DNA from: Nitrospinota bacterium
GTDB lineage: Bacteria > Nitrospinota > Nitrospinia > JACRGO01
Direction: 5' to 3'
Assembly: GCA_016212295.1 (NCBI GenBank)
Contig: JACRGO010000237.1
Coordinates: 215-64,214 of the forward strand
DNA length: 64,000 nt
Positions 1-64,000 of this stretch are shown piece after piece. A model generated the notes under the pieces. That model had not been told where the DNA came from, did not search any database, and saw nothing but the letters and a program-made list of their open reading frames with translations. Positions within the stretch are counted from its first letter, which is position 1; each line of letters begins with the position of its first letter. The translations under genes were made by a program, and so were the position numbers.

Positions 1-42
1 CGTTCCCTGCTTTTTATTCGAGTCCGCGTTCTATTTTAAATT

Positions 43-420
43 TTATAAATTTTTTCGTATAGCCTCCGGCAAACGGGTAGGCCGTCCCCCCCGATTGACG
101 CATACAAGTTTGGCTGTCCCCTGGACTATTAATTTTCCGTCCCTTGGGCGTTCGATGCGGTGCGAGAAAGAGAAGCTGGCTTTCGTGATTCCGCCTATTT
201 CCGTTGAGATATGCAGCAGGTCCCCGTAATAGGCGGGAGATTTATAATCCATCTCAACGCGGCTTACGGTAAAAAGGCAACCGGATTCCATTAATGCCGC
301 TAAATCGATCCCTTTGTCCCGCATGAACTCCGTCCTGGCCCGCTCGAAATACCTTAAATAGTTGGCGTAATAAACCACGCCTCCGCAGTCGGTGTCCTCG
401 TAATAGATACGTATTTCCAT
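43..420 (-). CDS. acyl-CoA thioesterase, hotdog fold (YbgC/4HBT family)
   Basis: 125 aa. The layout and the 'YYEDTD..GVV...NY..YFE.AR' N-terminus are typical of YbgC-type thioesterases. Confidence 0.7.
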   Translation of the reverse strand: MEIRIYYEDTDCGGVVYYANYLRYFERARTEFMRDKGIDLAALMESGCLFTVSRVEMDYKSPAYYGDLLHISTEIGGITKASFSFSHRIERPRDGKLIVQGTAKLVCVNRGGRPTRLPEAIRKNL

Positions 421-427
421 GTCACTA

Positions 428-1222
428 TTACAAAAAAAGAATAATCACCAATGACCCGAAAATTATCCTGTACCATGCGAAGGAAATAAAAGTATATTTC
501 TTGATGAACGCCATGAACCAGGCGATCACCAAAAGGGCCACAGCCATGGACACCATGAATCCGATAACCAGCGTCTTCCATTGGTGGGGATTCAGGGTTC
601 CGAAATCCTTGAGGATGGAGTAGCCCGTGGCCGCGAACATGGTTGGCAGCGCCAGGAAGAAGGAAAACTCAACCGCTGCCGGCCGGTTCAGCCCGAAAAC
701 CAGTCCGCCAAGGATGGTCGCTGCGGATCTGGAAACTCCGGGTATCAGGGAAAGACATTGGGCGCAGCCGATCAGGAACGCCTGGCGAAAGAAGATGGCC
801 TCCACGTTCCCTTCCTGGCTTCCAAGGTCTTTTCTGCCTTCTATAATAAGGATGGCAATGCCTCCAAGGATCAGCGCGGCTCCCACGGTTGCGGGATTAA
901 AGAGATGGGCCTTTATCCATTTATGCATTAATAAACCTGCGGCAGCGGCAGGCAGGAAAGCCAGGAGAACGGAAAGGATGAAATTTCCGTGCATGGAATC
1001 CTTAAAGGATTTTTTTATGATTAAGAACAATTTTTCCCGGAAATATATAACCACGGAAAGTATCGCCCCCAACTGTATGGCGATATCGAAGGTTTTTCCG
1101 AATTCATTGTCAAAGCCAAGTAAGCGTCCTGCCACTATAAGATGTCCGGTGGAGGACACCGGGAGGAATTCGGTCAGCCCCTCCACTATGCCCAAGAGGA
1201 CGGCGGCCCCTAAATTCTCCAT
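428..1222 (-). CDS. uppP: undecaprenyl-diphosphate phosphatase
   Basis: 264 aa polytopic membrane protein. It has the conserved 'GLTEFLPVSSTGHL' and 'PGxSRSGxTI' motifs of the BacA/UppP family. Confidence 0.9.
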   Translation of the reverse strand: MENLGAAVLLGIVEGLTEFLPVSSTGHLIVAGRLLGFDNEFGKTFDIAIQLGAILSVVIYFREKLFLIIKKSFKDSMHGNFILSVLLAFLPAAAAGLLMHKWIKAHLFNPATVGAALILGGIAILIIEGRKDLGSQEGNVEAIFFRQAFLIGCAQCLSLIPGVSRSAATILGGLVFGLNRPAAVEFSFFLALPTMFAATGYSILKDFGTLNPHQWKTLVIGFMVSMAVALLVIAWFMAFIKKYTFISFAWYRIIFGSLVIILFL

Positions 1223-1590
1223 CGCGGATGTTCCTTTCTGATATAGGCCAGGAGCTGGGCATGGGTCTTGAAATGCACTTGAAAATTATATTCGTCGCTG
1301 TGGTACTCGCAGGAATCTATGCTGTGCTCCCGGCAGACATTCATGCGCTGGTGGTAAATCCCGCATTTATTGTCACTGCCCAGGAATTCGCAGCGACTTT
1401 CAAAGTGGATATACCATTTTTTCCTGTAGATATACGCCGATACCTTTTTATGGGCGACCTTCCAAAGCAGGTATTCAAAATCCTTTCTGGTCTCCGGGGT
1501 GTCTATCTCCATTCCGACATAAAGGCAGCATTTAGCCGGGAGGCACTCCTTGCATTGGTCTATCGGTTTTTTTTTTCGTTTTTTAGTCAT
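1210..1590 (-). CDS. YkgJ-family cysteine-cluster protein (UPF0153, putative Fe-S or Zn binding)
   Basis: 126 aa with a 'CKECLPAKCC' CxxCxxxxCC cluster plus further Cys and His residues. Its start overlaps the uppP stop, so the two genes are coupled in one operon. Confidence 0.55.
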   Translation of the reverse strand: MTKKRKKKPIDQCKECLPAKCCLYVGMEIDTPETRKDFEYLLWKVAHKKVSAYIYRKKWYIHFESRCEFLGSDNKCGIYHQRMNVCREHSIDSCEYHSDEYNFQVHFKTHAQLLAYIRKEHPRWRI

Positions 1591-2534
1591 ATATACAAAC
1601 TCTCTTCATAGCTCAGCATTGTTATTCCGTCCTTGAATTTTCCAATAACAGGCTCCAGGCCTGGCTGGTTGAACATTTTAACCGCGAAAAGGGGGAAATC
1701 GGCGCCTGCCTCCATTGTGAGCTGGATCGCCCCGGAAAAGCGTGGATTAATCTCGAAGAACATTATTTCGTCCCCGTTGACCTTGCACTGGATGTTGGCC
1801 GGCCCGATGACTCTAAGTTTTTCCACTATTTTAGCCCCGTAATCAATAAGGCGTTTGTCCTTTACCGTGCGCCCCTTGTCACAAACCCCCGCCCTTATCC
1901 ATAATCTTTCCCTTGGAACCACGGAAACGCAGCGGCCGTTCCTGTCGCAAAAGGCGTCTATGGTGAACTCCCTTCCCTGAAGAAAAGGCTGCACAATGGG
2001 ATCGCTTATATAGCCAAGAAAAAAGAGCAGTTCCTTTTCGTTTCTGACAGGGAAGGCATTGACGCTCCCCCTGCCGCATCGCGGCTTGATGAAAAGTGGA
2101 TATGCGATATCGCCCAAGGGGACTTCGTTCCTGAGCCAAGTCCTTGGGGTAGGAATATCGTTTTCAACAAAAAATTGATACGTGAGGAATTTATCATTGC
2201 ATATTTCGCAGGTCCTGGTCCCGGATACCAGGACCTCTACGCCTCCCATTTTAAATTCCTCCTTGTGGCTCCCGAAAAAAGGAAGTTCCTCGTCAATGGT
2301 TGGAACAATGAGGCCGATTTTTTCCTCGCGGCATATATTCCAAATAGTGTCCTTATAGGCAGGGGAGCTTGAAAGGGGGACTATATAGTGTTTTTCCGCC
2401 AGATATAGGCCGGGGGACAGCGGGTCAGCGTCGCTTGTGACGACCCTTCCCCCATTGCCGGCCTCGGATAATGTCTTTTGAAAGCCGCGGATGAGCGCGA
2501 TCCTTCGGGATGCGGCTGTGATGAGGACGTTCAT
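1587..2534 (-). CDS. ATP-grasp domain protein (carboxylate-amine ligase-like)
   Basis: 315 aa. It has a pre-ATP-grasp N-terminus and the 'FFEINPRFSG' Mg/ATP-binding motif typical of ATP-grasp enzymes. It overlaps the YkgJ gene by 4 nt. Confidence 0.7.
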   Translation of the reverse strand: MNVLITAASRRIALIRGFQKTLSEAGNGGRVVTSDADPLSPGLYLAEKHYIVPLSSSPAYKDTIWNICREEKIGLIVPTIDEELPFFGSHKEEFKMGGVEVLVSGTRTCEICNDKFLTYQFFVENDIPTPRTWLRNEVPLGDIAYPLFIKPRCGRGSVNAFPVRNEKELLFFLGYISDPIVQPFLQGREFTIDAFCDRNGRCVSVVPRERLWIRAGVCDKGRTVKDKRLIDYGAKIVEKLRVIGPANIQCKVNGDEIMFFEINPRFSGAIQLTMEAGADFPLFAVKMFNQPGLEPVIGKFKDGITMLSYEESLYI

Positions 2535-2741
2535 AAATTGTTACCGTATTAGCATGGCGTTTTATGAAATTTCAAATCTCAATTGTCAAATAACAAATAA
2601 ATCTCAACAACCAAAAGCAAAAAGAACAAACAAAGAAATGGAATTGTTTTGGACATTCGGTATTTGTAATTTGCAATTTATTTGTTATTTGAAATTTGTT
2701 ATTTGAAATTTTATTTTCCTTTTGGCTGCGGCGAAGCCGCT

Positions 2742-3749
2742 CTATGGACATTCCTTGCAAATATCCGGACAAAGATTGTTTTTAAAGGAATCCATGAAAC
2801 TCTTAAATAATTCTCCCCTTTTGATTTCGTCGAAGGGGTTTTCAAAAAGGTTTCCGAAATTGAACACTGTTGGGTCCATCCTCATGCAGCAAGGGGTGAC
2901 GAAGCCGTCGTACGTGATGAATATGCCCTTGCCGGGCCACCAGCATTCCCGGAACCTGGGGCTGGATCCGCTGAAACTGAATTCAAGCCCGTTCTTGCCG
3001 CAGATTGATTTTAATTGATCTCGCAGACGGATTTCCAATTTATCGTCCCTCAAAGGCGCTTGGACGGATTGAATGCGCTTCCTGATCTTCCGGTAATCCT
3101 CATTTATGCTTGCGGATTTATAATCGGGATTATACTGGACTGCCGCTGAAAACCGCATTTTATCCATGCCTAACTCCCTGGCGAAAGGCGGTATGTACGC
3201 CAGGGTATCTATATTTTCCTTTGAAATAACGGTTTGAAAGGACAGGGTAACGGAAAGGTTCCCGGCCCTTTTAATTTCCACGGCCATTTTTATGTTTTTC
3301 ACTATTTTTTCAAAATCCGCCCCTCTCCTGAGCCGCTGAAACAGGCTCTTTTCATTGGCGTCGAAAGAGATGACGAGTTCGTCAATGCCGCCCAAGAGTT
3401 TTTCCAGGTCAATCTTGTGAAGGTTCATGCCGTTGGTGCAGGTCCTTGCCCTTATGCCTTCCTCTTTAAGATACAAGGCCATGCCGGCTATTTCCGGGTT
3501 GAGCAAGGACTCGCCCAGGCCAATGAGCGAAACGTCGGTCAAAAAACGGTTGCCTTCGATTAATTTCCTCAAATTGGCCGGCGTGAGATGGCCTCTCCTT
3601 TGGGAGGCCAGCCCCTCGTTGTTGCAACTCCGGCATTTAAGATTGCAGAGCGTGGTGGGCTCAATGTGGGCATGGTAAGGGTATGCGCCTTCCTCTTGGT
3701 TGCTGTTCTGGGTTTTATATTCAGGCATTTTGTTTCGCTTAAGGATCAA
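2742..3749 (-). CDS. radical SAM enzyme with a C-terminal SPASM domain
   Basis: 335 aa. It has the CNLKCRSC (Cx3Cx2C) radical SAM cluster motif near the N-terminus and a Cys-rich SPASM-like C-terminus (TPCCM...CPDICKECP). Confidence 0.8.
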   Translation of the reverse strand: MILKRNKMPEYKTQNSNQEEGAYPYHAHIEPTTLCNLKCRSCNNEGLASQRRGHLTPANLRKLIEGNRFLTDVSLIGLGESLLNPEIAGMALYLKEEGIRARTCTNGMNLHKIDLEKLLGGIDELVISFDANEKSLFQRLRRGADFEKIVKNIKMAVEIKRAGNLSVTLSFQTVISKENIDTLAYIPPFARELGMDKMRFSAAVQYNPDYKSASINEDYRKIRKRIQSVQAPLRDDKLEIRLRDQLKSICGKNGLEFSFSGSSPRFRECWWPGKGIFITYDGFVTPCCMRMDPTVFNFGNLFENPFDEIKRGELFKSFMDSFKNNLCPDICKECP

Positions 3750-3850
3750 ATACTAAAAATTTTTTACCATGAAAATCAGTTTTTATTTTTTCTACATGGA
3801 TTTTTGTAATTTTCATCAGCAGGGGTGACAAATTATATATGTCATGGCGG

Positions 3851-4348
3851 TTAATTTTGTTTGCTGCCATGTCGCGCTATCTGGAGAATGCCGAGTAAAA
3901 TCATATTGGCCGAGGCAATGGCGACAGCGGCGAAAACCGCCAATGGAATGGAGGCAAACCGCCAAAGCGCCCTTTCCAGGATTTTTTTCAGCGGCAAGGA
4001 AATGACCTCCCCATTCTTATTGCACATAACAATTTGTCTTTTCCTGAAACGCAAGGCAAGGAGCAAGACGTTTTCATATCCGGCCCCGGACATATTGGAA
4101 ACCGGGACCACTACCAACGGGTAACTGTTCCTGGGAAAATCGCCAATGGCAAAGGGAGAAAAATCGCTGGCTGAGGGGTAGGTGATTATTGAATTGACGC
4201 CGCTCATTTGTTTCACGCTTTCCACGGAATGGGGATGGGCCAGGACGTCTATTCTAGCGCCTGGATACAGGGACGAGACCCTCCGGATCACCAGGGCCAG
4301 ATGCTGTATGGAAGTGGAGCGGATGATTAGGATGTTCATATCACCCAT
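3851..4348 (-). CDS. hypothetical protein, possibly a glycosyltransferase-associated domain (GT9-like N-terminus)
   Basis: 165 aa. The 'MNILIIRSTSIQHLALV' start resembles the N-terminal Rossmann half of heptosyltransferase-like GT-B enzymes, but the protein is only about half length. It overlaps the GT2 gene by 8 nt. Confidence 0.3.
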   Translation of the reverse strand: MGDMNILIIRSTSIQHLALVIRRVSSLYPGARIDVLAHPHSVESVKQMSGVNSIITYPSASDFSPFAIGDFPRNSYPLVVVPVSNMSGAGYENVLLLALRFRKRQIVMCNKNGEVISLPLKKILERALWRFASIPLAVFAAVAIASANMILLGILQIARHGSKQN

Positions 4349-5369
4349 AACTCATAAAAACCCATTTAACAGGAAGCCGGATTTTATCCAGGACCGTGCC
4401 GGCCACCACAACCCTGTTTCTGAAAATCATGGGAAGTTTCACAAAGGCGTCAAGGATGGCCTTGAGATAGATCGTTGTTCCCTGAGACAGGGAAAAAATC
4501 GCGGCATGGTAAAAAAAAGAAAACAAGATGGGCGCCATCCTGGAAGCCGGGAAGTACCGCCAAATGATCCAAAGCATGTTCCTCGTATAAAAATACGCGG
4601 CCCTGGAGGAGGTCCTTCCGGTTGGAGAGGCTTTATGGTAGGCAAATATATCCGGGAAGTGCTTTATGCGATAACCAGAGTTCCATATACGAAAGGAGTG
4701 GTCGAATTCGTTCAAATAGAGGAACAGGGGAGAGAACAGGGCCCCCGCCTTTTTCAGGCAATCCCTTCTGATCCCAACTCCGGCCCCATTGTAGCTTCCT
4801 GTTTCAGTGCCGCCTGAAGGATTAAATACTTGGCTGCCAGTTGCCGGTTGCCCGGCGCCGGTTGCCAGTGGTCGATTTTCAGGTTTTTCCCCTGGCGCTT
4901 GAGACTGGTGGTTGGGAACCTTTTCCAACCCCGCGTTTCGCACATCAAAAGCCACGGCCCCCAGGCCGGGTTGAGCTTGAAAAACCCTTACCATTCTTCC
5001 GATGGCCCAAGGGTCAGGATAGGAATCACTGTCCAGGAAAACCACGAATTCCCCTGAGGCCGATTCAAGGCCGTGGTTATACCCGCCGATCCCGATGTTT
5101 TCCTTTAGATAAATGTATTGCACGTCCGGGTGCGTTTCGCGAACTACTTTGTCCGTGCCATCTTCCGAGGCGTTATCCACAAGGATGATCTCCACTTCCT
5201 TGTAATCGGAACGCTTGATTTTTCCTATGGTCTCCAATGTGTCATCCTTGCGGTTCCAGGTGAGGATGATAACACTGACAAGATTGTTTTTATGCATATT
5301 CTTTCTATAGCGCGGCCATGCGCGCTCCACGAAGCGATTGAAAAATTCGCGTGGAAAACGCAAATTCAT
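4341..5369 (-). CDS. family 2 glycosyltransferase
   Basis: 342 aa. The GT-A signature 'VSVIILTWNR...DNASEDGT...VFLDSD' includes a DxD motif. Confidence 0.8.
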   Translation of the reverse strand: MNLRFPREFFNRFVERAWPRYRKNMHKNNLVSVIILTWNRKDDTLETIGKIKRSDYKEVEIILVDNASEDGTDKVVRETHPDVQYIYLKENIGIGGYNHGLESASGEFVVFLDSDSYPDPWAIGRMVRVFQAQPGLGAVAFDVRNAGLEKVPNHQSQAPGEKPENRPLATGAGQPATGSQVFNPSGGTETGSYNGAGVGIRRDCLKKAGALFSPLFLYLNEFDHSFRIWNSGYRIKHFPDIFAYHKASPTGRTSSRAAYFYTRNMLWIIWRYFPASRMAPILFSFFYHAAIFSLSQGTTIYLKAILDAFVKLPMIFRNRVVVAGTVLDKIRLPVKWVFMSYG

Positions 5370-5487
5370 TAACTAATAAATAAAACGTTGCTAAAGAAGC
5401 AAAGTTTCATGGGCTGGTAGTGAGGGGGCAGGGGACAGTTGCCAAAATCAATTTATGATTGAGAATTGGGAAGTTGCTGGAGACTGC

Positions 5488-5940
5488 TCACGCGACCTTT
5501 TGCTTAAGAAGGGTTACTTCCCTGAAAAGTTCGATATAACGGTTTTCAAGGGACCTGAATTGCTCCATATCCGGTTTGTTCTGGTAAAGCCCTCTCAGTT
5601 CCCGTATTTCGGCAAGGATATTGTTTATCTGCGATTCAATTGAGTCGAATCTTTTCATATTAAAATTGAAGTGGTCATCAAAGCGCGTGTTCATGTCCTT
5701 TCGCATATCCTCGAAGCGCGAGTTCATATCTGAGCGCATGTCCTCGAAACGCTTGTTGACGTCCTCGAAACGCGAGTTCATATCTGAGCGCATGTCCTCG
5801 AAACGCTTGTTGACGTCCTCGAAACGCTTGTCGATTCCGTCAAGGCGGGCCTCAACCACGGATATTTTTTCTTTTATAATGTCCAGTTCTGGAATGACCA
5901 CGGACCTTATCGCTTCTATAACTGCTTCCTTGATATCCAT
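5488..5940 (-). CDS. coiled-coil protein with internal tandem repeat (DUF1640-like paralog)
   Basis: 150 aa. Repeated 'NKRFEDMRSDMNSRFEDV' units are encoded by a perfect 60-bp tandem duplication at about 5708-5827. The protein shares the 'IDKRFEDVNKRxxDxRSxMNxRF' block with ORF 60362..60835. Confidence 0.55.
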   Translation of the reverse strand: MDIKEAVIEAIRSVVIPELDIIKEKISVVEARLDGIDKRFEDVNKRFEDMRSDMNSRFEDVNKRFEDMRSDMNSRFEDMRKDMNTRFDDHFNFNMKRFDSIESQINNILAEIRELRGLYQNKPDMEQFRSLENRYIELFREVTLLKQKVA

Positions 5941-6268
5941 GCTAGAAATTTATCAAAAAGCGGGCTTAAATGCAAGGTAATAGTTTACGGGGGCAGGGGA
6001 GTAGGCCAAAATTAGCCATTGGCCATTGGTTAAAGGCGAAGGGTGAAGGGATTTAAAATTCCAAATCTAAAATATCGTAACCGTTCACGGTTCAGGGTTC
6101 CAGGTTTTAGAAAACCCTGTATCCACGCTTATCTCCAAAACCCGCTTACCCATGCGGATTTTCATTGTGGAGCGCCCTAAAAAAACCTTGCAACATTGCC
6201 GTGTTTGACGGTTTTTCAACTCTGAACCTATAGCCTTGAACCCGTGAACGGATACAAAATATCTTTTG

Positions 6269-7564
6269 TCAGATTTTTCCCGCGTTGATCCTCTCCGCCG
6301 CAGCCTTGCCGCTTAAAAAGGCGTGGTCAAGGTTGAAGTAATTCCACTCGCCGTACCTTCCTATCGGAATAATATTATGTTCCTCCAGGAATTTCCTGAT
6401 CCCCTCCACGCAAGCGGTCCGGTTCTGGTCGAATACAATGTACCCGTACTCGATGTTCAAGTGGTCAGTTGCCAGGACCTCGCTTTCGCTTTTGATAAGC
6501 CCTGTCTTGACAATGTCGTTTATGGTCCGGCTGATTATGTTCTCCGCGTCAATCGGCTTGTGCTGGGAATGGGAAATTTCAGCGGTCAGGGAGGTAGTTC
6601 CCTCCGGGCAAACATAAGGAGACGCGTTGCTCTGTATGAACAGGCGTTGGAAGATGAATTTCTCTTCGGGATAATAGATCCAATGTTTGTCAGTGAGATT
6701 CTCCCGGTCGATGCCTATATTCACGCAATGGACTGATGTATGCCGCAGCAAATCCGCCATTTTTACGATCTCTTTCGGCGCGTCGATTATCTTCATCACC
6801 AAGTCCGGCAAGGGGATGGATGACAGCAGGAACTTGTATCCCATACTTTGGCCTGAGCTTAGCGTAATGCCTCGGTTCCTTACGTCGATTTCCCACAGCT
6901 CGGTTTTAAGGCAAAGGTCGGTATTTTTCAAACGTGGAAGGAAGGCGTCCATGAGCGACTGGCAGCCGCCGCGCAAGGGATAGCCGAATTGGGAGTTGGG
7001 GCCGTAACGGTCCTCAATGGAAGCCTTTGAGCCGCCGATAACGTCCTCAAGGCTGGGGACTTTCACCCTGTCTTCAATCCAGGAAAAATCCAAATGCTCC
7101 AGCGGCCTGGCCCATACCTTTTTGTTGTAAGGTCTCATGAAATGCTTTGCTATCCCGGCGCCGAAGTTTGCCTCTATCCATTCATCGAAGTTTTGGGGCG
7201 CGGCATTCCCCTTGTTTTCCAGCGCCGTTTTCAACCCCTGGATACATTCGTCTATGGTCTTTTGCGGCAGCCCGAACAGATTGCTCTGGAAGGGATATCT
7301 GGTGTAAACATCCTGGGAAAATATCCATGAGTTCCTTTCCTGGAAATGGTGGTTGCCAGGCAAAAGGTCCGCGAAGAGATTATTCGCGTACATATCCTTT
7401 GAAAAAAAGATATGCCCTGCATGGTCGAAGATAAAAAAGTCGACCTCCCTGGACCTCCCCAGTCCGCCGACGTTTTTTTCCTTTTCTATGAGAATACTGT
7501 TTTCCTTGAGGTGATAGGCGGCGCTAAGTCCGGCAGGACCGGCCCCTATTATTACAGTGCGCAT
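6269..7564 (-). CDS. FAD/NAD(P)-binding oxidoreductase (amine-oxidase or UDP-galactopyranose-mutase-like fold)
   Basis: 431 aa. It has an N-terminal 'VIIGAGPAGLSAA' dinucleotide-binding motif and a 'PYNKKVWARP' segment reminiscent of UGM-like flavoenzymes. Its 5' end overlaps the Maf-like gene. Confidence 0.65.
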   Translation of the reverse strand: MRTVIIGAGPAGLSAAYHLKENSILIEKEKNVGGLGRSREVDFFIFDHAGHIFFSKDMYANNLFADLLPGNHHFQERNSWIFSQDVYTRYPFQSNLFGLPQKTIDECIQGLKTALENKGNAAPQNFDEWIEANFGAGIAKHFMRPYNKKVWARPLEHLDFSWIEDRVKVPSLEDVIGGSKASIEDRYGPNSQFGYPLRGGCQSLMDAFLPRLKNTDLCLKTELWEIDVRNRGITLSSGQSMGYKFLLSSIPLPDLVMKIIDAPKEIVKMADLLRHTSVHCVNIGIDRENLTDKHWIYYPEEKFIFQRLFIQSNASPYVCPEGTTSLTAEISHSQHKPIDAENIISRTINDIVKTGLIKSESEVLATDHLNIEYGYIVFDQNRTACVEGIRKFLEEHNIIPIGRYGEWNYFNLDHAFLSGKAAAERINAGKI

Positions 7565-8940
7565 AATTCGCTCATGGAAAAGATGTCCTCCGCCATCCTG
7601 ATGGGAAGCCCCATGGAGTGGAAGTTGTAAAACTTTGTTTTTGAGTTGGCCAGGATTATTTGCTCAATATAGTTTCTGTAGCTGAAAAGATTCTGGTGCG
7701 CCGCGGCCTTGCCGCCGAATCTGTCTTTCGCCAAAACCGGTTTTTGAGATTGCATTTGATTTTGATGAAAATCATCCAAGGTAGGTCCTCCGATGGAATT
7801 TTGCCATGTCTTTCCCAAGGCGTTTCCGGACGCATGAAAGCGTTTCATTGAAAAACAGCAGTCCTGTCCGAAGAGGATGATGGGATTGAACCCAAAGCGC
7901 GCCATGAGGTCGAGTCCGACGCACGCCACTGATCCCCCTTCCTGGGTTTCGCCTTTTTGTGAAAATAATTCGGCGTCCCCGCCTAAATGTTTTTTTTGGG
8001 CGGAGGCTATAAAGACCATTTTTTTCCCCTTGTAATTCCTAACCACCTCAGGATTGGAGGCAGGGGTGAAAAGGAGAACGGAATCCTGTCCGAAGCATCC
8101 CTGAAAATGCGCCAAACTATGGCTTTGAGGGTCTATGCTTGCCACGAAGTCCGGGACAATGCCCGTCTCCACTAAAATGGGGAAAGCCGTGTCTGTCGCG
8201 AAAATGCCGGCTTTGCCCCTGAGTAATTCGAGGCAGGGCAGGGCAATGTCCAGTGACGGGCCCGCGCTTGCCAATATGCCTGTTTTCCCCGTAAACCTTC
8301 CGTAAAGCCCGGCCACTCCATCTGACTCCAAGGCCGTAGCGCGATTTTTTTGAAAATTTTTTTCTTCCAGGGCGGAAAATTCAACGCTTGTCCTTTTTTC
8401 CATCCGGACCAATTCGAAAATATTTTCAAAATCCTTGAACTCTCCAGGAATGGAGGAAAGAGAAGGGGGATGGATGAGAAGCTTGCCGTTTTCCTCCCGC
8501 AGGACCTTCAAGGCGAGTTCAAATCCTTTTAGCGCGGCTTCCCTGCTTGTCCCTAATAACATGGAAACGCGGGCATCTGAAAAAATTTTTTCCAGGTCCC
8601 TGCAAGAGCAAGCGGCTTCGAGTATTTCGCCGTTGAACTCCATTACCTGGAGTCTGCCGGATGGGCCGGTCCTGTCCAGGATGGCTTCCACATGATAGCC
8701 AAATCCAAACCCGTATATAAGGATGGAATCCCCTTCGGAAATTTGGGATTTTTCAGCGAATTGTCTCGCTTCCCCAACGGGGTCAAAGGCTGAATGGATT
8801 AATCTGTTCTTGTAGCGCAAGGTCCAATCGCCGGACTTGGTCTTGATGGTCGTGCTGTTTTCCGTTGACCCGCGCCTCAAAAATCCCTTGGCCCCAGGCG
8901 CTTTTTTTTCCAATGATTCTATGTTACCGGCTATTGGCAT
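7552..8940 (-). CDS. Maf/DUF115 (MptE-like) domain protein, putative flagellin or pilin glycosyl/nonulosonate transferase
   Basis: 462 aa. The N-terminal 'LIHSAFDPVGEARQFAE' motif is typical of motility-accessory-factor (Maf) proteins, followed by a central DUF115-like core. Confidence 0.55.
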   Translation of the reverse strand: MPIAGNIESLEKKAPGAKGFLRRGSTENSTTIKTKSGDWTLRYKNRLIHSAFDPVGEARQFAEKSQISEGDSILIYGFGFGYHVEAILDRTGPSGRLQVMEFNGEILEAACSCRDLEKIFSDARVSMLLGTSREAALKGFELALKVLREENGKLLIHPPSLSSIPGEFKDFENIFELVRMEKRTSVEFSALEEKNFQKNRATALESDGVAGLYGRFTGKTGILASAGPSLDIALPCLELLRGKAGIFATDTAFPILVETGIVPDFVASIDPQSHSLAHFQGCFGQDSVLLFTPASNPEVVRNYKGKKMVFIASAQKKHLGGDAELFSQKGETQEGGSVACVGLDLMARFGFNPIILFGQDCCFSMKRFHASGNALGKTWQNSIGGPTLDDFHQNQMQSQKPVLAKDRFGGKAAAHQNLFSYRNYIEQIILANSKTKFYNFHSMGLPIRMAEDIFSMSELCAL

Positions 8941-9301
8941 CTTTACGGAAAAAAATAAAATCGACTTGACAGGAAAGAAATTTGGTATAATACTTTTGTT
9001 ACCTTAACATTTTGGTAAAAAAGAATCAAAATTTGTAGCCGTTCACGGAAATTCCGGGGTTTTGCGTGAATTGAATAATTTCACATCCCCCTGGCCCCCT
9101 TTGCTAAGGGGGAATTAAAAGGGGATGTGCCCATTTACTAAGAGGGAGTTGGCAAAAAACGCTTGCGTCGCATAATTCCCCCCTATCAAGGGGGGGATTA
9201 AGGGGGGTTAACCAACGTAAGTAATGGAGTTAATTTCAATATATGGCGGCGCCCCGTGAACAGTTGCTAAAATTCACAATAGCCCTTTCAGGAGAAAAAT
9301 C

Positions 9302-11323
9302 ATGCATGGAAATAAAAACATGGCTCTGGCTAAAGTCGAAAGAATTCCAAAAAGCCAGGTAGAAAGACGCGGTAAAAAACTTTCCCTTGGTTTCCGCATA
9401 GGTCTTTCCATAGGAATATTCCTGGTCCTGTTTATCATCAATTTCATTTCAGCTTTTTGGGTGATCAAGGAGCAAAAGGACGATGGCGTTATCATCAACC
9501 TTGCCGGAAGGCAGAGGATGCTGACCCAAAAATACGTCAAGGAACTTGCCATTGATCTCATCCCGGAACAAGTGCGGCAGGCGGTCCTTAAATCGGCCAG
9601 GATCGCCACGAGACAGATCCAAGAGGACCGCGCGCTTTACACTAAATCCGTTGTTGGGAAAATGAAAAAAGAGCTGCCGGGATTTTCCGCCAGCCAGAAT
9701 TACCACGAAATTTCAGGCGCGGCGCCCCTTCCCGCGACTTTCGTCCGGGAAGTTTCAGAGGCCATACACGGCTCCGGCCTTTATAGTTACGATCTTTTGA
9801 GCAAATGGAATATCAATCCGAAAAAGGGGCTTCGGGACCCCTTTGAGCAGGAAGCCTTCGAGGAACTCCTCAGGACCGGGACCGGTTCATTCTATCGTTT
9901 CATGGATCACGAGGGCCGGTATGTTTTGCGTTTCGCGACCCCTGACAAGGCTTCGTCCCAGGCCTGCACTGATTGCCATAACAACAGCCCTGAAAGCGCC
10001 AAAAGGGATTTTAAATCAGGTGATCTGATGGGCATTCTCGTGGTCACCATACCGGTAAGCGATGACATCCGCCTTGCCAAGGCCCTTTTCAGCCAAGGAG
10101 CGGATGAGGGCGGCGTGGAGCAGGCCGGCTCCAGCGGCGGCACGGCCAAGGTTTTTGAAATGACCCTTGGCGCCTTGATAAATGGAGGGAAGGCCCCTTT
10201 GGACTTGGCGATGACACTGTTCTCGGACCTGCCGTCCCCGCCCCGCAAGGAGATTGAGGACGCCTTGAAAAATGTTGACAAACTCTGGAAGCAGATGGTT
10301 TTGGACGCGGGAGAATTGCGGCGGGCGGAGGTCAACACTCTGCCCTATCTTAAGGCGTTTCAATCCATCCGTGAGGTCAATTTAAAGGCATTGGATGAGA
10401 TGAACCTCGCCGTGGACGCCTTGCAAAAAGAATCCGACCGGAAGGTTTTTCTCCTGAAAACCACCCAGACCACGCTTCTGGTCCTCTCGGTCCTCGTTTT
10501 CCTGTTCATTCTTTCTTATGTCTTCAGGGGAATAGTGAAGCCTTTAAATAATATTGTCAATTCCCTCAGGGAGAGCATGGAAAACGTTTCCGACGCCTCC
10601 CTGGATATCAGCCAGAACAGCCAGGAAACGGCCGAAGGGGCCTCAAGGCAGGCCGCTGCCTTGCAAGAGAGTTCCGCTTCCCTTGAAGAGATTGCCGCCA
10701 TGGCGAAGGAGAATTCCGGCAACGCCGGAAAGGCGGACAAGTTGGCCGCTGAGACAATGGAGGCCGCAAGGGACGGCGAGGGGGCCATGAACAGAATGAT
10801 CGAGGCCATCCAGGCGGTCCGTGAGTCAGGCGGGAAGACATCGAAAATAATTAATGTCATCAATGAAATCGCCTTTCAGACCAATCTTTTGGCCTTGAAT
10901 GCCGCGGTGGAGGCAGCCAGGGCCGGGGAAGCCGGAAAGGGATTCGCCGTGGTGGCGGAAGAGGTCAGGAACCTGGCCTCCAGATGCGCTGCCGCGGCAA
11001 GGGAGACAAGCCAAACCGTGGAGGACTCGCTTAAAAAGACCGAGACAGGCGCGCTGATTTCGGCGGAGGTGGCAAAGGCATTGGGAGAGATCAGCGGCCA
11101 CGCCAAAAAAGTGAATGAATTTGTGGGCACGATCGCCGAGGCTTCCAAGGAGCAGGCGTCCGGGATAAGCGATATAAACAAAGCGGTTTCCGAGATGGAC
11201 CAAGTTACACAGCAAGCCGCGGCTGGTTCAGAGAGATTGGCCCAGTCAGCCCTTGACCTGAAAAACCAGGCAAGCATCCTGGCCGGGGCCATTGCGGAAT
11301 TGGACCATCTTGTTCATGGATAG
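9302..11323 (+). CDS. methyl-accepting chemotaxis protein with periplasmic heme-c (CxxCH) sensor domain
   Basis: 673 aa. It has an N-terminal TM helix, a PilJ/NIT-like '[13 protein letters not shown]' segment, a 'CTDCH' c-type heme-binding motif in the periplasmic part, a second TM helix, a HAMP domain and the MCP signalling domain ('[32 protein letters not shown]'). Confidence 0.85.
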
Positions 11324-11434
11324 GGATCAGGAAAACCAAGTGGTATCGGCTCGCGCTAATATTTGTCCATAGCGCTGCCATGAAACGTTTTACTTTTTGC
11401 CGCCTTTTTGAAATTTCAATATTTTTGGCTAGGT

Positions 11435-11908
11435 TTAGTATTCCTCGCCCCTTTCCTTGGCTGCGCCCACAGGCTCATGGAATTCTTCCCCGGCCTCTTC
11501 CCCCGCCTCCTCTACTTCCTGGCTGTAGAGGGTCTTTATTTTCGCCTCGTATTCTTCCTGGATTTTTTCCATCTCCTCCTGGAGTTTCAGAACGTCTCCG
11601 TGGAGTCTTTTGCCTTCCGCGAAAATTCCTTTAACGGTATCTTTTCCCATAATGTCTACTGATGGGTCCTGCTCCCTTAATGTGTAGACCTCGTTTCCAA
11701 GCCGCATCATAACCGCGTCCATTTCCTTTTTCATGGAATGGAGTCTTACCTGCATTCTGGCCAATTTGGCCTTCTCCTCCGCCTTCAAGGTGATCATGGA
11801 GGCCAGTGATTTAATTTTCATGTAGCCCTCGTCAAGATTTTTTTGTAGATTTTTCCACATAATACCACCTCCTTTATTCTTTTTGCTTCTTGTAAATAAT
11901 ATAATCAA
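11435..11908 (-). CDS. hypothetical coiled-coil protein
   Basis: 157 aa, charged and helical, with an acidic C-terminus. No recognisable catalytic motif. Confidence 0.4.
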   Translation of the reverse strand: MIILFTRSKKNKGGGIMWKNLQKNLDEGYMKIKSLASMITLKAEEKAKLARMQVRLHSMKKEMDAVMMRLGNEVYTLREQDPSVDIMGKDTVKGIFAEGKRLHGDVLKLQEEMEKIQEEYEAKIKTLYSQEVEEAGEEAGEEFHEPVGAAKERGEEY

Positions 11909-11956
11909 TTTTTTTGTTTTTTCAATGCCGCTTTTTAAAAAACCTTGACTATAATA

Positions 11957-12547
11957 TCATCCTATGAACCTTCTCACCCTTGGGACCAGGTCGTCCTTGA
12001 TAAGATGACATTTACTTTTCCGCAATCTTGCCCTGGCCCGATTAAGCCGGGATTTTATGGCGGCGATGGAAGTACCTAAAAGCGCCGCGGAATCCTGATT
12101 GGATTTTTCCTCAACCAGGCATAAGAACATTGTTTTTTTTTCCTTATCGCCAAGACCGCCAATGGATTCCAATAAAGATTCAAGGATTATTTTATTCGCC
12201 ACATAAATTAACGGATTATCCTCGCGGGAAGGACCCGGATATATTTCATGGTATTTCTCGGCCACCATGCCTATTTTCGACTCCTTCCTTATGCTCATCA
12301 GGCATTCGTTCACCGCGACCCGGTACAGCCAACTGCTCAGCTTGGAGTTTCCCTGGAAGCCGTCGATTTTTTCGTACACCTTTAAAAACACGTTCTGCGC
12401 CATGTCCTCTATTTCAAAGCGGCCTTTAAAATATTTCCGGCACACATAATGGACCATGGGCTTGTACTCGGTTATAAATGTCTCGAAGGCATCGTGGTCC
12501 CTGGCCCTCAAGCCGGCCAGCATCATTTGCTCCGCTGATTTTTTCAT
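11957..12547 (-). CDS. RNA polymerase sigma-70 factor, ECF subfamily
   Basis: 196 aa. It has region 2 ('YRVAVNECLMSIRK') and region 4 HTH segments characteristic of sigma-24-type factors. Confidence 0.85.
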   Translation of the reverse strand: MKKSAEQMMLAGLRARDHDAFETFITEYKPMVHYVCRKYFKGRFEIEDMAQNVFLKVYEKIDGFQGNSKLSSWLYRVAVNECLMSIRKESKIGMVAEKYHEIYPGPSREDNPLIYVANKIILESLLESIGGLGDKEKKTMFLCLVEEKSNQDSAALLGTSIAAIKSRLNRARARLRKSKCHLIKDDLVPRVRRFIG

Positions 12548-12620
12548 CTTTTTCCCCCTATTTTAGATGCTTGCACATTTGCTCTGAAAATTTATCTTTC
12601 ACAATAAAGAAAGAAAAGGA

Positions 12621-12968
12621 ATTCAACCACAAGGCGCGCAAAGCAGGCACAAAGATCACAAACTCGCCCTCGGAAGCAGATCATTGCGATCAAGGGGCTT
12701 TACCACGTAATCATTTGCCCCTAGGGCGAATGCCTTGTCCCTAAGCTCTATATCCGTCACCGAGGTGACCACAATGACATAAGGCTGCCGCCTGTTGAAG
12801 GAGTTTTAAATATCCCATGATGGAGTTGAAAGGTGATCTTAGATCGTGCGCCACCAGGGACACGAATTTGTCCTTCAGCTTTGTGGCCTCCTCCGCGATC
12901 TCCTTGGCTTTTTTCAGGGATTCTTCAGCAAATTTTTCAACCTCTTCTTGGAGCGCGCATTTCCGCAA
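12621..12968 (-). pseudogene. decayed two-component system remnant (HisKA fragment plus receiver C-terminal fragment)
   Basis: A 75-aa ORF (12741..12968) carries the HisKA H-box 'SLVAHDLRSPFNSIMGY'. Another frame at 12660-12760 encodes 'VVTSVTDIELRDKAFALGANDYVVKPL', the C-terminal part of a receiver domain. Multiple stops separate them, and a 'CACAAAG' repeat copy abuts the fragment at 12621-12668. Confidence 0.4.
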
Positions 12969-13000
12969 CTAAAAATAAAGTACAAGAAGGGTGCCAAAAA

Positions 13001-13208
13001 CTAGCCAAAAATATTTGAAATTTTCAAAAAAGGCGCAATGTTTTTTCACGGCCGGAGATACTTACTCGCCTATTCCTAAAATTTATCTCTAATTTTGTCA
13101 TAAAACGTTTCACTTTTTGCCGCCTTTTTGAAATTTCAAATATTTTTGGCTCATTGCCGAAATGAAATGTGCGAGATAAATTCTCAGAATAGGCGAGTAA
13201 GTATCTAA
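13001..13208. repeat. composite intergenic repeat (mosaic of modules shared with 11383-11430 and 32124-32170)
   Basis: Modules 'ctagccaaaaatatttgaaatt', 'gatacttactcgcctattc' and 'aaacgtttcactttttgccgcctttttgaaatttcaaatatttttggct' recur at 11383-11430 and 32124-32170. The modules also appear as inverted copies within the element. Confidence 0.6.
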
Positions 13209-13527
13209 CTTATTGATTTAACAGGAAGTTGAAATTGATATTGCTGCTGGAAATTACGGAAATTTTCAGATAAAACCAATAGGGAAAGATGAACCGCCTT
13301 ACTAGCCGTGGTGAAACGCCTATGCAAATTCTTGCAGGCTTTTGCTAAAACTTGCAGTCAATTTTTTTCGATCTTCAAGAGATCATTGTTTGCGGAGCGA
13401 AGCTGGACAAATCACTAAAATGCGCCTTTTCCTTTCGGCCCAGCTTTGACAGGCCACAAGCCAAGCCTCAATGGTTTTTCCTGACTCTACTTCATCGAGG
13501 CGTCGAAAAGGGACCTTGAAAGACGTT

Positions 13528-15015
13528 CTATTCCCTGATTTGCTGTGACAAAGCCTCCAGCATGGCCTCCGCTTTCTTCTCCGTCTCCTGGAACTCCATC
13601 TCCGGGACCGAATCCGCCACAATCCCGGCGCCGGTCTGGATATATGCCCTGTCCCCTTTCACCACAATAGTTCTTATGATGATATTCAGGTCCATCCTGC
13701 CGTCAAAGCCGATGTATCCCAATGAGCCGGTATAGGGGCCTCTGCGCGTGGGTTCAATCTCATCAATAATCTCCATGCAGCGGACCTTTGGGCAGCCTGT
13801 TATGGTCCCCCCTGGAAAGCAGGCGGAAAGAATCCCGGCAAGCCCCACCCCTTCCCGGAGCATTCCCTTTATATTGGAAACAATATGCCACACGTGGGAG
13901 TAGGACTCCAGGACCATTAACTCGTCCACTTCAACGGTCCCTGGACGGCAGACGCGGCCCAGATCATTCCTCTCCAGATCCACCAGCATCAGATGCTCCG
14001 CCCTTTCCTTTTCATTAAGGATAAGCTCTTCCGAGAGGCGAAGGTCCTTAACGGCATCGCTCCCCCTGGGCCTTGTTCCAGCAATGGGACGAGTGGATAT
14101 GTTTTGTCCATCGACCTTGACCAGCCGCTCCGGCGAGCAGCAGACCAATGAAAAGCCGTCCAACCGCATAAAGGCTGAAAACGGCGAGGGGTTGATTTCA
14201 AAGAGACGCTCGTAAAGGCCAAAGGGATCGCCGTCAAACTCCATTTCCATGCGACGTGATATATTGGCCTGGTAGACGTCCCCTTCCCTTATATAATCCT
14301 TTACCTTTCTCACGCTTTCCTCAAACTCCCAGCGCGTTTGATTGCACCCAAGCCGCTTGGCCGTCCATTTGGACTTCGCGGATTTATTTGAAATATTCGC
14401 TCCGCAGGCATCCTGGATGCGGCCCACGAATTCCCCCAACCGCTCCAGGCCGAATTGATAAGAATTAGAGGAAGGGTCCATCCCCTCCCCTTCCACCAAA
14501 ACCACCGCCCTTGTTATTCCCGATATGTGGTCCATGACAACCATTTCCATGGGAAAGAAAAAAACCATGTCAGGCAGCTCAATGTCATCCGCGGTGGTAT
14601 CAGGCAAATCTTCAATGAAATGGGCCGCGTCATACCCCAAAAAACCCACGCACCCTCCCCAGAAATGCGGGAGAAGGCCGGGACCGCTCCAGGCTTTAAA
14701 ATCAATTGTCTTCTCTAATTCCAGGATCGGGTTGCCTTGTCTCCTGGTTACTGTCCCGTCTCTTTCAATGATTTCGATTTCGTCCTTCCTGCTTTTAATG
14801 ACCTTGAATGGGCGCCCTCCTGTAAAGGAAAATCTGGAGGTTTTTTCAGGACCAGGGCCGCTCTCCAGCAAGAAGGAATAATTCATGCCTGAGTATAGCT
14901 TTTTGTATAGAGAGCGCGGCATTTCCTTTCCGGCATTAATTTCAGTGGAAAAAGGAAGATGAGAGCGCGTTTTTAAGAGAGATTGATTGATGGCTTCGGA
15001 AGAAAATATCATCAA
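13528..15015 (-). CDS. anthranilate synthase component I / aminodeoxychorismate synthase (TrpE/PabB family)
   Basis: 495 aa with the chorismate-binding enzyme core ('[26 protein letters not shown]', '[15 protein letters not shown]', '[15 protein letters not shown]'). Confidence 0.85.
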
Positions 15016-15062
15016 AGAAACAGAAATAGTTAGCCACGGATGTCAGCGGAGCGGCGTAGGCG

Positions 15063-15165
15063 CAACCAAAAGGAAGAAATAACCACAAAGGACACAAAAA
15101 ATTCACAAAGAACACGGAGAAAAAACTTTGCGGTCTTTGTGGCTACTTTGTGCGCTCTGTGGTAA
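15063..15165 (+). repeat. 'CACAAAG' intergenic repeat, copy A
   Basis: About 95 % identical over roughly 110 bp to 18172-18280. It contains direct CACAAAG(G/A)ACAC units followed by inverted CTTTGTG units, giving hairpin potential. Confidence 0.7.
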
Positions 15166-15251
15166 AAAAATTTTAAGGTATCGCATCGCGGATTGCAAAT
15201 CCGTAACGGACAAAAGATATGCGCCGCTGTATGTTCAGAAAATAGACGGGA

Positions 15252-15635
15252 TCAATAGTGGGATATTTTTTCTATGAAAAACCTAGCATCCTTCAGTAAT
15301 TCTTTTAAAACTCCGGATGACTTCAAATTCCCTCTGTAATATCCTGCTATATGAAGCTCCTCATAAAGATTATTAAATTTCCTTAGCAGCTTGCCATTAT
15401 GAATCGAGACATGTTTTCTTAAGGCTTCCCTGTAACCATCCACCGACCGTGGGAGCTTCTTTTCAGTTATTCCCCTTTTTAACAGGCATTCATCAATGGC
15501 TTTCAGGACGGCAAGGTAGGCTGTAGAGCAAGCCTCCTTAACGTATTTAACATCAATATAGTCGTTATCCTCTATAGGAGACTTGTTTAATAATTCCCTT
15601 GCGTTCTGAAGGTATCTCAAAGGCCCATTCTTCAT
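15252..15635 (-). CDS. hypothetical protein (DUF5618/HEPN-like helical protein)
   Basis: 127 aa all-helical ORF. The family assignment is by resemblance only. Confidence 0.4.
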   Translation of the reverse strand: MKNGPLRYLQNARELLNKSPIEDNDYIDVKYVKEACSTAYLAVLKAIDECLLKRGITEKKLPRSVDGYREALRKHVSIHNGKLLRKFNNLYEELHIAGYYRGNLKSSGVLKELLKDARFFIEKISHY

Positions 15636-15710
15636 GAGAAAAATTATAGCCTAGGAATTCATGGGTTACAAGCACTATCCCATTCACACTCACTTGACTG
15701 TTTACGGGCT

Positions 15711-16034
15711 TTGCTATACGATTTTATTCAGGAAATAAGGATGCATACCCGCAAGGAGGGCGCTATAAAAGTCATCAAGGGACTTGAAGCTGTAATTTCC
15801 GATTTTACGGAATATAAGTGGAAGGTTACAAAGGATGAGCTGATCGGCGCGATAAGAAAGGAATTTGTAACGAGGGAGTTATTTGAGGAGAGAGTGAACA
15901 CCCTCAAGGTTGAACTGGAAGGGAAAATTGATAAACTGAATCAGAAGTTAAACTTTATGATTATCCTCATGATTATAGCCCTTACCTTGATGAACCCCGT
16001 GATGGCCGAGGTGATAAAGGGATTTTTGAAGTAG
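15711..16034 (+). CDS. hypothetical coiled-coil protein with C-terminal TM anchor (DUF1640-like)
   Basis: 107 aa. A coiled-coil 'VNTLKVELEGKIDKLNQKL' is followed by a hydrophobic C-terminus 'MIILMIIALTLM'. The architecture matches ORF 60362..60835. Confidence 0.4.
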   Translation: MLYDFIQEIRMHTRKEGAIKVIKGLEAVISDFTEYKWKVTKDELIGAIRKEFVTRELFEERVNTLKVELEGKIDKLNQKLNFMIILMIIALTLMNPVMAEVIKGFLK

Positions 16035-16437
16035 GGGCCAACCAATTTTAGATTTAAGATTTTAGATTTGGGATTTTAAATCCCTTCACACAATGACTCA
16101 ATGACCAATGGCTAATTTTCAATTGACAATTGAAAATAACCGAATCCCCTGCCAACCGCTTCCTGATAACTGCCTTTTTCATTACAAATCCGCAACGAGC
16201 GGAATTGGCAAATTCGCAATCCGCAATCCCAAGTTTCCTTGCCCCTTACGCCAGGATTTTAAATCCGGGGATGGTTTTTCCTTTAATTTTATTTTTTTAT
16301 TCTCACACAAAGGCACTAAGCCACAAAGAATCATAACCATTAACCGGGGGCAGTTGTCAGGGTACAGTTATCAGTAAATATCCGGCTTACAACCGCCTTC
16401 CGTTCTCTGCGCCTTTGTGCCTTGGTGTGAGTTATCT

Positions 16438-16710
16438 TTATTCCTCTATCTCCGCCTTGTCCACCAGGACCACCACCTTGTTGTTGCTGGTCTCAAGGAA
16501 GCCGCTCTGGACCCTTACCGTGACGGGAATCAGGTCGCCCGCCTTGCGGATCTCGATCTTGCCCGGCTTAAGGCTGGTCAGCAAGGCCGCATGGTTCGCG
16601 AGGATGCCAAGGTATCCCTCCTTGCCGGGGGCGGTGACGCTTACCACGTCTTCCCTGTACACGACCTTTTGCGGGGTGATTATTTCCAACTGGAATTCTT
16701 TTTCGTTCAT
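16438..16710 (-). CDS. atpC: F1Fo ATP synthase epsilon subunit
   Basis: 90 aa. It has the conserved N-terminal beta-sandwich ('LEIITPQKVVYREDVVSVTAPGKEGYLGILANHAALLTSLKPG') and sits immediately downstream of atpD. Confidence 0.9.
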   Translation of the reverse strand: MNEKEFQLEIITPQKVVYREDVVSVTAPGKEGYLGILANHAALLTSLKPGKIEIRKAGDLIPVTVRVQSGFLETSNNKVVVLVDKAEIEE

Positions 16711-16711
16711 A

Positions 16712-18280
<1,569 letters not shown>

Positions 18281-18394
18281 ACTTTACTGTTATTAACAGT
18301 CTCATAATAGTAGCGACATAACACACCCCGGCCTTCGGCCACCCCTCTCAAGAGGGGAATTTTTATGTATGTTCTATTTTGAGACCGTTAATAA

Positions 18395-18730
18395 TCATTC
18401 ATAAAACCTTTTAACTATATCGAACTGCTTTTTCAAATGATTGGAAAGATTGTCCCTCATCTCCTTGAGAAAGCAATATTCTTCCTCTATTTCCAGCTTG
18501 ATAGCGGCAATGGCCTCTTCTATGGACGGGCCTTCCGCTGTTATGTCAGTGTCCCTGAGTTTTGCCAGGATGTCACCGTTGGCGAAGATGGAAATGGATA
18601 TGTTCGCCTTTTCCCTGGGGAACGAAACCTCCCTGTCGAATTCCAGGACAGGGATGAAATTTTCCTCTTCGCAAAAGGAGCAACCGTGGGCCGATTCTTG
18701 CGATAGTTTTCCTCCCGGATACTTGCCCAT
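18395..18730 (-). CDS. hypothetical protein embedded in the atp operon between atpG and atpD
   Basis: 111 aa. Its start overlaps the atpG stop (coupled). It has 'HGCSFCEEENF' and a C-terminal segment 'ITAEGPSIEEAIAAIKLEIEEEY' faintly reminiscent of UPF0150/HicB-like folds. Confidence 0.4.
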   Translation of the reverse strand: MGKYPGGKLSQESAHGCSFCEEENFIPVLEFDREVSFPREKANISISIFANGDILAKLRDTDITAEGPSIEEAIAAIKLEIEEEYCFLKEMRDNLSNHLKKQFDIVKRFYE

Positions 18731-18732
18731 TC

Positions 18733-19629
18733 TTATCCCGCCTTGATCGCCTCTGACCCTGAGACGATCTCCAGTATTTCCTTTGTGATGCTCGCCTGCC
18801 TGGCCTTGTTATAGCTGAGGGTCAGGGTGTGGATCACTTCCTTGGCGTTGTCCGAGGCGCTCTTCATGGCGACGAGCCTTGCCGCGTGCTCCCCCGCCTG
18901 CGTCTGGGCCAGGGCGTTATATACTTGCGATTCCAGGTATTTCGGGATCAACTCCGCCATCAACTCCTCAGGCTCCGGCTCAAAGAGATAATCGCCGGCC
19001 GCCTTTTTGTCCTTCTCTGCCTTGCGTTGCTGTTGCTCCGCCTCTTCCTCCGATGGCTTTGTGAAGGGGATGAGGGTAAGCGACGTCGGCCGCTGCACCA
19101 TCGGAGAGACGAACTGTGAGTAAATGAGGTCCACCTGGTCGTACTCCCCCTTTTCAAATCCTTCCGAGAGGTCCTTCACAAGCTCTATAATCAGTGAAAG
19201 CTCCAGTTCCCTGTCCGACGGCATATAGGACTTTTTGATTTTGTATCCCCTGCGGGAGAAATAATCCCTGGCCTTCTTCCCCACGCAAAAGAGCATATAT
19301 TCCTTACTGGCGTGCCTTAGCACGTTGTCCTCGGCCTTTCGCAGGATGTTCCCGTTGAAGGCCCCGCAAAGGCCCTTGTTAGAGGTGAGCACGGCCAGGG
19401 CGATTTTTTTCACCGGCCTGTCCTTGAGAAGGGGATGCTGGATATTGCCCGCCGCCTTGCCAAGGCTGTGGACCATTGAGTTTATCTTCTCCGCGTAAGG
19501 CCGGGCGTGTTGAGCCGCAGACTGGGAGCGGCGCAATTTAGCGCCTGCCACCATCTCCATGGTGCGGGTGATCTGCTGTATGTTTTTTACGCCCTTGATT
19601 CTTTTTTTTATGTCGCGAGGCGAAGCCAT
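18733..19629 (-). CDS. atpG: F1Fo ATP synthase gamma subunit
   Basis: 298 aa. It has the conserved N-terminal 'IKKRIKGVKNIQQITRTMEMVAGAKLRR' and the C-terminal helix. Confidence 0.9.
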   Translation of the reverse strand: MASPRDIKKRIKGVKNIQQITRTMEMVAGAKLRRSQSAAQHARPYAEKINSMVHSLGKAAGNIQHPLLKDRPVKKIALAVLTSNKGLCGAFNGNILRKAEDNVLRHASKEYMLFCVGKKARDYFSRRGYKIKKSYMPSDRELELSLIIELVKDLSEGFEKGEYDQVDLIYSQFVSPMVQRPTSLTLIPFTKPSEEEAEQQQRKAEKDKKAAGDYLFEPEPEELMAELIPKYLESQVYNALAQTQAGEHAARLVAMKSASDNAKEVIHTLTLSYNKARQASITKEILEIVSGSEAIKAG

Positions 19630-19726
19630 GTTTTTTTTAAATTTAAATGTTTTGTATTAGCGCAGTCCCACCGCAAAGACGCAAAGAACGCAAAGGAAAT
19701 TTGCGGCGAGCTATTACAATGTTTTT

Positions 19727-21365
<1,639 letters not shown>

Positions 21366-21378
21366 TTTCTTTATGATA

Positions 21379-21915
21379 TTACTTGAGCATGCATTCCTTT
21401 GCTTTTTTAAGGCGCCCGACCACGCTTGCGTCGATTATCTTGGAGCCCATTGTGATCACCAATCCGCCGATGATGTCCGGGTTGATGGACTGGTTTATAA
21501 CAACCTGCTTGCCGGAAATGGCGGAGAGTTTTTTCTTCAAGCCTTCCACCTGCTGGGGAGAAAGGAAAAAGACCGTCTCCACCTCCGCCTTGACTATATT
21601 TTTGTGGCCGTCCGCCAGCCGGGAAAACTCCTCGTGAAGATAAGGCAAAATGTGCTCCCTCCGCTTGTCAACCAGGAGAGACATAAAATTCCTTAGCGCC
21701 GGGTCCAACGATCCGCTGAATATTTTTTCAATGAGCGCCTTCTTCTTGTCCTTTGCGAGCAAGGGATTATTCAAGGTTTGGACAAAGGAAGGGTTGTCCT
21801 TGCAAACCTTATCAACGTTAGCGAGCTGGCCTTCCACCTTGTCCAGGAGTTTTTGCTCAAGGACGGTCTCCATGAATGCCTTGGCGTATCTGCCTAGTAT
21901 GACGCGGTCTATCAA
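21379..21915 (-). CDS. atpH: F1Fo ATP synthase delta subunit
   Basis: 178 aa OSCP-like subunit. Its position between atpF and atpA fits, and it overlaps atpF by 4 nt. Confidence 0.8.
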   Translation of the reverse strand: MIDRVILGRYAKAFMETVLEQKLLDKVEGQLANVDKVCKDNPSFVQTLNNPLLAKDKKKALIEKIFSGSLDPALRNFMSLLVDKRREHILPYLHEEFSRLADGHKNIVKAEVETVFFLSPQQVEGLKKKLSAISGKQVVINQSINPDIIGGLVITMGSKIIDASVVGRLKKAKECMLK

Positions 21916-22412
21916 ACCATTTCTCCCAGATCCTTGATAACGCCATCCGCGATTTTCCTCGCGGCGTTTTCATCAAGCGCGTGGCGCAATATCTTAGTGG
22001 CGGTCACCACGGAAAGGGAAACCACCTGTTCTCGGATTTCCGACATTACTTTCTTTTTCTCGTGTAAAATGTCCTGGGCCGCCTTTTTGCGGATTTCCTC
22101 CCCTTGCTGTTTGGCTTCCTGAAGTATGTCGTCGCGGAAGGACTTTGCTTCCTTTATGGCCTCCTGAAGCTTCTGGTTAGCCGCGGCTTCGGCATCGGAC
22201 AGTTTTTTCGCGTAGTCCTTCTTCATGTTCTCCAGTTCGGATTTCAGCTTTTCCCCCTTTTCCAGGTCGCCTTTGATCCGGCTGCTCCGCTCGTCCAGCA
22301 CCTCCAGAACAGGCGGCAAGGCGAATTTATAAAGGACCAAAAGGAGAATCCCAAAGGATACGATGGACCAAAATACCAAGGGACTCAATAATTGGAGATC
22401 AAACTGCGGCAT
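21912..22412 (-). CDS. atpF: F1Fo ATP synthase subunit b
   Basis: 166 aa. An N-terminal TM helix is followed by a long charged helix ('KKLSDAEAAANQKLQEAIKEAK'). Confidence 0.8.
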   Translation of the reverse strand: MPQFDLQLLSPLVFWSIVSFGILLLVLYKFALPPVLEVLDERSSRIKGDLEKGEKLKSELENMKKDYAKKLSDAEAAANQKLQEAIKEAKSFRDDILQEAKQQGEEIRKKAAQDILHEKKKVMSEIREQVVSLSVVTATKILRHALDENAARKIADGVIKDLGEMV

Positions 22413-22434
22413 TTTTTTACTCCTAAAAAATTTT

Positions 22435-22716
22435 TTAAAAACCGTTTTTATCCGGCCTGTCCTCGCCGGAGTTGTTATTATTAAACTCCTGAAACGCCCT
22501 GTAAATATTTAAAAATCCCGCCGCGCCTCCGAAGATCAATCCCAACAGCATCAGCCAGGGGGAGGAGCCTAAATACTCGTCCAGCAGATATCCGCCGTAA
22601 GTCCCGATAAGAACGGAAATAACCAATTCCGAACCGATTCTTGACGCGAACCCAAGACCCGATCCAATGTTTTTTGGCTCGGTCCCCACGTTTTTCTCCA
22701 GGACTTTTTGCTTCAA
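22435..22716 (-). CDS. AtpZ/AtpI-family small membrane protein
   Basis: 93 aa with two TM helices and a GxxxG-rich pattern ('LIGTYGGYLLD...LGLIFGGAAGF'). It lies upstream of atpF. Confidence 0.55.
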   Translation of the reverse strand: MKQKVLEKNVGTEPKNIGSGLGFASRIGSELVISVLIGTYGGYLLDEYLGSSPWLMLLGLIFGGAAGFLNIYRAFQEFNNNNSGEDRPDKNGF

Positions 22717-22879
22717 TAAAATTCGACCTTTATACTAGAATTTTCATGGGAAGTCAAATGGAAGGATAAAAGAAAACGAGGGAAAAACCCCTAAATATAT
22801 GTTTTAAAAAATATTTCCAGGCTTGGATTTATTTTAGTTTTTTTTTGTTGATTCTGAAAAATTTGTTATAATAAAAAAA

Positions 22880-23299
22880 ATGGCCATCATAACATCAATC
22901 ATAAACATTTCCACTCGTGGAATGTGCGATGTCCATGACATCACGCCCCAGGTTGATAAAATTTTGCGGGATGCCGGTCTTGATTCCGGAATTATTTGCG
23001 TCTTCGTTCCTGGCTCCACGGCAGGAATCACGAGCATTGAATATGAGCCGGGCATGGTGAACGATCTGAAAAAGGCCATTGAGAGGCTGGCGCCGTCTGA
23101 TATGCCATACGACCACGACGCAAGATGGGGCGACGGAAACGGATTTTCACACGTGAGGGCCTCCTTGATGGGCGCATCCTTTTCCATCCCTTTCTCCGGC
23201 AAAAAGATGCTTTTGGGGACGTGGCAGCAGGTGGTCCTGGTGGACTTCGATAACCGGCCTAGAAGGCGGGAAGTGGTGATACAGGTACATGGAGAATAA
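22880..23299 (+). CDS. YjbQ/UPF0047 family protein (secondary thiamine-phosphate synthase-like)
   Basis: 139 aa with the 'HVRASLMGASFSIPFSGKKMLLGTWQQVVLVDFDNRPRRR' signature of the YjbQ family. Confidence 0.8.
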   Translation: MAIITSIINISTRGMCDVHDITPQVDKILRDAGLDSGIICVFVPGSTAGITSIEYEPGMVNDLKKAIERLAPSDMPYDHDARWGDGNGFSHVRASLMGASFSIPFSGKKMLLGTWQQVVLVDFDNRPRRREVVIQVHGE

Positions 23300-23483
23300 T
23301 CAGGAAATTCACCAAAAGAAAAAATTCATCGGCATTCAATTCGAATGCTGCAACGTGTACCGCCGGATTTATGTGAACAAGGACAACACCGCTTATGCCG
23401 GCAATTGTCCAAAGTGCTTTCGGAAGGTATCGATCAGGATAGGAGAAGGCGGGACCAGCAACCGTTTTTTCAAGGCTATTTAA
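23289..23483 (+). CDS. small CxxC...CxxC zinc-ribbon-like hypothetical protein
   Basis: 64 aa with 'ECCNVY...NCPKCF'. It overlaps the yjbQ stop and lies directly upstream of lysC. It could equally be a non-coding leader. Confidence 0.25.
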   Translation: MENNQEIHQKKKFIGIQFECCNVYRRIYVNKDNTAYAGNCPKCFRKVSIRIGEGGTSNRFFKAI

Positions 23484-23493
23484 ACATTTCGAG

Positions 23494-24738
23494 GTGAAAA
23501 TGGCGTTAATCGTGCAAAAATACGGCGGCAGTTCGGTTGCCGACCCGGAAAAAATCAAGAACGTGGCCCAAAGGGTCATAAAGACCAAACAAGCTGGAAA
23601 CGACGTTGTTGTGGTGGTCTCCGCAATGGGAAAGACGACTGACAAGCTCATCGAACTGGCAAAGCAGATCACCCCTCTTCCCTCGGACCGGGAAATGGAC
23701 CGGCTCCTGGCAACAGGCGAGCACCAGTCCATAGCGCTTTTGAGCATGGCCATCCATCATTTTAACGAGAAGGCCATCTCCCTTTCCGGCGCTCAGATAG
23801 GACTAATAACCGACACGGCCCATACCAAGGCCAAGATAAAGGAGATCAAGGGCATCGAGCTTATCAAGGGCTATTGCAAAGAGGGAAACATAGTGGTTGT
23901 GGCCGGTTTCCAGGGAGTGACGGAAACCCAGGCCGTTGCGACCCTTGGAAGAGGCGGTTCCGACAGCACGGCGGTTGCCCTTGCGGCGGTCCTGAAGGCG
24001 GACGAGTGCGAAATTTATTCGGACGTTGACGGCATATACAGCGCCGACCCTAGGGTAGTGCCCAAGGCGCGAAAGTGGAATTATATAGGATATGACGAAA
24101 TGCTCTCAATGGCCAAACTGGGGTCCAAGGTGCTGTATCTGAGGTCCGTGGCCCTGGCAAAGAGATATAACGTGGCAATACACTCCAGGTCGACCTTTAC
24201 TCAAGGCGAAGGGACCAGGGTGATGGCGGAAAACAGAATCAAGGAGGAGGGAAAAATGGAGGAGGCGCTTGTAAGAGGAGTGACCCATGACCGCAACGTG
24301 GCCAAGATGACCATAGTCGGCATACCGGACAGGCCGGGCATAGCCGCCAGGGTCTTTGAGACCGTGGCGGAGAAAAACGTAAACCTCAACCTGGTGATCC
24401 AGAGCATCAGCGGGTCAAAGGAGGTCACCGACATATCCTTCACCTTTCCCAGGACCGATCTGCCGAAGATCGTGGACCCAATGGAAAAACTGGTCAAGGA
24501 GCTTGGCGGCCAGGGGCTGATTTACGACAGCGATTACGCGGCTGTTTCCGTTGTGGGGCTTGGGATTGTCGACACCCCCGGGGTCTCGGCCAGGATGTTC
24601 CGCTGTCTGGCCAACCTTGGCGTCAATATAGCCATGATCGGGACGTCGGACCTGACCATAACCTGCATCATCAAGGAAAACGAAGTGGAAAAAACCGCCA
24701 GGGCCCTGCACTCCGAGTTCGGTTTGGATTCGGATTAA
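23494..24738 (+). CDS. lysC: aspartate kinase
   Basis: 414 aa. The N-terminal 'IVQKYGGSSV' kinase motif is followed by two ACT domains. Confidence 0.9.
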   Translation: MKMALIVQKYGGSSVADPEKIKNVAQRVIKTKQAGNDVVVVVSAMGKTTDKLIELAKQITPLPSDREMDRLLATGEHQSIALLSMAIHHFNEKAISLSGAQIGLITDTAHTKAKIKEIKGIELIKGYCKEGNIVVVAGFQGVTETQAVATLGRGGSDSTAVALAAVLKADECEIYSDVDGIYSADPRVVPKARKWNYIGYDEMLSMAKLGSKVLYLRSVALAKRYNVAIHSRSTFTQGEGTRVMAENRIKEEGKMEEALVRGVTHDRNVAKMTIVGIPDRPGIAARVFETVAEKNVNLNLVIQSISGSKEVTDISFTFPRTDLPKIVDPMEKLVKELGGQGLIYDSDYAAVSVVGLGIVDTPGVSARMFRCLANLGVNIAMIGTSDLTITCIIKENEVEKTARALHSEFGLDSD

Positions 24739-24916
24739 GGGACTTGGAATTTAACAATAAACCAGGACACGAAGAGAAAAGATTCATTTCTTTCCGCGAG
24801 GAGTGATTCCCTGTAGTCATTAAGTTTTCCTTCGTGATCTTTGCGCCTTTGTGTGAGACCATATTTTTAATGGGTCTTATTCGTGTGTTTCGTGAATTTC
24901 GTGTTTAAGGATTTTA

Positions 24917-25187
24917 AATATCTGGGGTATGCACTTAACTTGAGTAGGTGCCATATATTGTGGGTGACGATGAAAAATATCGGACTTTATCCGAACTCTG
25001 ATTTTCATGGGCGTAAAGCGCATTTTAAACCCCTCAAAGCAGCAACTGGTTGTTTTTTTCTGCGAAACCCAAGAATAAAGCATGTAAATTTAAAAAAAAT
25101 TCAATGAAACCTGCGTGGAAGCTTTAGAATAAGAAACACCACATATTGTGTTTACTCAAATCAAGTGCATACCCCAGTTAAATATTT
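24917..25187. mobile_element. MITE-like element with roughly 50-bp imperfect terminal inverted repeats
   Basis: The left arm 'aaatatctggggtatgcacttaacttgagta...' (24917-24968) is the reverse complement of the right arm '...tactcaaatcaagtgcataccccagttaaatattt' (25139-25187) at about 80 % identity. There is no coding capacity. Confidence 0.6.
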
Positions 25188-25559
25188 TGAAATGAAATAA
25201 CTTTTTCTCTCGTTCCCAGGACTCGCTATGATAAAAGGCTTTGGACGGAAGTTTTTCAAAGATCTAAAATGTTGCGAATTTTTGTATTTTACCTTCCCTG
25301 GTTCTCAATAACTTGACGACCTGAACTTATCGCCCTTCTGCGGGCTTTAAAGAATTGAGCAGCGAACATCCTACCAATATCGTTCAAGCCCTGTAAAGGC
25401 GATACAATGAAGGGCAGAGAGCTTTCCCCTTTATATGGCATATTAGTATTTAGAAAAATATAATGATAATAAGCAGATATGCCAATAATCATTCGTGGGT
25501 ATTTGCGTGTATTGACCAAACCAAAACTTTGTGCTAGCATTTTCTAACTGTCTAATAAC

Positions 25560-26200
25560 TTGGAGGAGAGTACTCACATGTCCAAGAAAGATATTCGCAA
25601 GTTTTGCGATAATTACAAGAGGCTTGAAAATAACGGGACATATCGATGGAAGATTCTCGACGAGACGCTACTTGGAATATGTGACGCATACCCTTCCCAT
25701 ACGTCTGCTGACGAAGTCTTTTCTAAGGTCGCCCTCATAAATCGCAGCTATCGCGCTAACCTACACTTCACAGGTAAAGATACTGAGGAAAAAATTGCGA
25801 AGGCATTTGTGAAAAAGGGCCTCGACAAAGTGCTTGCCCCCTAAATAGCATAACTGCATTAACAGCCGAAAGCCTGCCCACGTTGGTAAGAGCACATGGC
25901 AGTGTTGTCAGTATTGTGAAAGATGTCACAAGTCGGATTCACAACTCCTTCGCATCAAAGTATCTTCACTTTCATTTTCCGCGCGTCGTTCCCATATTTG
26001 ATAAATTCGCTTACAATGAATCATGGCGACTGGCTCCAGTGCCGAAAAACGAGTGGCAAAGGTGGAGCAATTTAATAAACTATAATTACGGAACTCATTG
26101 TACATCTGTAGTCGCCTTACTCACTGAGCTAAAGGCTAATGGGGTCAATTCGCCGAACATCAAATTGATAGATATACTGCTCTATGAAGGGATTGGCTAA
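25560..26200 (+). CDS. hypothetical protein(s) in AT-rich islet, two ORFs possibly one frameshifted gene
   Basis: ORFs 25560..25844 (94 aa) and 25883..26200 (105 aa, TTG start) are in different frames. The second frame stays open upstream across the junction, which is compatible with a single roughly 210-aa product broken by a frameshift. No recognisable family. Confidence 0.3.
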
Positions 26201-26360
26201 CCAGTTGACCCTTCGGTTCCTCCGCACTGTTTCGCTTCGTCGCCGAAGGTGGCTTGCGAACCAGGCGTTAGAAACAGGCCGCCAGCCGGGCTGTCAAGCC
26301 TGCGGCTTGACGCCCGCTTGTCGGCGGCTCAACGCCGCATTAAGTGTTTTGGAGCCGTCA
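26184..26360 (+). other. GC-rich, hairpin-dense leader element upstream of the DUF3800-like gene
   Basis: About 65 % GC in a roughly 35 % GC context. Nested stems include ccttcgg...ccgaagg and gtcaagcc-tgc-ggcttgac. The ORF-track translation here reads as nonsense. Confidence 0.4.
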
Positions 26361-27269
26361 ATGAATCAAGTTATTTTTGTTATGGACGAATCGGGGGCAA
26401 AGGGCTACTCCGACAACATTGAAAGCACGCCAGGTGAGCTTGGTGTAATGGCTGGCTATCTCATTCCAATCGACTGTTTGAGTTTGGTTAAAAGTGAGTT
26501 AGATGCAATTCGATCAAATTTTTTTTCAGAAGGAAAAATTCACATTACAGACTTGCTCCCGCAGCAGGAAGAATTACGAAAAAACATATTTGATTACTTC
26601 CTCCAAAGGAAAATATATTGGGTTTACGAAGCCGCCTATGTCCAAGGTTATTTTGAAAATGCCGATTTTCTTAATCAGCTAAACAAGAAAGCCCATGACT
26701 CAAGACGATCAAATATACAAGTGTCATGGAAGGAAACAAAAGAGCTTCTTCATTCCGAGCTATTTCAAGGAGCCTTCGGGAAGGCTTTAGCATTTTGCCT
26801 AGATTACGTAGGTAGACCATTCGAGCTCAGAGTCATTACCGACCGAACGGATAACTCAATCATTAAAAAATTTCAGAGCGAAGCCGACGCCCTCCTATCT
26901 GTGGGAAAAGAAAAAATCCACGAAACTACGGGCTTCAATAAAAAAACGAAGCAGATTGTAAGGGGAAGCATTGCAACAAAGGTTTCTGCTGACACAGATG
27001 CAATCGGAGATTTTTCTGGCATTACATATTCCATTGCTTGCGAAGACTCTTCTCTTACCCTTGCCGCCGATGTGCTAGTAAACAGCGCCCATTATCACCT
27101 TAAATTACTGCAATCAGAGAGTACTGGAGTTGCTCTCAATGTTGCATCCTCAATCTCTAATCACCAACTGAGTAGCTTGGTGTACGGGGCATGGGACAAT
27201 ACGGAAGGAAATTATTTTGCTGATGCCATATTTATGCACCCCACGCAAAAGAGCAGAGACAACACCTAA
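26361..27269 (+). CDS. DUF3800-like protein
   Basis: A likely true start ATG at 26361 has GGAG 10 nt upstream. The N-terminus 'MNQVIFVMDESGAKGY' matches the hallmark 'iYiDESG' motif of DUF3800 proteins. The gene is AT-rich. Confidence 0.5.
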   Translation: MNQVIFVMDESGAKGYSDNIESTPGELGVMAGYLIPIDCLSLVKSELDAIRSNFFSEGKIHITDLLPQQEELRKNIFDYFLQRKIYWVYEAAYVQGYFENADFLNQLNKKAHDSRRSNIQVSWKETKELLHSELFQGAFGKALAFCLDYVGRPFELRVITDRTDNSIIKKFQSEADALLSVGKEKIHETTGFNKKTKQIVRGSIATKVSADTDAIGDFSGITYSIACEDSSLTLAADVLVNSAHYHLKLLQSESTGVALNVASSISNHQLSSLVYGAWDNTEGNYFADAIFMHPTQKSRDNT

Positions 27270-27849
27270 CCTTACATTCAAGAGGGACAGGCCAGAAGCG
27301 GCCTGCCCCTCAATTTAACGTTAGGCATACGCTCTACCTATGGTACGAAGCGCGCTATAATTGCTTCATTAGTTTTGAATGGAGTCAGATCATGAACACA
27401 CAACTCTTATACATAAGGACGATATTCCTACATATTCTTTTGGGTCCTTCATTGCACGCGGCGGCGACATCTTGGACGGCTGGAATCTCCTTCTCAGAGA
27501 CGGCCCCAAGAAGGTTCACGGCGGGCTTGTCATTGTTCAAAGCGATACGCCGCATTTCATTCTTGACCTCCTCGTAGGCATCCACGCTGCAAACGACTCA
27601 CAGCAGACTGGGTCGGATTCATCGTTCAACGCCGTGAAAGCAGTGACGAGCCAGGGGCCACCGGCCCTCTCCGCGTCGACCCTTAGGAAAAAGAGGTGGC
27701 TACAGTTTTGGAAATAACCATGCCGGGCGCAATGGCATGCGGTCAAATGACGGAATGGTAAAGGGGTCAGAGGTTTGCAAGATCACATTATTTTGCCTCG
27801 TTGCCGAAACGCACACAATGTGTTAATCTCTTAATTTTGGAGGAGAGAA

Positions 27850-28128
27850 ATGAAAGCTAAATTAACTAAAGAAGAACAAGAAATATTGGGCAGTTTTGAA
27901 AAAGGAGAGTGGGTCCCGGTCAAGGACCTTTCAAAAAGAAAAGCCGAGCTAATGAGGTATGCAAGAAACACGTTAAAAAAAGACAAAAGACTAAACATAA
28001 GAATTTCCGAAAGAGACTTGACTGAATTGCGGAAAAAGGCGGTAAGCGAGGGATTGCCTTATCAGACATATGTTTCCAGTATAATTCATAAATTTGTCAG
28101 CGGCAGGCTGGTAGAGGCAAAAAATTAA
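27850..28128 (+). CDS. ribbon-helix-helix antitoxin (BrnA/CopG-like), orphan
   Basis: 92 aa. The 'KRLNIRISERDLTELRKKAVSEGLPYQTYVSSIIHKFV' segment is typical of BrnA-type antitoxins. No cognate BrnT-like toxin ORF is recognisable nearby. Confidence 0.65.
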   Translation: MKAKLTKEEQEILGSFEKGEWVPVKDLSKRKAELMRYARNTLKKDKRLNIRISERDLTELRKKAVSEGLPYQTYVSSIIHKFVSGRLVEAKN

Positions 28129-28340
28129 ACCGCCAACAAATCGCTCAACACCGGTGCCCATTACGCTCCGCTTCATTCGCACGGGTTAGCCAATCAGTTA
28201 TTTTCTGCCGCCCACTTTGGGGCTTAAATCTTTTTATTCCAGTTCCGGGGGCTGACGCCCCCGGCTATACGCTTTCGGCCCTCCGGGCCTAAAAAACATG
28301 CTGGAACAGCCTCACTGACTTATGGGTCAATAGGCATTTT

Positions 28341-28556
28341 CTAAACAAGTCTTTTTAAATCTTCAATAGAAAGATCAATTTTTTTTAGGATATTGTGCAG
28401 TGTCCCTTTTTTAAGCTCCTTATGGTTTGGGACCACAACCGAGATATTTTTTTCGAGGTTGTGAAGAAAAATATGGCTTCCTCTTTGGTGGTCCACCGTG
28501 TACCCTATTCTGTGTAGAGCTTTAACCACTTGCCTCCCGGAAAAGGTTTTGCTCAA
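28341..28556 (-). CDS. hicA: HicA-family mRNA interferase toxin
   Basis: 71 aa. The '[24 protein letters not shown]...[14 protein letters not shown]' segment matches the HicA/YcfA fold signature. Confidence 0.85.
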
Positions 28557-28768
28557 ATCGTTACCTCGATTTCGCTGACGCTGACTCCCGGCCTTGTTTT
28601 TATTTCATTAAGCTTTTCAAGTCCCTCAAGATAACACAATATTGCTTCCTTGGCATTTTCAAGCGCCTGCTCAGTGGTTTCACCTTGGGTAAAGCATCCA
28701 TCAAGGGCAGGAACCGAAACCGTAAAACCTCCTTCGACTGCGCTTTCCAAAACAACGCTGAATTTCAT
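28553..28768 (-). CDS. hicB: HicB-family antitoxin (UPF0150-type, short form)
   Basis: It starts at MKFSVV (the second Met of the ORF). The '[30 protein letters not shown]' segment is the HicB N-domain signature. It overlaps hicA by 4 nt. Confidence 0.8.
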
Positions 28769-29457
28769 CCGGCAAACCCTCCTTTTTCCCATTTCGTTTT
28801 TGCATTCGTGAAAATATTATTCCCAATTTCAGGGAAAGTCAATAGGAAATTTGCGGTAACACTTTAGCTGTTACTCTCGCTCCCAGTGTCCTCCCTGGGA
28901 GCGTCCGAGCTAAGATGCTTTTCACCTCAACTTTTTAAAAAATTATAATCATAACAATTTGTCTCTGCATTGCAAAATAGTCATGACAATTTGTCATTTG
29001 AATAACAATTTGTTATGATTTTTCCATGAAAAAGAGAGTTTGTGAAAGACATATCATTATGGGACAAAATAGAGTATCTGAATTACGACTCCACCAAGGA
29101 CAGGAAAATCTTTTTGGAGGAAAGATAAGTTTAAAAATTGGAAAAATAAGGTCAAGGGTATATACGATATTTATTTTCACAATAGACTGCATATCGATTC
29201 CGTCCAACTCGTTCTCAATTTGAGAAAAAACCTCCAATACGGGATAGCCAATGCCTTCCCGTTCCCGTTTTTTTAAACTCCCTTTCCTGCTAAACCGGCC
29301 AGGGGCCGGGACCCAAAAGGGCTTCCGCCATGATGCCCATAAAATGTTTTAGCCGCGAAAAAAGGATATCTTGCGAACACAGGGTCTAACAGATGACGCG
29401 GATTGACACGAATTTCCGAACGTAATAATATCAATATCTTGAACGCCAAATTTCACC

Positions 29458-30873
29458 GTGATTCCATCATGGATTTTTGGTTTTAACCCTTCAGCCCTTA
29501 GCCCTTTGCCTTTCGCCTTCAGCCCTTCGCCTGGAAAAGCCTTCCTTTTCTTGGCTTTGATTTTTGGTACCGCCTTTTGTCTGATAACCCCTCCATTTCA
29601 GGCTGTTGACGAGGAATTCCATTTCTTTCGCGCTTACCAGTTGTCCGAAGGGGCGGTTTTGTCCGAGGTGGTTGAGGGCAAGGCCGGACACAGGCTTCCC
29701 AAAAGTATTGAGGACTCCATCTCCTTAACCAAAAATTTACAGCGCCACCCGGACAAAAAATACGGCATTGATACGGCCTTGGCCGAGTTTCATATACCGC
29801 TCAATGAAAAAGACAAGAATTTTGTACCCTTCCCTAACTCAGCGGTCTACAGTCCGGTCCCATATCTCCCGCAAGCAATTGGGATTTTCATTGGAAGATT
29901 TTTCCAGTTGCCGCCCGTTTTTTTGGTCTTTCCGGGCCGTTTTTTAAACCTGCTTGCATGGACTTTGCTGGTATATAACGCCATAAAGGCGGCACCTGTT
30001 TTAAAATGGTTCTTCTTCGCGCTTTCGCTCATGCCAATGACGATCTTCACCGCCGCTTCCTTGTCCGCTGACGCGGCAACGATAGGATTGGCTTTCCTTC
30101 TGACCGCCACGGTCCTGAATTTAGTGTTCGTGAAAAAAACTATCAGCGCGCCTGAAATGGCCAGGCTGCTTATTTTAACCGCGCTCCTGTCGCTGTCCAA
30201 GCAAATTTACGTCACCCTGGCTTTAATGGTCTTCATTGTTCCAAGCGAGAAATTCAAATCAAAAAAAACTTATTTCCTTTTCATGGCCGGGCTGCTGATT
30301 TTAAATCTGGCCGTGAACATCGCGTGGACTTTTCAGGTGAAGGGCTATCTGAATTATGAGAACGGAGCGGCCGGGGGAGAGCAAATACGTTTTATTCTTC
30401 AAAATATTTTCAGTTATCTTTGGATTGTTTCATGCACGTTTTTAAACGAACTTCGTTTTTATCTGGTTTCCCTGGTAGGCATATTAGGGTGGTACGACAC
30501 TCATTTCCCCAGTTGGTTTTACTTCTCGTTCCTGCTTATACTGTTGCTGTCCCTGCTTTTTGAAAACAGCGGCGATATTTATTTTAACGCCCGGCAAAAA
30601 ATCATATTGATTTTAGTTCCCTGCTCCTGCCTCCTGCTGAACTACACGGCTATTTATGTGACCTTTAATCCAGTGGGCAGCCAGGGAATAACGGGCATGC
30701 AGGGCAGGTACTTCATCCCGTTGGTTCCCATGTTGTCCCTGGCGGCTGTTTCAAAAAGGCCCTTGTTTTCCGGTAAACTAACAACCGCCTTTCATGTGGC
30801 GCTGTTGATTCTGTCTCCGCTCTGGCTGGCCTTCACTTGCTTTGTTTTGGTCCAGAGATTTTATATAATCTAA
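29458..30873 (+). CDS. polytopic membrane protein (DUF2142-like)
   Basis: 471 aa with at least 10 predicted TM helices. A periplasmic loop with 'DEEFHFFRAYQL' resembles the DUF2142/GT-C-like family. Confidence 0.55.
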   Translation: MIPSWIFGFNPSALSPLPFAFSPSPGKAFLFLALIFGTAFCLITPPFQAVDEEFHFFRAYQLSEGAVLSEVVEGKAGHRLPKSIEDSISLTKNLQRHPDKKYGIDTALAEFHIPLNEKDKNFVPFPNSAVYSPVPYLPQAIGIFIGRFFQLPPVFLVFPGRFLNLLAWTLLVYNAIKAAPVLKWFFFALSLMPMTIFTAASLSADAATIGLAFLLTATVLNLVFVKKTISAPEMARLLILTALLSLSKQIYVTLALMVFIVPSEKFKSKKTYFLFMAGLLILNLAVNIAWTFQVKGYLNYENGAAGGEQIRFILQNIFSYLWIVSCTFLNELRFYLVSLVGILGWYDTHFPSWFYFSFLLILLLSLLFENSGDIYFNARQKIILILVPCSCLLLNYTAIYVTFNPVGSQGITGMQGRYFIPLVPMLSLAAVSKRPLFSGKLTTAFHVALLILSPLWLAFTCFVLVQRFYII

Positions 30874-30949
30874 CCCCTGCTATCATGTGGAAAGGCTCTC
30901 CAGGCATGACGCCAAGACCTTCGCCCTTGAAAGAAATCTCAATCCATTT

Positions 30950-31942
30950 ATGAAAACGCCGCAACTAAAAATTTTCCACTGCTTTCTTCTGGCTCTTTTA
31001 CTTTTTGCTTGCGCCACTACGTCAGCTCAAAAAGATGCTGCCGTGAAGCCAGACCCGGCAAAGGAACTGTTTCTTGCCGGCAGAACGCTCTTCCAGGAAG
31101 GAAAGCCAAAGGAGGCGCTCGTAAAATTTGAAGAGTCCCTGAAAATTTGCGAAACGGACAGCATCAAGTCCTGCATGGCGGACAATCTCTACCTTATGGG
31201 ATTGTCGCATGCGACTTTGGCGGACCCGGAACAGGCGCCGGCTTTCCTTCAAAGGGCAGAGGGACTATATAAGGAATCGGGAAATGAAGCGGCGCTTGCG
31301 GCGGCGCTGAACGCCTTGGGGAAAATATACGTGGACAGGAATGAGTTTGCCATTGCGCTGCAATATTTCAACCAGTCCCTTGAAATAGACAACAGGATCA
31401 ACAATTCCTCAGGGGCCGCCGGCACATACAATAACATCGGAAAAATATATTACAAGAGAGGGGACTACGCCAAGGCATTGGATTATTATAACAAGGCCCT
31501 GGATTTCTTTGTTTCCACCGGCAATGCCGGCCGCTCCAAGGTGGTCCTGCTCAATATACGCATGGCTGAAAAAGAGATGCTGGAAAGGGAGGGGAATAAA
31601 GAGGCCGGCGCCAAGGAAGGGCCGTCATTGGACAAGGAAGAGTCCGTTGCGAAGCCTCTGGAAGCCGGGCGACAGGAAGATCAAGTTTCAGAAGTTCCAA
31701 CGAACGTGGAAAAAAAAGAAAACATCCAGCACGTTGAAATTACCATCCTCGCCAATTTATTGAATTTATACCAAGCCCCTTCAGCGGGGTCCATGGTAGT
31801 AGCCAGGGTTTTAAAGGGGGGGGCATACAAAACCCTCGATTATGTCCATGATGAAAAGTCAAGAGAATCCTTCTTCAGGATTCAGTTAAAAAACGGCAAG
31901 ACAGGCTGGATCCGCGAGCGGGAAAACAAAGGAGGAAATTAG
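30950..31942 (+). CDS. TPR-repeat lipoprotein with C-terminal SH3b-like domain
   Basis: It has a signal peptide plus lipobox ('LLLFACATTSA'), several TPR units and a C-terminal 'KNGKTGWIRE' SH3b-like segment. Confidence 0.65.
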   Translation: MKTPQLKIFHCFLLALLLFACATTSAQKDAAVKPDPAKELFLAGRTLFQEGKPKEALVKFEESLKICETDSIKSCMADNLYLMGLSHATLADPEQAPAFLQRAEGLYKESGNEAALAAALNALGKIYVDRNEFAIALQYFNQSLEIDNRINNSSGAAGTYNNIGKIYYKRGDYAKALDYYNKALDFFVSTGNAGRSKVVLLNIRMAEKEMLEREGNKEAGAKEGPSLDKEESVAKPLEAGRQEDQVSEVPTNVEKKENIQHVEITILANLLNLYQAPSAGSMVVARVLKGGAYKTLDYVHDEKSRESFFRIQLKNGKTGWIRERENKGGN

Positions 31943-32181
31943 GCGAAGGGCTGAAGGCAAAGGGCTAAGGGCCGATCCACTAATAATTCATATGAACGTT
32001 AATTTTCACACTGTGTTGAAGCAAGGCTAATATTTCCTGGTCCCTGACACCTGTGAACTATTACCAATCCACGATTTCAGAATGTGCAAGAAAAACCGCC
32101 GGCGATATGTGGCATTATAAAACCTAGCCAAAAATATTTGAAATTCTCAGAATAGGCGAGTAAGTATCTAAGGCTTCATGA

Positions 32182-33605
32182 TCAGCTTGTCTCGCAAGCT
32201 GCACTGCTGAAAGGATTGTTTGTGAAACAAGAAATTAATTTCCCTTGCGTCTTCCGCAGTTTTTCCATCTCCGTTTTGACTTCCGCGAAATTGGGATTAA
32301 GCCTCAGCGCTTTTTTAAAACAATCCACAGCCTCGTGGCTTTCTTGTTTCAGCGTATAAACCATTCCCATGTTATAGTGGACCACCGCGTCGTCAGGATA
32401 GATTTTCAGGGCTTTCCTGTAATTCCTGATTGCGTCATCATACTTTTTTTGTTTTCTAAGGGAGATGGCGACACGATTAAGGGTGTGGAAAAGGTCCTCT
32501 TGGGTACCGCCGCTTCCTTTTCTGTTTCCGTCATTACGTGGTAAAGGTCCGCAAGGGCGATAAGGGCATTGATGAATTTGCCGCCCATCATTTTCAGCGC
32601 CAGCATAAAATACTCTTCCGCCTTCTGGTAATTTTTTTTGAGCTGGTACGCCCGGCCTTCTCCCACAAGCCGCCGAGGCGCGTAGGTGTTCATTGCGTCC
32701 GTTTTGAATTCATACTTCTTCCTTAGATTCAGAACGGTTTCCTTCAAAAGATATATGGCCTTTTGAAATCCTCCAGATTCATCAGGATTTGACGCATCAT
32801 GGTTGGATTGGATTTCCCGGACCATTGCCATGGCCTCCTCTCTTTTTGAATCCATTACTTCAATTACTTTTAATTCCCCCTTTAATTCCCCGGCCATCCT
32901 GTCCATTAAAGACAACAATTCCTGGACCCTGGAATATTGAAAAGTCGACAGCGCTATATCCGCGGCCCGGGGATCGTTTTTCCTTTCTAAAATATTTTCT
33001 CCTATGTCGATCAGTTTCTTAAAAGTCGAATCAGTGAGTTTTTCGTTGATATGATCGAGGGCCGCCTCTATCATTTTTGTTATATTTTCGCTGTTTTGAG
33101 ACACCACGCTGGCCTCTATCTTCGCTTCCTTGGCGAGAGCTATGATTTGGCTGTGTCTGTTTTGCTCATCCAGGGTTAAGCCGTCCATATTTGGAAAGTC
33201 AACTACAATGACAGCGCCGCTAAAACGGGGATGCGACCTGAGTTCCTTGACCGTCTCAATGGCGCGAGGGGCATCGGCGAGATCCGTTATGGACAAAAAA
33301 ACAAGACGGCATTGAAGCATCATCTCCTTGGAATCCATTGCTTTTTCTCCCATGAGGTCCGCAATCATATTCCACTCGTCGCCTATCAGGCGCATGGCCT
33401 CGGAATAACTTTTCAGCAGGCAAATATTCTCCACCCCCTGGTCTTTCAGTCCTTTTTTCACCGTGGACCGTCTTGCGCTGCTTCCCGTTATTTCCACGAC
33501 CGCCACATACCCGCTTTGGTTTTTTGAACTATTCCGGCGGTCCAGCAAAAATTCGCCAATATTTTTTATTTTTTTTTGATCCGTTTTTCTTTCAAAGGGG
33601 TTCAT
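32182..33605 (-). CDS. TPR-repeat protein with unknown N-terminal domain, interrupted by a frameshift or stop near 32385-32406
   Basis: ORF 32406..33605 (399 aa) ends in a non-TPR-like tail. The TPR register resumes in ORF 32182..32385 ('VHYNMGMVYTLKQESHEAVDCFKKALRLNP'). Confidence 0.5.
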
Positions 33606-33748
33606 GTTTTTTTGAGGTAAGAGGGCTTACGCATAAGAAACCGTTCAGTGCCGTAAATGGATTTTAGCCACAACTTACACGAGCCCGGCATACGGATGGC
33701 ATACAGATTCGATTTTAAGGGAGTAACAAAGGGAAATGCGCTGGTTCA

Positions 33749-36700
33749 CTACAGGAGGGTTTTGTATATCTCTTCGGTTTTTGGAGAGGGGACGTCGCCC
33801 AGTGACGAAAAAAGGATTCGGCGGCATTGCTTATAAAAGGATATCCCCAAGGCTGGATTCCCCGCGCTCCGGCAGCATACCATGATCCTTTGGTAAAATT
33901 CCTCAAGGGCAGGGTCCGTATCCAGTATCCCTCGATAACAGTCAATGGCCTTGTCGAACTCTTCCCCTCGCTCAAGGTAATTTCCCGCCTTGGACGCCAT
34001 GTGGACAAATCTGTTTTTGAGCCTTTCTCTATAGGCGATCAACCATGCCTTTTCACTGTCTCCCGCCAGATACCTGCCTTTATACAGCTCGAAAACCTTT
34101 CGAGCCAGGGAGGACGCGAGTTTTATATCATTACCATCGGAACTAACGCCCTCTTTCCCCTCGCATCTTTTCATGAATGCTTCCATCTCTTCGTGCAGTT
34201 TGCCAAAGGCCCATATATCCACCCAACAATATCTTCTATTAATGGCTATGGCGCCTCCTTGCCGCTGTATAGTTTTATCGTTTCCTATGAGCTTGCGCAG
34301 CCTGTGCAATGCCGCCTCGAAGGACTGGTAAGCCAGGTCGCCGTCGGCATCCGGCCAGAGGACATCGGCCAATTGCTCGAAATTCACATTCGCGCCGCCA
34401 AGGGTGATCAGCGCCTTGAGCAGTTCCAGCGGTTTCTGCTGCACCTTCCCTGAAAACTCAATCGGTTTGCCGTCCTTTATGATCCTGAATCCGCCCAAGG
34501 TATATATCTTTATGGGATAGGGCCAACTTTCGGACGACCTAGTATTCGCAGGGGGCGTTAAGTTCCGCCTCCTGATGAGGCCCAGCACGTACTCCGTTTC
34601 GATGCCTTGTTCAAGGGCCTTGGCGCAGAAAAGTGACATCATCTCCGGGCGCCAACGCGAGAAGTTCACGTAGTTGTGGCGGGCGCCGATGGCGAATGCC
34701 AGACGAAGTTCGCTCACGCCTTGCGCTTCATCTCCCTGTTCAAGGGCAAACCACGCCTTAAAAACATGGCATAGAAACTCAACATGAGTCAGCCCGCGCA
34801 TCAGAGACAAGGCAATAGCCAAATCCTGCTCCGCCTCCTTGTAACGCTTCATGTCGAACAACGTGACGCCGCGCTCGATCCGGCACAATGCCACGGTAAA
34901 GGGACACGCGGTATCCTCGCTGAAACTTACCGCTTGATTGCCATGTTCGATGGAAAGCGTAAAATCGCCTTGATACCAGGCCACCAAGGCTGCCATGTAG
35001 TGATAAAGGCTCCTGTCCAATGTGCGGACGGAATTAAGACGCGCGATTCTGTTCAGGAAATCCTTGGCCGCTGCAAGATCGCCTTGAGAAATTTCGCTAT
35101 AGATGCCCTGGCCGAAAAGGAAGAAATCCAACAGGTGCACGCCCGTTTCCTCGCCAAGGGCCATGCCATGAGCGATGGAGGAAAGACAGGTATTGTGATC
35201 GGCTACAAGCCAGGCATACATGGCTTTTATGCCATACCACCCCTGCATCGCCAGAGGATCCGTGCCGGGTTTTTCGCTTGCCTGGCGCAAGGCGTCCACG
35301 ATGAGCGCGCCCTTCGCGAAATCCCCCATAATATAACGCCAGGTTGTTTCCGAGCGAGATGCGTAGGGAAAAGTCGGCGTCGCCTAGCACGATGCGATTC
35401 AGACGCTCCGCCCACATTGGCAGATCAGGATGAAGGGGTTGCCGCCAAAGCAAGGCGTTGAACATGCCTGACGCCACCCGCGCCTCAATATCGGACGACG
35501 GAAAGGCAGGATGCTTCCGCGCAATGGTTTCCAACTCGTCAATCCACGCGCCCATCGGCCTGAAGTCGTTCCATGCAAAGACAAAAGTGTCCATGACGGC
35601 CGCCCACGCAAGAAACAAACCGGATACATCCTCTTCTTCCTTGAACATCGGGCAGGCCTTTTCGAAATGTCCTCCGGCCTCGACGGGGTTATAGGCCATC
35701 CGGCATATTCCAAGCCAATAAAGGAGCCAGGGGGATGCTTCTTTCAGTTCGCCCGGAATATTTTCTATCCACTCCTCAAGACTCTTGCTTCTGCCCTGCG
35801 ATGCCAACGCTGGAGCAAGGCTTACCGTCAGGCGCATGGCGTTGCCCCAGTCATGGGCATCCATATAAAGGCCAACCGCCTCGTCCATTTGCCCCCTTAT
35901 CTCCATGAGTAAAGCGGCCCTTTGCCGTAGGATGGAGATTTCCAGTCGCGTGAATGTCTCGCGGGAACGGGCCAGCAGGAACTCCCTGAAGAGAGGATGA
36001 TACTGGTATCCGTCCATGTACAATTTGGTGAAATAATTTTTACGGCTCAGGCTTTCCAGGATTTTTCCGGCGGAGTCGATCTCCGTGAGTTTTTCCGCAG
36101 TTTCCGGGTCAATTTTATTTAAAAAGACCGTTTTGAGAAGGACTTCCTGGACCACTGTATCTGTCCTGTCAAAAATCTCGCTGGCGAAATACTCGAATAC
36201 CTCTCGCTGTTTTTTTTTGGGGACAGGCGTCATTTCGCCTGAGGGAGAGCTTTCCATCATCAGCAGGAGCCCGGCCGCCCATCCATCCGTTCGCTCGTGC
36301 AACTTCTTCACGGAGTCGCCGGGCAAGTCCTTCCTCTCTTTTACCTTTAAAAACTCTTTTGACTCCTCCAGGGAGAATTTTATTTCAGCCCACCCCAGGG
36401 AACTGATTTTATTGTTTGCCCGCAGACGCGCGAATTGCGGCGGCGGTTCCTGGCGGCTCAATATGATAACCTTGACCCATTCAGGAATAAGGTCCAGGCC
36501 GCCGCTCATCATCTCCTGAAAAGCAGGACCAGGGACGTCCTGGTAGTTGTCGAGGACTATGGTGAATGATTTTGAATCGCGTTTTTTCGCGGCGCGGGGA
36601 CGGCCTTTGCCCGTGGCAGCCAAATCCGCCGGCAATAGCCTATGGAAAAGTTTTTCAAAATAGCGCCTTGTAAAGGATGGGATGGCCTGGAAATATTCGG

Positions 36701-36989
36701 AGGTCAATAGAGGAAGCGGTTTCTTATATCTTGGCGCGGCCTTTTTGGCGGCCAGTCCCATGTAATAAAAGAAGGTCGCGAGGTCGGAGTCGCCCCCATC
36801 CACCTGATACCAGAGGCATGGCAGCTTTCGGGCGTCCAGATAGTCGGCCACCAAGGTGGTCTTTCCAGAGCCAGGAGAGGCGCTGACCCAGGTAATCGGC
36901 TTTTCTCTTCCTGTGTCCAGCAAGTGGAAAAGTCGTTCCCTCCGGGCAATCCCGGTAAGATTCGGACGGTTTATTTTGGTTGCGGCCAT
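33749..36989 (-). CDS. STAND-type NTPase fused to SARP-like regulator (winged-helix plus BTAD); reading frame broken near 35330-35400
   Basis: The N-terminal ORF (35097..36989) has a Walker A 'SASPGSGKTTL' and a MalT-like NTPase. The C-terminal ORF (33749..35329) has 'YTLGGFRIIKDGKPIEFSGKVQQKPLELLKALI' (an OmpR/SARP-type DNA-binding segment) and a BTAD-like C-terminus. The two ORFs overlap by 233 bp in different frames. Confidence 0.6.
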
Positions 36990-37254
36990 GTAGCGCTATG
37001 GTATCGTTGAAGAACTGAAAAATCAAGCGCTTATTTTCCAGGAATTCGACTCGCGTGATCCGCGAACTCCGCGGTTAAAAAAAACTAATTTTTTTTATTC
37101 ACGGTTGCGATGCCGGGCCTTTTGCCATATTTATAATCCTTGAAAATCCGGAATGCTTTTTCTTTTAATTCCGTTCTTTTTGCTTTTTGATTTTACCAAC
37201 TGTTAACTGTAAACTGTAAACCGTTAAAGCCTTTCAGCATGACAAAAAAACAAA

Positions 37255-38082
37255 ATGAAAGATTACTATTCAATACTTGAAATTGGCAGGGACGCCGGGG
37301 AGGACGGGATAAAAAAATCCTACAGGAGGCTGGCCATGCAGTACCACCCGGACCGCAATCCGAACGATCCCAAGGCCGAGGAAAAATTCAAGGAAATAAC
37401 CGAGGCTTACGGGGTCCTGATGGACCCGGTAAAAAGAAGGGAGTACGATACTTTTTTCAGCCATGCCAAGGAGCGCCGGGGACACGAAGGGACCCAATTC
37501 CGGTATAGCGAGGAAGAAATCTTCCGTGACCTCTTCAATGATCCAAACCTTTTCAATTTTTTCAACGAGCTTGGGAAAGAATTTGAAAAGTCCGGCGTCC
37601 GCTTCGGTCCCTCCCTGTTTGAAAGCGTATTCTTCCGCAAGGGCGGTATTTTTTTCGCCGGGGCGGTATTCAGTCCCTTGAACAAGGCTTATAAACTGTA
37701 TAATTTCTTCAAAATGGCCCAAACCGCCCATTCCGCTTTCAAAAAATACCAGGACTCCAAGGGGGACAGTCCGGGTGGACTAAAAGAGGAGAAGTCTACA
37801 AAGCCGGGGTTTATAAAGGAAAAGATCAAGGGCCTATTTGGAAAGAAAGAGGCCGCTCAAGGGGCGGAAGGCGATCCGGTTTTCCGCTTGCGCATTTCCC
37901 CCAGGGAGGCGGCGGAGGGGACTGAAAAATCCATGGCGTTTAAAATCAACGGCCAGGAAGAAAGGCTTAAGGTAAAAATACCAATGGGCGCCGGAAACGG
38001 GACTAAATTAAGGCTTAAGGGAAAGGGCGCGCGAACAAGCGATGGCAGAGGTGATCTTTATATTCTCATCGAGGTTGGATAG
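37255..38082 (+). CDS. J-domain protein (DnaJ-like co-chaperone)
   Basis: The N-terminal J domain '[36 protein letters not shown]...' has the HPD motif. The C-terminus 'DLYILIEV' resembles a DnaJ C-terminal fragment. Confidence 0.8.
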
Positions 38083-38187
38083 ATTCATACCCGGCTACCG
38101 CCCCTCCGGTATGTATCATTATCGGCCTCCCTGCCTGAAAAATTGCGCCGCTTTTTCAAAAGCGTTAGCTGTAGTACAATAATAATC

Positions 38188-39153
38188 ATGACAAAGGCTC
38201 TTAAAAAACCACTCGCGCTATTCCCAATTTTTATTTTCCTGGCCGTGGTTTTCGCTTTGCCGGTTTTTGCCCTGGCCACTGACGCTCCAAAAAACGAAGT
38301 CCCCACGGCGGTAAGCCCCAATTGCGCCATTGAAATCAAGGCAAACATGATTACCGCCAAGATAGATGGAGCTCCCCTGTCCGAGGTCATTGATAAAATC
38401 ACCCAAATCACCAAGGTGAAATTTTCCTTTTCCAAGCTACCGGAAATTTCCGTGTTCGCTAATTTTCAAAACCTCGCGCTGGAGGAGGGGATAGGCAGGA
38501 TACTGGAGTTCATGGATTACATATTCCTGTATGAACCGGACCCTAAGACTGGCCAAAGGCTCATGGAGGTAAAGTTACTTTCCCTTAAAAAAGGAGTTGT
38601 GCCGGCAACAGCGGCCAAGGGCAAGGAAATCAAGGACAAAAACGGCAAGCCCGTGAAACCTCAACCAGTGGTTAAAGGCAATGAAAAAAAACCGGGTGAG
38701 ACCGCCACTGAGGAAAACCCGGATGAGCTTGCCAAGCTCCTCGGCGAGATAGAAGAAGGCCAAAAGATCAAGGAAATAATCAAGAAACTAAAGGACAAGG
38801 ACACCGCCGCCAGGCTGAAGGCGGTGCATGATCTATCCAATTTCGATGGAGAAATGGCCGTCGACGCCCTGATCATCGCGCAGGATGACGCAAACCCGGA
38901 GGTCAGCCAGGCCGCTGAAAAGGCCCTGGATGTAATTGATGAGCGGGAAACCTTGTCCATAGTGAAGGACGACATAAAGGACCCTGACCCTATGGTACGG
39001 TTGAACGCGGTCGAAATAGCCGAGGACTACAAAGGAGGCAATTGGGTCCAGGTCCTTGAAGGAAGCCTCCATGACGAAGACAGCAGGGTGCGGCAGAAGG
39101 CCGCCGAGATTCTTAAATCCATGACCGGCAAGGACTATCACGTGGCGCCTTAG
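38188..39153 (+). CDS. secreted HEAT/PBS-lyase-repeat protein
   Basis: It has a signal peptide ('LALFPIFIFLAVVFALPVFALA') and C-terminal HEAT-like repeats ('ARLKAVHDLSN...', 'DPMVRLNAVEIA', 'DSRVRQKAAEIL'). Confidence 0.65.
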   Translation: MTKALKKPLALFPIFIFLAVVFALPVFALATDAPKNEVPTAVSPNCAIEIKANMITAKIDGAPLSEVIDKITQITKVKFSFSKLPEISVFANFQNLALEEGIGRILEFMDYIFLYEPDPKTGQRLMEVKLLSLKKGVVPATAAKGKEIKDKNGKPVKPQPVVKGNEKKPGETATEENPDELAKLLGEIEEGQKIKEIIKKLKDKDTAARLKAVHDLSNFDGEMAVDALIIAQDDANPEVSQAAEKALDVIDERETLSIVKDDIKDPDPMVRLNAVEIAEDYKGGNWVQVLEGSLHDEDSRVRQKAAEILKSMTGKDYHVAP

Positions 39154-39159
39154 AAAATC

Positions 39160-40599
39160 ATGAACATCAAAAAACTCACGGACTACAAATGGGAGATCGA
39201 GCAGGACGCGGCCAGGGGAATGCGCGTCCCCGGCATCATTTACGCTGACGATAATCTCATGCGGTTGATAGAGAAGGACAACTCCGCCGGGCAGGTGGCG
39301 AACGGCGCGACCTTGCCGGGAATAGTAAAGGGCTCAATGGCCATGCCGGACATGCACTTCGGTTACGGTCTCCCCATCGGAGGGGTCGTTGCCACGCGCA
39401 TGGAGGACGGCGTCGTGTCGCCCGGCGGCACTGGATACGACATCAATTGCGGTGTCAGGCTCTTGAGGACCAATCTGAATTCGCAAGAGGTGGAAGCCTC
39501 GGCCTTGCTTCTCGCCAATGAACTCTTTCAAAGCATACCAACAGGCGTCGGGTCCAGGGGAGACATACGCCTTTCCGGAAGGGATTACAGAGACGTGCTT
39601 ATTAACGGCGCGAGATGGGCGGTGGAAAGAGGTTACGGCGCGGTCGAGGACATCGGGCATATAGAGGCCCAGGGCCGCATGGAGGGGGCAGACCCCGCCT
39701 CAGTCGGACAAAAGGCAATGGACAGGGGCAAGGACCAGTTGGGCACCCTGGGGTCTGGAAACCATTTCCTGGAAGTGCAGGTGGTGGAGGAAATTTTTTT
39801 TCCAAAGGCGGCGGCCGCCTTTGGACTCTTCCCCGGCCAGGTCACGGTCATGATCCACACCGGCTCCAGGGGATTCGGACACCAGGTCTGCACTGATTAT
39901 TTACAGGAGATGGAGAAGGCCGTCAGGAAGTACGGTATCGAACTCCCGGACCGGCAGCTGGCCTGCGCACCCATCCAATCCCCGGAAGGAAAAAGCTATC
40001 TCTCCGCCATGAGGGCCGCCGCCAATTACGCCTGGGCCAACAGGCAATGCCTGGCCGGACTGACGGAAAGGGCCTTTGAGCGGATTTTACAAATGGGGCC
40101 TGCCGCCCTGGGCATGTCCTGCCTGTACGACGTGGCCCATAATATAGTCAAGATCGAGGAACATATAATCGGCGGAAAAAAGATGAGACTTGCGGTCCAC
40201 CGGAAAGGCGCCACAAGGTCCTTTCCGCCCCATCACCCGGAAGTCCCGGAGTCATGCAAGGAAGTGGGCCAGCCGGTTATCATTCCCGGCGACATGGGAA
40301 GGGCCTCATACGTTCTGGTCGGGACCCAGAAGGCGATGGAGGAAACCTTCGGCAGCACCTGCCACGGCGCCGGGCGCCTCCTGAGCCGGCACGCGGCCAT
40401 CAGGCAGACAAAGGGAAGGGCAATTGAAAGAGAGCTTGGGGACAAGGGCATCATCGTGAGGTCAGCCGGAAGACACACACTGAAGGAAGAGGCCCCTGAA
40501 GCCTACAAAAACGTCACCGAGGTGGTGAACGTCGTGGAAAAGGCCGGGCTCTCCCTCAAGGTCGCGCGGCTGAGGCCGATAATAGTGATAAAGGGATAA
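39160..40599 (+). CDS. rtcB: RNA-splicing ligase RtcB
   Basis: 479 aa with the conserved metal-binding and active-site motifs 'GSGNHFLEVQ', 'HTGSRGFGHQ' and 'CHGAGR'. Confidence 0.9.
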   Translation: MNIKKLTDYKWEIEQDAARGMRVPGIIYADDNLMRLIEKDNSAGQVANGATLPGIVKGSMAMPDMHFGYGLPIGGVVATRMEDGVVSPGGTGYDINCGVRLLRTNLNSQEVEASALLLANELFQSIPTGVGSRGDIRLSGRDYRDVLINGARWAVERGYGAVEDIGHIEAQGRMEGADPASVGQKAMDRGKDQLGTLGSGNHFLEVQVVEEIFFPKAAAAFGLFPGQVTVMIHTGSRGFGHQVCTDYLQEMEKAVRKYGIELPDRQLACAPIQSPEGKSYLSAMRAAANYAWANRQCLAGLTERAFERILQMGPAALGMSCLYDVAHNIVKIEEHIIGGKKMRLAVHRKGATRSFPPHHPEVPESCKEVGQPVIIPGDMGRASYVLVGTQKAMEETFGSTCHGAGRLLSRHAAIRQTKGRAIERELGDKGIIVRSAGRHTLKEEAPEAYKNVTEVVNVVEKAGLSLKVARLRPIIVIKG

Positions 40600-40616
40600 G
40601 AGAGGCTGCAACAAGT

Positions 40617-41015
40617 ATGAGCATTGACATTGAAAGCATGATTATGACTGTGCTTATCTTTATCGCGGCTCTTTTGTATTCATCCGTTGGCCATGCCGGA
40701 GCTTCCGGCTACATTGCCGCTATGGCGCTAACTGGCTTATCACCTGCCGTCATGAAGCCCGCGGCCTTAGCCTTAAACATCCTTGTAGCCTTTATCGCCA
40801 CATTCAAATTTTACCGCGTAGGCGCTTTTTCATGGGATCTCTTTTGGCCGCTTGCGCTTGCTTCTATACCGTGCGCCGACAGGGGGGCTTCTTACATTGC
40901 CTACCCGTATATACAAACCAATTATTGGGCTTGTGCTCATTACGGAAGCGCAAACGCGGCGCGTTGTCTGCTTTTGTGGTCTTGGGGGCGTATAGGGGCG
41001 TGTTTTGAATTGTGA
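40617..41015 (+). pseudogene. TSUP (TauE/SafE) family transporter, truncated and frameshifted
   Basis: The N-terminus 'SSVGHAGASGYIAAMALTGLSP' is the TSUP signature. After a G6 homopolymer at about 40870 the conserved continuation ('GGLLTLPTRIYKPIIGLVL') is in another frame. The total is about 130 aa against about 250 aa expected. Confidence 0.5.
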
Positions 41016-41030
41016 TTATAATCCCTGCAA

Positions 41031-41457
41031 ATGGAAATAAAAAATCCTTATATAAAGATATTTCAAGACCTTCAAGCCAAGAATATAAAATACCTGGTTG
41101 TTGGAGAATTGGGCCTTACGAAAGACTTTGACCAATTGTATTCAAGGGGATTAAAACAAGAAGCAGGAAAAAATTCCTTGTATTTCATCGGCAAGGAGTA
41201 TCTTATAGATATGAAGGCAAAGGCCGGGAACGCCGTCTGGCTGGACAAAATCAAGGAAAAGTTCGCCGGTGAAAAAGAATAATAAAAAAGAAATGCAGGA
41301 AGCTTGGATGGATTCCGCCCTGGATATGGATGCGTTCAGGTCGTGGGACATAGAGAAGCAATTGGACGCCATAGTGGAATTCGCAAAAACCCGGTATTCC
41401 CTGGAAAAAGAGTTTTCATTCAAACAGTTGAAAAAACGCCGTGTAAAAAAAGATTGA
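41031..41457 (+). CDS. two small AT-rich hypothetical ORFs (83 and 62 aa)
   Basis: ORFs 41031..41282 and 41269..41457 have no recognisable domains. They are AT-rich, unlike their flanks. Confidence 0.25.
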
Positions 41458-41616
41458 CGAAATTTGAAGCGCCAAATAACAAACATCAAATCACAAATAA
41501 GCTCCAAAAGCAAAATTCCAATAACAATCCTTGATTATTGAAATTTTGAGTTTATTTGAAATTTGTAGTTTGAAATTTGAAATTTTTGGTTTCTTGCATT
41601 AAGCTCAGGAGCTCCC

Positions 41617-43434
41617 ATGTTTCCCACTGGAATTCCCCTGGAAAGCCTGCTGAAGATCGACCTTACGGGAAACGCCCTGGACCTTGGGGCCTTGGCGAAG
41701 GCCCAGCCAGGAGACGTTCTGCAAGGGCAGGTGGTGAAAGGCCCCTCCCCTGACGGCGTAAGCGTCGCTAGGCTTGGCGGCCAAAACGTCTCCCTGCCCA
41801 ACACCCCCAACCTTTCCCAGGGCCAGACAATATCAGTGGAAGTGGTGAAGGTCGCCTACCAGCTCTCACTCAAGATTGTCCCATCAGAGTCCCAGCCTAA
41901 GCCATACCAAGGGACCGGACCATACCAGCAGCCGGTTCTTCCCCAAGCCGCGCCAGGCATGCCGCCCTCGGCCCTGGTCCTCCAGCTTCCTGAAAGCCTC
42001 AAAACCGGAAACATCCTCTCCCTGGCGAAACCGGGCGACATCATCTCAGGCGTCGTGGTAAAGAATCTTGGGCAGAACCAATCCATAATCCAATACGACG
42101 GGGTGGACGTCCCGGCCTTCAGCTCTCAGGCATTAAATGAAGGCCAGACCGTAAGGGCGAAAATCGAGCGAACCCTTCCTCAATTGACTCTCAGGGTCTT
42201 GCAGGACAGCCAATCAGCCGCGTCGCCCGGCCAGCGGTCCCCTGCCCTTTCCTCTCTGACCCAACCACCGTCCTTCCAGGAAATCGCCATGAGGATCTCC
42301 GCCAGCCAATTGAAAAGCCTCTCCGGCGGATTTCTCCCCAGGGAGGGCCAGCTCGTGGATGTGAAGGTCCTGCAAACCATGTCCGGCGGCAAGGCCCTTG
42401 TGGAAATCGGGGGAAGGCAAATCGAGGCGTTCCTCTCCCCGGACGCGAATGCGCAGCCCGGGAAGACGCTCTCCATGTCGGTTGACTCCCTTTCGCCCGA
42501 CCTTGTGCTGAGGTCCGTCCCTCCGGCCCAGGACCTCAGCCTGGAAAAGGCCGCAGGCTACGTCCGCGAATTCCTGCCGTCCAAGGAGCCCATGGAAAAG
42601 GTGTTGGGCCGCCTTTCGCATCTTGTGTCCGATGGAAAACTCCCGCAAGCGTTGCAATCCGAGAAGGGACTGCTGGACGGCCTTCGCCAGGCTCTGAACG
42701 ATTCAGTGCTCCAGAAACCAGGCTCTCCTGATCCGGCCCTTCTGGAACGCGCTGTGAACGTTTCCGGCCAGAGCTATGAAAATAACCTGAAAACCGCGCT
42801 GGAATTGGGCATCTCACCGGAGGAGATAAAAAACACGCTTCTGAAAGGGGACCTGAAAGGGGAGTTGTTGAAGCTTCAAAATGCAGTTGATGAAAAACTC
42901 CCAACCTTGAAGGGAGACAACCCGGAGGCGCAGGCCCAACTTCGGGAACTGCAAAACTTCGGCGGCGCGATCAAGGCCGCCGTGAACCAGATAGACCTCC
43001 ACCAGGTAATGAACGCCGTGAACCAGAGGGACCAGGGCTCGGCCTTTTTCCAGGTCCCGTACATCGCCTCAAACGGCGAGACCAAGACGGTTGACGTGTT
43101 CGTGAAAAGGAACTGGAAGGAAAAAGGCGGCAAGGGGGACACGGGAAAAGAGGACTGCAACGTCACCCTCTTGCTGGACATGACCTCGCTAGGCTCCCTG
43201 CGGGCGGACGTCCACCTGCAAAAGGACTCTCTCCATTGCAAGATTCTCTCACAGGACCAGAAGGTGGTGGATTTCATGGAAAGCCAATTGCCTTCACTGG
43301 AGGCGGGCCTGACAGGACTGGGGTACGAGGCTAAAATCGAGTGCAACCTGACCAAAAAGGAGAAGGTCTCCGCGCCTGTACATTCTGAAAAAACGCCCAT
43401 TGAAAAACTGGGGATTCTGGATGTGAAGGTTTGA
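41617..43434 (+). CDS. FliK-like flagellar hook-length control protein (three internal repeats plus a Flg_hook-like C-terminal domain)
   Basis: 605 aa, Pro/Gln-rich. It has three roughly 30-aa 'GDxxxGxVVKxxG...V...GG' repeats. The C-terminus 'VDVFVKRNW...VTLLLDMTSLGSLRADVHLQKDSLHCKILSQDQKVVDFMESQLPSLEAGLTGLG' fits the FliK C-terminal pattern. Confidence 0.5.
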   Translation: MFPTGIPLESLLKIDLTGNALDLGALAKAQPGDVLQGQVVKGPSPDGVSVARLGGQNVSLPNTPNLSQGQTISVEVVKVAYQLSLKIVPSESQPKPYQGTGPYQQPVLPQAAPGMPPSALVLQLPESLKTGNILSLAKPGDIISGVVVKNLGQNQSIIQYDGVDVPAFSSQALNEGQTVRAKIERTLPQLTLRVLQDSQSAASPGQRSPALSSLTQPPSFQEIAMRISASQLKSLSGGFLPREGQLVDVKVLQTMSGGKALVEIGGRQIEAFLSPDANAQPGKTLSMSVDSLSPDLVLRSVPPAQDLSLEKAAGYVREFLPSKEPMEKVLGRLSHLVSDGKLPQALQSEKGLLDGLRQALNDSVLQKPGSPDPALLERAVNVSGQSYENNLKTALELGISPEEIKNTLLKGDLKGELLKLQNAVDEKLPTLKGDNPEAQAQLRELQNFGGAIKAAVNQIDLHQVMNAVNQRDQGSAFFQVPYIASNGETKTVDVFVKRNWKEKGGKGDTGKEDCNVTLLLDMTSLGSLRADVHLQKDSLHCKILSQDQKVVDFMESQLPSLEAGLTGLGYEAKIECNLTKKEKVSAPVHSEKTPIEKLGILDVKV

Positions 43435-43740
43435 AAAAGGCTTCTTTCAAACTCCTTAACCACGAAGAACGCGAAGGACACGAATGCCATAAAGATTGCG
43501 CCCCGGAGGGGTGGCTGCCAGGGGAAGACCATGCCATAAGATGCCCAGGTCTCCATCAGCACATCGTCTTCGGAAACGAAAACCCGGTTGCGACCCCTCC
43601 AGGGTCGGATTAATTAATTTTTCAGATACCAGGGGTATCGGCCTGTGGCTTCAACCCCTGGCTAATGGCTGGCATCCCTCCGGGATGCATAATATCGCCC
43701 AATTTAGGTAATAAATAAAAAATCGCTATGCTATATGTTA

Positions 43741-44535
43741 TTAAAAAACCAGCCTTAACTCCAAAACGCCGGTCCGCTTGTCTATCATGTATTCCCTTTC
43801 AGGAGCAAAATTTTCCGGGGCCAAATCCAGGACCTCCTGCCGCGTCCGGCATTTTCCCCCATCCGTCCCCAGAAACATGTTTATATCAAAGAGAAAATTA
43901 TAGGGATCATCCCAGGGGTCCACGAAGTGCTCTATGATGGCCAGACGCCCCTTTTCCGTGAGCGCCCCGGCGGCCTTGTTAAAAAAAAGCCTTACTGAAT
44001 CGTCGCCGTACATGTGGATCACCTGTGATATCAGGATGAAATCAAAATTTTCCCCCCAGGGAAGGTCCCGGAAATCGCCTGCTATGATTTCTCCCTGGAG
44101 TCCCTTTTCCCTTGCCAGGGCAGCGGCACTTTCAATGTCCATGTAGGTTGCTGCGATATCGGGAAATTTTTTTTGTATTCCTCTCAAATAAGGGGCCGTG
44201 CCTCCTCCCACGTCGAGCAGACGGCGGACCCCGGCCAGGTCGACCAGTTCCAGAAACGTATTAAGGGAAAATCCGGCCTTTTCCTCCTGCGCCTCCATGT
44301 AGATACGGTAGTCCTCCTCGGTTCCGTGAGGGACCTCGCGCTTATCAGGCAGTCCCTTCCAGTGCTCCGCCATCCGCTCCATCTGCCTGGCCATGTGGGG
44401 CGCTTTGATTTCCTGGGGATAAATCCGGTCCAGCGCCTTTTGAATCCTTGGGGGAAGGGGGCCGTTTTTCACCGAGGCGATCAGCAGCCTGGTCTTCCAT
44501 GCGCCGGTGAGGACGTCAAAAAATAGTTCTTCCAT
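43741..44535 (-). CDS. class I SAM-dependent methyltransferase
   Basis: 264 aa with motif I 'LLDVGGGTAPY' and the overall O-methyltransferase-like layout. Confidence 0.7.
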   Translation of the reverse strand: MEELFFDVLTGAWKTRLLIASVKNGPLPPRIQKALDRIYPQEIKAPHMARQMERMAEHWKGLPDKREVPHGTEEDYRIYMEAQEEKAGFSLNTFLELVDLAGVRRLLDVGGGTAPYLRGIQKKFPDIAATYMDIESAAALAREKGLQGEIIAGDFRDLPWGENFDFILISQVIHMYGDDSVRLFFNKAAGALTEKGRLAIIEHFVDPWDDPYNFLFDINMFLGTDGGKCRTRQEVLDLAPENFAPEREYMIDKRTGVLELRLVF

Positions 44536-44746
44536 TTTTCACTAACCCGGACAAGCCGGAACTAAAATAAAATTCCGATGTATTCAAACATTTGATGATA
44601 CCTCTTTTGGACCGCCGATTCCATGCCGCGCCATGGAACCCCGGCGCAGGATTGTGCCCCCGCAGGAAGAGGTCTGGAGGTTGATATTTTACTTCACAAT
44701 TTTTTTCACATTTTTAAAAATTGAGCAGAAGTGGTTTCGCAACCCA

Positions 44747-44791
44747 GGTCGGCGCGAAAGGATTTGAACCTCCGCCCCACCTGCTCCCAAG
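44747..44791 (-). tRNA. tRNA-Pro(TGG)-like 3' half fragment (anticodon loop to 3' end), a probable integration-site remnant
   Basis: The minus strand reads 'CTTGGGAGCAGGTGGGGCGGAGGTTCAAATCCTTTCGCGCCGACC'. This has a T-arm GGTTCAAATCC, an acceptor 3' strand and an anticodon loop CTTGGGA. No matching 5' half is present upstream. Confidence 0.5.
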
Positions 44792-45437
44792 GATATGGGG
44801 ATGAAAGGGTCATTGACAACTATCGTTACGAGGTATATTTTATATTCACTTGTTGCCGCGTTATTGGCTGGATAAATGCTGAAAGCCCGGCTCCTATAGA
44901 TTGGAAAATAGGATGGAGAATTAGAAAATGGGAGCCATCCTTCAATTTGAGTTGCTTCATTGGGAGGAAGAAATAAATGGCAATTAACAAAGCAATAGAA
45001 GAAATAAGAAAAACCCGTCATGAAATCTCTTCAAGGCACCATCACAACACTAAAGAATTATTGGAGCACTATAAACAACTGGAAAGCAAATATTCGGACA
45101 GGATTTGCGACCGGACAAGGGACAGCAAAATAATCCAGAGGACACTAAAAAGCAGCGCGGTTGATTAAGGAGCAAGCTTCGTAATCCTCAGCCGGTTCTC
45201 CTTCTCTTTCCTCGATGGCTTTCAGGTCGGATAAATATTCAAAAGTCCGTTGGGCCTAAAAACTTTGAAAATGAGCTGAAATAATTAAATCCTAAATTAT
45301 GCGGATTCGGCATAATGGTAAAACAGATTATGTTACATGGAAAATCATGGCGGACTTTAATGAATAAATGATTAACAAGCCTTGAAAGCAATAGAAGTGT
45401 TTCTGAATAAATAAACAAAGAGTATGCATAAAAATAA

Positions 45438-46055
45438 ATGTTCGCGCCGCCATTAGGCTTAAAGAATATGAACCGAATTTATCTATCAATATTAATAATA
45501 TGCTTCCTCCTTGGCACGTGTACACTTATAGCATTTGTCAAGGCTGGAGAGTCTATATCTGGGAATTTGTATCCAGAATTAATAGGCTTTTGTTTAGATG
45601 GAATATTCTTTGTAATTCTTTTTACTGTTTATGAGGGGCGAAGATTTAAAGTAGAATCAACAAAACAAAAGATTAAATTAAAGAAGAGTTTGCGAGATTT
45701 ACTCGCAATAATACTGCAATGGTCACAACCTATTAACAGCAAAATTCCTTTTAAAGAGATCATTTTAAATCCCGATAACCTCAAAGCAATTCAAAAGGAA
45801 TTAGAGTCAACAAGACGACTTGATGGAGTGCAGGCAGATTTTCTCAGAATACATGCTTTAGCAAGGATTCCTTCTATCCAAGCCGCAATTCCAGTATCTG
45901 CTACGATTGATGGAAGACATTTACAGTTATGGGACTTAATTTTAAACAATCTTCGGGCAATTGCTGAATCTACTAATGACGAAAATGCTTATGAAGCACT
46001 GTTAGATTTTATTAACTTTGTAATCAAATTTGATGAAGCTCAAGTGTCTGCCTAA
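45438..46055 (+). CDS. hypothetical membrane-anchored protein
   Basis: 205 aa. Two N-terminal TM helices are followed by a helical soluble domain. It is AT-rich and has no family match by eye. Confidence 0.35.
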   Translation: MFAPPLGLKNMNRIYLSILIICFLLGTCTLIAFVKAGESISGNLYPELIGFCLDGIFFVILFTVYEGRRFKVESTKQKIKLKKSLRDLLAIILQWSQPINSKIPFKEIILNPDNLKAIQKELESTRRLDGVQADFLRIHALARIPSIQAAIPVSATIDGRHLQLWDLILNNLRAIAESTNDENAYEALLDFINFVIKFDEAQVSA

Positions 46056-46212
46056 CAAAGAAACAGTTGCAGGAGTCAGACATTGATCTGGAACAAAAAT
46101 GGGCTTGCCTAACAACCGCCTCCACGGCAGACGCTTGACTGTCATGCGCCTTGCAAAGTTCCGCAAGCCTTACGCCAGCCTGCGCTTGTGAGGCGAGCGT
46201 TAGATTTCAAGG

Positions 46213-47067
46213 ATGCCAATGGCTATTCACTGGTCAGAATCCGAAGTCGAGGCAGCAGTTGAAGACTACTTCAACATGCTCCGCCAGGAGTTGACCGGTC
46301 GCAAATACAACAAGACCGAGCATCGCCGGGCATTAATGGAACATCTGAACAATCGGTCAGAAGGTTCGGTTGAACTGAAGCATCAAAATATCAGCGCCGT
46401 TCTGATCGAGATGGGTATTCCATACATTGACGGATACAAGCCACGTTCAAACTACCAGCGCACACTACTGCCCGCAGCGGTGTCTGATTTCCTCGCCAAT
46501 CACCCCGAGTTTCACGCGCTGTTCCAAGAGGACTCCGAGGTCGCGCCATCCATCCCATCGGTTGCGGATTTTCTCGCGGCGATGGAAGCTCCGCCAAGGC
46601 CGGAAAACAAGGGCAGCTCAACGATCGCGGAGACTCAAGCTATCTACAATCCCGCCGGTGTGAACTACCTGGAACGGGAGGCGCAAAATCATTCACTAGG
46701 AGACGCCGGGGAACAATTCGTCATCAATTTTGAGCGGGCCAGGTTAATCCACGCCGGGAAGGAATACCTCGCGGATCAAATTGAGCAAATATCAGTCTCG
46801 GTCGGCCCTTCCGCTGGGTTTGATATCCGGTCGTTTGAAGAAAACGGAACAGACCGCTTTATCGAGGCAAAAACCACGAAATACGGCAAGAGCACGCCAT
46901 TCTTCGTTACTCCCAACGAGTTGGATTTCTCACGGGAGAATGCAACCCGGTACTTTCTATACCGTGTCTTCAAGTTCCGCGCGGAACCACGCTTGTTCAC
47001 TTTGCATGGCTACTTGCAGGATCAGTGCATACTCCAGCCGTCGCAGTACTTGGCGAAGCCAGCGTGA
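46213..47067 (+). CDS. COG3183-N-terminal-domain plus DUF3883 (restriction-endonuclease-like) protein
   Basis: The N-terminus 'EAAVEDYFNMLRQELTGRKYNKTEHRRALMEHLNNRSEGSVELKHQNISAVLIEMGIPYIDGYKPRSNYQ' matches the non-catalytic N-domain of HNH-type predicted restriction enzymes. The C-terminal half 'GDAGEQFVINFE...GFDIRSFEENGTDRFIEAKTT...FFVTPNE...YFLYRVF' fits DUF3883. Confidence 0.55.
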   Translation: MPMAIHWSESEVEAAVEDYFNMLRQELTGRKYNKTEHRRALMEHLNNRSEGSVELKHQNISAVLIEMGIPYIDGYKPRSNYQRTLLPAAVSDFLANHPEFHALFQEDSEVAPSIPSVADFLAAMEAPPRPENKGSSTIAETQAIYNPAGVNYLEREAQNHSLGDAGEQFVINFERARLIHAGKEYLADQIEQISVSVGPSAGFDIRSFEENGTDRFIEAKTTKYGKSTPFFVTPNELDFSRENATRYFLYRVFKFRAEPRLFTLHGYLQDQCILQPSQYLAKPA

Positions 47068-47129
47068 AATCTGGCAATGCGTTGCAACTGGCGTATTGAC
47101 ACGATTTGATCTTTTTTATAACATGAAGG

Positions 47130-47714
47130 CGAAAATATATCCCCCCTGCTTCTTCGGAAGCAGGGCGCGAGGCCGGGGATGCCGATTTCGATACCCTCAT
47201 CGCCTGCGCCTTCAACTATGACGCCCATTCCTCGGAATTCGATAAACTGGGCCGGATTCCGGTGCTCAAGGCCAGGATGAACGCCGACCTGCACATGGCA
47301 GGCGACCTCAAGAACACCGGCAAGGGGAACCTTTTCGTCATCTTCGGAGAGCCGGACATTGACATCCTCGACGCCGGGGACGGGCAGGTGCGGGTGAAGA
47401 TCAACGGCGTGGATGTCTTTCATCCCAACACCGGAGAGATTCGCAGCGACGGCGCGGAGGGGATCGCCTGCTGGTTCATCGACACCGATTATAACGAAGA
47501 GAGCTTCTTTGTCCGCCACGCCTATTTTCTCGGGGCCAACGATCCCTACAAGTCCCTCAAAACCACCCTCAAGGCCGAGATCAACGAAGAAGCCTGGGGT
47601 ACCCTGAACAGCGACACCTCCCGCCCCTTCCGGAAACCAAAATCCGGTCGGATCGCGGTAAAGGTGATCAATCATCTGGGGGATGAGGTGATGAAGGTGT
47701 TTCGTCTGAAATGA
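47130..47714 (+). pseudogene. orphan C-terminal fragment of a DNA methyltransferase (type III Mod / type IIG-like)
   Basis: The frame opens right after an in-frame TGA with no start or N-terminal catalytic domain. The C-terminal 'EAWGTLNSDTSRPFRKPKSGRIAVKVINHLGDEVMKVF' resembles the conserved tail of adenine-specific Mod-type methyltransferases. It is GC-rich, unlike its neighbours. Confidence 0.4.
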
Positions 47715-47744
47715 TAGAATTTTGTATTTTAGAACATTGAAAGA

Positions 47745-49258
47745 GTGTTCACGGGAGTGTCTGCCATGCGCCTGACTATCGAACAGCTCCAAAGCATTAT
47801 GAACTCCACGGAAGGGGAGCATTTCGAATTCAAGGAAGCCAAAACCAAATTTCATTTTGAGAAGCTCCTTAAATATTGTGCTGCTTTAGCGAATGAGGGT
47901 GGTGGGGAAATGGTTCTCGGCGTTACCGACAAACGGCCAAGACATGTGGTTGGAACTCAGGTGTTTTCTCAACCGGAACGGACGAGAAGCGGGCTTATTG
48001 AAAAGCTGCGTTTAAATATCAATTTTGATGAAGTCCAGCATCAAAATGGGCGCGTCCTGATTTTTCACGTTCCCTCTCGCCCCGTCGGAATGCCGATCAA
48101 GGCGGAAGGCGTTTACTGGGAACGAAAAGCCGACAGCTTGGTTCCTATGTCTGAAAATCGGCTTCGTGAAATCTTCTCCGAGGCAGGGCATGACTTTTCA
48201 GCCCAGATATGTTCAGGCGCAACAATAGCTGATTTGATCCCGGCGGCCATTGAAGATTTCCGGAACCGGTGGCTTATCAAGTCAAACAATCCCGGTTTAT
48301 CCACGTTGAGCCATGAACAGCTTCTTTCCGACGCCGAAGCGGTTGTTGATGGTTATCTTACCTATGCCGCGTTGATCTTGTTCGGAACAAAACAAGCTCT
48401 GGGCAAGTGTTTAGCCCAATCCGAGGTGGTTTTTGAATATCGGTCTTCCGATGCCTCAGGTCCAGCCCAGCATCGAGAAGAATTTAGAGAAGGGTTTTTC
48501 AGTTATTATGAAAAATTATGGAAGTTGATTAATTTGCGTAATGATATCCAGCACTTTCAGTCAGGTTTATTCCTGCTGGATATCCCGACTTTTTCGGAAC
48601 GGCCAGTTCGAGAAGCTGTCTTAAACGCCGTCAGCCACCGGGATTATCAGCTCGGAGGCAGCATCTTTATTCGCCAATATCCAAGGAAGTTGGTGTTTGA
48701 GAATCCAGGCGGATTTCCGGTTGGCATAAATCTCGATAATATCCTTGATCGCCAGTCGCCGCGCAATCGCCGCATCGCGGATATTTTTGCAAAATGTGGT
48801 CTTGTGGAGCGTTCCGGTCAAGGCATGAACCTGATGTTTGAGCGAAGCATTCAGGAAAGCAAAGCAATACCTGATTTTTCCGGCACTGATCAGTACCAAG
48901 TGATATTGAAAATCGCCTTCAACCTCGATTACAGACACTAGTGTCAAAAGGCGTCATCGAGCGCTTTGGCCGTGGGCGCGGTGTTAAATACATTCTCAGC
49001 CGTCAATATTATCAGATGGTAGGGAGTAGGGGTGTATATACGAGAAAGAAGGGATTGGATCGTGAAACAAACAAGACCTTACTTTTGAAACATATCGTTG
49101 AAAATTCCGAAACCGGAAGCCGCCTCAAGGAACTGAGACAAGTGCTTCCTTCGTTATCAATGCCACAAGTGCAAACCCTGCTTAGAGAACTTAAATTAGA
49201 AAGAAAAATTCATAAAACTGGAGCTACACGAGCGGCTCTTTGGCATGCCAATCTTTAA
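47745..49258 (+). CDS. Schlafen/AlbA_2-domain ATPase-like protein (COG2865 family) split by a frameshift at 48941
   Basis: ORF 47745..48941 has an N-terminal AlbA_2-like 'EGEHFEFKEAKTKF...' and a HATPase_c_4-like middle. ORF 48941..49258 (GTG start overlapping the TAG) carries 'GVIERFGRGRGVKYIL' and a wHTH, which normally forms the C-terminus of the same polypeptide. Confidence 0.6.
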
Positions 49259-49384
49259 TAAATCTATTGCATCAGCAAAAAAATCTAATTGCAATCCAAA
49301 TGCAATATAATACCCCAAGGTCTTTAATTACAAATAGTTAATATATATCGCTATTTAATTTGATATATAAAATTATGCAATAAA

Positions 49385-51457
49385 ATGGAATTTCGAATAG
49401 CCGATACCTTTACCGACAGCCTTTCCAAACTTAACGGAGAGGAACAGAAGGCCGTCAAGACCACCGCCTTCGACCTCCAGATGAATCCAGCCAATCCGGG
49501 GATGCAGTTTCATAAACTGGACAGGGCCAAGGACGCCAATTTCTGGTCAGTCCGTGTGAGCCGGGACATCCGATTAATTGTCCACAAAACAAAATCCAGC
49601 CTCCTGCTCTGCTATGTCGGGCACCATGATGACGCCTATCACTGGGCCGAACGGCGAAAACTGGAAACGCACCCGAAGACCGGCGCCGCGCAGATGGTTG
49701 AAGTTAGGGAGACCATAAAAGAAATCACCATCCCCAAATATGTTGAGGTTGAGCAACCCGTACCTTCCAAGCCCTCCCTGTTTTCGGATGTGTCCGACAA
49801 TGAACTCCTGAATTACGGTGTGCCGTCCGAGTGGTTGAACGATGTGCGGAAAGCCAATGAGGACAGCCTATTGGAACTGGCCGGCCACTTGCCAGGCGAG
49901 GCAGCCGAGGCGTTGCTCAATCTGGCCACCGGGGTGACGCCGCAAATCGCACAGCCGGGTTCCACTGAAGTTGATCCCTTTGACCATCCCGACGCCAAGC
50001 GGCGGTTCCGGGTGATGAACAATGTCGAGGAACTTGAACGTGCCCTGGAATATCCCTGGGAGAAATGGACTGTCTTTCTTCACGCCGCGCAACAGGAGTA
50101 TATAGAACAGGATTACACCGGCCCGGCAAGGATTTCCGGTTCCGCTGGCACTGGCAAGACTATTGTGGCCCTCCATCGAGCGGTTTTTCTTGTCCGTTCC
50201 AACCCTGAAGCCAGGGTGTTGCTCACCACATTCTCCGATACCTTGGCGAATGCACTGAGAACAAAATTGAGACGCCTGATCTGCAACGAACCGAGTCTGG
50301 GCGAACGTCTGGAAGTTTACGCCATGAATCAAATTGGCCTCAGACTCTATGAACTGAATTCTGGACGTCCACGGATCGCATCCCGAAAAGATATCAAGCA
50401 ATTTCTTGAAGAAGCCTCCATTCAAATAGAAGGACACAAGTTTACCCTGCATTTCCTGATGACGGAGTGGGAGGAGGTTGTTGACGCATGGCGGTTGGAA
50501 ACCTGGAAGGCGTACCGCGATGTTACGCGACTGGGAAGAAAAACGCGTCTGCCGGAGAAACAACGTGCCATGCTCTGGTCTATTTTTGAACGTGTGAGGT
50601 CCAATCTGAAGACCCGGAATCTTGTAACATACTCCGCCTTGTTCAGTCGTCTGACGTCTCAACTGGGTAAAAGCAAGCACCCGCCTTTTGATTTCGTCGT
50701 TGTGGACGAGGCACAAGATGTTAGTGTGGCTCAATTGCGGTTTCTGGCTGCCCTTGGGGCCAGACGAAAGGACAGCCTTTTTTTTACCGGAGACCTTGGG
50801 CAGAGGATTTTCCAGCAACCCTTCTCCTGGAAGGAACTTGGCATTGATATTCGCTGGCGTTCCCGCACACTGAGAATTAATTACCGCACCTCACACCAGA
50901 TCAGAATACAGGCTGATCGGTTGTTGGGACCTGAGTTGTCCGACGTGGACGGCAATGCAGAAGAACGGCGCGGTACAATTTCTGTTTTCAACGGGCAAAA
51001 TCCAACTATTATGATTTTAGATAGTCAGAAAGAAGAAATTAAAATGGCCGGCAAATGGATATCGGACCGTATAGGGGAAGGCTTAGCGCCAAGCGAGATA
51101 GGCGTTTTTGTCCGTTCCGAAGCGGAACTGGACAGGGCGCGGACCGCTGTTAAAAAAACGGGCTTGCCCTATAAGGTTCTCGACGAGAAGGTCGAAACAA
51201 CCGCCGGAAATATTTCCATCAGTACCATGCACCTTGCCAAGGGCCTGGAGTTCCGCGCCGTTGCTGTGATGGCCTGTGATGATGAGGTTCTTCCCTTGCA
51301 AGAAAGAATCGAATCCGTAGCGGATGATTCCGACCTGGAAGAGGTTTACAACACGGAACGTCATTTGCTTTACGTAGCCTGTACCCGGGCACGGGACTAT
51401 CTTCTTGTAACAAGTGTTGATCCGGCATCGGAATTCATTGATGATTTGAAGATGTGA
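49385..51457 (+). CDS. UvrD/Rep-like SF1 helicase with N-terminal RelE/ParE-like domain
   Basis: 690 aa. The N-terminal roughly 90 aa 'FWSVRVSRDIRLIVHKTKSSLLLCYVGHHDDAYHWAE' fits the RelE/ParE toxin-fold consensus. The rest has Walker A 'GSAGTGKT', a DEAQD box 'VVVDEAQDV' and C-terminal UvrD motifs 'ISTMHLAKGLEFRAVAVM...VACTRARDYL'. Confidence 0.7.
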   Translation: MEFRIADTFTDSLSKLNGEEQKAVKTTAFDLQMNPANPGMQFHKLDRAKDANFWSVRVSRDIRLIVHKTKSSLLLCYVGHHDDAYHWAERRKLETHPKTGAAQMVEVRETIKEITIPKYVEVEQPVPSKPSLFSDVSDNELLNYGVPSEWLNDVRKANEDSLLELAGHLPGEAAEALLNLATGVTPQIAQPGSTEVDPFDHPDAKRRFRVMNNVEELERALEYPWEKWTVFLHAAQQEYIEQDYTGPARISGSAGTGKTIVALHRAVFLVRSNPEARVLLTTFSDTLANALRTKLRRLICNEPSLGERLEVYAMNQIGLRLYELNSGRPRIASRKDIKQFLEEASIQIEGHKFTLHFLMTEWEEVVDAWRLETWKAYRDVTRLGRKTRLPEKQRAMLWSIFERVRSNLKTRNLVTYSALFSRLTSQLGKSKHPPFDFVVVDEAQDVSVAQLRFLAALGARRKDSLFFTGDLGQRIFQQPFSWKELGIDIRWRSRTLRINYRTSHQIRIQADRLLGPELSDVDGNAEERRGTISVFNGQNPTIMILDSQKEEIKMAGKWISDRIGEGLAPSEIGVFVRSEAELDRARTAVKKTGLPYKVLDEKVETTAGNISISTMHLAKGLEFRAVAVMACDDEVLPLQERIESVADDSDLEEVYNTERHLLYVACTRARDYLLVTSVDPASEFIDDLKM

Positions 51458-51575
51458 TCCGCAGGAATACCTTTAGATGCGCATAGAAGTGAGTAAGTCT
51501 TACATTTCCAAGGTCTTAACTGACTGTCCATAAAACCTTCCGAAAAAAGGTTTTGTAACCCATTGATTTAATGCA

Positions 51576-51773
51576 CTACCATAGAAAGGAGTTGCCCCTC
51601 GCCTTTTTTCTCTTGACCAGGAGGGTGTCCCTGGTGATGAGGACCCGGCCCTCCGCCAAGGCCAGCTCCACAAGCTCGCCGTCTTCCATGCCGGGGAAGC
51701 ATTCCACGTCGCAGCCCAGGATGCGCATCCACTTCGCCAACCGGCCCAGCATGCCGTCCACGAGGAATTTCAT
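51576..51773 (-). pseudogene. Mut7-C/DUF82 (PIN-like RNase) N-terminal fragment
   Basis: 65 aa. The 'MKFLVDGMLGRLAKWMRILGCDV' N-terminus is typical of Mut7-C proteins, but the zinc-ribbon C-terminal half is missing. The ORF stops about 120 bp from the helicase gene end. Confidence 0.45.
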
Positions 51774-51828
51774 GAACTCCCTCCCGTCCCTGTTCTTTCC
51801 TTTTCCGCCCCTGAATTTTTACCCTTTT

Positions 51829-52314
51829 TCATTCCAGAAGGACCAAGCCGAAGAATTGGGCGGTTTCAGGGTCATGGCTTAAATCGTACCCGAATTTTCT
51901 GACAGTGCCGAACACGTCAATGCCCATTGCTTCCATTGAGGGCCGCGCCTCCTCGGTCTTCACGCAAGGACGGTCATCCGGGCACTCCTCGCAGAGTCCG
52001 CATGGCCCTGACCCCATGCCGAATGCCTTGAAAAAACCCAGTTCCACGGCCTTTTTCTCTATCTCCGTTACCGCCCACCGTATCTTCCAGGATGCATGGT
52101 CGTGGATCAGCAGGGCGGTGTTGTATTCGGAAAAAATTTGCCTGGAGAAAAAGGGCGGGGGAGGAAATGGGGGGCAAGAGTACCTTTTACCGAACTCCCC
52201 GCACCCGTACCGGCACTTGAATAAAACCCAGGGCGCGGTTTGAATGTCCTTACTCTCAATGAGCAGGATTTCCTTGAGGTCCAGTTCTTTTTTCAAAGCC
52301 AGGAGATTTTTCAT
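51829..52314 (-). CDS. predicted metal-binding protein (DUF2284-like)
   Basis: 161 aa with Cys clusters 'CRYGCGEF...YSCPP' and 'CGLCEECP'. Confidence 0.45.
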   Translation of the reverse strand: MKNLLALKKELDLKEILLIESKDIQTAPWVLFKCRYGCGEFGKRYSCPPFPPPPFFSRQIFSEYNTALLIHDHASWKIRWAVTEIEKKAVELGFFKAFGMGSGPCGLCEECPDDRPCVKTEEARPSMEAMGIDVFGTVRKFGYDLSHDPETAQFFGLVLLE

Positions 52315-53578
52315 TTAATAAGCAGTCAAACAATTCATGAAGCTCCTCGGCCTTCTCATGCGATCCCTCAACGGGGCCGTCAATGTCCATGCCGCGGAAT
52401 TTATCGAAGACCCTTTGGGCCTCTACCTCCATTGTGGAATATATGCGTTGAATTTTTTTGTCGTGGAAGGGGTAATCGATAAAGTAAGGACTCCGCCCGT
52501 TCAGGTTGAGTTTTTGGACGTATCTTTTGTACATGGGCGTCCCGGCGTATAAAAAGACCTTGTGGGAAAGGAGCTGCGCCGCGTTGGTGGCGCAACGGAC
52601 CAGGCCGTTTCTCCGAAGGAACTTTAAATTTTCCCCTAATTCGGCCAGGGTCACCTCCGGATCGAACATGATGAACCCCGTGGAGAGTTTTATCCTTCTA
52701 TCCTGTATCAAGGCGATGGCCCTTTCATTCTGGTCCACCGTGGTCCTTTTATGAAAACGGTCCAAGGCGGATTGCGCGCCGGACTCAACCCCCAGAAAAA
52801 CTTCCGTGAGCCCTGCTTCCGCCAGGGGATCAATGGCGTCCGGCGAAACAGAATCGGCCCGGCATTCCAGTCCGAAGGGAATCCGGCGGCCTCTTTTCAT
52901 TATCTCCTTCGCCAATCCTGCGGCGTATATCCCTGCCTGCTTGCCTGGAGGAAAAAAGCAGGGATCAACAAAATATACCTTTTTAAATCCCTCCGCGACC
53001 CGTTGTTCCATCTCGTCCACTATGCCACGGGCGTCTCTCCCCTTGTAGCCATCGAAGAACCTCCCAGCGTAACAAAAGGTGCAATTTCCCCAGCAACCCT
53101 TGGACCCCAGCATAGGGGCGCATTCCCCTTTCTTTATCCTTGGGAAAGGGCCTGCGGTGCTCCCTTCTCCTAAAGGGTCCCCTTCAATGATGGAATCCAC
53201 GAAGGGAAATTCCCTCAGCAATTCATCCTTGAAAAAAGTCGGGTAGTAACCGAACAGGAAAAGCCTTGCCCTGGAAGAAGCCCTGATTTTCCGCAGGCTC
53301 TCCAGTATTTTCCCGGTGTTTTCCCATTGGAACAATAAATTCACATATATTTCTTCCGGTTTCATTTCGAGGAGGCGATTTTCAAAGGCGTCCAGGTCGC
53401 GCTCCCCGGAAGCGTCAAAATATCCGGCATCCAATCCCTGTTTTTTCAGCCTGGAGCAGGCGTATCCTGGCAAGAGACAAGAGGCAAGGGGGGCGTTGGA
53501 GACCACGTTGAAGTATCTCTGGGGCCGCAGGGCCGGGGGATCCACCACCACGGCGCGGGTTGATTTTAAGAACGGCAT
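52256..53578 (-). CDS. B12-binding-domain radical SAM protein
   Basis: 440 aa. It has an N-terminal cobalamin-binding-like domain and a 'CWGNCTFC' Cx3Cx2C radical SAM motif. Confidence 0.75.
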   Translation of the reverse strand: MPFLKSTRAVVVDPPALRPQRYFNVVSNAPLASCLLPGYACSRLKKQGLDAGYFDASGERDLDAFENRLLEMKPEEIYVNLLFQWENTGKILESLRKIRASSRARLFLFGYYPTFFKDELLREFPFVDSIIEGDPLGEGSTAGPFPRIKKGECAPMLGSKGCWGNCTFCYAGRFFDGYKGRDARGIVDEMEQRVAEGFKKVYFVDPCFFPPGKQAGIYAAGLAKEIMKRGRRIPFGLECRADSVSPDAIDPLAEAGLTEVFLGVESGAQSALDRFHKRTTVDQNERAIALIQDRRIKLSTGFIMFDPEVTLAELGENLKFLRRNGLVRCATNAAQLLSHKVFLYAGTPMYKRYVQKLNLNGRSPYFIDYPFHDKKIQRIYSTMEVEAQRVFDKFRGMDIDGPVEGSHEKAEELHELFDCLLNEKSPGFEKRTGPQGNPAH

Positions 53579-53882
53579 CTTTTTTGCTTAACAAAATAGA
53601 GGATAAAAATCAGCCACGAATGAACACGAAGTTTCACGAATTTTTAAAAATTTCTTTTAAATTAGCGCCCCTTAGTATTCATTCGCGGCTAAATAACATT
53701 TTTGTTCTATAATTTTTCCATACTTTTTAAAAAGGATAGACCGGATGTCGCCAACTTGTCAATTCTTGTTTTTATTATCGCGATACCTTTTTCACGTAAG
53801 GCCGTCTAATAATTTGTGGCTTTTTCTGGAAAAAAACATTATACTTAATAAAGAAAAACTAGCCTTAATTAAGGGGAAAAAA

Positions 53883-54662
53883 ATGAAAAAATCCTTATTT
53901 TTAGGGATCGTTATAATGGGCCTTTTAGGGATAAGCGCCTCCGCCGTTTATTCGCAGGAAACCATTACAACCGACCTCAAGAAAAAAATCAAGGAAATAG
54001 AAGTCAGGGGAAATGTAACTGTCCCAACGGATATAGTTCTCCCTCTTATCCACTTGAAAGTCGGGGATTACTTCAGTGAAGAGGCGCTCAAGGAAAACAT
54101 CAGCAGCATACTGAAACTCGGTGAGTTCGAGGGCGTGGAGGCAAGGCAGGTGGATGTCCCAGGGGGCATTAACCTCCTGTTTTTTGTCAAGGAGATAGAT
54201 AAACGCGTCCAGGCCATCAAGATAAAGGGAAACATGAAGACAAGACGTGATGAAATCAGGGGCCGCCTTCTGATTAACGAAGGGGACAAATACAACTACC
54301 AGTTGGTCCAGGAAGAAATTTCACGTCTTTACGGCACGCAGCAATTTGAAAAAGTCGAGGTTATCAAGAAGGATATTCCAGGTGGACTGGAACTCACTTA
54401 TGTGGTGACGGAGTTCCCCACGGTATCTGATCTTCCAACATCCACGAAATACGGCCCTGTAAAGTTTCAAACCCTGCCTTCCAAACCAGGGATACCTTAT
54501 GTAAGGTCCACCTCGGTTCCAGGCTTCACCGACAACGAAGACAAATTCCCCTTCATGAATAGAACGCCGGATTATTATAAGGATGAATTCTATACCGGAT
54601 CAAAACAGGGGCCTTTGATGTTCAGCATCGGCGCCTCCCACAATTTCCTGGGCTCCAAATAA
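53883..54662 (+). CDS. POTRA-domain protein (Omp85/TpsB-like N-terminal region) lacking a beta-barrel
   Basis: It has a signal peptide and two POTRA-like units ('IKEIEVRGNVTVPTDIVLPLIHLKVGDYFSEEALKENISSI' and 'IKIKGNMKTRRDEIRGRLLINEGDKYNYQLVQEEISRL'). It ends where a barrel would begin and overlaps the downstream minus-strand ORF. Confidence 0.55.
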   Translation: MKKSLFLGIVIMGLLGISASAVYSQETITTDLKKKIKEIEVRGNVTVPTDIVLPLIHLKVGDYFSEEALKENISSILKLGEFEGVEARQVDVPGGINLLFFVKEIDKRVQAIKIKGNMKTRRDEIRGRLLINEGDKYNYQLVQEEISRLYGTQQFEKVEVIKKDIPGGLELTYVVTEFPTVSDLPTSTKYGPVKFQTLPSKPGIPYVRSTSVPGFTDNEDKFPFMNRTPDYYKDEFYTGSKQGPLMFSIGASHNFLGSK

Positions 54663-55778
54663 ATCGTCAAATTTGTATTCTTCGGTTAAAAATGAGTTCA
54701 AGGCCATGTGGATAAGGCGGGGGTTCAGTCCGCGCTTGAGTCCCAAGCATATCTTTTCAAACATCTTCATCTTTATTTGAAGTTCATCCATCAGCGCCTT
54801 CTTTTTGTTTTTTAAAACCTCATCCGCATCCAACGGCATCCAGCCGTCCACCGCCATCAACAGGCCCTGATTCCAGTAAGGGGTTGACCCTTCAGCATAA
54901 GTTTCCAGGATCAATATGCCCTCATGTCTTGCCTTGCACACATACGCGACTATATTTTTTATAACCTCCCCATCGTTCATGGCATCGGTGATTGGCTTGG
55001 GTTCCTGCCGGCTTGTTTCCTCAAAAAACGCCTCGGCGGTTAATGGAGCGTCCGGAAACAACGAATTGAGTTTTTTCATTAGCAAATAGGGGTTGTCCCC
55101 ATCGCCAAGCCCTCTAATTCCAATTCGCATCATTTCCAATCTCCGCCCGGATTCGTATAAAACGGACCGGCGTTTTTTCTCCGCTTCCGAAACTATTTGC
55201 CCGGCGGAGCAATCATCCAGGGTCATTTCAAAGAGATACCTGCTGAAGGGATCTTTTATTTTGTCCATGATCGCGTCAAGAACAAGGGGGCTCTCTCTTC
55301 GGACTTCCCGGCAGACAGGGAGCCAGTATTTCATGATTTCCTTAAAGGAAGCCTTGGTTAAATAAAATTCTCCCATTTCCTCCCTGTCCCCTGATTTTTC
55401 CCGTTCTTCTTTATAGTCCCCAATTAAAACTTCCTTTTCCTGGCGCAAAATTATGTAACCCCTTTCTTCATATTTTCTGACGAGGCCAAGGATTTTTTCT
55501 TGAACTTCCTTGATCTCCTTTAAAAAGGGATATTTATCCGCGCTGGATTCATGAAATCGAGTATATTCCGCTAAAATGTATTCAATGGAACGCCTCCTTA
55601 CCCGGTTTACATTGTTTAAAACCCTTATTTGAAGTTGCTCAGGCTCATTTAACATGGCCAGGGCGATGGTATCATTGAGGAGCCCGTCCTCCCCGGAAGC
55701 GCCCCACAAAACTATTTGCAACGACCTGTCATCAAGAAGCCTCAGAATCTCTATTCCGTGTTTTTCAAATGGGTCCAT
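54600..55778 (-). CDS. hypothetical protein
   Basis: 392 aa, helical and soluble, with no recognisable motif. Confidence 0.4.
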   Translation of the reverse strand: MDPFEKHGIEILRLLDDRSLQIVLWGASGEDGLLNDTIALAMLNEPEQLQIRVLNNVNRVRRRSIEYILAEYTRFHESSADKYPFLKEIKEVQEKILGLVRKYEERGYIILRQEKEVLIGDYKEEREKSGDREEMGEFYLTKASFKEIMKYWLPVCREVRRESPLVLDAIMDKIKDPFSRYLFEMTLDDCSAGQIVSEAEKKRRSVLYESGRRLEMMRIGIRGLGDGDNPYLLMKKLNSLFPDAPLTAEAFFEETSRQEPKPITDAMNDGEVIKNIVAYVCKARHEGILILETYAEGSTPYWNQGLLMAVDGWMPLDADEVLKNKKKALMDELQIKMKMFEKICLGLKRGLNPRLIHMALNSFLTEEYKFDDLFGAQEIVGGADAEHQRPLF

Positions 55779-56057
55779 TTAACGCCTATTTTCGTTTTTC
55801 TTTAAAACAACTTTAAAATCTCGCTTATTCTTCCTGATCATCCTGGAATATAAACGATAAGGCAATGCCAATGGCTGAGCCCAAAGGAAGGCCCAATGCA
55901 GTATTGTCCACAGCCAATCCCAACGTGGACAAGCCACAACCAAACAAGGTTAGAAATATTTTGCCAAAATTGGTTGAAATATTATTGATAAGACACTAAT
56001 GAAAGGCCAATGGAAATGCCAATTAGAAACCAGAATGAATCCATTATGTAATTTTTT

Positions 56058-56960
56058 TTATTCCATCTTAATCATAGCTTTAATATTTATAGCCGACAGC
56101 CCTTCCTGCTCGTCAATAATGTCCAGGGCGCCAATGCCGTTGATGGATTTGGCCCCCGCCATTAGCTTCAATATGAAGTCGTCCTTTTCCCCGCTAAAGG
56201 GAAAGGCATAAACGGAGGTATGCTGTGTGGAATCGTAAGTCCTCTTGGGGCTTTTCCCTGCGGCCTCCCTGATTATTTGCGAAAATCTGATGGAGGTCTC
56301 GGAATCAAGGACATTGGATATCAGGAGATGAATGGATTTGCCGTTCTTCGCCATGTCATTTATCTTCTCCTGGATTTTAGTGGTCAGGAACGCGGCTGTA
56401 TCCCTGGCCGCCTTGATTTTCGCTGTTTTCATGCTGCTCCCCATGCCGGTCTTATTCCCGGTAAGCACGGCCAGAACGTCCGCGCTTTTGGGGTCCACCA
56501 CCTTCAGTTCTTCCACGATGAGCTTGACCACGTAAAACCCTGAGTCCTTTCCCATGTCCTGAAACTCATGATTCGCGGATACGGTGTAATCCGCGGAAAG
56601 CGCGCCTGCCAGGGAGTTGAGCACCTTGGATTCGCTCTCCGCCAATGCGCCTTTTGAGAGTTCCGCGTCATCGTATTTTTCCTGAAGCGACCCCATGACG
56701 GTTTCCTGTACGCCCTTGTCCCGCAACTGGCTAGCGTAATGTTCTTTCGCTTTTTTGAGATCGCTGTCGGCAACAACCCTAAAGCCCTGTTTCTGAAACT
56801 CCGACTGAAAGGCTGTGGAGAGGGTGGCGTCTTTGCTGTAAAAAAGGAAGAGGGGGGAGGGCGTGTTATCCTGGGCTTGGGCGAAGTCAGGACCAGGCAC
56901 AAAGGCACAGAGGCACAAAGGCAGAAAGATAAAAAAATTAAAGAATCGTTTTAATGACAT
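56058..56960 (-). CDS. secreted (lipo)protein, LPP20/FlgP-like domain(s)
   Basis: It has a signal peptide ('FIFLPLCLCAF'). Segments such as 'GFYVVKLIVEEL' and 'AKIKAARDTAAFLTTKIQEKI' resemble LPP20-family lipoproteins. Confidence 0.4.
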   Translation of the reverse strand: MSLKRFFNFFIFLPLCLCAFVPGPDFAQAQDNTPSPLFLFYSKDATLSTAFQSEFQKQGFRVVADSDLKKAKEHYASQLRDKGVQETVMGSLQEKYDDAELSKGALAESESKVLNSLAGALSADYTVSANHEFQDMGKDSGFYVVKLIVEELKVVDPKSADVLAVLTGNKTGMGSSMKTAKIKAARDTAAFLTTKIQEKINDMAKNGKSIHLLISNVLDSETSIRFSQIIREAAGKSPKRTYDSTQHTSVYAFPFSGEKDDFILKLMAGAKSINGIGALDIIDEQEGLSAINIKAMIKME

Positions 56961-57098
56961 TTTTAACGGCTCCTTGTTCAGGGTTCAGGGTTCAGGGTTC
57001 AGGGTTGGAAGAACCCTGGCCTTTTAATTTTTGATGGTTAATTGGATATAAAAGACGCCGTGTAACCGGTAACCGTGAACCATGAACGCTTACCAAAT

Positions 57099-58331
57099 TC
57101 ACAAGCCACCGAATTTGTCTTTCAGGACGCTTGCCAATTGCCCTTGAATGTTCTTCGTTATTTTCTCCACTTCTTTTTCAATGTCGTTTTCGTTCATGTA
57201 TGTCCCGCCTTTTTCGATGTTCGCGGTTGTTTTAAGTCCGCCCGTCGCCGTGTCGTAAACATTCAATTGAAGCGTTCCTTTTACCCCTCCCGCCGCTTCC
57301 TCCCCTTTTCGTTCCGAAATTTCCACCAGGAATTGGGCGTCGATTACATAGTTGGCCGCTTCCGCCAGGGTTTTCCCGGACCTGTCTTCAAACCAGCGCA
57401 AGGCGGCTTGATTCAGAGAGGCATCGTTGACCCAGGTTATATTCTGGCCTTCCAAAAAATTTCCCACTCCAGTCTTCAAGGCTTCCTGATGCTGGGGGTA
57501 TTTTTTGTCAGGTTGGGTCTTGGACACGATGATGAACTTTTTTGCCGCAATGCCTTTTAAATGGAAGGGGGCGAGACGGGCGGGGATGGCAACGGAGACG
57601 GTAGAATAATTCTGGCTGCCCGCATCCGTGAGCAAGGACATCTTGACCTGGTATTCGTTTCCAGCCTGGCCGATTTCCGTTTTCACGGTCCAGTGGACCG
57701 AAGCGCCCTTTTTATCAAAGACATTGGGATAGGGAGAACTCTTCGTCCATATTCCGCCCAGCGTCTTGCGGATATATTCCCCCAGCCCCGGCTCCGGCTT
57801 CCCTTGGAATACCGGCTCCTCCATGAAGAAGTTCTGGTCGATGGCGGAAAAATGCGTATCCTCCACAAGCTTTTGAAGATAATCGTCAAAATGCTCCTGG
57901 TATAGGGAAGGCCATTTGGTTTCCAGGGATTTTATTTCGTAGGAGGCCAGTTTTCCGCCGGTTTTCGTGTCGATGATCTTCGCGTACAGTTCCGCTTTTT
58001 CGCCTTTCAGGCGGATGAAACCGGTGAGCGAGTATCCTGTCTTGGCGCCTAAATAGGGGAGCATAACCCCCTTCTTGCCTTCATTCTTGAGCAGATTCAC
58101 CAACGCATCGTTCAAAAAGCGGGTCAGGGGAATAATCTTGTTTTCCTTGGTCTTGAATAGGTCGATGGAGACCAAAAGCTCGTCTTGTTTGATTTGCCTT
58201 TCCAGGTTTTGGACGATCTCGCACGCCAGAGACGCCGCGTATTCCTTTTCGTCCGCGTAGGCATGGGGAAGAAAGACTATAGTGCATAACAGTATATATA
58301 AAGGCAGTATGAATCTAAGCCTTCCAAGCAT
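57099..58331 (-). CDS. secreted hypothetical protein
   Basis: 410 aa with an N-terminal signal peptide. No family recognised. Confidence 0.4.
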   Translation of the reverse strand: MLGRLRFILPLYILLCTIVFLPHAYADEKEYAASLACEIVQNLERQIKQDELLVSIDLFKTKENKIIPLTRFLNDALVNLLKNEGKKGVMLPYLGAKTGYSLTGFIRLKGEKAELYAKIIDTKTGGKLASYEIKSLETKWPSLYQEHFDDYLQKLVEDTHFSAIDQNFFMEEPVFQGKPEPGLGEYIRKTLGGIWTKSSPYPNVFDKKGASVHWTVKTEIGQAGNEYQVKMSLLTDAGSQNYSTVSVAIPARLAPFHLKGIAAKKFIIVSKTQPDKKYPQHQEALKTGVGNFLEGQNITWVNDASLNQAALRWFEDRSGKTLAEAANYVIDAQFLVEISERKGEEAAGGVKGTLQLNVYDTATGGLKTTANIEKGGTYMNENDIEKEVEKITKNIQGQLASVLKDKFGGL

Positions 58332-58529
58332 TTGACCAAGCCCTCCTTTTTATTGATTGACATGGCGCGGCCTTTGCTTTTCCACCGCAACTTTAGCTCG
58401 CCTTGCCACTGTGGCACAGGTAAAGGACACTCCCATAGCGGCCTGCACAACCGACTCTATAAAGAGCGCATCAACCGCATTAAGGCATGTTGGTTTTTAA
58501 GCCTGCCCTGACGCGTCGGCGGCCGATTG

Positions 58530-59273
58530 TCATTTTGCCTGCCGTCCGGTATTAGGCTTATTTCCGGCGTTGCCGCCACCAACCGCATTGAACATTCCGC
58601 CAAACACACCGCCGATGGTTCCCAAAGCTTCTTGGGCCTCTTGCTTTCCCTCTTCCCGCTTTTGGGCCTTTCTCATTTTCTCTTTTTCGTCTTGCGGGAT
58701 GTCCATCTTCGCAATTTCTTGCTGTTCCTTATCTGTCAGCACGGATTCTTTTGTGAAATTTTTCAGAAGCTCGTCCGCGACTTTATCCGCCAAAAAATCA
58801 TAATCATTCTCATTTGCCTGGGCCTTCACGGAAGTGACAACCTGCTTGGAGCCAACGTCAATGAATCTTGCCGTAAGTATTAAGTTAGTTTTAGACTTCG
58901 TCAATTTGGAAACAACGATTTTGGTGGCGCCAAGGCTCTCGACCATTTTGGCTTGATCCTCTTCGCTCATTTTAAACTTTCCTCCTTCAAGAGAGGAGTC
59001 CCTTTCCTTCATGGCGAGTTGCAATTGAGAGCGTTCAAATATGACCAATTTAGTGGATCGAGAAAAAATATCTGTAAAAGTATCCACCACTCCTTTGGCA
59101 TATTCCGAGGCTCCTTCCACCGCGTTTTCGCAATCAAAAATAGCAATCTTATCTTTCTCACCCGCTACGGCGGTTCCTGAGCAGAACTGAATAATGCAGA
59201 GAAGCATTAATAAAGATGAAAGAAGCGATAGAAAAACGCCATTGATGGTTTTTATTGTTTTTTTCGCAGTCAT
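58530..59273 (-). CDS. CsgG/LpoB-fold lipoprotein
   Basis: It has a signal peptide with lipobox-like 'IQFCSG'. 'KIAIFDCEN...YAKGVVDTFTDIFSRSTKLVIFERSQLQLAMKE' matches the CsgG/LpoB-like pattern. The C-terminal tail is disordered and Gly-rich. Confidence 0.5.
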   Translation of the reverse strand: MTAKKTIKTINGVFLSLLSSLLMLLCIIQFCSGTAVAGEKDKIAIFDCENAVEGASEYAKGVVDTFTDIFSRSTKLVIFERSQLQLAMKERDSSLEGGKFKMSEEDQAKMVESLGATKIVVSKLTKSKTNLILTARFIDVGSKQVVTSVKAQANENDYDFLADKVADELLKNFTKESVLTDKEQQEIAKMDIPQDEKEKMRKAQKREEGKQEAQEALGTIGGVFGGMFNAVGGGNAGNKPNTGRQAK

Positions 59274-59578
59274 TTTATTCCTCCTGTTTTTTATTCTGTC
59301 ATGATTTTTTGGGGTATATAAAACCGGGATTCTTCGTCGCGGAATTTATACTGAGTGAAACGAATGTGCTCCTCAGTTAATATGTAGGCCGTGACAAAGC
59401 GTCGGAATCATTTTTAAAATGGATAGAAAAATCATTGCCTTTAAAAATATCACATGCCTTTCTCCTCCTCCTTTTAAAAAAATATTGGAAAATGAAATAC
59501 CGTGAAACTGCTTCATGTTTTCAATGCTTGGTTGTCCCACCCCCCTTCCTATAAAAATAAACCGATTGCCCTTATTCC

Positions 59579-60322
59579 TTATTCCATCACAACACTCATC
59601 TCCAGCTTTACCCCATTAGCATTCTCTTCCAGCCAGTTTTCCTCTGCCGTGTCCAATAATTTCATAGCGTTGTCTTTGGATAAACCGTGCTCTTTTGTCA
59701 GTTTCTTTAAAAGATCTTGCTTCGCCGCCCTGCGCGTGTTTTCTTTCATGGTTCGAATCAATCCTATCTCGTCTTTGTCCGCATGATAATCACGCAGGGT
59801 TTTAACCTTCTTTTTTTGAGACTCCAGATCCAATTCAAAAAAATACTGCTTGGTGTTAGACAGGACCTTGCCGTCTTTTCTGTTTATGGCCTTATAAGAG
59901 AGACGGACCCCTTTTTCTTCCGCCCACATGCTTCCCACAATCAAGAGGTCAATTCCAACCTTGGATAAGTATTCCTCCCCATCTTCATCTTTTGAGCCAA
60001 AACGCTCATTTTCCTTTGCCAGCTTTTCCAGGTCCGCTCGTTCCACGAAGGCATGATTTTTTCCGCCCCTTGTAATGAGAGCGGACATCAAGCCGTCGTT
60101 AAACTTTTTTGCTGTTTCAGGGGAAATAGGTCCCTCTTTTTTTTCGAATTCCCGAATGCCGATTTTAAAGGAACTGTTGAGTGGGGATAAAATTTCTTCC
60201 GCCATCTGACTGAAGTTAGTCTCGTATGCGGTTTGGCCGGCAAAGGAGGGTGGAGAAAAAAAGAGGTAAAAAATAAAGAGGTAAAAAATCAGCCTGGTTT
60301 TCAAGATCGAGGTTTTATTCAT
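59579..60322 (-). CDS. CsgG/LpoB-fold lipoprotein paralog
   Basis: The likely start is MNKTSIL (internal Met of ORF 59579..60514), with a signal peptide. 'KIGIREFEKKEG...FNDGLMSALITRGGKNHAFVERADLEKLAKE...GIDLLIVGSM' shows the same fold signature as 58530..59273. Confidence 0.5.
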   Translation of the reverse strand: MNKTSILKTRLIFYLFIFYLFFSPPSFAGQTAYETNFSQMAEEILSPLNSSFKIGIREFEKKEGPISPETAKKFNDGLMSALITRGGKNHAFVERADLEKLAKENERFGSKDEDGEEYLSKVGIDLLIVGSMWAEEKGVRLSYKAINRKDGKVLSNTKQYFFELDLESQKKKVKTLRDYHADKDEIGLIRTMKENTRRAAKQDLLKKLTKEHGLSKDNAMKLLDTAEENWLEENANGVKLEMSVVME

Positions 60323-60361
60323 TTGACAACCCTTTCCGTTTTCTTTTAAGATTAAACCATT

Positions 60362-60835
60362 ATGAGAATTAAACTCTTCCATAAAAGCCTCTTCCCTGTT
60401 TTCGCCTTTGTCTGGCTTTCTTTCTCCCCTAATCCCGGTTTTGCCGTGGAGACCGCGCCCAGAATAACCGACCGCGAGATCGTGGAAAAATTGTCCCGGC
60501 TGGAAGAAGGGCAAAAAAGCATTGATAAACGGTTTGAGGATGTTAATAAGCGCATCGACGATCTTCGCTCCGAGATGAACAACCGGTTTAACGACCTGAA
60601 CCAGCGGTTCAGCGTCCTGCAGTGGATGTTCGGTGTATTCATTACCATCGCCCTCGCTATTTTCGCGGCCATCGCCAGGGTTTTATGGGACCAGAACCGA
60701 AGCCGCGCCGCCCATGAAAAAATCATCCAAAACCTGTCCGGCGAAATAGAATCCCTCAAGCAAACCGACCTTAAACTCATGGACCAGATCCGGGCCCTTA
60801 TCGAGGCCCTCAAGCCTCCCAGGGGGGTTTTGTGA
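60362..60835 (+). CDS. DUF1640-like coiled-coil protein with C-terminal TM helix
   Basis: 157 aa. 'IDKRFEDVNKRIDDLRSEMNNRFNDLNQRFSVLQWMFGVFITIALAIFAAI' is a paralog of 5488..5940. Confidence 0.5.
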   Translation: MRIKLFHKSLFPVFAFVWLSFSPNPGFAVETAPRITDREIVEKLSRLEEGQKSIDKRFEDVNKRIDDLRSEMNNRFNDLNQRFSVLQWMFGVFITIALAIFAAIARVLWDQNRSRAAHEKIIQNLSGEIESLKQTDLKLMDQIRALIEALKPPRGVL

Positions 60836-60997
60836 AATAACCCTCCCCTCCCGTGCTACAAACAACCTATAAAACTTTGTTTTTTTAGCAAAGTTTTTTC
60901 CAGTTCAAGTTTAAAGTGACTAAAGTTTAAAGTGAGCTAACGTTGCGCGGTATAAAAGCAATTTTTTATTTTTTAACTTTAGGCGCTTTAGTTCACT

Positions 60998-61618
60998 TTA
61001 AGCCGCCGGCAAATAATCATTCAGCAGCCTGCTTATCTCTCTTCCTATCTCCCTTGCCGTGTCGATTAAGGTTTCGCGGACGGCGAGGTCCACGTCCGCC
61101 AGGCGCGCATCAGGCCCCATTTCCCTGTACCCCTCCTTGGAAAGTTTCGCAATTATCTTTTTCTTTTTCGCGTCTATGGCCCACGAGTCTATGGAGACAT
61201 TGACGTTCTTGTCTCCCTCTCCCGTCTTTCCCCGTTTACGGACCTGAATGTCCAGAAAAAGAACGATGTTTCTTTTTTCCCGCTTAGAGACCCGGACCCC
61301 CTCGTTAATCATGTCGATCTCTCCTCGGGCGGTAAACTCGCTGGCCACTACGGAGGGATAGGCAACATTGATAAGAATCTCCCGGAGGGCGTTGGTTATT
61401 TCGCCGCCGACCGCCAAAGCCAGATCCGAGTTGTGAGACAGGGACTGGTTGGTTCTCTTATAGAACTCCATGACCGCCGCCGCTCTGTCAAAGGAATCCT
61501 TGTCCGTGTAAATTCCGGCTGCCGTTTTATCCGTGGCCGTGGCAATCGGATGTTTTGAGGCGCACCCGGAGGCAAGGAGCGCTGCGATAGCCGCCGCGCA
61601 TAAAGACATTTTTTTCAT
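60998..61618 (-). CDS. lipoprotein
   Basis: The likely start is MKKMSLCAAAIAALLASGC, a classic lipobox. The mature protein is about 190 aa and of unknown family. Confidence 0.5.
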   Translation of the reverse strand: MKKMSLCAAAIAALLASGCASKHPIATATDKTAAGIYTDKDSFDRAAAVMEFYKRTNQSLSHNSDLALAVGGEITNALREILINVAYPSVVASEFTARGEIDMINEGVRVSKREKRNIVLFLDIQVRKRGKTGEGDKNVNVSIDSWAIDAKKKKIIAKLSKEGYREMGPDARLADVDLAVRETLIDTAREIGREISRLLNDYLPAA

Positions 61619-61713
61619 AAAAATCCTCTCTTTTGAAATGAGTCGTGTGTCATGAGTCATGTGTCGTGCGATCTTCGTCCTTCGTGATTCGCCCTTCGTC
61701 TCTCGTCCCTTTA

Positions 61714-62628
61714 TCAATTGGACTGGCGGACGCGGATTTTCGATAGCGTCATTTCCGTTCCCTGTGTGCTTGTTGAGACCGGAATCTTCAAGTCCTTCAA
61801 AATCAGATCAAATTCCGACGTCAATTTGGACTGGTCCGCCGTGGACCGGTATTCCACTTCGGCCGCGGTCGGCGTTTGCTTGAGCTGGCGATGGGAGACA
61901 TAGCCTTCCACTTTGGAAAAGGAGTCCAAAACATCCTCAAGCTCTCCGGTCTCAAATTTTTTAAAGGTGAGCGTGTAGATGCGCCCGCTCTCCTCTAATT
62001 TACTCCTGTTTTTTCCGCCCTTATCCATGAATCCCGGCGCCTGGCCTCCGCCTCCCCCGCCTCCGACATGGGCCTTGATTTGCAAGCCGAGCTCTTTCGC
62101 GGCCTGGGCCGCCACGTCCTTGGCCGATTCCCCTGCGGCATCCATGATCTGGGGTTTCTGAAATGGGGCGCGCACCGTAACCGGCACCTCGGTGGTCACG
62201 TCCACCTTTCCAATGGTCCTGGCGGATTTATCGACAAAAAACGCCTCCAAAAAAATTTGCGCCCTTACTTTTTTGAATCCCCCTGTATCTTCCAGCCACG
62301 GGGTAACCTGAAAGATGACGGCGATGTCGCAATGGGCCGCCTGCGCGATTCCCGCCAGCTCCGCTTTGTTTCTGGCCCCTTCCGTGTAAGTGTCTTTCAC
62401 GGCCACAACTTCGTCCTTCACTTCAAAATCAAAATCCTGGATAAGGATGTCGGTGATCTCCGTCAGCGTCTGCTGGAATGTCCTGCTTTCGCGGGAAAGG
62501 GACTCCGGAAATTCCTTTTGCCCGAAAAACATCATGACAGGCTTGTCATACGCGAAAGAGGGCATGGGCGCGGCAAATAAAACAGCCGAAAAAATGGACA
62601 AAAACAAAACCATGATTTTTGTTCTCAT
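61714..62628 (-). CDS. secreted hypothetical protein with Gly-rich linker
   Basis: The likely start is MRTKIMVLFLSIFSAVLFAAPMPSFA (signal peptide). It has a 'GGGGGGQAPG' linker and overlaps the downstream lipoprotein gene by 4 nt. Confidence 0.45.
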   Translation of the reverse strand: MRTKIMVLFLSIFSAVLFAAPMPSFAYDKPVMMFFGQKEFPESLSRESRTFQQTLTEITDILIQDFDFEVKDEVVAVKDTYTEGARNKAELAGIAQAAHCDIAVIFQVTPWLEDTGGFKKVRAQIFLEAFFVDKSARTIGKVDVTTEVPVTVRAPFQKPQIMDAAGESAKDVAAQAAKELGLQIKAHVGGGGGGGQAPGFMDKGGKNRSKLEESGRIYTLTFKKFETGELEDVLDSFSKVEGYVSHRQLKQTPTAAEVEYRSTADQSKLTSEFDLILKDLKIPVSTSTQGTEMTLSKIRVRQSN

Positions 62629-62838
62629 TATGGATATCCTCCGTTGTTGGGTTGTTTGAAAGCAGATAAATGACAAAAAAATATTCCTTGGCTGACACCT
62701 CCTTCCAAAAAATTTTGGTAACAATTCACGGCGCGGCCTTTGGCCGCAACCAAAGGGAAAACATGAGCCTCTCGATTCCCTCACGATTTTCTCACGATTT
62801 TAAAATAGTTTTTTAAATCGAGAAGTAATCATGAAGCT

Positions 62839-63130
62839 AAAAATTGTAATAGTTCAGCCCTGTCTAATCCACCTGTCTGTGTGCGGACACGCACAGGCAG
62901 GAATGAGCTGTTATACTGGTTTTTAATAACTCCGCCATTTATGGCGGAGAAACGAAAACAACTACCCGGCTTTAGCCATGACTTTACTGCCCGCGCTTCG
63001 TGCGCCAGAGCGCGTCGCGCGCTGACAGGCAAATATAGTCAGGGCTAAAGCCCTACTTAGTTTGTTCACAGGCTCCAGCCTGAAGGCTGGAGTTAATAAC
63101 TGTCCATAAGGGTGAACTATTACAAAAATT
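62839..63130. mobile_element. MITE-like structured element with 12-19-bp terminal inverted repeats (TGTAATAGTTCA)
   Basis: The left arm 'aaaaattgtaatagttca' (62839-62856) is the reverse complement of the right arm 'tgaactattacaaaaattttt' (63113-63130). The interior is a chain of hairpins. There is no coding capacity. Confidence 0.55.
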
Positions 63131-63185
63131 TTTGGGCAGAGCGAAGAATCTCAAGCCTTTCATGTTTCACCGAGAATTGCTGTTT

Positions 63186-64000
63186 CTATTGGTCCTTCTT
63201 TTTTTGGCGTTTTTGGTGGTCTTTAAGTTGCCCGTTTTTTTGGGTTATATAATTTTTCTTGTCCTGGGATAGGGGGGCGGAGGCAAGCCAGGATTCCAAT
63301 GATTCAAAGGACCAGCCTGAAAAGAAATCCTCCTTGAGCGCGGCCTCCAGTTTTTGTCCCGCCTCTTTGACGTCTCGTCCCAGGGCGGCAAGGGCTACGC
63401 ATTGCAGATACAGGGCAATGGCCCGGTCTTTTCTTTCCCCGGCTATTTTCAGAGTTTTGGGAATAATGGCCAGGGCATTTTCATATTGATTCTGAATGAT
63501 ATAAAACTCGGTAAGGTTGTTGTAAGGCTTGGCGTCTTCCGGATGGAGTTCAATGGCCTTGTAAAAGTCCTGTATGGCCTTGTCATACTCCTTGAGATAT
63601 CTATAGGCGCTGCTCGTGTAGTCGCGAGCCGAGGCGTCTTTCGGATCGAGTTCAATGGCCTTGTCAAAGTCCCGTATGGCCTTGTCATACTCCTTGAGAT
63701 CGATATAGGCGTCTCCTCTGTTGCTGTAAGCCGAGGTGTCTTTCGGATTGAGTTTAATGGCCTCGCCATAGTCCCGTATGGCCTTGTCATACTCCTTGGA
63801 CAAGCGATAGGCATTTCCTCTGTTGTTGTAAACCGAGGCGTACTTTGGATCGAGTTCAATGGCCTTATCATAGTCCCGTATGGCCTTGTAGTACTCCGTG
63901 AGATTGCTATAGACGCTTCCTCTGTTGTTGTAAGCCGAGGCGTATTTTGGATCGAGTTCAATAGCTTTGCCGTAGTCCCGTATGGCCTCGTCATACCTCT
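63186..64000 (-). CDS. TPR-repeat protein (partial, continues beyond the window end) built from near-identical 102-bp tandem repeats
   Basis: 'YDKAIRDYGEAIKLNPKDTSAYSNRGDAYIDLKE' units repeat at least five times. The same frame stays open to position 64000. The overlapping ORF 63449..63994 in another frame is repeat-driven and spurious. Confidence 0.65.
   Translation of the reverse strand, partial: RYDEAIRDYGKAIELDPKYASAYNNRGSVYSNLTEYYKAIRDYDKAIELDPKYASVYNNRGNAYRLSKEYDKAIRDYGEAIKLNPKDTSAYSNRGDAYIDLKEYDKAIRDFDKAIELDPKDASARDYTSSAYRYLKEYDKAIQDFYKAIELHPEDAKPYNNLTEFYIIQNQYENALAIIPKTLKIAGERKDRAIALYLQCVALAALGRDVKEAGQKLEAALKEDFFSGWSFESLESWLASAPLSQDKKNYITQKNGQLKDHQKRQKKKDQ

Follow-up and report, generated by a model that had tools for sequence, protein, structure and literature searches.

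A tRNA-Pro 3′ half lying next to AT-rich, defence-type genes raises the question of whether these genes are an island inserted by a tRNA-targeting element, and whether together they make up one defence system. The DNA analysed, hereafter the window, is a 64-kb stretch of a Nitrospinota contig. A preliminary description, made from the letters alone, had proposed such an island. The sequence features that it listed were confirmed and its interpretation was partly supported: a variable site does carry foreign DNA of the defence type, but the tRNA fragment is not the boundary of that block. We consider it likely that the locus is a chromosomal slot in which unrelated mobile and defence DNA was layered and then eroded.

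Boundaries of the slot and of the strain-specific DNA

The whole slot, as delimited by the limits of homology with relatives, spans approximately positions 44601–51828 between two conserved genes of the minus strand. On its left is an O-methyltransferase gene (Pfam Methyltransf_2, 264 aa, 43741–44535), and on its right a gene for a DUF2284 metal-binding protein (51829–52314, identified by Pfam and by its orthologues), followed by a radical SAM gene (Pfam, 52256–53578). Orthologues of the O-methyltransferase, 64–89% identical, adjoin DUF2284 in distant relatives, the two genes being directly adjacent in three of them (L022, L023 and L026). In a relative with 80% identity (L025), homology is lost left of about 44600, and yet other DNA lies upstream of the O-methyltransferase. 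The nearest complete or representative genome, with a radical SAM protein only 64% identical, is not syntenic. Relatives of the slot are known as short contigs only, and among the sequences compared no close relative provided the site at full length, whether empty or with other content.

The limits of the strain-specific DNA come from two separate short contigs of one sequencing run, L024 (from a close relative) and L021, which were assumed to belong to the same genome and do not cover the DNA between them. Positions 43740–45440, tRNA fragment included, are common to the window and L024. Homology stops at 45440, which places the left edge at 45440/45441; beyond it the cargo of L024 is unrelated, a 205-aa protein in the window and a 179-aa protein in L024 occupying the same place. 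With L021, whose DUF2284 protein is 96% identical, homology stops at 51583. The right breakpoint is therefore at 51582/51583, 7 bp off the end given in the preliminary description. This delimits a strain-specific cassette of 6.1 kb (45441–51582). As its ends show no repeats, it was probably acquired by illegitimate recombination and not by site-specific integration.

The right breakpoint falls in a Mut7-C gene (51576–51773, minus strand), truncated after about 63 codons of a 65-codon open reading frame. What is left matches Pfam positions 1–61 of 146; a full PIN-like domain with its C-terminal zinc ribbon takes about 146 profile positions. Intact Mut7-C is 151 aa long in L021 and L124, and relatives cover profile positions 1–145. 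The earlier remark that Mut7-C is cut to 65 codons where foreign DNA begins is thus borne out by L021, where the gene is intact. The cassette would have replaced the last 88 codons of Mut7-C, plus whatever lay beyond. To the right of Mut7-C, the DNA is conserved chromosome.

The turn to AT-rich DNA is also real, with a GC content of 0.32–0.36 at 45.0–46.0 kb versus about 0.49 for the whole window. Such a sharp change in composition at 45 kb, in a contig from a metagenome-assembled genome, could point to junctions created by assembly or binning. We find this barely credible, since a separate assembly of SRR12113407 (contigs L001 and L020) crosses both cassette junctions, as well as the frameshift described below, at 100% identity.

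The tRNA-Pro fragment and its neighbours

The tRNA-Pro(UGG) 3′ half (44747–44792, minus strand) gave a truncated match to the Rfam tRNA model at 44749–44792 (18.5 bits, E 0.07, model positions 30–71 of 71), obtained after cutting the search stretch at 44792. It has the anticodon loop CUUGGGA (UGG, with G37), the T-loop GGTTCAAATCC and G72/A73, and over the final 27 nt it has 2 mismatches to genuine tRNA-Pro genes of phage contigs. It is also degenerate: the 5′ half is missing, the variable loop has an extra base, the T-stem contains two G-U pairs, and the end reads CCT, not CCA.

The preliminary description took this piece (44747–44791) as the distal att repeat of a tRNA-Pro-targeting island. 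On that model, the intact tRNA and the integrase would lie beyond the window or have been deleted with the 3′ end of Mut7-C. The extent of the fragment, from the anticodon loop to the 3′ end, is typical of att cores, and provirus contigs carry, some 500 nt from their ends, tRNA-Pro (GGG) 3′ halves that span the same part of the tRNA and have no intact tRNA with them. Given the orientation of the fragment, the element would lie on its right, on the side of the foreign DNA, and the fragment abuts DNA with a promoter-like motif which is also present upstream of two other window genes. Against this, the fragment sits in DNA shared with L024, outside the cassette, so that the edges of the strain-specific DNA are not at an att site. 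The L024 copy has 5 of 46 nt changed, a divergence equal to that of the surrounding DNA, and its anticodon reads TGA. As L024 contains both the fragment, diverged at this neutral rate, and the next 650 nt on its right, with different cargo beyond them, the fragment predates the cassette.

Searches for the partners of the fragment were negative. ARAGORN reported 0 tRNAs across the 64-kb window, and an Rfam scan of the window at the gathering threshold found none. No second copy of the fragment is present in the window (both halves are single at up to 3 mismatches), and a repeat search of the window found no family that matches it. Neither integrase, transposase nor resolvase domains were detected in the slot ORFs or the neighbours scanned (Pfam, PADLOC, NCBIfam). 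Past Mut7-C, on the right, the chromosome is conserved, and distant relatives carry no tRNA at the site. Intact Mut7-C in relatives, the absence of an att-like partner repeat and the greater age of the fragment largely agree with what the preliminary description itself had said to expect of an unrelated relic. We conclude that the tRNA piece is an older scar outside the cassette and does not mark where a new island was inserted. For the current cassette, the proposal of a tRNA-targeted island is largely refuted, and we hold it to be very doubtful.

A different origin would be a resident tRNA-Pro gene between Mut7-C and the O-methyltransferase, whose 5′ half was deleted with no integrative element involved. 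The fragment shares its strand with the flanking genes, and deletions are common in the slot, PIN, Mut7-C and Mod genes all being truncated. However, the three distant relatives and the 80% relative have neither tRNA nor fragment here, and a piece that stops at the anticodon loop has the classic extent of an att site. Since genomes usually carry a single tRNA-Pro(UGG), its loss would also require a second copy elsewhere. We judge this origin unlikely. Most likely, the piece is a scar left by a tRNA-targeting element that disappeared long ago, or came in with imported DNA that bore such a scar. The locus serves mainly as a caution: a tRNA half beside AT-rich defence genes resembles a textbook island edge, yet even fragmentary relatives suffice to expose it as a scar older than the cassette, with the real edges elsewhere.

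Next to the fragment, blastn detected 32 nt left over from a deleted PIN-like gene (44914–44945, plus strand), L024 positions 1396–1427 matching window positions 44945–44914. The intact gene encodes 163 aa in L024 (Pfam PIN). It is followed by the orphan partner of the PIN gene, a 63-aa ORF (44977–45168, plus strand), 89% identical to the 63-aa protein of L024; homologues of this protein come directly after PIN in 67 of 80 metagenome loci. Mut7-C, the two-gene module of PIN and 63-aa protein, and the tRNA-Pro half would then form an older layer common to relatives, and the 6.1-kb cassette a younger layer found in this strain only.

Cargo of the cassette

The cassette appears to be a composite of two parts, all on the plus strand. 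The first comprises a 205-aa protein and a candidate defence protein. The former (45438–46055, with an alternative start possible at the ATG at 45468) has two N-terminal hydrophobic segments by hydropathy and no family match in Pfam, PADLOC or NCBIfam, as befits the "membrane-anchored unknown" of the preliminary description. The latter (46213–47067), described there as a DUF3883 protein, is intact. It matches PADLOC PDLC05008 (PDC-S36) over its full length (E 2.9e-105, residues 3–283 versus positions 3–279 of the 280 in the profile) and carries Pfam NOV_C/DUF3883 at its C-terminus (E 1.5e-19). It would thus combine an uncharacterised N-terminal domain with a DUF3883-type PD-(D/E)xK nuclease domain. 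This was the one intact candidate found by PADLOC in the block, a search which the preliminary description had recommended, and a literature search under the name PDC-S36 found no paper. Homologues occur in 1216 plasmid records, and on more than 1000 plasmids PDC-S36 stands alone. It is likely the only part of the cassette that still works as a stand-alone, nuclease-based defence, a function predicted from the profile for what is a candidate family.

The second part would be the 3′ end of a Res-Mod-helicase operon of the BPTD_3080 type. It begins with what remains of the 3′ end of a Type III-like Mod methyltransferase gene (47157–47714), which the preliminary description had recognised as a C-terminal fragment in a shorter ORF. 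The remnant matches positions 818–982 of 983 of PADLOC MTase_III (PDLC03632) and is 75% identical to residues 757–958 of a 959-aa Mod from a P. avellanae plasmid; 756 of 959 residues, including the catalytic N6_N4_Mtase region, are lost. Its identity to the Mods of loci L043 and L042 reaches 91% and 88%, respectively. The last gene (49385–51457) encodes a full-length helicase, 62–78% identical to the third gene of such operons, which is annotated there as a "3′-5′ exonuclease". In six loci, the homologues of the Mod remnant (75–91% identical) and of the helicase are adjacent genes, and the window keeps their order and strand. The restriction enzyme of those operons is NCBIfam NF046055 (BPTD_3080), with ResIII and RE_endonuc domains; tblastn with the P. 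avellanae enzyme found nothing in the window. Having lost the restriction enzyme and the catalytic portion of Mod, the operon remnant can neither methylate nor restrict.

Between Mod and helicase lies a Schlafen gene of the COG2865 type (47745–49258), with AlbA_2 and HATPase_c_4 domains (Pfam). As previously described, it is split: a frameshift near 48.9 kb separates ORFs 47745–48941 (398 aa) and 48941–49258 (105 aa), so that AlbA_2, HATPase_c_4 and the C-terminal winged helix are all present, in a broken frame. A Runella homologue covers residues 16–495 of the joined protein in one piece. The split is identical in the second assembly, and it could in principle be a sequencing error common to both assemblies of the same reads. 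Cargo embedded in related operons varies, with QatBCD in L042 and DUF4062 plus HATPase_c_4 in L043, and the Schlafen gene may have been embedded in the same way.

The helicase is intact but orphaned. A RelE-UvrD fusion had been proposed for it. Pfam and PADLOC support the UvrD/GajB-like SF1 core, and the family alignment shows that Walker A, DEAQD and the HHDxAYxW motif are kept. The RelE fold of the N-terminal domain was confirmed on the AlphaFold model (pLDDT 88), for which Foldseek matched YoeB, RelE and YafQ with E of about 1e-4 to 1e-5, probability 1.00 and TM of 0.72–0.76 normalised to target. An E. coli plasmid homologue of the helicase comes after a 2113-aa DEAD/DEAH helicase.

Could PDC-S36, the Schlafen ATPase and the RelE-UvrD helicase work together as an unnamed multi-gene defence system? 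They are closely packed on one strand, PDC-S36 and the helicase are intact, and HATPase_c_4 proteins recur within related operons. We nevertheless find this highly improbable: the Schlafen gene carries a frameshift, nothing but a dead remnant is left of Mod, and PDC-S36 homologues are found alone on plasmids. Moreover, the genes most closely related to that of the helicase invariably come last in larger operons, which contain a restriction enzyme or giant helicases, and ARMADA, which shares the helicase architecture, needs all its partners. The layered and eroded slot is the reading we retain. The locus is an ordinary defence hotspot, mostly eroded, whose cargo is not one system, and a compact case of turnover and decay of defence DNA in an uncultured, marine-type phylum, with one intact candidate gene among five truncated or frameshifted ones. 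The preliminary description, which recognised no named system, was right in that the cargo does not form one; it had missed that the DUF3883 gene is the PADLOC candidate PDC-S36, that a single recognisable type of operon has left behind both the methyltransferase tail and the helicase, and that the helicase has the ArmD architecture.

Comparison with known systems

Like tRNA-targeting elements, the window has a tRNA-Pro 3′ half of about 45 nt from the anticodon loop on. Here, however, it is single and mutated, older than the adjacent cargo and off the strain-specific boundary, and neither an intact tRNA in the window nor an integrase in the slot was found. As in defence islands or hotspots, strains differ in defence and toxin-antitoxin cargo between the same flanking genes, and the slot has a mosaic composition with many truncated genes; it differs in showing neither a recombinase nor an att pair, nor a carrier element such as a prophage, satellite or integron.

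DUF3883 is the catalytic domain of modification-dependent enzymes of the YenY4I/McaZI type (PMC6765204). The window protein shares this domain and its C-terminal position and fits the PDC-S36 profile throughout, but its N-terminal domain is not the PUA or DUF3427 reader of the characterised enzymes, and PDC-S36 is a candidate only. With the BPTD_3080-family operon, the window shares the last two genes at 62–91% identity and the habit, common in such operons, of hosting foreign genes; the defining activities are missing, together with the restriction enzyme and Mod residues 1–756. As for Gabija, the helicase core gives partial GajB profile matches in PADLOC, yet the RelE N-terminal domain is not part of GajB, and PADLOC found no GajA OLD-family nuclease among the slot proteins.

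A RelE-like domain joined to a UvrD/GajB-like helicase is the architecture of ArmD in ARMADA type II (PMC12458937; bioRxiv 10.1101/2025.09.15.676423), where ArmD is essential and defence is lost when any one of the four genes is deleted (PMC12458937). The window helicase has this architecture and aligns over its full length, at 31% identity, with the E. coli plasmid homologue, whose locus is probably ARMADA type II. Domains of ArmA (BrxHII-like), ArmB (PglX-like methylase) and ArmC (YprA-like helicase) were absent from the slot and neighbouring ORFs in Pfam and PADLOC, and it is in Res-Mod operons, not in ARMADA, that the helicase has its nearest relatives. No literature was found on Res-Mod (BPTD_3080) operons with a terminal RelE-UvrD helicase. 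These operons may habitually carry embedded defence genes (Qat, HATPase_c_4 proteins, toxin-antitoxin pairs), and the orphan helicase of the window, possibly with its Schlafen-like neighbour, may act as an RNA-cleaving/helicase effector after the loss of Res and Mod. That the operons form an undescribed, ARMADA-related Type III-like class and that the orphan ArmD-like helicase is a self-sufficient effector is, taken together, a speculative and improbable proposal. Outside the window lies the most useful lead: in several different large defence operons, the Type III-like Res-Mod operon with its embedded defence systems among them, the last gene again encodes an ArmD-like RelE-UvrD helicase.

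A variable slot between an O-methyltransferase gene and DUF2284

The region lies between two conserved genes, encoding an O-methyltransferase on the left and a DUF2284 protein on the right, and was compared with short contigs of relatives found by exact-protein and homologue look-ups. In three distant relatives (contigs L022, L023 and L026, 64-68% protein identity), the O-methyltransferase gene comes directly after DUF2284, and no Mut7-C, tRNA or cargo was found between the two. In L021 and L124 (DUF2284 96% and 83% identical), an intact Mut7-C gene of 151 aa is present after DUF2284. L021 (4906-4969) and L124 (1188-1331) diverge from each other directly past the Mut7-C stop codon, which means that the variable slot begins right there in that sub-lineage. 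Homology between the window and L021 ends at window position 51583, within Mut7-C codon ~63. On the left side, contig L024 (same sequencing run as L021, O-methyltransferase 89% identical) matches the window over 43740-45440 at 90-95%, tRNA fragment included; L021 and L024 are non-overlapping contigs, and their origin from a single genome is an assumption. Rightward of 45440 L024 and the window are unrelated, with a 179-aa protein in the former and a 205-aa protein in the latter. A further relative (L025, 80%) has other AT-rich DNA from about window position 44600, and is without the tRNA piece. As its content differs between relatives, the site is a multi-allelic variable slot, at about 44601-51828. 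Within it, these alignments confine the strain-specific DNA to 45441-51582, hereafter the cassette. A second assembly of run SRR12113407 has both junctions, and also a frameshift in the Schlafen-like gene, in identical form, which speaks against an assembly artefact. The preliminary description was right to see foreign DNA here; between the same flanking genes, relatives carry other cargo or none. A scan of a genome collection with the radical SAM protein gave as nearest species representative a Nitrospinia MAG (64% identity), without synteny.

Two older genes were destroyed in the patch. The truncation of Mut7-C was confirmed: the stub (51576-51773, minus strand) has 65 codons and covers profile positions 1-61 of 146. 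Arrival of the cassette would have taken away the 3′ 88 codons of the gene, and the ends of the cassette, devoid of repeats, favour illegitimate recombination over site-specific integration as the mechanism. The second gene is PIN-like and encodes 163 aa; in L024 it stands between the tRNA piece and a 63-aa gene. In the window, the stretch 44914-45168 retains the small 63-aa gene and no more than 32 nt of PIN. Pairs of a PIN-like gene and, directly after it, a ~63-aa gene form a conserved module, present with PIN first in 67 of 80 metagenome loci (L044-L123), and the 63-aa gene of the window is, on this comparison, an orphan of it. None of the 80 loci had the tRNA fragment, and a PIN scan of viral contigs gave no match.

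Some observations concern the rest of the window. A motif, CAC..TTTT.CAC..TTTTTAAAAAT, occurs at 44695-44722, 53625-53652 and 62782-62809, each time upstream of a gene on the minus strand (those for the O-methyltransferase, the radical SAM protein and a 356-aa ORF); it may serve as promoter or operator. At 40617-41500, just downstream of an RtcB ligase gene (39160-40599), a TauE-like ORF covering only profile positions 3-81 of 237 gives way to a drop in GC to 0.38, perhaps the scar of another truncation or insertion. A full-length Acido-Lenti-1 RNA motif (RF01687) was found at 28245-28290, plus strand, with 49.3 bits for a gathering score of 37; Nitrospinota is a phylum beyond the two behind the name of the motif. 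A tandem array of 102-nt coding repeats (five to six copies, 79-85% identical) occupies the right end of the window, 63414-63996, and probably belongs to a repeat-domain protein.

The tRNA-Pro 3′ half

The tRNA-Pro 3′ half announced in the preliminary description is present, as a truncated Rfam tRNA match at 44749-44792, minus strand (18.5 bits, E 0.07, model positions 30-71 of 71). It was detectable only when the search stretch was cut at its 5′ end (44792), and was missed by both ARAGORN and Rfam gathering-threshold scans of the whole window. Its loop CUUGGGA has anticodon UGG and G37, its T-loop reads GGTTCAAATCC, and it has G72/A73, the identity elements expected of bacterial tRNA-Pro. The final 27 nt show 2 mismatches with genuine tRNA-Pro genes of phage contigs. 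The half is damaged: its variable loop is one base too long, the T stem contains two G-U pairs, and CCA is replaced by CCT. Directly to the right, GC falls to 0.32-0.36.

That this half marks the edge of a tRNA-integrated defence island, as had been proposed, did not survive examination, each of four membership tests having gone against it. ARAGORN found no intact tRNA in the 64-kb window. Neither half of the fragment has a second copy in the window at up to 3 mismatches, and a repeat search of the window found no family joining the ends. Neither the slot ORFs nor the neighbouring ORFs that were scanned, between 32 and 63 kb, have an integrase or transposase domain. The fragment itself lies in DNA common to L024, outside 45441-51582, and to the right of Mut7-C are DUF2284, radical SAM and POTRA genes, which are conserved chromosome. 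Two short matches were considered and rejected. A 9-mer, TTCGCGCCG, sits inverted at 45441-45449, exactly at the left cassette junction, and has the sequence of the tRNA fragment's acceptor 3′ strand; we judged it due to chance, because 36 comparable 9-mer matches occur in the window (about 16 expected) and this one is found twice elsewhere. A T-loop-like 13-nt match at 8517 falls within an MptE-like coding gene, and was also attributed to chance.

In L024 the tRNA half reads CCTTGAGAGCGGGTGTGGCGTAGGTTCAAATTCTTTCGCGCCGACC, with anticodon TGA, that is 5 changes over 46 nt, a drift rate equal to that of the surrounding non-coding DNA. From this comparison, it is placed outside the strain-specific DNA and is seemingly older than the cassette. 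Provirus contigs have tRNA-Pro 3′ halves of the same extent, without a whole tRNA, close to their ends, and on this account the piece in the window has the look of an att scar, though of an old one that has lost its element.

Cargo of the cassette and an operon remnant

Profile searches of the ORFs recovered all the genes listed in the preliminary description, and an NCBIfam search gave no family-level name for any of the slot proteins. The first gene (45438-46055) encodes the 205-aa protein, with two hydrophobic segments and no assigned family. The next, a DUF3883/NOV_C protein (46213-47067), turned out with PADLOC to be a full-length match to PDC-S36, a candidate defence protein (E 2.9e-105). 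Homologues were found in 1216 plasmid records, and a literature search for 'PDC-S36' returned no papers. DUF3883 is the PD-(D/E)xK catalytic domain of YenY4I/McaZI-type modification-dependent nucleases (PMC6765204), and is C-terminal in the protein of the window. The gene looks intact, and its product would be a stand-alone nuclease with a trigger acting through its N-terminal domain. Most of the patch is probably non-working, and the one plausible candidate for an active defence is PDC-S36, perhaps in combination with the 205-aa membrane protein.

Two other genes, a methyltransferase tail (47157-47714) and a 690-aa UvrD-type helicase (49385-51457), were traced to an operon found on plasmids. 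In tblastn against plasmids, the helicase had full-length homologues of up to 62% identity, which in Pseudomonas avellanae, Gemmobacter and Rhizobium plasmids are the last gene of an operon, after a BPTD_3080 family restriction endonuclease (Res, about 1020 aa, NCBIfam NF046055, ResIII + RE_endonuc) and a Mod methyltransferase (about 960 aa, PADLOC MTase_III). A complete example is the operon at 18967-27027 of P. avellanae plasmid NZ_CP091148. With residues 757-958 of the P. avellanae plasmid Mod, the tail shares 75% identity. Against the Mods of two operons from metagenomes (L043 and L042) the figures are 91% and 88%, and the helicases of these two operons share 74-78% identity with that of the window. 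These similarities indicate that tail and helicase belong together, as the remnant of one operon type. No restriction enzyme and no Mod residues 1-756 were found in the window by tblastn, and the remnant is predicted to be unable to methylate or cut.

In comparison operons, foreign genes are often found between the operon's own genes: hypothetical genes in L028 and L031, QatB-QatC-QatD and a toxin gene of the Gp49 family (HigB-like), followed by a small ORF, in L042 (GCA_043826045.1, 1-11126), and a DUF4062 + HATPase_c_4 protein in L043 (JGI 3300001567, 1244-10885). In the window, the Mod-helicase gap is likewise occupied, by the split AlbA_2 + HATPase_c_4 gene (47745-49258), whose frame is broken near 48.9 kb; a Runella homologue crosses the break in one piece.

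The RelE-UvrD helicase and known defence systems

By sequence only, a RelE domain in the helicase remained sub-threshold (Pfam HigB-like, E 0.002-0.003; PDB profile match RelE3, E 0.056), and structure prediction followed by a fold search settled the assignment. The first ~95 residues adopt a RelE/YoeB/YafQ-type fold in an AlphaFold model (pLDDT 88), with 2a6r, 2khe and 3g5o as top Foldseek matches (probability 1.00, TM 0.72-0.76 to targets). R63, H81 and Y85 are invariant in eight diverse homologues and would correspond to the catalytic residues of YoeB. This N-terminal region is common to >4000 proteins, many of them named RelE by JGI. More distant homologues of the helicase come after giant DEAD/DEAH helicases (E. 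coli, Thermus plasmids), or after a RecB-like nuclease and a DUF4011 protein. Split or shortened RelE-UvrD genes are frequent, on very long contigs as well (two pieces of 322 + 377 aa in L043, 8812-10885; 261 aa on a 1.8-Mb contig; the examples are L043 and proteins P0142, P0146 and P0189), which hints at frequent inactivation.

The helicase of the window has kept every motif and may be expressed. Its architecture is that of ArmD, the RelE-like + UvrD/GajB-like protein of ARMADA type II, a system in which all four genes are required for defence (PMC12458937); by analogy, it should need partners. A literature search for 'BPTD_3080' returned no papers, and the Res-Mod-ArmD-like operon of the comparison loci, with its embedded cargo, seems undescribed under its NCBI name. 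It is the more interesting lead, of which the window has the stump only. As a whole, the locus belongs to a familiar type of defence hotspot, made from known families: PDC-S36, a Type III-like restriction-modification operon, an ArmD-like helicase, a COG2865-type ATPase and toxin-antitoxin remnants.

Follow-up and report, generated by a model that had tools for sequence, protein, structure and literature searches.

The window analysed here is a 64-kb stretch of chromosomal DNA from a marine Nitrospinota MAG, with genes for ATP synthase, anthranilate synthase, RtcB, DnaJ and similar proteins. On its minus strand, at 44747-44791, lies what appears to be one half of a tRNA gene. The question that this locus raises is what broke that gene: an integrase that used it as an attachment site, as an earlier note on this DNA had proposed, or some less specific event; a further possibility to be considered is that the half has a function of its own.

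The 45-nt fragment, which reads CTTGGGAGCAGGTGGGGCGGAGGTTCAAATCCTTTCGCGCCGACC on the minus strand, corresponds to positions 32-75 of tRNA-Pro(UGG) and extends from the anticodon loop to A73-CC; it is a pseudogene or the relic of an att site. The anticodon loop is CUUGGGA (anticodon UGG) and the 3' strand of the anticodon stem is GCAGG; the T-arm is complete (GGAGG/UUCAAAU/CCUUU) and the 3' strand of the acceptor stem, CGCGCCG, leads into A73 and CC. When the sequence was cut at 44791, which lets Infernal report a 5'-truncated match, the Rfam tRNA model aligned over positions 31-71 of 71 with 16.8 bits (E 0.15 over 4227 families). A chance resemblance is excluded because 37 IMG/VR loci carry the motif of 25 specified bases, TTGGGAGCAGG-N-GGAGGTTCAAATCC, and 24 of these loci are complete tRNA-Pro(UGG) genes. 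Homology to tRNA-Pro ends at position 30/31; the limit is placed there because C31 and C32 still match the cctgcc/TTGGGA variant, and C31, at 44792, may be part of the fragment too. The copy looks mildly degenerate already, since its variable loop has 6 nt (TGGGGC) where all 37 comparable loci have 5, its T-stem includes two G-U pairs, and its 3' terminus is CCT instead of CCA.

No complete tRNA accompanies this half. ARAGORN called no tRNA in the whole 64-kb window, the 19 kb to the right of the fragment included; at the gathering thresholds of Rfam the sole match in the window was to the Acido-Lenti-1 RNA, and cmscan at E<=10 on 44500-45000 returned no untruncated tRNA match. Sequence resembling the 5' half of tRNA-Pro was not found anywhere in the window (best blastn-short match 13 nt, E at least 0.36), neither beside the fragment nor downstream of it, as a permuted arrangement would have it. 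ARAGORN, cmscan and the 5'-half search also led us to reject the possibility that an indel, an intron or a permuted order hides a complete tRNA. The earlier note had named the recovery of a complete gene, once an indel is allowed, as the observation that would overturn it; this was looked for at 44747-44791 and none was recovered. Its description of the locus, a 3' half of tRNA-Pro(TGG) without a 5' half that matches from the anticodon loop through the T-arm to the acceptor end and then stops, is thus borne out by the parse of the sequence, the 5'-truncated Rfam match and the lack of a 5' half in the 64 kb, with the limit of homology now set at position 30/31. The Acido-Lenti-1 RNA (RF01687) is an observation in its own right: it is a full-length match at 28245-28290 on the plus strand, scoring 49.3 bits where the gathering threshold is 37, in a MAG that belongs to neither of the two phyla after which this RNA is named.

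It had further been suggested that the identical 45-mer be sought at a full tRNA-Pro gene. None was found, either in the window, which holds no second copy with up to 3 mismatches, or as an exact match among 185,579 species-representative genomes. A relaxed Pro(UGG) pattern gave 0 matches in the same genomes, although this pattern was too strict in requiring both TTGGGA and this particular acceptor strand; neither the 45-mer nor the pattern thus pointed to a cognate intact gene in these genomes. At 8517-8529 the window agrees with the T-loop region over 13 nt; these lie within a 462-aa coding gene, and the resemblance was put down to chance. The two island ends were searched for direct repeats and none was seen, no 10-mer of the fragment recurring at the other end, and around the fragment loop there were no arm-type repeats, significant short repeats or stem-like symmetry. 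The fragment with its flank matched nothing in phage and plasmid collections, and a 26-mer from the flank matched nothing in viral contigs. A metagenome scan for a 27-mer that includes the unusual CCTTT strand of the T-stem gave one match, in the soil contig L011 (Ga0137395_10001764). There, too, the matching sequence (2782-2830) is an orphan T-arm/acceptor fragment; a non-identical tRNA-Pro(GGG) lies 4 kb away at 6802-6879. The fragment is downstream of it, and the genes that separate the two are DUF3800 and hypothetical ones, with no integrase among them. This contig is unrelated, and the case is suggestive but uninformative.

How, then, does the break compare with those that integrases are known to leave? 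Displaced 3' tDNA fragments at islands and prophages integrated in tRNA genes were reportedly described by Reiter in 1989 and by Williams in 2002. The fragment breaks at the 5' edge of the anticodon loop, which places it in the commonest att class. In the Islander collection a 3' fragment is present in 3760 of 3919 islands and 2083 of the 3919 have anticodon-centred attP sites, the anticodon centre being the commonest crossover sublocation of tyrosine integrases that target tRNA genes (PMC4383910). The window resembles this anticodon-centred 'A' class in having a 3' half that starts from the anticodon loop, in DNA that is absent from relatives, and in a cargo of defence and toxin-antitoxin genes (PMC4383910).

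Furthermore, half-tRNAs of the same isoacceptor are found next to integrases elsewhere. Besides the 24 complete genes, the 37 IMG/VR loci with the motif include 13 half-tRNAs without a tRNA call, every one of which begins at the anticodon stem or loop, and 8 of the 10 that were examined have a tyrosine integrase gene, or the arm-binding domain of one, at a distance of about 30-220 nt. The half-sites in L023, L024, L025, L036, L043, L047, L050 and L051 share with the window both TTGGGAGCAGG ... GGAGGTTCAAATCC and the 5' boundary; what sets them apart is a PF00589 integrase at about 30-220 nt and a variable loop of 5 nt, neither of which the window copy has. The halves of enteric proL(GGG) at prophage ends show the same anatomy. 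In these enterobacterial tRNA-Pro(GGG) half-sites (L003-L006, L008, L010) the break is likewise in the anticodon region and the T-arm/acceptor strand is one base off that of the window (CCTCT vs CCTTT), but the isoacceptor is GGG and not UGG, the host phylum is unrelated, and the prophages are recognisable.

At the locus itself the picture is more mixed. A Pfam search that covered every ORF of the island and every window ORF of at least 150 aa found no integrase gene, and a six-frame Pfam scan with X-masked translations found no integrase remnant in the intergenic DNA of the island. Of the features by which Islander defines an island, the displaced tDNA fragment (usually 3', from an anticodon-loop or T-loop sublocation) is present and the interval is absent from related genomes, namely L015, L017 and L020, where the empty site carries no tRNA gene; an intact cognate tDNA on the 5' side, in the same replicon and orientation, is lacking within the 64-kb window, as is a PF00589 tyrosine integrase between tDNA and fragment. 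Nor does the fragment have the anatomy of an attP site, a half-tRNA identity block beside int with arm-type repeats, since there is no int and there are no repeats. Unlike the Islander islands, therefore, the window has an interval with neither integrase nor cognate tDNA within 64 kb and a fragment that is degenerate, and the locus passes no Islander filter except for the fragment itself (PMC4383910). Because the integrase and, within the window, the intact tDNA are missing, we file the locus as a scar and not as a definable island: the fragment is an old orphaned scar in a much-remodelled locus and marks no boundary of a recognisable integrative element. The proposal that it is the footprint of an integrase-mediated insertion accordingly stands in part. 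It is favoured by the position at an island edge, the break in the anticodon loop and the viral precedents beside integrases; it is weakened by the lack of an integrase or integrase remnant, an intact tRNA-Pro or a repeat in the window, by empty sites that have no tRNA, by a 3' flank that is itself variable and by the neutral rate at which the fragment changes.

The borders of the island were drawn by comparison with contigs of relatives, found through their homologues of the methyltransferase and of DUF2284. Those of the close relatives are short (1.3-5.9 kb), and the interval from Mut7-C to the methyltransferase is completely seen in the window strain alone; exact-protein look-ups with window proteins gave matches solely in short contigs of sample SRR12113407, in the same arrangement. 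The core O-methyltransferase gene (43741-44535, minus strand) forms the left flank, on the 3' side of the fragment. To the right are a Mut7-C RNase-domain gene (51576-51773, minus), truncated after residue 64 of 151, then the core DUF2284 gene (51829-52314, minus) and, beyond it, a radical-SAM gene. In L015, L017 and L020, more distant relatives in which the methyltransferase or DUF2284 is 64-68% identical to that of the window, the methyltransferase follows immediately after DUF2284, at most 77 nt away, and there is no tRNA gene in the gap; nor was a tRNA gene seen between DUF2284/Mut7-C and the methyltransferase in any of the relatives examined. The closer relatives L018 (96%) and L019 (83%) have DUF2284 followed by a complete Mut7-C of 151 aa, and their homology to the window ends at 51583, inside that gene. 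On the left, L021, whose methyltransferase is 80% identical, loses homology upstream of that gene at window position 44600, past which it has unrelated AT-rich DNA without a tRNA. From these limits of homology and from the adjacency in relatives, the strain-variable segment is taken to be 44601-51582, about 7 kb between the core DUF2284/Mut7-C and O-methyltransferase genes, with its right-hand breakpoint at 51582/51583 inside Mut7-C.

Both the half-tRNA and its 146-nt 3' flank (44601-44746, minus strand) are inside this segment; the flank is common to L014, a sister strain whose methyltransferase is 89% identical, and is absent from L021. Between the half-tRNA and the start of the methyltransferase the flank contains a perfect 10+10 palindrome at 44619-44638 (TTCCATGCCG/CGCCATGGAA), which is the same in L014 as in the window and is not followed by a run of T. 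A second strain-variable block was seen farther to the right, where about 5.7 kb of the window (54699-60439), encoding five lipoprotein-like or unknown proteins, stands against L018 1481-1580; the block is absent from L018, which is 87-92% identical there and has the flanks adjacent.

Since the 3' flank of the fragment is itself variable DNA, a model in which an island inserted into a resident tRNA gene is not demonstrated at this locus. The fragment may instead have been made elsewhere, as an end, of attP type or an att remnant, that belonged to a foreign element, and have arrived along with its 146-nt flank and the adjoining PIN toxin module; entry could have been at a secondary, non-tRNA site, or strains could have exchanged the entire hotspot by homologous recombination. 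Such import departs from the integrase explanation, of which it is a variant, solely in the place where the scar was made, and we hold it to be possible, if on the doubtful side. Relatives without the island have no tRNA at the site, the 44601-44746 flank is not in L021, the PIN toxin beside the fragment has counterparts of 80-85% identity in other phyla and travels on integrative islands, and the sole other metagenome match to the 27-mer is another orphan fragment in an unrelated contig, all of which is consistent with import. However, the contigs of close relatives are short and show the interval incompletely, which leaves room for a resident tRNA-Pro in the immediate ancestor, and searches of viral contigs, phages and plasmids did not turn up the flank.

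To the right of the fragment, on the side that its 5' half would occupy, the segment combines defence-type genes with several gene wrecks, a content that is typical of islands. The VapC/PIN toxin gene survives as a 32-nt relic (44914-44945, plus strand); it is intact in L014 (1088-1579, 163 aa), and the equivalents of L014 positions 1130-1395 and 1428-1576 have been lost from the window by two deletions. The 63-aa partner gene of the PIN module (44977-45168, plus) is conserved in L014. The toxin belongs to a very widely exchanged family (5718 matches) and is 80-85% identical to proteins of Brocadiaceae, Scalindua, Desulfatiglandaceae and other phyla, and neither it nor the 63-aa protein has close relatives in viral contigs. 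The module of PIN and small gene is also the cargo of an island made up of tRNA-Val(GAC), an integrase and an Xis-like HTH_17 gene, seen in L060 (PIN gene at 2816-3295) and in about 24 marine metagenome contigs. Its PIN module is 81-84% identical in nucleotides to that of L014, and a 56-aa version of the 63-aa gene has 84% nucleotide identity. The window keeps the PIN relic and the 63-aa gene; the tRNA-Val(GAC) island differs from it in the target tRNA and in having both an integrase and an intact tRNA, and the homology is confined to the toxin module.

Cargo specific to the window starts with a 205-aa ORF (45438-46055, plus; G+C 0.36), in a 1-kb stretch of 36% G+C where the window typically has 45-55%. 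Pfam, NCBIfam, PADLOC and PHROGs gave no match to it, and in its place L014 has, beyond window position 45440, an unrelated 179-aa gene. It is followed by the candidate defence protein PDC-S36, with a NOV_C/DUF3883 domain (PF13020; 46213-47067, plus; full length, E 2.9e-105), and by the 150-aa C-terminal remnant of a Type III DNA methyltransferase (47262-47714, plus), an enzyme of some 980 aa when complete, of which only the last 150 or so are left (profile positions 818-982 of 983). A 277-aa antisense ORF that overlaps this remnant (47022-47855) is probably spurious. Further to the right are a Schlafen/AlbA_2 protein with HATPase_c_4 (47745-48941, plus; Pfam scan), a 105-aa ORF without a family match in profile searches (48941-49258, plus) and, from the same searches, a UvrD/GajB-like superfamily-1 helicase (49385-51457, plus).

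The truncated neighbours, Mut7-C, PIN and the Type III methyltransferase, fit an element that has since been eroded, and they also speak for an alternative: that a tRNA-Pro pseudogene was cut by an ordinary deletion or by illegitimate recombination, with an integrase never involved and the break in the anticodon loop a coincidence. Deletions that are not site-specific have occurred at this locus, having cut Mut7-C at residue 64, PIN to 32 nt and the methyltransferase to 150 aa, and an integrase, a repeat and a partner tRNA are all missing from the window. Yet the end of the fragment is at most 1-2 nt from the preferred crossover site, the 5' edge of the anticodon loop, and few of the approximately 76 positions of a tRNA would mimic this; it is the 3' half that has been kept, as in 3760 of the 3919 mapped islands (PMC4383910); and identical half-tRNA-Pro(UGG) fragments are integrase-associated elsewhere. 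An ordinary truncation is considered possible but unlikely.

The methyltransferase-proximal 840 nt of the variable region, fragment included, are shared with L014, which allows the evolution of the fragment to be followed directly. The two copies differ at 5 of 45 positions, and the flanking non-coding DNA is identical at 100 of 109 and 53 of 58 positions. In L014 the anticodon has changed from TGG to TGA, and a change of G50 to U breaks a pair of the T-stem. Because the 5 changes in 45 equal the rate of the surrounding non-coding DNA, and have hit both the anticodon and a T-stem pair, the fragment is a neutrally decaying relic; it is maintained neither as an RNA gene nor as a conserved protein-binding site or an active att site. 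Consistent with this, its fold is no better than that of shuffled sequence (z -1.2). Neither a complete cloverleaf nor structure-preserving change between orthologues, which would be expected of a functional tRNA gene, is observed. The comparison also shows that the fragment is older than the split from L014.

These observations bear on the idea that the half is a functional tRNA-like element, either one part of a split gene joined by RtcB or a decoy or target of the PIN/VapC toxin. An RtcB RNA ligase gene is indeed present 4 kb away (39160-40599, plus), although no evidence links RtcB to the half-tRNA, and a weak sigma-70-like match lies just upstream of the fragment on the minus strand. VapC-type PIN toxins are known to cut tRNAs in the anticodon loop. 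A split or permuted tRNA should, however, have a separate 5' half, a split at 37/38 and conservation of both halves: there is no 5' half in the window, the break is at 30/31-32 and not at the canonical 37/38 splice position, and the L014 copy, with its altered anticodon and broken T-stem, has changed at the neutral rate. The fold, being no better than shuffled sequence, gives no support either, and the PIN gene is itself deleted in the window. A functional half is thus extremely improbable. Even when the two forms of an expressed half with its own role, a split tRNA-Pro joined by RtcB and a decoy or substrate of VapC/PIN, are taken together with an element that uses a tRNA-like attP in a non-tRNA hotspot, the probability is very small.

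The explanation that we favour, and think probable, is that the fragment is the non-functional remnant of an attachment site in tRNA-Pro(UGG), left by an old integrase-mediated insertion that has since been eroded. An element with a tyrosine integrase would have recombined with a tRNA-Pro(UGG) gene through a crossover in the anticodon loop, and the element would then have been bounded on one side by a 3' half that lacks its 5' half. Deletions and the replacement of cargo would later have removed the integrase, the partner copy and most of what the element first contained, and the orphan half-tRNA would remain, drifting neutrally, at the methyltransferase-proximal edge of the 7-kb variable defence island. 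The fragment, its missing 5' half, its position in variable DNA, its neutral rate and the deletional decay of its neighbours are direct observations; from them we infer that an integrase caused the break, and that the scar either arose at this locus or arrived with imported DNA. An isolated tRNA half is weak evidence when taken alone, and in this case integrase, partner tRNA and repeat have all disappeared and the empty sites are without a tRNA.

The locus is a degenerate instance of a textbook phenomenon; there is nothing categorically new in it, and no new mechanism. Its value lies in what the fragment says of the DNA around it. It gives a minimum age for the acquisition, which took place before the split from L014, a relative that is still about 90% identical. 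It also flags 44601-51582 as horizontally acquired and repeatedly remodelled DNA in a poorly sampled phylum, and the main interest of the finding is in annotating this segment as a defence-gene hotspot of Nitrospinota.

Follow-up and report, generated by a model that had tools for sequence, protein, structure and literature searches.

A PDC-S36 nuclease gene in a probable stranded integron cassette adjoins a likely type III mod remnant in a decaying Nitrospinota defence island

Introduction

The closest described counterpart of the nuclease analysed here is PDC-S36, a single-gene candidate system in PADLOC that has the same length, the same two-domain layout and the same single-gene status, with no structural difference. 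PDC-S36 is a computational phage-defence candidate and its anti-phage role is putative; we found no paper naming it in the literature, and no statement in the sources searched that links it to integron cassettes. Better characterised is HmaA of Halomonas meridiana, whose NOV_C domain shares its D/ExK/E residues with the present nuclease, introduces nicks into DNA and is needed for defence (PMC11232893). HmaA is a protein of about 1190 aa with an Snf2 helicase motor, usually encoded with HmaB/HmaC, whereas the nuclease described here has 282 aa and a small helical N-terminal domain, and lacks both an ATPase and partner genes. The PADLOC families PD-T4-1 and TmtA (Tiamat) also have a NOV_C-type C-terminal domain in common with it (E-values of 8.2e-20 and 6e-12, respectively), but the match covers only residues ~130–260 and the N-terminal parts are unrelated, so these families differ from the nuclease studied here. 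Type IV enzymes (McrA/ScoMcrA-like HNH proteins, Mrr and McrBC) likewise stand alone, without a methyltransferase, and the N-terminal domain of our nuclease recurs in proteins with EVE, with Mrr_N and a McrB-like AAA_5, or with HNH_2; unlike the type IV enzymes, our nuclease has no recognisable modified-base reader.

Two further kinds of system bear on this locus. Sedentary chromosomal integrons have been described as anti-phage biobanks that hold many streamlined nuclease-fusion defence cassettes, in a report that makes no mention of DUF3883 or of PADLOC/PDC names (bioRxiv 10.1101/2024.07.02.601686). Our locus resembles those cassettes in being a compact, single-gene, nuclease-type candidate with attC signals, a relative of which sits in an array by an integrase; it is unlike them in being stranded, without an integrase, and with one complete and one truncated attC. 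The second kind is type III restriction-modification (R-M). The family from which the neighbouring methyltransferase fragment derives matches MTase_III, its catalytic blocks match those of solved type III Mods (EcoP15I Mod, 4zcf; Mod, 6k0w), and its partner is a ResIII/RE_endonuc Res, as in type III R-M, whereas our locus has only a family-specific C-terminal extension, without the catalytic domain or Res.

Here we describe a locus in a window of 64,000 nt from the 65.7-kb contig JACRGO010000237.1 of a metagenome-assembled Nitrospinota bacterium genome (GCA_016212295.1). A first-pass annotation of this window had read the nuclease gene and the methyltransferase tail downstream of it either as a decayed R-M system whose nuclease partner survived, or as a type IV-like stand-alone nuclease that had taken over part of an earlier R-M locus.

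Results

The nuclease gene and its neighbours are listed in Table 1. The longest open reading frame for the nuclease spans positions 46213–47067 on the + strand (284 aa); a start at 46219 is preferred, based on the Shine-Dalgarno spacing and on homologues of 282 aa. Consistent with the DUF3883 C-terminal domain proposed in the first-pass annotation, residues 166–263 match the Pfam family NOV_C (PF13020, formerly DUF3883) with an E-value of 1.5e-19 and a score of 70.2 bits, against a gathering cut-off of 22.1 bits, and the match spans positions 1–90 of the 91 in the model. Residues 3–283 align with positions 3–279 of the 280 in the PADLOC model for PDC-S36 (PDLC05008; E = 2.9e-105). The catalytic candidates are E167, D204, E218, K220 and E236. 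All five are invariant in an alignment of 28 sequences at 44–82% identity; in an alignment of 50 sequences at 38–82% identity, K220 is invariant and the other four are each kept in at least 90%. D204, E218, K220 and E236 correspond to the catalytic residues of HmaA, including the additional E known to be important there (PMC11232893). An AlphaFold model from a diverse alignment (pLDDT 93, pTM 0.88) has a restriction-endonuclease-like alpha/beta fold; a prediction from a shallow alignment was unusable (pLDDT 57.6), and a sequence search of the PDB with the nuclease returned only noise. The C-terminal NOV_C/DUF3883 domain is a PD-(D/E)xK domain with an intact D...ExK...E active site, and is predicted to be active.

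Table 1. Features of the nuclease locus, in window coordinates.
Feature	Coordinates	Strand	Description
Upstream ORF, 205 aa	45438..46055	+	Low G+C (32–35%); no family match; TAA stop inside a GCCTAAC box
Canonical integron attC, 99 nt	46107..46205	+	R'' GCCTAAC; R' GTTAGAT at 46199–46205
Stand-alone nuclease gene, PADLOC PDC-S36 family	46219..47067	+	282 aa from ATG 46219
Truncated attC of the nuclease cassette	47069..47130	+	R''-like box ATCTGGC; L'/R' half missing
Perfect 9-bp hairpin, TTCG loop	47148..47169		CCCTGCTTC-TTCG-GAAGCAGGG
Likely type III mod 3' remnant	47158..47714	+	Last ~185 of ~930 residues; without catalytic domain
AlbA_2 (Schlafen-type) + HATPase_c_4 slot gene	47745..49258	+	398 aa + 105-aa ORF
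UvrD-like helicase, 690 aa	49385..51457	+	Third conserved gene of the parent island

The N-terminal ~130 residues of the nuclease match neither a Pfam nor an NCBIfam model. This region is nevertheless a real and widespread domain, found in 2612 representative clusters, and among the 150 closest clusters its partner is usually NOV_C (68 clusters by Pfam, 82 by phmmer). The first-pass annotation had taken it for the N-domain of HNH-type predicted restriction enzymes (COG3183). Fusions to HNH do exist, and account for one or two of the same 150 clusters (P0337 with HNH_2, E = 8.6e-14, and P0363 with a weak HNH match). Further architectures combine EVE, the N-terminal domain and NOV_C (P0272), or Mrr_N, the N-terminal domain and AAA_5 (P0316). 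The domain is modelled as helical and partly homeodomain-like, with a weak fold match, and it probably binds DNA.

Directly upstream of the nuclease gene is a canonical attC site, a feature overlooked in the first-pass annotation. The bottom strand of this site forms an imperfect hairpin with a dG of -42.5 kcal/mol. The recombination point, G|TT, falls between 46199 and 46200, and the R' box lies 13 nt before the nuclease ATG. Sites with such per-nucleotide stability are expected at about 0.03 per shuffled window. Moreover, the homology shared by the window and nine relatives sets in precisely at G|TTAGAT or a closely similar variant; ahead of the G, the sequences are unrelated. A home-made attC scan was no better than shuffled sequence when limited to strict boxes (9 sites in the real sequence, 12 in the shuffled), and was far too noisy with relaxed boxes; hence, the attC call rests on per-nucleotide stability and on the coincidence of boundaries, together with repeat families in arrays and an integrase in the relatives. 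The attC sites range from 56 to 114 nt.

In one relative of the nuclease locus (L037), the gene for an integron integrase (TIGR02249, 441.8 bits; cut-off 265) lies 8 kb upstream in the opposite orientation. Copies of an attC repeat family flank the nuclease gene in this relative, and one of them ends just before it. A second relative (L009) also carries an attC array. On the 3' side of the window's nuclease gene, the 5' half of the cassette's own attC is homologous to the attC of relatives up to about 47107–47130. The R'' box is mutated (ATCTGGC, versus ATCTAAC in relatives) and the L'/R' half is absent, leaving the 3' attC incomplete, whereas two relatives (L037 and L030) keep a 3' attC of about 100 nt. 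No IntI-like sequence was found in the window, even at E-values up to 50, and the region contains only one complete attC, indicating that the cassette is a stranded remnant rather than part of an active integron. We conclude that the nuclease gene behaves as an integron-type mobile gene cassette, and that at least some of the PDC-S36 family travels in integron cassettes. The 205-aa open reading frame upstream of the complete attC was probably carried by the cassette before it. A tRNA-like fragment at 44745–44790 had no support from ARAGORN or Rfam, and no island integrase was found between 51 and 62 kb, a region of core and flagellar-type genes.

The reading frame of the methyltransferase tail is open from 47127, immediately after an in-frame TGA (47124–47126), and differs from the frame of the nuclease gene. 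The first possible start codon is GTG 47262 and the next is ATG 47278. The tail matches positions 782–982 of the 983 in the PADLOC MTase_III model (PDLC03632; E = 9.8e-101) and is ~90% identical to the C-termini of many proteins annotated as adenine-specific DNA-methyltransferases, bearing out the earlier description of a Mod-type C-terminal tail that follows a TGA without a usable start. The G+C content was also as described, being higher in the tail (56–58%) than in the nuclease gene (about 52%); G+C varies along the island. DNA homology to mod genes begins at 47158–47166, about 50 nt of unrelated sequence separates it from the attC remnant, and the tail DNA is 80–83% identical across distant taxa. 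The tail ORF lacks the N6_N4_Mtase catalytic domain, and so does every one of the six frames of the window. The missing N-terminal half of Mod, which the first-pass annotation had proposed to seek upstream in other frames, was not found in any frame of the 64-kb window, and neither was Res, using Mod and Res queries from three related loci at E-values up to 10.

Elsewhere, the tail is part of a larger protein: in 73 of 74 metagenome loci, the remainder of Mod lies ahead of it, and 50 of 80 metagenome loci encode intact Mods of 903–1002 aa. The upstream part of one such Mod (L039) matches positions 74–759 of PDLC03632. Res (~1020 aa) is encoded upstream of Mod in 29 of the 30 loci with enough upstream DNA, and a gene for a UvrD-like helicase is found 3' of the tail in 33 of 36 loci, at a distance of 3–4952 nt. 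The helicase in the window is 65–77% identical to the helicases that follow this Mod family in other loci (72% for L001). The parent system of the tail is a conserved Res-Mod-variable slot-UvrD-like helicase arrangement, reduced in the window to the tail, the AlbA_2 slot gene and the helicase. The first-pass annotation had overlooked both the nature of this older locus and the persistence of its slot gene and helicase downstream. The slot gene is in two pieces, a 398-aa ORF (47745–48941; likely ATG 47767) and a 105-aa wHTH-like ORF (48941–49258), which look like one gene split by a frameshift. We found nothing in the literature on type III systems with a UvrD-like third gene and a variable slot. 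To our knowledge, these are not features of classical type III systems.

We consider it unlikely that the C-terminal module of Mod has been kept as a functional stand-alone protein, starting at one of the two possible start codons and working with the AlbA_2 or UvrD-like genes. In its favour, 194 codons are uninterrupted and deviate only once at 134 highly conserved columns, a promoter-like TTGACA-17-TAACAT lies ahead of the frame (47096–47124), and another locus (L062) carries a second orphan tail that has an ATG of its own. The C-terminal region also lies outside the part of Mod that matches solved type III Mods, and is thus a separate module, and it is linked to the helicase gene in 33 of 36 loci. 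However, almost all tails are the end of a full-length Mod, and the first 35–40 conserved residues of the tail in the window have no start codon. A recent deletion would equally leave no decay, and the Mod family as a whole is so highly conserved that the branch of a single lineage has little power to show decay; synonymous sites in the tail are saturated against the relatives available, among which there is no close outgroup. None of the top 120 database matches to the tail reaches 340 aa; those checked are not a family of short proteins, but contig-edge fragments, or parts of full genes broken by a frameshift or nonsense mutation (L001, L003, L039 and L123). We favour the interpretation that the tail is the non-functional leftover of a type III mod gene. 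The lack of decay suggests that truncation of mod was probably recent.

The proximity of the nuclease gene to the tail, about 90 nt apart on the same strand, could be taken to mean that the two once formed a single R-M operon, in which the restriction enzyme outlived its methyltransferase, and one locus of the Mod family (L083) does encode a different NOV_C protein, of 396 aa, between mod and the helicase gene. That protein, however, has another N-terminal half and sits downstream of mod. None of 35 loci with homologues of the window's nuclease has a Mod, Res, AlbA_2 or UvrD-like gene nearby, and none of 80 Mod-family loci carries this nuclease. When the ORFs up to 5 kb on either side of the nuclease gene in 36 loci were clustered all against all, no conserved partner emerged; the only ORFs to cluster were those overlapping the nuclease gene itself. 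The established nuclease partner of the Mod family is Res, and the nuclease gene in the window lies between integron cassette signals. A shared operon is therefore extremely improbable, and the reading of a decayed R-M system with a surviving nuclease falls with it; the nuclease and the Mod remnant are unrelated neighbours rather than R-M partners. The other reading in the first-pass annotation, a stand-alone nuclease displacing part of an older R-M locus, is supported and has essentially the right architecture, since a self-contained mobile gene is found where res and 80% of mod belong.

The juxtaposition of the two elements is not readily attributed to assembly. The contig comes from a metagenome-assembled genome, the tail is well conserved at the DNA level between distant taxa, and G+C shifts along the island, as might be expected if two genomes had been joined at a conserved sequence. 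However, a contig from an independent assembly (Logan, run SRR12113407) is 100% identical to window positions 46140–47690, a stretch of 1551 nt that runs from the attC through the nuclease gene and the junction almost to the end of the tail. Moreover, the break is at the start of the conserved stretch rather than inside it, and a repeat-mediated chimera would not join there. We regard a chimera as hardly credible, and the junction as real.

A direct role for an integron integrase in truncating mod is also very unlikely. Integrons are known to insert cassettes at non-att secondary sites, and the junction falls inside the cassette's own attC, consistent with such an insertion into mod. Nevertheless, insertion at a secondary site should have left the attC intact up to G|TT, whereas the L'/R' half is missing and R'' is mutated; unrelated sequence separates the attC remnant from the stretch homologous to mod; and the window has no integrase.

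Discussion

Our analysis points to a decaying phage-defence island of ~7 kb (about 44.6–51.6 kb of the window) in which two unrelated defence elements have become neighbours: a stranded integron cassette with a stand-alone PDC-S36 nuclease, and the dead remnant of a type III mod gene. On either side of the island are FliK-like/O-methyltransferase genes (41.6–44.5 kb) and DUF2284/radical-SAM genes (51.8–53.6 kb). We put the probability of this explanation as a whole at roughly 0.75. In the proposed history, an integron-type cassette with the nuclease gene came to adjoin the mod remnant; res and the catalytic 80% of mod would have been deleted or replaced, leaving the AlbA_2 slot gene and the helicase gene; and the nuclease gene now occupies the position expected for res and the first 80% of mod. 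The comparisons above directly support the identity of the domains, the limits of the cassette, the independence of the two gene families, the architecture of the parent system and the junction itself; we infer the activity and trigger of the nuclease, the loss of function in the tail, and whether deletion or insertion came first. Viewed as a whole, the observation is fairly ordinary defence-island archaeology, a catalogued candidate nuclease beside a pseudogene fragment.

The nuclease is never accompanied by a methyltransferase, suggesting that it most likely protects the cell as a modification-dependent or an infection-triggered nuclease rather than as half of an R-M pair. The former would be type IV-like, an assignment suggested by the domains with which its N-terminal domain co-occurs. 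Status as an integron cassette accounts for the scattered, partner-free spread of PDC-S36 across phyla, and adds one more nuclease family to the list of integron-carried defence cargo. The N-terminal domain is a widespread module that existing models do not describe, and its recurrence with HNH, EVE, Mrr_N and McrB-like domains makes it worth defining as a family and studying for function. The Res-Mod-variable slot-UvrD-like arrangement collects other defence genes, and is a possible anchor for finding new systems.

A more far-reaching interpretation would be that the ~185-residue C-terminal module of Mod is an autonomous unit working with the UvrD-like helicase encoded downstream; that Res-Mod-slot-UvrD is an unrecognised three-component system derived from type III R-M; that selection kept the module in place after an integron-borne, methylase-independent nuclease replaced the restriction and methylation parts; and that the N-terminal domain of the nuclease is a new DNA-sensing module common to type IV enzymes. 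We consider this combination distinctly unlikely, and prefer the interpretation of a stranded cassette beside a dead mod remnant. The perfect hairpin listed in Table 1 coincides exactly with the point at which the cassette remnant meets the Mod remnant.

Nuclease family and active site

The window derives from a contig of a Nitrospinae metagenome-assembled genome, and the nuclease that it encodes is 100% identical to the NCBI entry 'MAG: DUF3883 domain-containing protein [Nitrospinae bacterium]'. Both the ORF and the DUF3883 C-domain proposed in the first-pass annotation proved to be real, with a Pfam match of NOV_C (PF13020, formerly DUF3883) to residues 166–263 (E 1.5e-19). Close homologues (70–83% identity) number in the thousands and come from Gammaproteobacteria, Desulfobacterota, Verrucomicrobiota, Bacteroidia and other groups. 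Nearly all of them are 282 aa long, and an AAGG motif lies six bases 5' of the second ATG of the ORF (46219); for these two reasons we favour a 282-aa product. The PADLOC single-gene candidate PDC-S36 matched the nuclease end to end (E 2.9e-105), and matches of PD-T4-1 and TmtA were limited to the NOV_C part. Judged by sequence, the nuclease is a further member of this already catalogued candidate family.

Features of the window discussed in the text
Feature	Position	Strand	Description
attC-like site	27264–27326		63 nt; ACCTAAC...GTTAGGC
tRNA-like stretch	44745–44790 (approximate)	-	resembles tRNA 3' part
attC	46107–46205		99 nt, directly upstream of nuclease gene; boxes R'' GCCTAAC, R' GTTAGAT
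Nuclease ORF	46213–47067	+	
Promoter-like site	47096–47124		TTGACA-17-TAACAT
Hairpin	47148–47169		perfect 9-bp hairpin, TTCG loop, exactly at start of Mod homology
AlbA_2 + HATPase_c_4 ORF	47745–48941		398 aa
Small ORF	48941–49258		105 aa; overlaps preceding ORF by one base
UvrD-like helicase	49385–51457		~690 aa

The candidate active-site residues E167, D204, E218-x-K220 and E236 were all invariant in a 28-sequence alignment (44–82% identity). In a 50-sequence alignment (38–82% identity), K220 was invariant and E167, D204, E218 and E236 were each at least 90% conserved. [quoted passage not shown] DUF3883 was named a novel restriction-endonuclease-fold domain in a 2013 paper (PMC3710099).

The N-domain (residues 1–140) matched no Pfam or NCBIfam model and is widespread, occurring in 2612 representative clusters. 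Among the 150 closest clusters, it is joined to NOV_C in 68 by Pfam and 82 by phmmer; single clusters have HNH_2 (P0337), a weak HNH match (P0363), EVE before the N-domain and NOV_C after it (P0272), or Mrr_N before it and a McrB-like AAA_5 domain after it (P0316). The domain had been described as that of HNH-type restriction-like enzymes; fusions to HNH do exist, but they are a minority pairing among near relatives. From domain composition, these partners (modified-base readers, McrB-like motors and several nuclease types) look like type IV-like restriction company. The N-domain would bind or sense DNA and the NOV_C domain would nick or cut it. Because there is no cognate protection, the nuclease would have to discriminate or stay inactive until infection: it might recognise a feature absent from host DNA, such as a modified base, as type IV enzymes do, or it might be kept inactive until infection occurs.

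The nuclease gene lies in a stranded integron-type cassette

The first-pass annotation had offered two readings, a surviving nuclease partner of a decayed R-M system or a stand-alone nuclease that displaced part of an older R-M locus. We reject the first reading; the second is supported. In 35 genome loci carrying a nuclease homologue, tblastn gave no hit to Mod, Res, AlbA_2 or the UvrD-like gene at distances of up to 10 kb. Clustering of all neighbouring ORFs gave no conserved neighbour for the nuclease family.

The bottom strand of the attC upstream of the nuclease gene folds into an imperfect hairpin (-42.5 kcal/mol), and sites equally stable per nucleotide are expected ~0.03 times per shuffled window. 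In the window and nine relatives (L006, L008, L009, L010, L012, L019, L021, L030 and L037), homology starts exactly at TTAGAT (or TTATAT, TTAGAC, TTAGAG) after a G, and the sequence 5' of this G is different in every genome. By its sequence this boundary is a G|TTRRRY cassette junction, and the coincidence is a stronger argument for a cassette than the stability of the attC hairpin. In one relative, a Halioglobus genome (L037), an integron integrase (NCBIfam TIGR02249, 441.8 bits against a cut-off of 265; 47% identical to a sequence that we take to be IntI1) is encoded 8 kb upstream on the other strand; the same locus has a family of attC repeats spaced 0.6–5 kb apart, one copy of which ends just 5' of the nuclease gene. 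Limnobacter olei (L009) has an upstream attC array too. L037 is the one locus with the nuclease gene in a true integron array, and its nuclease gene (10001–10799) is frameshifted, with residues 19–143 and 144–284 in different frames.

The relatives also have an attC starting with ATCTAAC 3' of the nuclease stop (~100 nt in L037 and L030). In the window, only the first part of the nuclease's own attC is left (47069 to about 47107–47130), with the box changed to ATCTGGC and the L'/R' half missing. There is no integrase in the window, and the cassette is stranded. A low-G+C 205-aa ORF upstream of the attC is probably a second cassette. Our analysis shows the nuclease gene to be self-contained and horizontally mobile; its PD-(D/E)xK site is intact, and it lacks a methyltransferase partner. 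Integron cassettes are rich in compact anti-phage genes (bioRxiv 10.1101/2024.07.02.601686).

The second attC-like site, 19 kb from the first, is the most stable per nucleotide among all attC candidates (bottom-strand dG -37.2). It lies directly 3' of an ORF with no Pfam match (26184–27269) and could be a lone attC or a mere terminator hairpin.

The downstream segment is the 3' end of a Mod gene

The segment downstream of the nuclease gene had been called the C-terminus of a Mod-type methyltransferase. It matched positions 782–982 of 983 of PADLOC MTase_III (PDLC03632, E 9.8e-101) and shares ~90% identity with a very large number of C-termini annotated as 'adenine-specific DNA-methyltransferase'; at the DNA level, its homology with mod genes extends from 47158–47166 to 47704. 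The frame of this tail differs from that of the nuclease and is open from 47127 to the stop at 47712–47714; it is preceded by a TGA at 47124–47126, with a GTG at 47262 as the first possible start, and its G+C is higher than that of the nuclease gene. The earlier observation was thus confirmed in all checkable respects, and a search of the window for the missing methyltransferase half detected neither a further part of Mod nor a Res. With no catalytic domain, the fragment is unable to methylate, and it is best read as a remnant or pseudogene fragment. Of its 185 aligned columns, 134 are at least 95% conserved in a set of 120 homologues; at these the window shows a single deviation, located right at the junction, which is the same level as in a typical intact gene. 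This points either to a recent truncation or to continuing constraint on the module.

We recovered 80 metagenome loci using the tail. The rest of Mod lies directly 5' of the tail in 73 of the 74 loci whose upstream DNA is at least 400 nt long. Res (~1020 aa, ResIII + RE_endonuc) is present in 29 of the 30 loci with at least 6 kb upstream, and a UvrD-like helicase at least 55% identical to that of the window in 33 of the 36 that extend at least 6.5 kb downstream; its start lies 3 to 4952 nt 3' of mod. Mod ORFs are intact in 50 loci (903–1002 aa). As is typical of type III Mods, their catalytic blocks and C-terminus are conserved and their middle is variable; one of these Mods matched MTase_III positions 74–759 with its upstream part. 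Solved type III Mods (6k0w, 4zcf) match the catalytic part of the family alone, and the tail is therefore a family-specific C-terminal extension. Defence-type genes of various kinds occupy the mod-helicase gap, and sometimes the res-mod gap: IetA-like ATPases, AlbA_2/HATPase_c_4 proteins, DUF1828, HicA, HEPN/NTase pairs and, in a single case, a different NOV_C protein. Across these loci the Res-Mod-slot-UvrD-like helicase arrangement, with the mod-helicase gap as its variable slot, is strongly conserved, and a literature search gave no description of it. Its conserved helicase and variable slot are among the more interesting leads, together with the unmodelled N-domain of the nuclease and the link between PDC-S36 and integrons.

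In the window, the tail is followed by an AlbA_2/HATPase_c_4 gene and a helicase 72% and 65% identical to those of two related loci (L001 and L039, respectively). The window thus keeps such an island's 3' end; it lacks Res and the first ~745 mod codons, and has cassette DNA in their place. These data support a sharpened form of the displacement reading, an integron cassette beside a truncated Res-Mod-slot-UvrD island.

The end of the 105-aa ORF between the AlbA_2 + HATPase_c_4 ORF and the helicase gene resembles the winged-helix C-terminus found in full-length relatives, for example in the 464-aa protein of L040; from sequence, the two ORFs look like a single gene of ~500 aa that a frameshift has split and that is either a pseudogene or misassembled. 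The first ~90 residues of the UvrD-like helicase gave weak, sub-threshold HigB/ParE-like matches. In locus L083, where Mod is intact (928 aa), the slot before the UvrD-like helicase holds a gene (6374–7564) for a protein of 396 aa. The C-terminal domain of this protein is NOV_C-like (41% identity over 98 aa to that of the window), and its N-terminal half is unrelated to that of the window nuclease.

Junction and order of events

A Logan contig from an independent assembly (run SRR12113407) is 100% identical to window positions 46140–47690, a stretch that runs from the attC across the nuclease gene and the junction through nearly all of the tail; an assembly chimera is therefore unlikely. The cassette might have been inserted after a deletion, or a single recombination event might have replaced the missing DNA. 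Integrase-catalysed insertion at a secondary site is unlikely, because the downstream attC breaks off far short of its G|TT point and because the attC remnant and the Mod homology are separated by ~50 nt of unrelated sequence that includes the hairpin. A T-rich stretch follows this hairpin on the minus strand.

We consider it improbable that the tail keeps a function. A promoter-like site (10 of 12 matches) lies within the truncated attC, the tail has an internal ATG at 47278, and one other orphan tail (L062) has its own ATG; against this, orphan tails are rare (1 of 74), no start codon precedes the first 35–40 conserved tail residues, and the other 'short tail' database entries that we checked are pieces of interrupted full-length genes. 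The L062 tail (423–1052, MTNAFFDRPILNGPEFG...) has its breakpoint ~50 nt upstream of that in the window. On its 5' side lies A+T-rich non-coding DNA, with the contig end 422 nt away; on its 3' side are ORFs of 610 aa and 631 aa, the second of them distantly UvrD-like. Interrupted Mod genes on long contigs include L001, with an in-frame stop replacing a Tyr codon (~9620), and the frameshifted L003 (~9900–10000) and L039 (~10000). Because these three were selected as short ORFs they give no frequency, and errors of long-read assembly may account for some of them.

Left edge of the low-G+C island

The tRNA-like stretch at the left edge of the low-G+C island has a T-loop (GGTTCAAATCC) followed by an acceptor strand (CGCGCCGA); it was not reported by ARAGORN or Rfam, and might be what remains of an old attachment site. 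No long ORF occurs in the 0.8 kb that separate the O-methyltransferase gene from the 205-aa ORF; the only features there are a 63-aa ORF and, on the minus strand, the apparent C-terminal end of a small antitoxin-like protein (44977–45168; 45165–45260 minus), which suggests further gene debris.

Follow-up and report, generated by a model that had tools for sequence, protein, structure and literature searches.

An orphaned ArmD-like RelE–UvrD helicase in a Nitrospinota bacterium and the type III-like restriction–modification operons of its relatives

The RelE–helicase gene and its surroundings

Within the window, by which we mean the whole 64,000-nucleotide stretch of Nitrospinota DNA that was analysed, an intact gene on the forward strand (49385–51457, +) starts with ATG and encodes a 690-residue RelE–UvrD helicase resembling ArmD, as judged from its open reading frame, domain scans and homology. 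The reading frame includes all the sequence strings quoted in the original prediction, which had taken the protein for a RelE/ParE-like domain of roughly 90 residues fused to a complete UvrD-like motor, had placed such an architecture in phage defence and had proposed a two-gene module with the adjacent COG2865 gene.

The UvrD-like SF1A ATPase/helicase core spans residues 225–690 (50057–51457, +), with its Walker A at 50138–50161 (+) and its DEAQD sequence at 50705–50719 (+). Pfam UvrD-helicase (residues 234–477) and UvrD_C (residues 603–677) both score over their cut-offs and motifs I, II (DEAQD), III, IV, V and VI are all there, in agreement with the motor that had been predicted. The nearest solved structures to the core are PcrA, UvrD, Rep and HelD. 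The NCBIfam models for PcrA, helicase IV, HelD, Rep and UvrD match the protein weakly, with 69.7 bits for PcrA (equivalog cut-off 911) and 45 bits for UvrD (cut-off 1144). The full-length AF2 model was poor (pLDDT 66, pTM 0.42), and a fold search with it returned generic UvrD-like matches only, at low TM-scores. A protein of identical sequence has been deposited from a Nitrospinae/Nitrospinota MAG. The homology search scored over 8000 homologues, the best 120 of which come from many phyla, are all about 690 residues long and share 74–78% identity with the window protein. Among proteins clustered at 50% identity, 3267 clusters match its first 230 residues. Several homologues carry the JGI labels 'RelE of RelBE' or 'SF1 helicase/RelE'. 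The Walker A lysine, the DEAQD sequence and motifs III–VI are invariant in 85 relatives that were taken from the genome collection (85/85), and every family-invariant residue is present in the window helicase.

Upstream of the helicase we find the remains of a Mod gene, the modification partner that precedes the helicase in its relatives (below). The remnant (47145–47714, +; PADLOC MTase_III and tblastn) corresponds to Mod residues 745–932, its reading frame being open from a GTG at 47262. It matches MTase_III positions 818–982 of 983 (PADLOC, E 5e-81) and holds the last ~190 codons only, at 88% identity to the full Mod of a related locus (L032; tblastn). No Res homology and no full-length Mod were found across the 64-kb window; at the place of Res and the missing part of Mod lies a NOV_C gene, a PADLOC candidate of type PDC-S36 (46213–47067, +). 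Res and ~80% of Mod have been deleted from the window, and the helicase is thus an orphaned, intact remnant. The COG2865-type gene (SLFN_AlbA_2 and HATPase_c_4 domains; 47745–49258, +) is split into open reading frames of 398 and 105 residues. Downstream, a truncated Mut7-C RNase-domain gene on the reverse strand (51576–51773, −), cut after position 61 of the 146 in the Pfam model, adjoins the helicase stop and delimits the inserted island on the right. This border, the housekeeping-type O-methyltransferase on the left flank and a fall in GC to 36% at 45–46 kb indicate that the window holds an inserted, decayed defence islet of ~7 kb. Taken for the window alone the result is modest, a remnant orphaned within a small and decayed defence islet.

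The N-terminal domain and its putative active site

Residues 1–90 (49385–49654, +) are predicted to adopt the RelE/YoeB/YafQ fold. We modelled residues 1–192 with AlphaFold from a shallow alignment (25 homologues, 75–81% identity), obtaining pLDDT values of 89–95 across residues 1–100 and the layout β(2–5), α(7–14), α(18–33), β(42–44), β(53–57), β(62–68), β(72–80), α(81–89). The model continues with a β-hairpin at residues 91–106 (RRKLETHPKTGAAQMVE; 49655–49702, +), the most conserved segment of the family, followed by a disordered stretch and a four-helix unit (residues 138–181). The linker (residues 107–136; 49703–49792, +) is of low confidence (pLDDT <50) and poorly conserved (mean pairwise identity 48%), and the small four-helix domain (residues 137–183; 49793–49933, +) reaches a pLDDT of ~85. 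Matches in a fold search with the N-terminal domain include the Cami1-70S structure 8phj. The first 100 residues stay below the Pfam gathering thresholds, ParE_like giving 16.4 bits (E 0.009; threshold 24.4) and HigB-like 16–17 bits (E 0.016; threshold 27), and neither phmmer with the single sequence nor hmmsearch with a profile found a match of the N-terminus among PDB sequences. Since the sequence-profile searches were sub-threshold or empty, the fold was settled by structure prediction alone. Two checks proposed along with the original prediction, a comparison with RelE, ParE and YoeB structures and an inspection of the RelE catalytic residues, were run. The first recovered a RelE fold in the model rather than a mere variable extension of the helicase.

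For the second, the putative RNase site (H43, R57, D61, R63, H81 and Y85) was aligned by MAFFT with YafQ, whose sequence was checked against PDB 4ml2, and with YoeB. Against YafQ, H43 falls on H50, R57 on H63, D61 on D67 and H81 on H87. Y85 lies one turn past H81, near the position of the C-terminal aromatic residue that is F91 in YafQ and Y87 in RelE. In what we take to be the YoeB sequence, H43 would correspond to E46, R57 to R59, R63 to R65 and H81 to H83, with Y85 presumably near Y84. All six positions are conserved in 83–85 of the 85 relatives: H43 and R57 in 84 each, D61 in 83, and R63, H81 and Y85, together with H67, in every one. Mean pairwise identity in the same set is highest in the hairpin (87.5%), followed by the RelE domain (75%) and the motor (67%). 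Distant ArmD-type homologues keep R63, H81 and Y85. Position 43 varies between His, Glu and Lys, being Glu in these distant homologues as in YoeB, and position 57 is Tyr in a homologue from Thermus. Judged from these alignments, the catalytic positions of RNase-type RelE domains are retained in the window protein, and their near-invariance in the 85 relatives shows that the constellation is under purifying selection. We infer that the domain has RNase activity.

Operons and cargo genes of the relatives

At least 573 candidate stretches encoding relatives of the RelE–helicase were confirmed in GTDB species genomes, spread over more than 15 phyla at 65–78% identity. Our neighbourhood census took the best 80 loci of these at least 573 matches (one genome per species) and a few further contigs and plasmids; neighbouring genes were called as simple longest open reading frames, in sequences that come largely from MAGs. 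The relatives show a regular gene order on one strand, Res (~1020 residues), Mod (~930 residues) and then the RelE–helicase, frequently with a stop/start overlap (TGATG) at the helicase start. Res combines ResIII and RE_endonuc domains and scores 1398 bits on NCBIfam NF046055 (BPTD_3080 family restriction endonuclease), and Mod carries an N6_N4_Mtase domain. When the operon census was restricted to the 49 loci whose upstream sequence extends for 9 kb or more, the C-terminus of Mod was found upstream of the helicase in 47, a full Mod in 41 and full copies of both Res and Mod in 36; both loci without Mod still have an N-terminal fragment of Res. The conjugative plasmid p1NCPPB4222 of Pseudomonas avellanae (locus L086, 4034–12094) carries the bare three-gene Res–Mod–helicase operon flanked by IS elements, and a Rhizobium plasmid homologue (48% identity) likewise has Res and Mod as partners. 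Given the Mod C-terminus in 47/49 loci and the regular same-strand order, the RelE–helicase is the conserved last gene, or 3′ anchor, of a type III-like restriction–modification (RM) operon in this clade. We consider it very probable that both the identity and the context of the protein have been read correctly.

The junction between Mod and the helicase accommodates further genes, the two being more than 1 kb apart in 29 of the 47 loci. Inserts in the loci that we sampled belong to known kinds of defence system: IetA with IetS, SIR2 with HerA, GmrSD, AbiP2, a UG10-type PrimPol-RT (DRT-like), a TIGR04255 set of three genes and an OLD/PARIS-like ATPase. A second slot, from Res to Mod, often holds COG2865-like genes. 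Inspection by eye of 48 upstream and downstream cargo junctions revealed no shared recombination or attC-like motif. The idea of a conserved recombination site was dropped, the frequent TGATG overlaps being all that the junctions have in common.

No conserved small open reading frame that might encode an antitoxin lies beside the helicase, and in the relatives the upstream gene is Mod or cargo. We counted the missing antitoxin or neutralising partner against the overall explanation given below. The C-terminal domain of Mod was considered as a neutraliser of RelE. It is 72–94% identical across phyla and is what is left of Mod in several decayed loci (the window, L070, L072 and L077). This role is unsupported: three loci (L056, L066 and L067) have intact helicases and lack that domain, and the conservation is not specific to it, because Res is similarly conserved. 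Loss of Res and Mod has left the helicase intact in the window, in these three loci and in L072 and L077. In one locus without Mod (L083) the helicase is a pseudogene with a deletion of R63-L-I and an in-frame stop.

Possible mode of action and likeness to known systems

The assignment of this architecture to phage defence holds, since ARMADA II, an experimentally validated system, depends on the homologous protein ArmD (PMC12458937). A RelE-like domain with a GajB-like UvrD core has been described for ArmD of ARMADA type II, the assignment to GajB being made by HHpred (Bell et al., bioRxiv 2025.09.15.676423; PMC12458937). The system of E. coli NCTC 12900 gives protection from 13 phages out of 80 and needs all four genes; defence is lost with the ArmD substitution K266A and reduced with D454N, and every mutant listed is either a Walker A/B mutant or a gene deletion (PMC12458937). 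Defence is apparently direct and non-abortive and proceeds without metabolic shutdown (PMC12458937). In EHEC EDL933 (OI-172), deletion of armD has milder effects than deletion of any of the other three genes (bioRxiv 2025.09.22.677730), an observation that we also counted against our overall explanation.

The window protein is 31% identical to an E. coli IncY plasmid protein over residues 5–677 (E 2e-94), covering all domains. The Walker residues of this plasmid protein lie at K266 and D454, the same numbering as in published ArmD, and its gene is preceded by one for a 2113-residue DEAD+MZB YprA-like helicase; homologues from Thermus, Tsukamurella and Aulosira (30–38% identity) have gene orders compatible with ARMADA II. 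ArmD and the protein described here share a collinear RelE-like domain, hairpin, linker, helical domain and GajB-like UvrD core, conserve R63, H81, Y85, Walker A and Walker B, and are encoded by the last gene of an operon with a methyltransferase and an SF2 helicase-nuclease. The partners differ, however. In ARMADA they are ArmA (Snf2), ArmB (PglX-like methyltransferase) and ArmC (YprA-like DEAD+MZB with a Vsr nuclease), whereas in this clade they are a type III-like Res (ResIII and PD-(D/E)xK, BPTD_3080 family) and an N6_N4_Mtase Mod, with a variable cargo slot before the helicase. The window itself has neither ArmABC nor full Res and Mod, and the order armA–armB–armC is found upstream of the helicase neither there nor in 47 of 49 close relatives. 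Since the upstream genes are type III-like Res and Mod, the window helicase is ArmD-like and lies outside any ARMADA system.

Because ArmD is homologous across every domain and already described, the RelE–helicase architecture is not new. The fusion is of a known kind, and what is previously undescribed is its association with type III-like RM. In the searchable literature we found ArmD described within ARMADA alone, and came across no description of an RM-linked RelE–helicase clade. Type III restriction goes unmentioned in the ARMADA paper (bioRxiv 2025.09.15.676423), as do helicase fusions in Gerdes' 2025 survey of multidomain RelE/ParE toxins.

Taken as a whole, the window protein is probably best explained as an ArmD-family RelE–motor protein, encoded by the last gene of a mobile type III-like RM operon, orphaned in the window and acting through an RNase. 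In it, a flexible linker and a small helical domain would join a RelE-type ribonuclease domain to a GajB/UvrD-like SF1A ATPase, and the horizontally mobile operon would comprise the BPTD_3080-family Res helicase-nuclease, the long Mod, optional defence cargo and the RelE–helicase. The motor may bind DNA structures that arise when methylation-guided restriction meets foreign DNA, much as GajB senses DNA termini, after which the tethered RelE domain could cut mRNA on ribosomes. Invader expression would then be shut down, locally on coupled transcripts. Alternatively, RelE cleavage might serve as a back-up when restriction fails or is blocked, as with PrrC. Local action on coupled transcripts would agree with the non-abortive phenotype of ARMADA, and a global toxin role is argued against by defence that is direct, non-abortive and free of metabolic shutdown. 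We infer both the trigger of the RNase and any dependence on Res and Mod, and we put the RNase-effector mechanism forward tentatively, as a possible one among those discussed here.

Its main rival is a catalytically silent RelE-like domain, which might act as an adaptor docking Mod, Res or RNA polymerase, or as an RNA- or ribosome-binding sensor regulating the motor; the protein would then only assist the restriction system as a translocase. This could explain why ARMADA II reportedly defends its host without abortive infection and why no antitoxin was found. It also fits with the hairpin at residues 91–106, rather than the catalytic residues, being the most conserved segment, with the variation at positions 43 (His/Glu/Lys) and 57 (Tyr in Thermus), and with the weak similarity of the helicase core to the RNAP-binding HelD/HelR. 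We regard a silent domain as unlikely, if still a reading to be taken seriously.

An autonomous, single-gene abortive-infection sensor-effector, in which the helicase senses phage nucleic acid and frees the RelE toxin with no need of a neighbour, would account for the survival of the helicase alone in the window, and for intact genes in the five further loci without Res and Mod named above; fused sensor–RelE effectors are moreover known (Cami1). However, 47 of 49 relatives lie in the Res–Mod operon, often with a TGATG overlap, all four genes are needed in ARMADA II, and the L083 helicase pseudogene is consistent with decay after loss of the RM genes. Taken together, these points make autonomous action improbable.

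A dedicated two-gene module of the helicase and the adjacent COG2865/Schlafen-like ATPase, as first proposed, has very little left in its favour. The two genes are neighbours on the same strand in the window, and COG2865-like genes turn up in 7 of the 86 related loci. However, some 92% of the loci lack such a gene, and those present belong to varied families, occupy varied positions, mostly between Res and Mod, and with one exception are 23–30% identical to the window copy. The one close homologue (L074, 55% identity) lies upstream of Mod, and compared with it the window gene has a change of frame and lacks residues 376–422 (~47 residues). The co-occurrence of the helicase with COG2865 genes, suggested with the original prediction as a further check, was run and instead returned type III-like Res and Mod as the conserved partners (47/49 loci). 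The neighbourhood census thus rejects the partnership: COG2865 is one cargo gene among many and no dedicated partner, and the window copy is probably such a cargo gene that has become a pseudogene. Overall the original observation is confirmed and its interpretation partly supported, holding for the fold, the motor and the link to defence and failing for the COG2865 module. Finally, a UvrD, Rep, PcrA or HelD helicase that serves housekeeping repair or replication and varies in its N-terminal extension, which the generic UvrD/PcrA/HelD similarity might suggest, can be dismissed with near certainty, because the NCBIfam scores lie far below the equivalog thresholds, and furthermore the N-terminus is a conserved, predicted RelE fold, the distribution is patchy (plasmids and defence islands in more than 15 phyla at 65–78% identity) and the orthologues are not universal single-copy genes in syntenic core-genome positions.

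ArmD, recently validated but mechanistically unexplained, is connected here with another host system, type III-like RM, which is far more widespread. The presence of an ArmD-like protein in two otherwise unrelated systems suggests that the RelE–helicase is a portable module that equips DNA restriction with an arm directed at RNA or translation. We judge it a fair question, with the chances somewhat short of even, whether RelE–UvrD (ArmD-like) proteins serve quite generally, and interchangeably, as the RNA-targeting third component of restriction systems that combine methylation with a helicase-nuclease. The present clade would then be a three-gene type III-like RM, very widespread and so far undescribed, whose Mod–helicase junction is a slot exchanging complete defence systems (IetAS, SIR2–HerA, GmrSD, AbiP2 and DRTs). 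The conserved R63, H81 and Y85 make direct point-mutant tests possible, and the cargo slot between Mod and helicase offers a practical hunting ground for new defence genes.

Several other systems share parts of this arrangement. The SF1A core is closest to GajB-type models (PADLOC, E 7e-24), but GajB lacks a RelE domain and is partnered by the OLD-family nuclease GajA, for which PADLOC gave no match among the window neighbours. CnuH of type II/III-A CoCoNuT (eLife 2024, PMC11090510) likewise joins an SF1 helicase to a RelE/colicin D-like 'RNase toxin-like' domain in a restriction-type defence system. It differs in being Upf1-like (SF1B), with an internal domain in which the RelE catalytic residues are not conserved, and in belonging to a McrBC-based system (PMC11090510). 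Cami1, a CARF–RelE effector of type III CRISPR (PDB 8phb and 8phj), provides a precedent for a fused RelE domain acting on ribosomes (Cami1-70S, 8phj), but uses a CARF sensor for cA4 rather than a helicase and has no RM context. YafQ, YoeB and RelE share the predicted fold and active-site geometry of the N-terminal domain; they are, however, stand-alone toxins of ~90 residues with an adjacent antitoxin gene, whereas here the domain is joined to a 600-residue motor. At PrrC–EcoprrI, an anticodon nuclease is embedded in a type Ic RM locus, placing an RNase effector within an RM operon. PrrC is an ABC-ATPase/HEPN-like anticodon nuclease, unrelated to the RelE–helicase in sequence and fold, and provides the conceptual model for a back-up to restriction.

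A cargo slot in related operons

In operons related to that of the RelE-UvrD helicase, the gap between the Mod stop codon and the helicase start codon holds complete known defence systems. Six loci from other genomes carry such cargo (L046, 6468-10001; L006, 6342-9955; L025, 7471-9564; L015, 2483-4024; L074, 4754-9886; L014, 1327-3078), and the systems found in these gaps are IetAS, SIR2-HerA, GmrSD, AbiP2, PrimPol-RT and an OLD-like ATPase. The cargo genes are frequently coupled translationally to the helicase via TGATG. The Mod-helicase gap is a cassette-like cargo slot within a restriction-modification operon. A further cargo set of three genes (~253, 181 and 140 aa) at L052 (8282-9979) recurs in L015, L022, L035 and L069. 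Its first gene encodes a TIGR04255-family protein and the other two are without family assignment; this set may represent an undescribed defence cassette.

Other related operons have decayed, and three of them represent separate, independent outcomes. In L066 (9362-12109) Res aa 1-227 is fused in-frame to the helicase, in L077 (4132-4737) homology to Res aa 1-43 overlaps a remnant of Mod aa 741-932, and in L083 (9599-11722) the helicase is a pseudogene with R63-L-I deleted and an in-frame stop past DEAQD.

The proposed islet in the window

Exactly at the position of the missing Res and most of Mod, the window carries a gene for a 284-aa NOV_C-domain protein (46213-47067, + strand), which is matched over its full length by the PADLOC candidate defence family PDC-S36 (E 3e-105). 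The open frame of the Mod remnant is directly preceded by a σ70-like promoter match (47096-47124, + strand; TTGACA, 17-nt spacer, TAACAT; 10/12 positions). This match may be due to chance: the region contains six sites of this kind, versus 4.1 expected.

At 45-46 kb, on the left side of the proposed islet, GC content decreases to 36%. On the right, a 65-aa ORF (51576-51773, − strand) has a Mut7-C RNase-domain match in Pfam (E 7e-17) that is restricted to positions 1-61 of 146. The gene appears to be broken off beside the helicase stop codon, and the break would be the right-hand boundary of an inserted islet of ~7 kb.

A conserved β-hairpin

Conservation within the helicase family (alignment A4) is highest in a β-hairpin, RRKLETHPKTGAAQMVE (49655-49702, + strand; aa 91-106), with a mean pairwise identity of 87.5%. 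Its HP.TGA.Q core is kept in ArmD homologues of the ARMADA anti-phage system at 30% overall identity.

Follow-up and report, generated by a model that had tools for sequence, protein, structure and literature searches.

A gene cluster for exported proteins in Nitrospinaceae with a FlgT-like member and a possible role as a periplasmic scaffold

FlgT assembles into a 26-mer ring; the rings of FlgO and FlgP are anchored by lipids (bioRxiv 10.64898/2025.12.02.691832; PMC13626733). FlgT, a component of the Vibrio H-ring, has three domains, designated N, M, and C. PelC, a lipoprotein with a single domain, is a product of the pel operon, which also encodes PelB; according to the titles of its PDB entries, PelC forms a dodecameric ring. 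Its fold, which recurs in the cluster described here, also occurs in monomeric binders, for example LpoB and LptE, and this weighs against reading the fold as evidence of a ring or scaffold. HpaA is a lipoprotein of Campylobacterota (Helicobacter pylori) and has, to our knowledge, no established mechanism. Here, these systems are compared with a gene cluster in a window of 64,000 nucleotides from a Nitrospinae MAG contig. The H-ring is found in Gammaproteobacteria, whereas the host of the cluster belongs to Nitrospinaceae. The main reading, to which we assign a probability of about 0.4, is that six products of the cluster form an outer-membrane-tethered periplasmic scaffold that occurs in just a few members of the Nitrospinaceae.

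Organization of the gene cluster

Positions 56058-62784 of the window hold seven consecutive annotated genes, as stated in the original prediction. The minus strand carries six of them (G7, G6, G4, G3, G2, and G1) and the plus strand a single one, G5 (60362-60835); the loci HZA01_17180..17210 are each annotated as 'hypothetical'. The predicted export of the products is in agreement with hydropathy and inspection, according to which all six minus-strand products are Sec-exported, with a single N-terminal hydrophobic signal segment and no further transmembrane segment.

The corrected starts of G4 (60322), G6 (61618), and G7 (62628) are internal ATGs located after a Shine-Dalgarno-like, AG-rich sequence. 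The corrected models of G4 and G6 are identical to the NCBI models, and the 304-residue model of G7 is the NCBI record P0012. Because the true starts are internal and the open reading frame calls were over-long, there is no 4-nt overlap among the minus-strand genes, and the operon coupling proposed from such overlaps is not supported. From G7 to G1, the corrected gaps are 95, 675 (containing G5), 305, 198, and 138 nt. Given the long gaps of 95-305 nt and the interruption by G5, co-transcription in the window is at most putative. The genes are real; the dN/dS ratio is 0.20 for G1 and 0.20 for G2, calculated against a relative that is 81-88% identical.

G5 (HZA01_17200, 60362..60835, plus strand) encodes a coiled-coil protein of 157 residues with an N-terminal signal-like segment and a transmembrane segment at residues 82-111. 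A coiled coil combined with a C-terminal transmembrane segment is common to G5 and XhlA/DUF1640 (CCDC90-like) proteins, and the Pfam scores are below threshold for both XhlA (29.9 bits, cut-off 34.7) and CCDC90-like DUF1640 (20.1 bits, cut-off 33.5). The G5 family is multi-copy, with a paralog at positions 5488-5940 of the window, and no counterpart of G5 was found in the syntenic clusters L002, L004, and L006. G5 is an unrelated insertion outside the conserved cluster.

FlgT-like protein G7 and the recurrent fold

The signature gene of the cluster and its most conserved member is G7 (HZA01_17210, 61714..62628, minus strand), which encodes an exported, two-domain, FlgT-like protein of 304 residues. 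In the AlphaFold model, the N-terminal domain (residues ~30-188; 62065..62541, minus strand) has the secondary-structure order b-a-b-a-b-b-b-b-a and an alpha/beta fold of the TolB-N/PelC/CsgG/HpaA/FlgT-M type. The C-terminal domain (residues ~214-298; 61735..61989, minus strand) is modelled as b-a-b-b-a-b-b, and the two domains are linked by a glycine-rich, low-confidence stretch. Foldseek ranks the Vibrio H-ring protein FlgT as the best match of G7 (E 7e-6, ~297 columns, 11% identity), and the two domains align with it in order. Because the alignment spans ~297 columns, the C-terminal domain of the G7 model plausibly corresponds to FlgT-C. The domain sizes of ~158 and 85 residues compare with residues 121-287 of FlgT-M and 292-377 of FlgT-C (bioRxiv 10.64898/2025.12.02.691832). 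G7 resembles FlgT in being periplasmic, as predicted from its export signal, and non-lipidated. However, G7 does not match FlgT at the sequence level: it has no Pfam hit, the FlgT_N/M/C models included, and searches of the PDB at E <= 10 with profiles of 8 and 83 sequences did not find the FlgT entries 3w1e and 8z5n.

The G7 superfamily was defined by our own profiles A1/A5 of ~300 positions; no Pfam model exists for it. At E <= 1e-3, profile search identified 177 representative clusters; at the stricter limit of E <= 1e-10 it identified 57. Against the 83-sequence profile, of which it is itself a member, G7 gives a full-length match with 259 bits, and independent family members from L008, L010, and L012 reach 267-406 bits. 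When ten members were scanned with Pfam, none had a family over the G7-like region and eight were hitless. Relatives encode a paralog of G7 of 387 or 401 residues (hhalign 98%), and the N-terminal extension gives weak Pfam FlgT_N hits in two paralogs of this type (FlgT_N E 0.0037). The N domain of FlgT is absent from G7 and weakly indicated in this paralog, which the window lacks.

G6 (HZA01_17205, 60998..61618, minus strand) encodes a single-domain protein of 206 residues homologous to the N-terminal domain of G7 (hhalign against the deep G7-family profile: probability 94.9%, E 4.3e-8, 188 columns). Judged by sequence, it is the only lipoprotein of the cluster. The lipobox is LASGC in G6 and LSAC or FSAC in orthologs, and the lipobox cysteine is kept in four orthologs. 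In relatives, G6 comes after G7 without exception.

G3 (HZA01_17190, 58530..59273, minus strand) encodes an exported protein of 247 residues with a FlgO/CsgG-superfamily domain and a charged, glycine-rich tail. Its matches to Pfam CsgG (PF03783; 19.5 bits, E 6.5e-4, cut-off 20.8) and FlgO (PF17680; 19.6 bits, E 8.7e-4, cut-off 22.6) are below the cut-offs, and the NCBIfam TolB N-terminal region is matched with E 7.4e-5. Within the G3 family (n=10), FlgO is matched by all ten members at E <= 0.01 (best E 1.7e-6) and CsgG by nine; the ortholog in L002 holds the equivalent position. G4 (HZA01_17195, 59579..60322, minus strand), also exported and 247 residues long, has a weak CsgG/FlgO-like core (CsgG 18.0 bits, E 0.0019, below the cut-off of 20.8; FlgO E 0.026) and a conserved C-terminal domain of ~70 residues. 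The 54% identity of G4 to the same-position gene of L002 is confined to the C-terminal 69 residues. By inspection, G3 (…AVA|GE) and G4 (…SFA|GQ) have type-I-like signal peptides and no lipobox, whereas FlgO has a lipidated cysteine (bioRxiv 10.64898/2025.12.02.691832).

G2 (HZA01_17185, 57099..58331, minus strand) encodes an exported, multi-domain protein of 410 residues. Its overall model is of low confidence, and its C-terminal domain (~264-407) has the fold of the G7 N-terminal domain and retrieves the same structures as matches. The last gene of the cluster, G1 (HZA01_17180, 56058..56960, minus strand), encodes an exported protein of 300 residues. Assignment of G1 to DUF6175 (PF19672) was rejected: the score of 18.6 bits is below the cut-off of 23, and the orthologs from L004 and L006 have no hit at E <= 0.1.

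Most minus-strand products, at least five of the six, have the CsgG/LpoB/TolB-N-type fold, with the support for G3 and G4 being sub-threshold. The original prediction of CsgG/LpoB-like lipoproteins is supported as to the fold, but lipidation is limited to G6. The known carriers of the fold differ from the cluster in several respects. PelC differs in its context, as there are no pel genes and no barrel here. HpaA and its paralogs (HP0492, 3bgh) have 10-12% identity and do not share the gene context. The cluster lacks the beta-propeller and Tol-Pal genes of TolB and the LptD partner of LptE, a long disordered linker of the LpoB type was not identified in its products, and there are no DUF799 or DUF4810 matches as in GNA1162/DUF799 lipoprotein clusters.

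Conservation in Nitrospinaceae

The gene neighbourhood is conserved in relatives, as anticipated, in the form of the modules G7-G6, G2-G1, and G4-G3, which are confined to a few Nitrospinaceae. The order is SLT-401aa-G7'-G6'-G4'-G3' in L002 and L007 and M4-229aa-SLT-387aa-G7'-G6'-G2'-G1'-... in L004, L005, and L006. L009 carries G2'-G1', and its synteny stops at the stop codon of G1; G1 orthologs stand after G2 in L004, L006, and L009. In relatives, the core lies within a tight 12-gene array that encodes an MltC-type lytic transglycosylase (SLT), one to three M4 metalloproteases, and the three-domain FlgT-like paralog. The M4 peptidases and SLT share a repeated D-D-G-F-L-G-D motif, which is also present at the extreme C-terminus. 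None of the SLT, M4, and 387-aa genes is present in the window, nor is any copy of the motif. The composition of the array suggests a structure that passes through peptidoglycan and possibly positions these enzymes.

In the proposed scaffold, most of the products would use a common small alpha/beta fold of the TolB N-terminal, PelC, CsgG-core, LptE, HpaA, and FlgT-M type, which typically serves as an oligomerising or docking module beneath the outer membrane. G7 would have an M+C layout as in FlgT, and G6, as a lipoprotein copy of the G7 N-terminal domain, would tether the scaffold to the membrane. Further layers of the scaffold would come from G2, G3, G4, and perhaps G1.

It is also conceivable, albeit unlikely, that the products do not form a common machine and represent a lineage-specific expansion of independent periplasmic binders or regulators. 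Such LpoB-, LptE-, or HpaA-like adaptors would serve cell-wall enzymes or surface proteins, and the adjacency of their genes would stem from duplication history. The recurrent fold, the demonstrable paralogy of G7 with G6 and with the 387-aa protein, the long intergenic gaps in the window, and the differences in module content among genomes are consistent with this explanation, as is the finding that distant G7-family genes form tandem paralogs adjoining lipoproteins of the OmpA-like or 17-kDa-antigen kind. The G4-G3 and G2-G1 modules occur separately, which is as compatible with loosely associated paralogs as with a fixed complex. However, proteins only 40-55% identical still retain the gene order G7-G6 and G2-G1, which together with the tight intergenic spacing of 2-66 nt in L004 suggests co-expression. 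Furthermore, the divergence of most members is too great for a recent duplication: hhalign detected no relation among G1, G2, G3, and G4.

Possible flagellar, export, and scaffold functions

Under the scaffold reading, the role of the cluster is probably non-flagellar. The alternative that the cluster is a flagellar outer-ring accessory, an H-ring or basal-disc analogue of the Nitrospinae motor, appears improbable. In such an assembly, G7 would take the part of FlgT around the LP-rings, and the outer rings would consist of FlgO-like G3, G4, and G2, together with the lipoprotein G6. The cluster indeed co-encodes FlgO-like proteins of the G3 family and a lipoprotein, and the weak FlgT_N hits of the three-domain paralogs point in the same direction. 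The product of the gene immediately downstream of G1 (54600-55778) combines a FliG_C domain with a region resembling the MotA loop; however, synteny with the closest relative does not extend to this neighbour. The window also contains Maf-like, MCP, and FliK-like genes, but the FliK-like and Maf-like genes, which had been taken as a pointer to an assembly, are ~13 kb and ~47 kb away amid housekeeping genes. The core genome of Nitrospina/Nitromaritima includes flagellar genes (PMC5029188), yet a search of 185,579 species genomes found the G7 family in just 2. No flagellar gene flanks the cluster loci L002, L004, L006, and L009 or the distant G7-family loci L008, L010, L011, and L012, and flgP and flgT, which accompany FlgO, do not adjoin G3. 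Equivalents of MotX, MotY, and FlgP were not found; no cluster product has a Pfam LPP20 match at E <= 1, which speaks against the LPP20/FlgP-like member proposed originally. The failure of the 83-sequence profile to retrieve FlgT from the PDB also argues against a flagellar function.

There is similarly little reason to favour an export function, in which the cluster would supply the periplasmic or outer-membrane portion of a secretion path. Its funnel would resemble PelC or CsgG and would carry a polymer, or else the lytic transglycosylase and M4 proteases that relatives co-encode. PelC and CsgG rank among the best structural matches, the secreted M4 peptidases and SLT are co-encoded in relatives, and their common motif could be a docking or sorting signal, but the cluster contains no PelB- or secretin-like beta-barrel partner, glycosyltransferase and amyloid-subunit genes are absent, a nearby POTRA-only protein is outside the conserved synteny, and the window encodes neither of the putative cargo enzymes. 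A CsgG-type pore is unlikely: the CsgG matches of G3 and G4 cover only the soluble core (profile positions 32-106 of 210), the domains of ~140 residues are too small for the transmembrane hairpins of CsgG, and neither the cluster nor its neighbours have Pfam or NCBIfam matches to the curli partners CsgE, CsgF, and CsgA/B. The ring analogy in the original prediction of a disc, ring, or pore is reasonable, as the best structural match of G7 is FlgT.

An extension of the scaffold reading, which we regard as very unlikely, is that FlgT-like proteins belong to a wider, uncharacterised family of periplasmic ring builders. In Nitrospinaceae, members of this family would combine with FlgO-like proteins and a lipoprotein tether into a non-flagellar platform that resembles the H-ring and lies beneath the outer membrane, and in relatives the lytic transglycosylase and M4 proteases would dock to it through a shared D-D-G-F-L-G-D-L motif. 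If this were true, FlgT-like proteins would not be a gammaproteobacterial flagellar invention, and the platform would be a new kind of device that secretes proteins or holds enzymes at the envelope, from which the flagellar H-ring may have evolved.

Should the products not assemble, the cluster would merely be catalogued as a rare group of paralogous periplasmic proteins with a common fold. If they do assemble into the scaffold, the main marine nitrite oxidisers would have a lineage-specific structure in their envelope that shares its building module with flagellar H-rings, the PelC funnel, and the core of the curli channel. Genes of the G7 family recurrently stand beside N-extended paralogs and small lipoproteins. 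These neighbourhoods would give FlgT-like proteins a non-flagellar context and a handle on the origin of the accessory rings of high-torque motors.

Gene organization and export signals

The seven genes of the cluster, numbered G1 to G7 by increasing coordinate (HZA01_17180 to HZA01_17210), are all annotated as 'hypothetical protein'. The longest-ORF coordinates of the original prediction overshot the starts of G4, G6, and G7, which are internal ATGs preceded by AG-rich, Shine-Dalgarno-like sequences. With the corrected starts, G4 (59579-60322, minus strand) and G6 (60998-61618, minus strand) match the NCBI models exactly, and the 304-aa model of G7 (61714-62628, minus strand) equals protein P0012. 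The intergenic gaps are then 95 nt between G7 and G6, 675 nt between G6 and G4, containing the opposite-strand G5, and 305, 198, and 138 nt between the genes that follow; the 4-nt overlaps previously proposed for some genes therefore vanish. A scan for sigma-70 promoters and terminators gave counts not above those in shuffled sequence. Because relatives have a divergent CHASE2-sigma54 activator, sigma-54 promoters (TGGCAC-N5-TTGCA, at least 7 of 11 positions with GG/GC cores) were also sought upstream of the cluster genes in the window and in the related loci L004 and L006, with zero matches.

G7 and the neighboring gene, which encodes a TPR-repeat protein (within 62629-64000, minus strand), are ~557 nt apart; the DNA between them is non-coding and contains a bidirectional hairpin at 63040-63055. 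The TPR gene has its stop at 63186 and exits the window end. The ORF at 63449-63994, in an alternative frame of the TPR gene, is spurious and repeat-derived.

By inspection and hydropathy, the products of G1, G2, G3, G4, and G7 carry a single hydrophobic segment at the N-terminus, with an Ala-X-Ala-like site after it and no transmembrane segment beyond. G6 has the lipobox LASGC, the cysteine of which is kept as LSAC or FSAC in three orthologs. The hydrophobic N-terminal segments bear out the expected run of exported proteins, of which one product, G6, is a lipoprotein, not several. G5 (60362-60835, plus strand) has a signal-like stretch at its N-terminus as well as a coiled coil and, at residues 82-111, a transmembrane segment; it also has a sub-threshold match to XhlA (E 6.3e-7, Pfam/NCBIfam). 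Its membership in the cluster is ruled out by its opposite strand, by a paralog at 5488-5940 (minus strand, 56% identity over 48 aa), and by the absence of a counterpart from every syntenic locus. The two coiled-coil/transmembrane paralogs within 64 kb point to a multi-copy XhlA/CCDC90-like family in the genome, one copy of which was inserted in the cluster.

Folds of the cluster proteins and the G7 family

Pfam and NCBIfam contain no model matching G2, G6, or G7. Sub-threshold matches connect G3 to the TolB N-region (E 7.4e-5), CsgG (E 6.5e-4), and FlgO (E 8.7e-4), G4 to CsgG (E 0.0019), and G1 to DUF6175 (E 0.0011). The assignment of G3 is strengthened because all ten members of its family match FlgO (best E 1.7e-6) and nine match CsgG. 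The match of G1 is weakened because its orthologs do not reproduce it, and the identity of G1 as DUF6175 was rejected. The structure of G2 modeled from a three-sequence alignment has a pLDDT of 48.7, and its usable part is the C-terminal domain only. Among all the cluster families compared by hhalign, the significant pairs are G7 with its 387-aa paralog from relatives, and the G7 family with G6, which is homologous to the N-domain of G7 (94.9%, E 4.3e-8 over 188 columns, 83-sequence profile). A mutual relation of G1, G2, G3, and G4 was not detectable by hhalign, including domain by domain. Apart from the number of lipoproteins, the details of the overlaps, and an LPP20-like member that was not recovered, the original prediction is largely right in its observations, and its guess at CsgG/LpoB-type folds was good.

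Searched against 1.84 billion representatives, an eight-sequence G7 profile finds 177 proteins at E <= 1e-3, 57 of them at E <= 1e-10, and most are approximately 300 aa long. Eight of ten members scanned have no Pfam match; in the remaining two, the matches fall elsewhere than on the G7-like part, one having an abhydrolase domain and the other weak matches to FlgT_N and TPR. Before the G7 counterpart, relatives encode a protein of 387 or 401 aa that hhalign (98%) and hmmsearch identify as a paralog of G7; at its N-terminus it carries an additional domain. This domain has a weak match to Pfam FlgT_N in L006 (E 0.0037), and a similar one is found in the multi-domain family member P0161 (E 0.0036). 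The paralog layout agrees with the description of the flagellar H-ring protein FlgT of Vibrio, which is divided into domains N (residues 24-109), M (121-287), and C (292-377) (bioRxiv 10.64898/2025.12.02.691832; PMC13626733). Searches of solved structures with the G7 profiles (8 and 83 sequences) and the G3 profile gave zero meaningful matches. Since the G7 profiles fail to recover FlgT from the PDB, the relation is one of fold and architecture, and homology is not demonstrated.

Conservation and gene neighborhoods

G1 and G2 both have a dN/dS of 0.20 relative to L009, a Logan contig with 81-88% identical DNA. Only the G2-G1 pair is common to this contig and the window, and the similarity ends at the G1 stop codon, which places the adjoining downstream gene outside the unit; it was rejected as a cluster member. 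This gene (54600-55778, minus strand) encodes a 392-aa protein without a transmembrane segment and has no synteny in the closest relative. Its FliG_C domain (residues 10-111, 24.1 bits) is just over the Pfam cut-off, and residues ~267-342 match the MotA/MotP/PomA cytoplasmic loop at E 1.8e-10, with a score well under the family cut-offs; the protein may imitate, in soluble form, the interface of rotor and stator. The end of the gene is overlapped by the 3' end of another (53745-54662, plus strand), which encodes a stand-alone protein of ~260 residues from the likely start MKKSLFLG, with two BamA-like POTRA domains (E 1.3e-17) and no beta-barrel. Genes at 46213-51457 resemble a defence island, with a NOV_C-domain protein, a Schlafen AlbA_2 plus HATPase_c_4 protein, and a UvrD-like helicase.

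In relatives, synteny is kept as modules. Loci L002 and L007 (Nitrospinaceae PW1) contain genes for a lytic transglycosylase (SLT), the 401-aa protein, counterparts of G7, G6, G4 (C-terminal domain only), and G3, and then a FlgO plus DUF4384 protein. Loci L004/L005 and L006 (Nitrospinaceae OFTM191) and a 182-kb JGI contig, compared by gene layout (sizes and Pfam), have the divergent CHASE2-sigma54 activator and, after it, between one and three M4 peptidases, a protein of 229 aa, an MltC-type SLT (not in L006), the 387-aa protein, counterparts of G7, G6, G2, and G1, and proteins of 423, 68, 455, 388, and 336 aa. The intergenic gaps in L004 are 2-66 nt. Genes for the SLT, M4, and 387-aa proteins are absent from the window.

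All M4 peptidases of the extended cluster bear the motif [DES]-[DEGS]-G-F-[LI]-[GS]-[DES], one copy after the signal peptide and one, D-D-G-F-L-G-D, at the extreme C-terminus (…DDGFLGDL*); the SLT of L004 has two copies. The motif occurs at positions 5012, 6695, 7587, and 7716 of L004 and 2121, 3861, 4207, 5848, 6214, and 7936 of L006, with zero copies in the window, L008, and L010. A possible role is that of a signal for docking or sorting.

A word-index-limited search of 5.8 billion proteins found 8 clusters for G7, 11 for G3, and 3 for G2. G7 is present in two of 185,579 species, both Nitrospinaceae, scanned with one genome per species, and JGI metagenome contigs gave zero matches to the G7 and G2 profiles. 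Distant G7-family genes form tandem paralogs or adjoin small lipoproteins (OmpA-like, 17-kDa antigen, and 'IAVLPF'-motif proteins read as FlgO-like). Three tandem paralogs follow an OmpA-like gene in L008 (8001-10921), and a G7-like gene in L010 (8001-13943) precedes four envelope proteins, three with lipoboxes. In L012/L013 (L012 2102-5976), an N-terminally extended paralog comes first, and next to it are a G7-like gene, another exported protein (302 aa), and a lipoprotein of the 17-kDa-antigen type. These neighborhoods suggest a wider, undescribed envelope module; the literature on DUF4810/DUF799/CsgG clusters yielded nothing useful.

A putative periplasmic scaffold

The proteins to which the best-matching structures belong work under the outer membrane, as oligomers or as docking modules. 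TolB-N, LptE, and LpoB function as binders; the PDB titles of the structural matches describe PelC as a dodecamer. FlgT forms a 26-mer ring, and FlgO and FlgP form lipid-anchored rings (bioRxiv 10.64898/2025.12.02.691832). The putative role assigned to the cluster is that of a periplasmic scaffold tethered to the outer membrane, a tentative reading with a probability of about 40%. G7 would supply the FlgT-like core and G6 the lipid anchor, with G2, G3, G4, and perhaps G1 as additional layers; in relatives, this putative scaffold is encoded together with the peptidoglycan-cutting SLT and M4 proteases.

A less probable, still conceivable explanation is that the genes encode paralogous binders without connection to one another. 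An analogue of the flagellar H-ring is improbable. The core genome of Nitrospina/Nitromaritima encodes flagellar and chemotaxis genes, so that a motor accessory is possible in principle, although motility has never been observed (PMC5029188). The motility-related genes of the window are isolated: a 605-aa FliK-like protein with a C-terminal Flg_hook domain (41617-43434, plus strand), a Maf-like glycosyltransferase with MptE-like and Maf_flag10_N domains (7552-8940, minus strand), and an MCP whose sensor is Tll0287-like (9302-11323, plus strand). The window contains no flagellar operon, and away from the cluster it carries housekeeping genes (ATP synthase, TrpE, aspartokinase, RtcB, DnaJ). No flagellar gene adjoins the cluster or the distant G7-family genes at the loci inspected, and the gene neighborhoods thus give no support to the flagellar hint of the original prediction. 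In L012 and in the Nitrospinaceae loci with the 387/401-aa proteins, a paralog extended at its N-terminus repeatedly accompanies a two-domain one, which argues for a putative conserved non-flagellar module. An export funnel is equally improbable, and a CsgG-type pore is unlikely because the Pfam matches cover the soluble core alone and the domains lack the length needed for the membrane hairpins of CsgG.

A useful by-product is a family of FlgT-like proteins that has no model in Pfam. The cluster is a rare, lineage-restricted variant of a known theme, that of clustered envelope proteins with TolB-N/CsgG/PelC folds.
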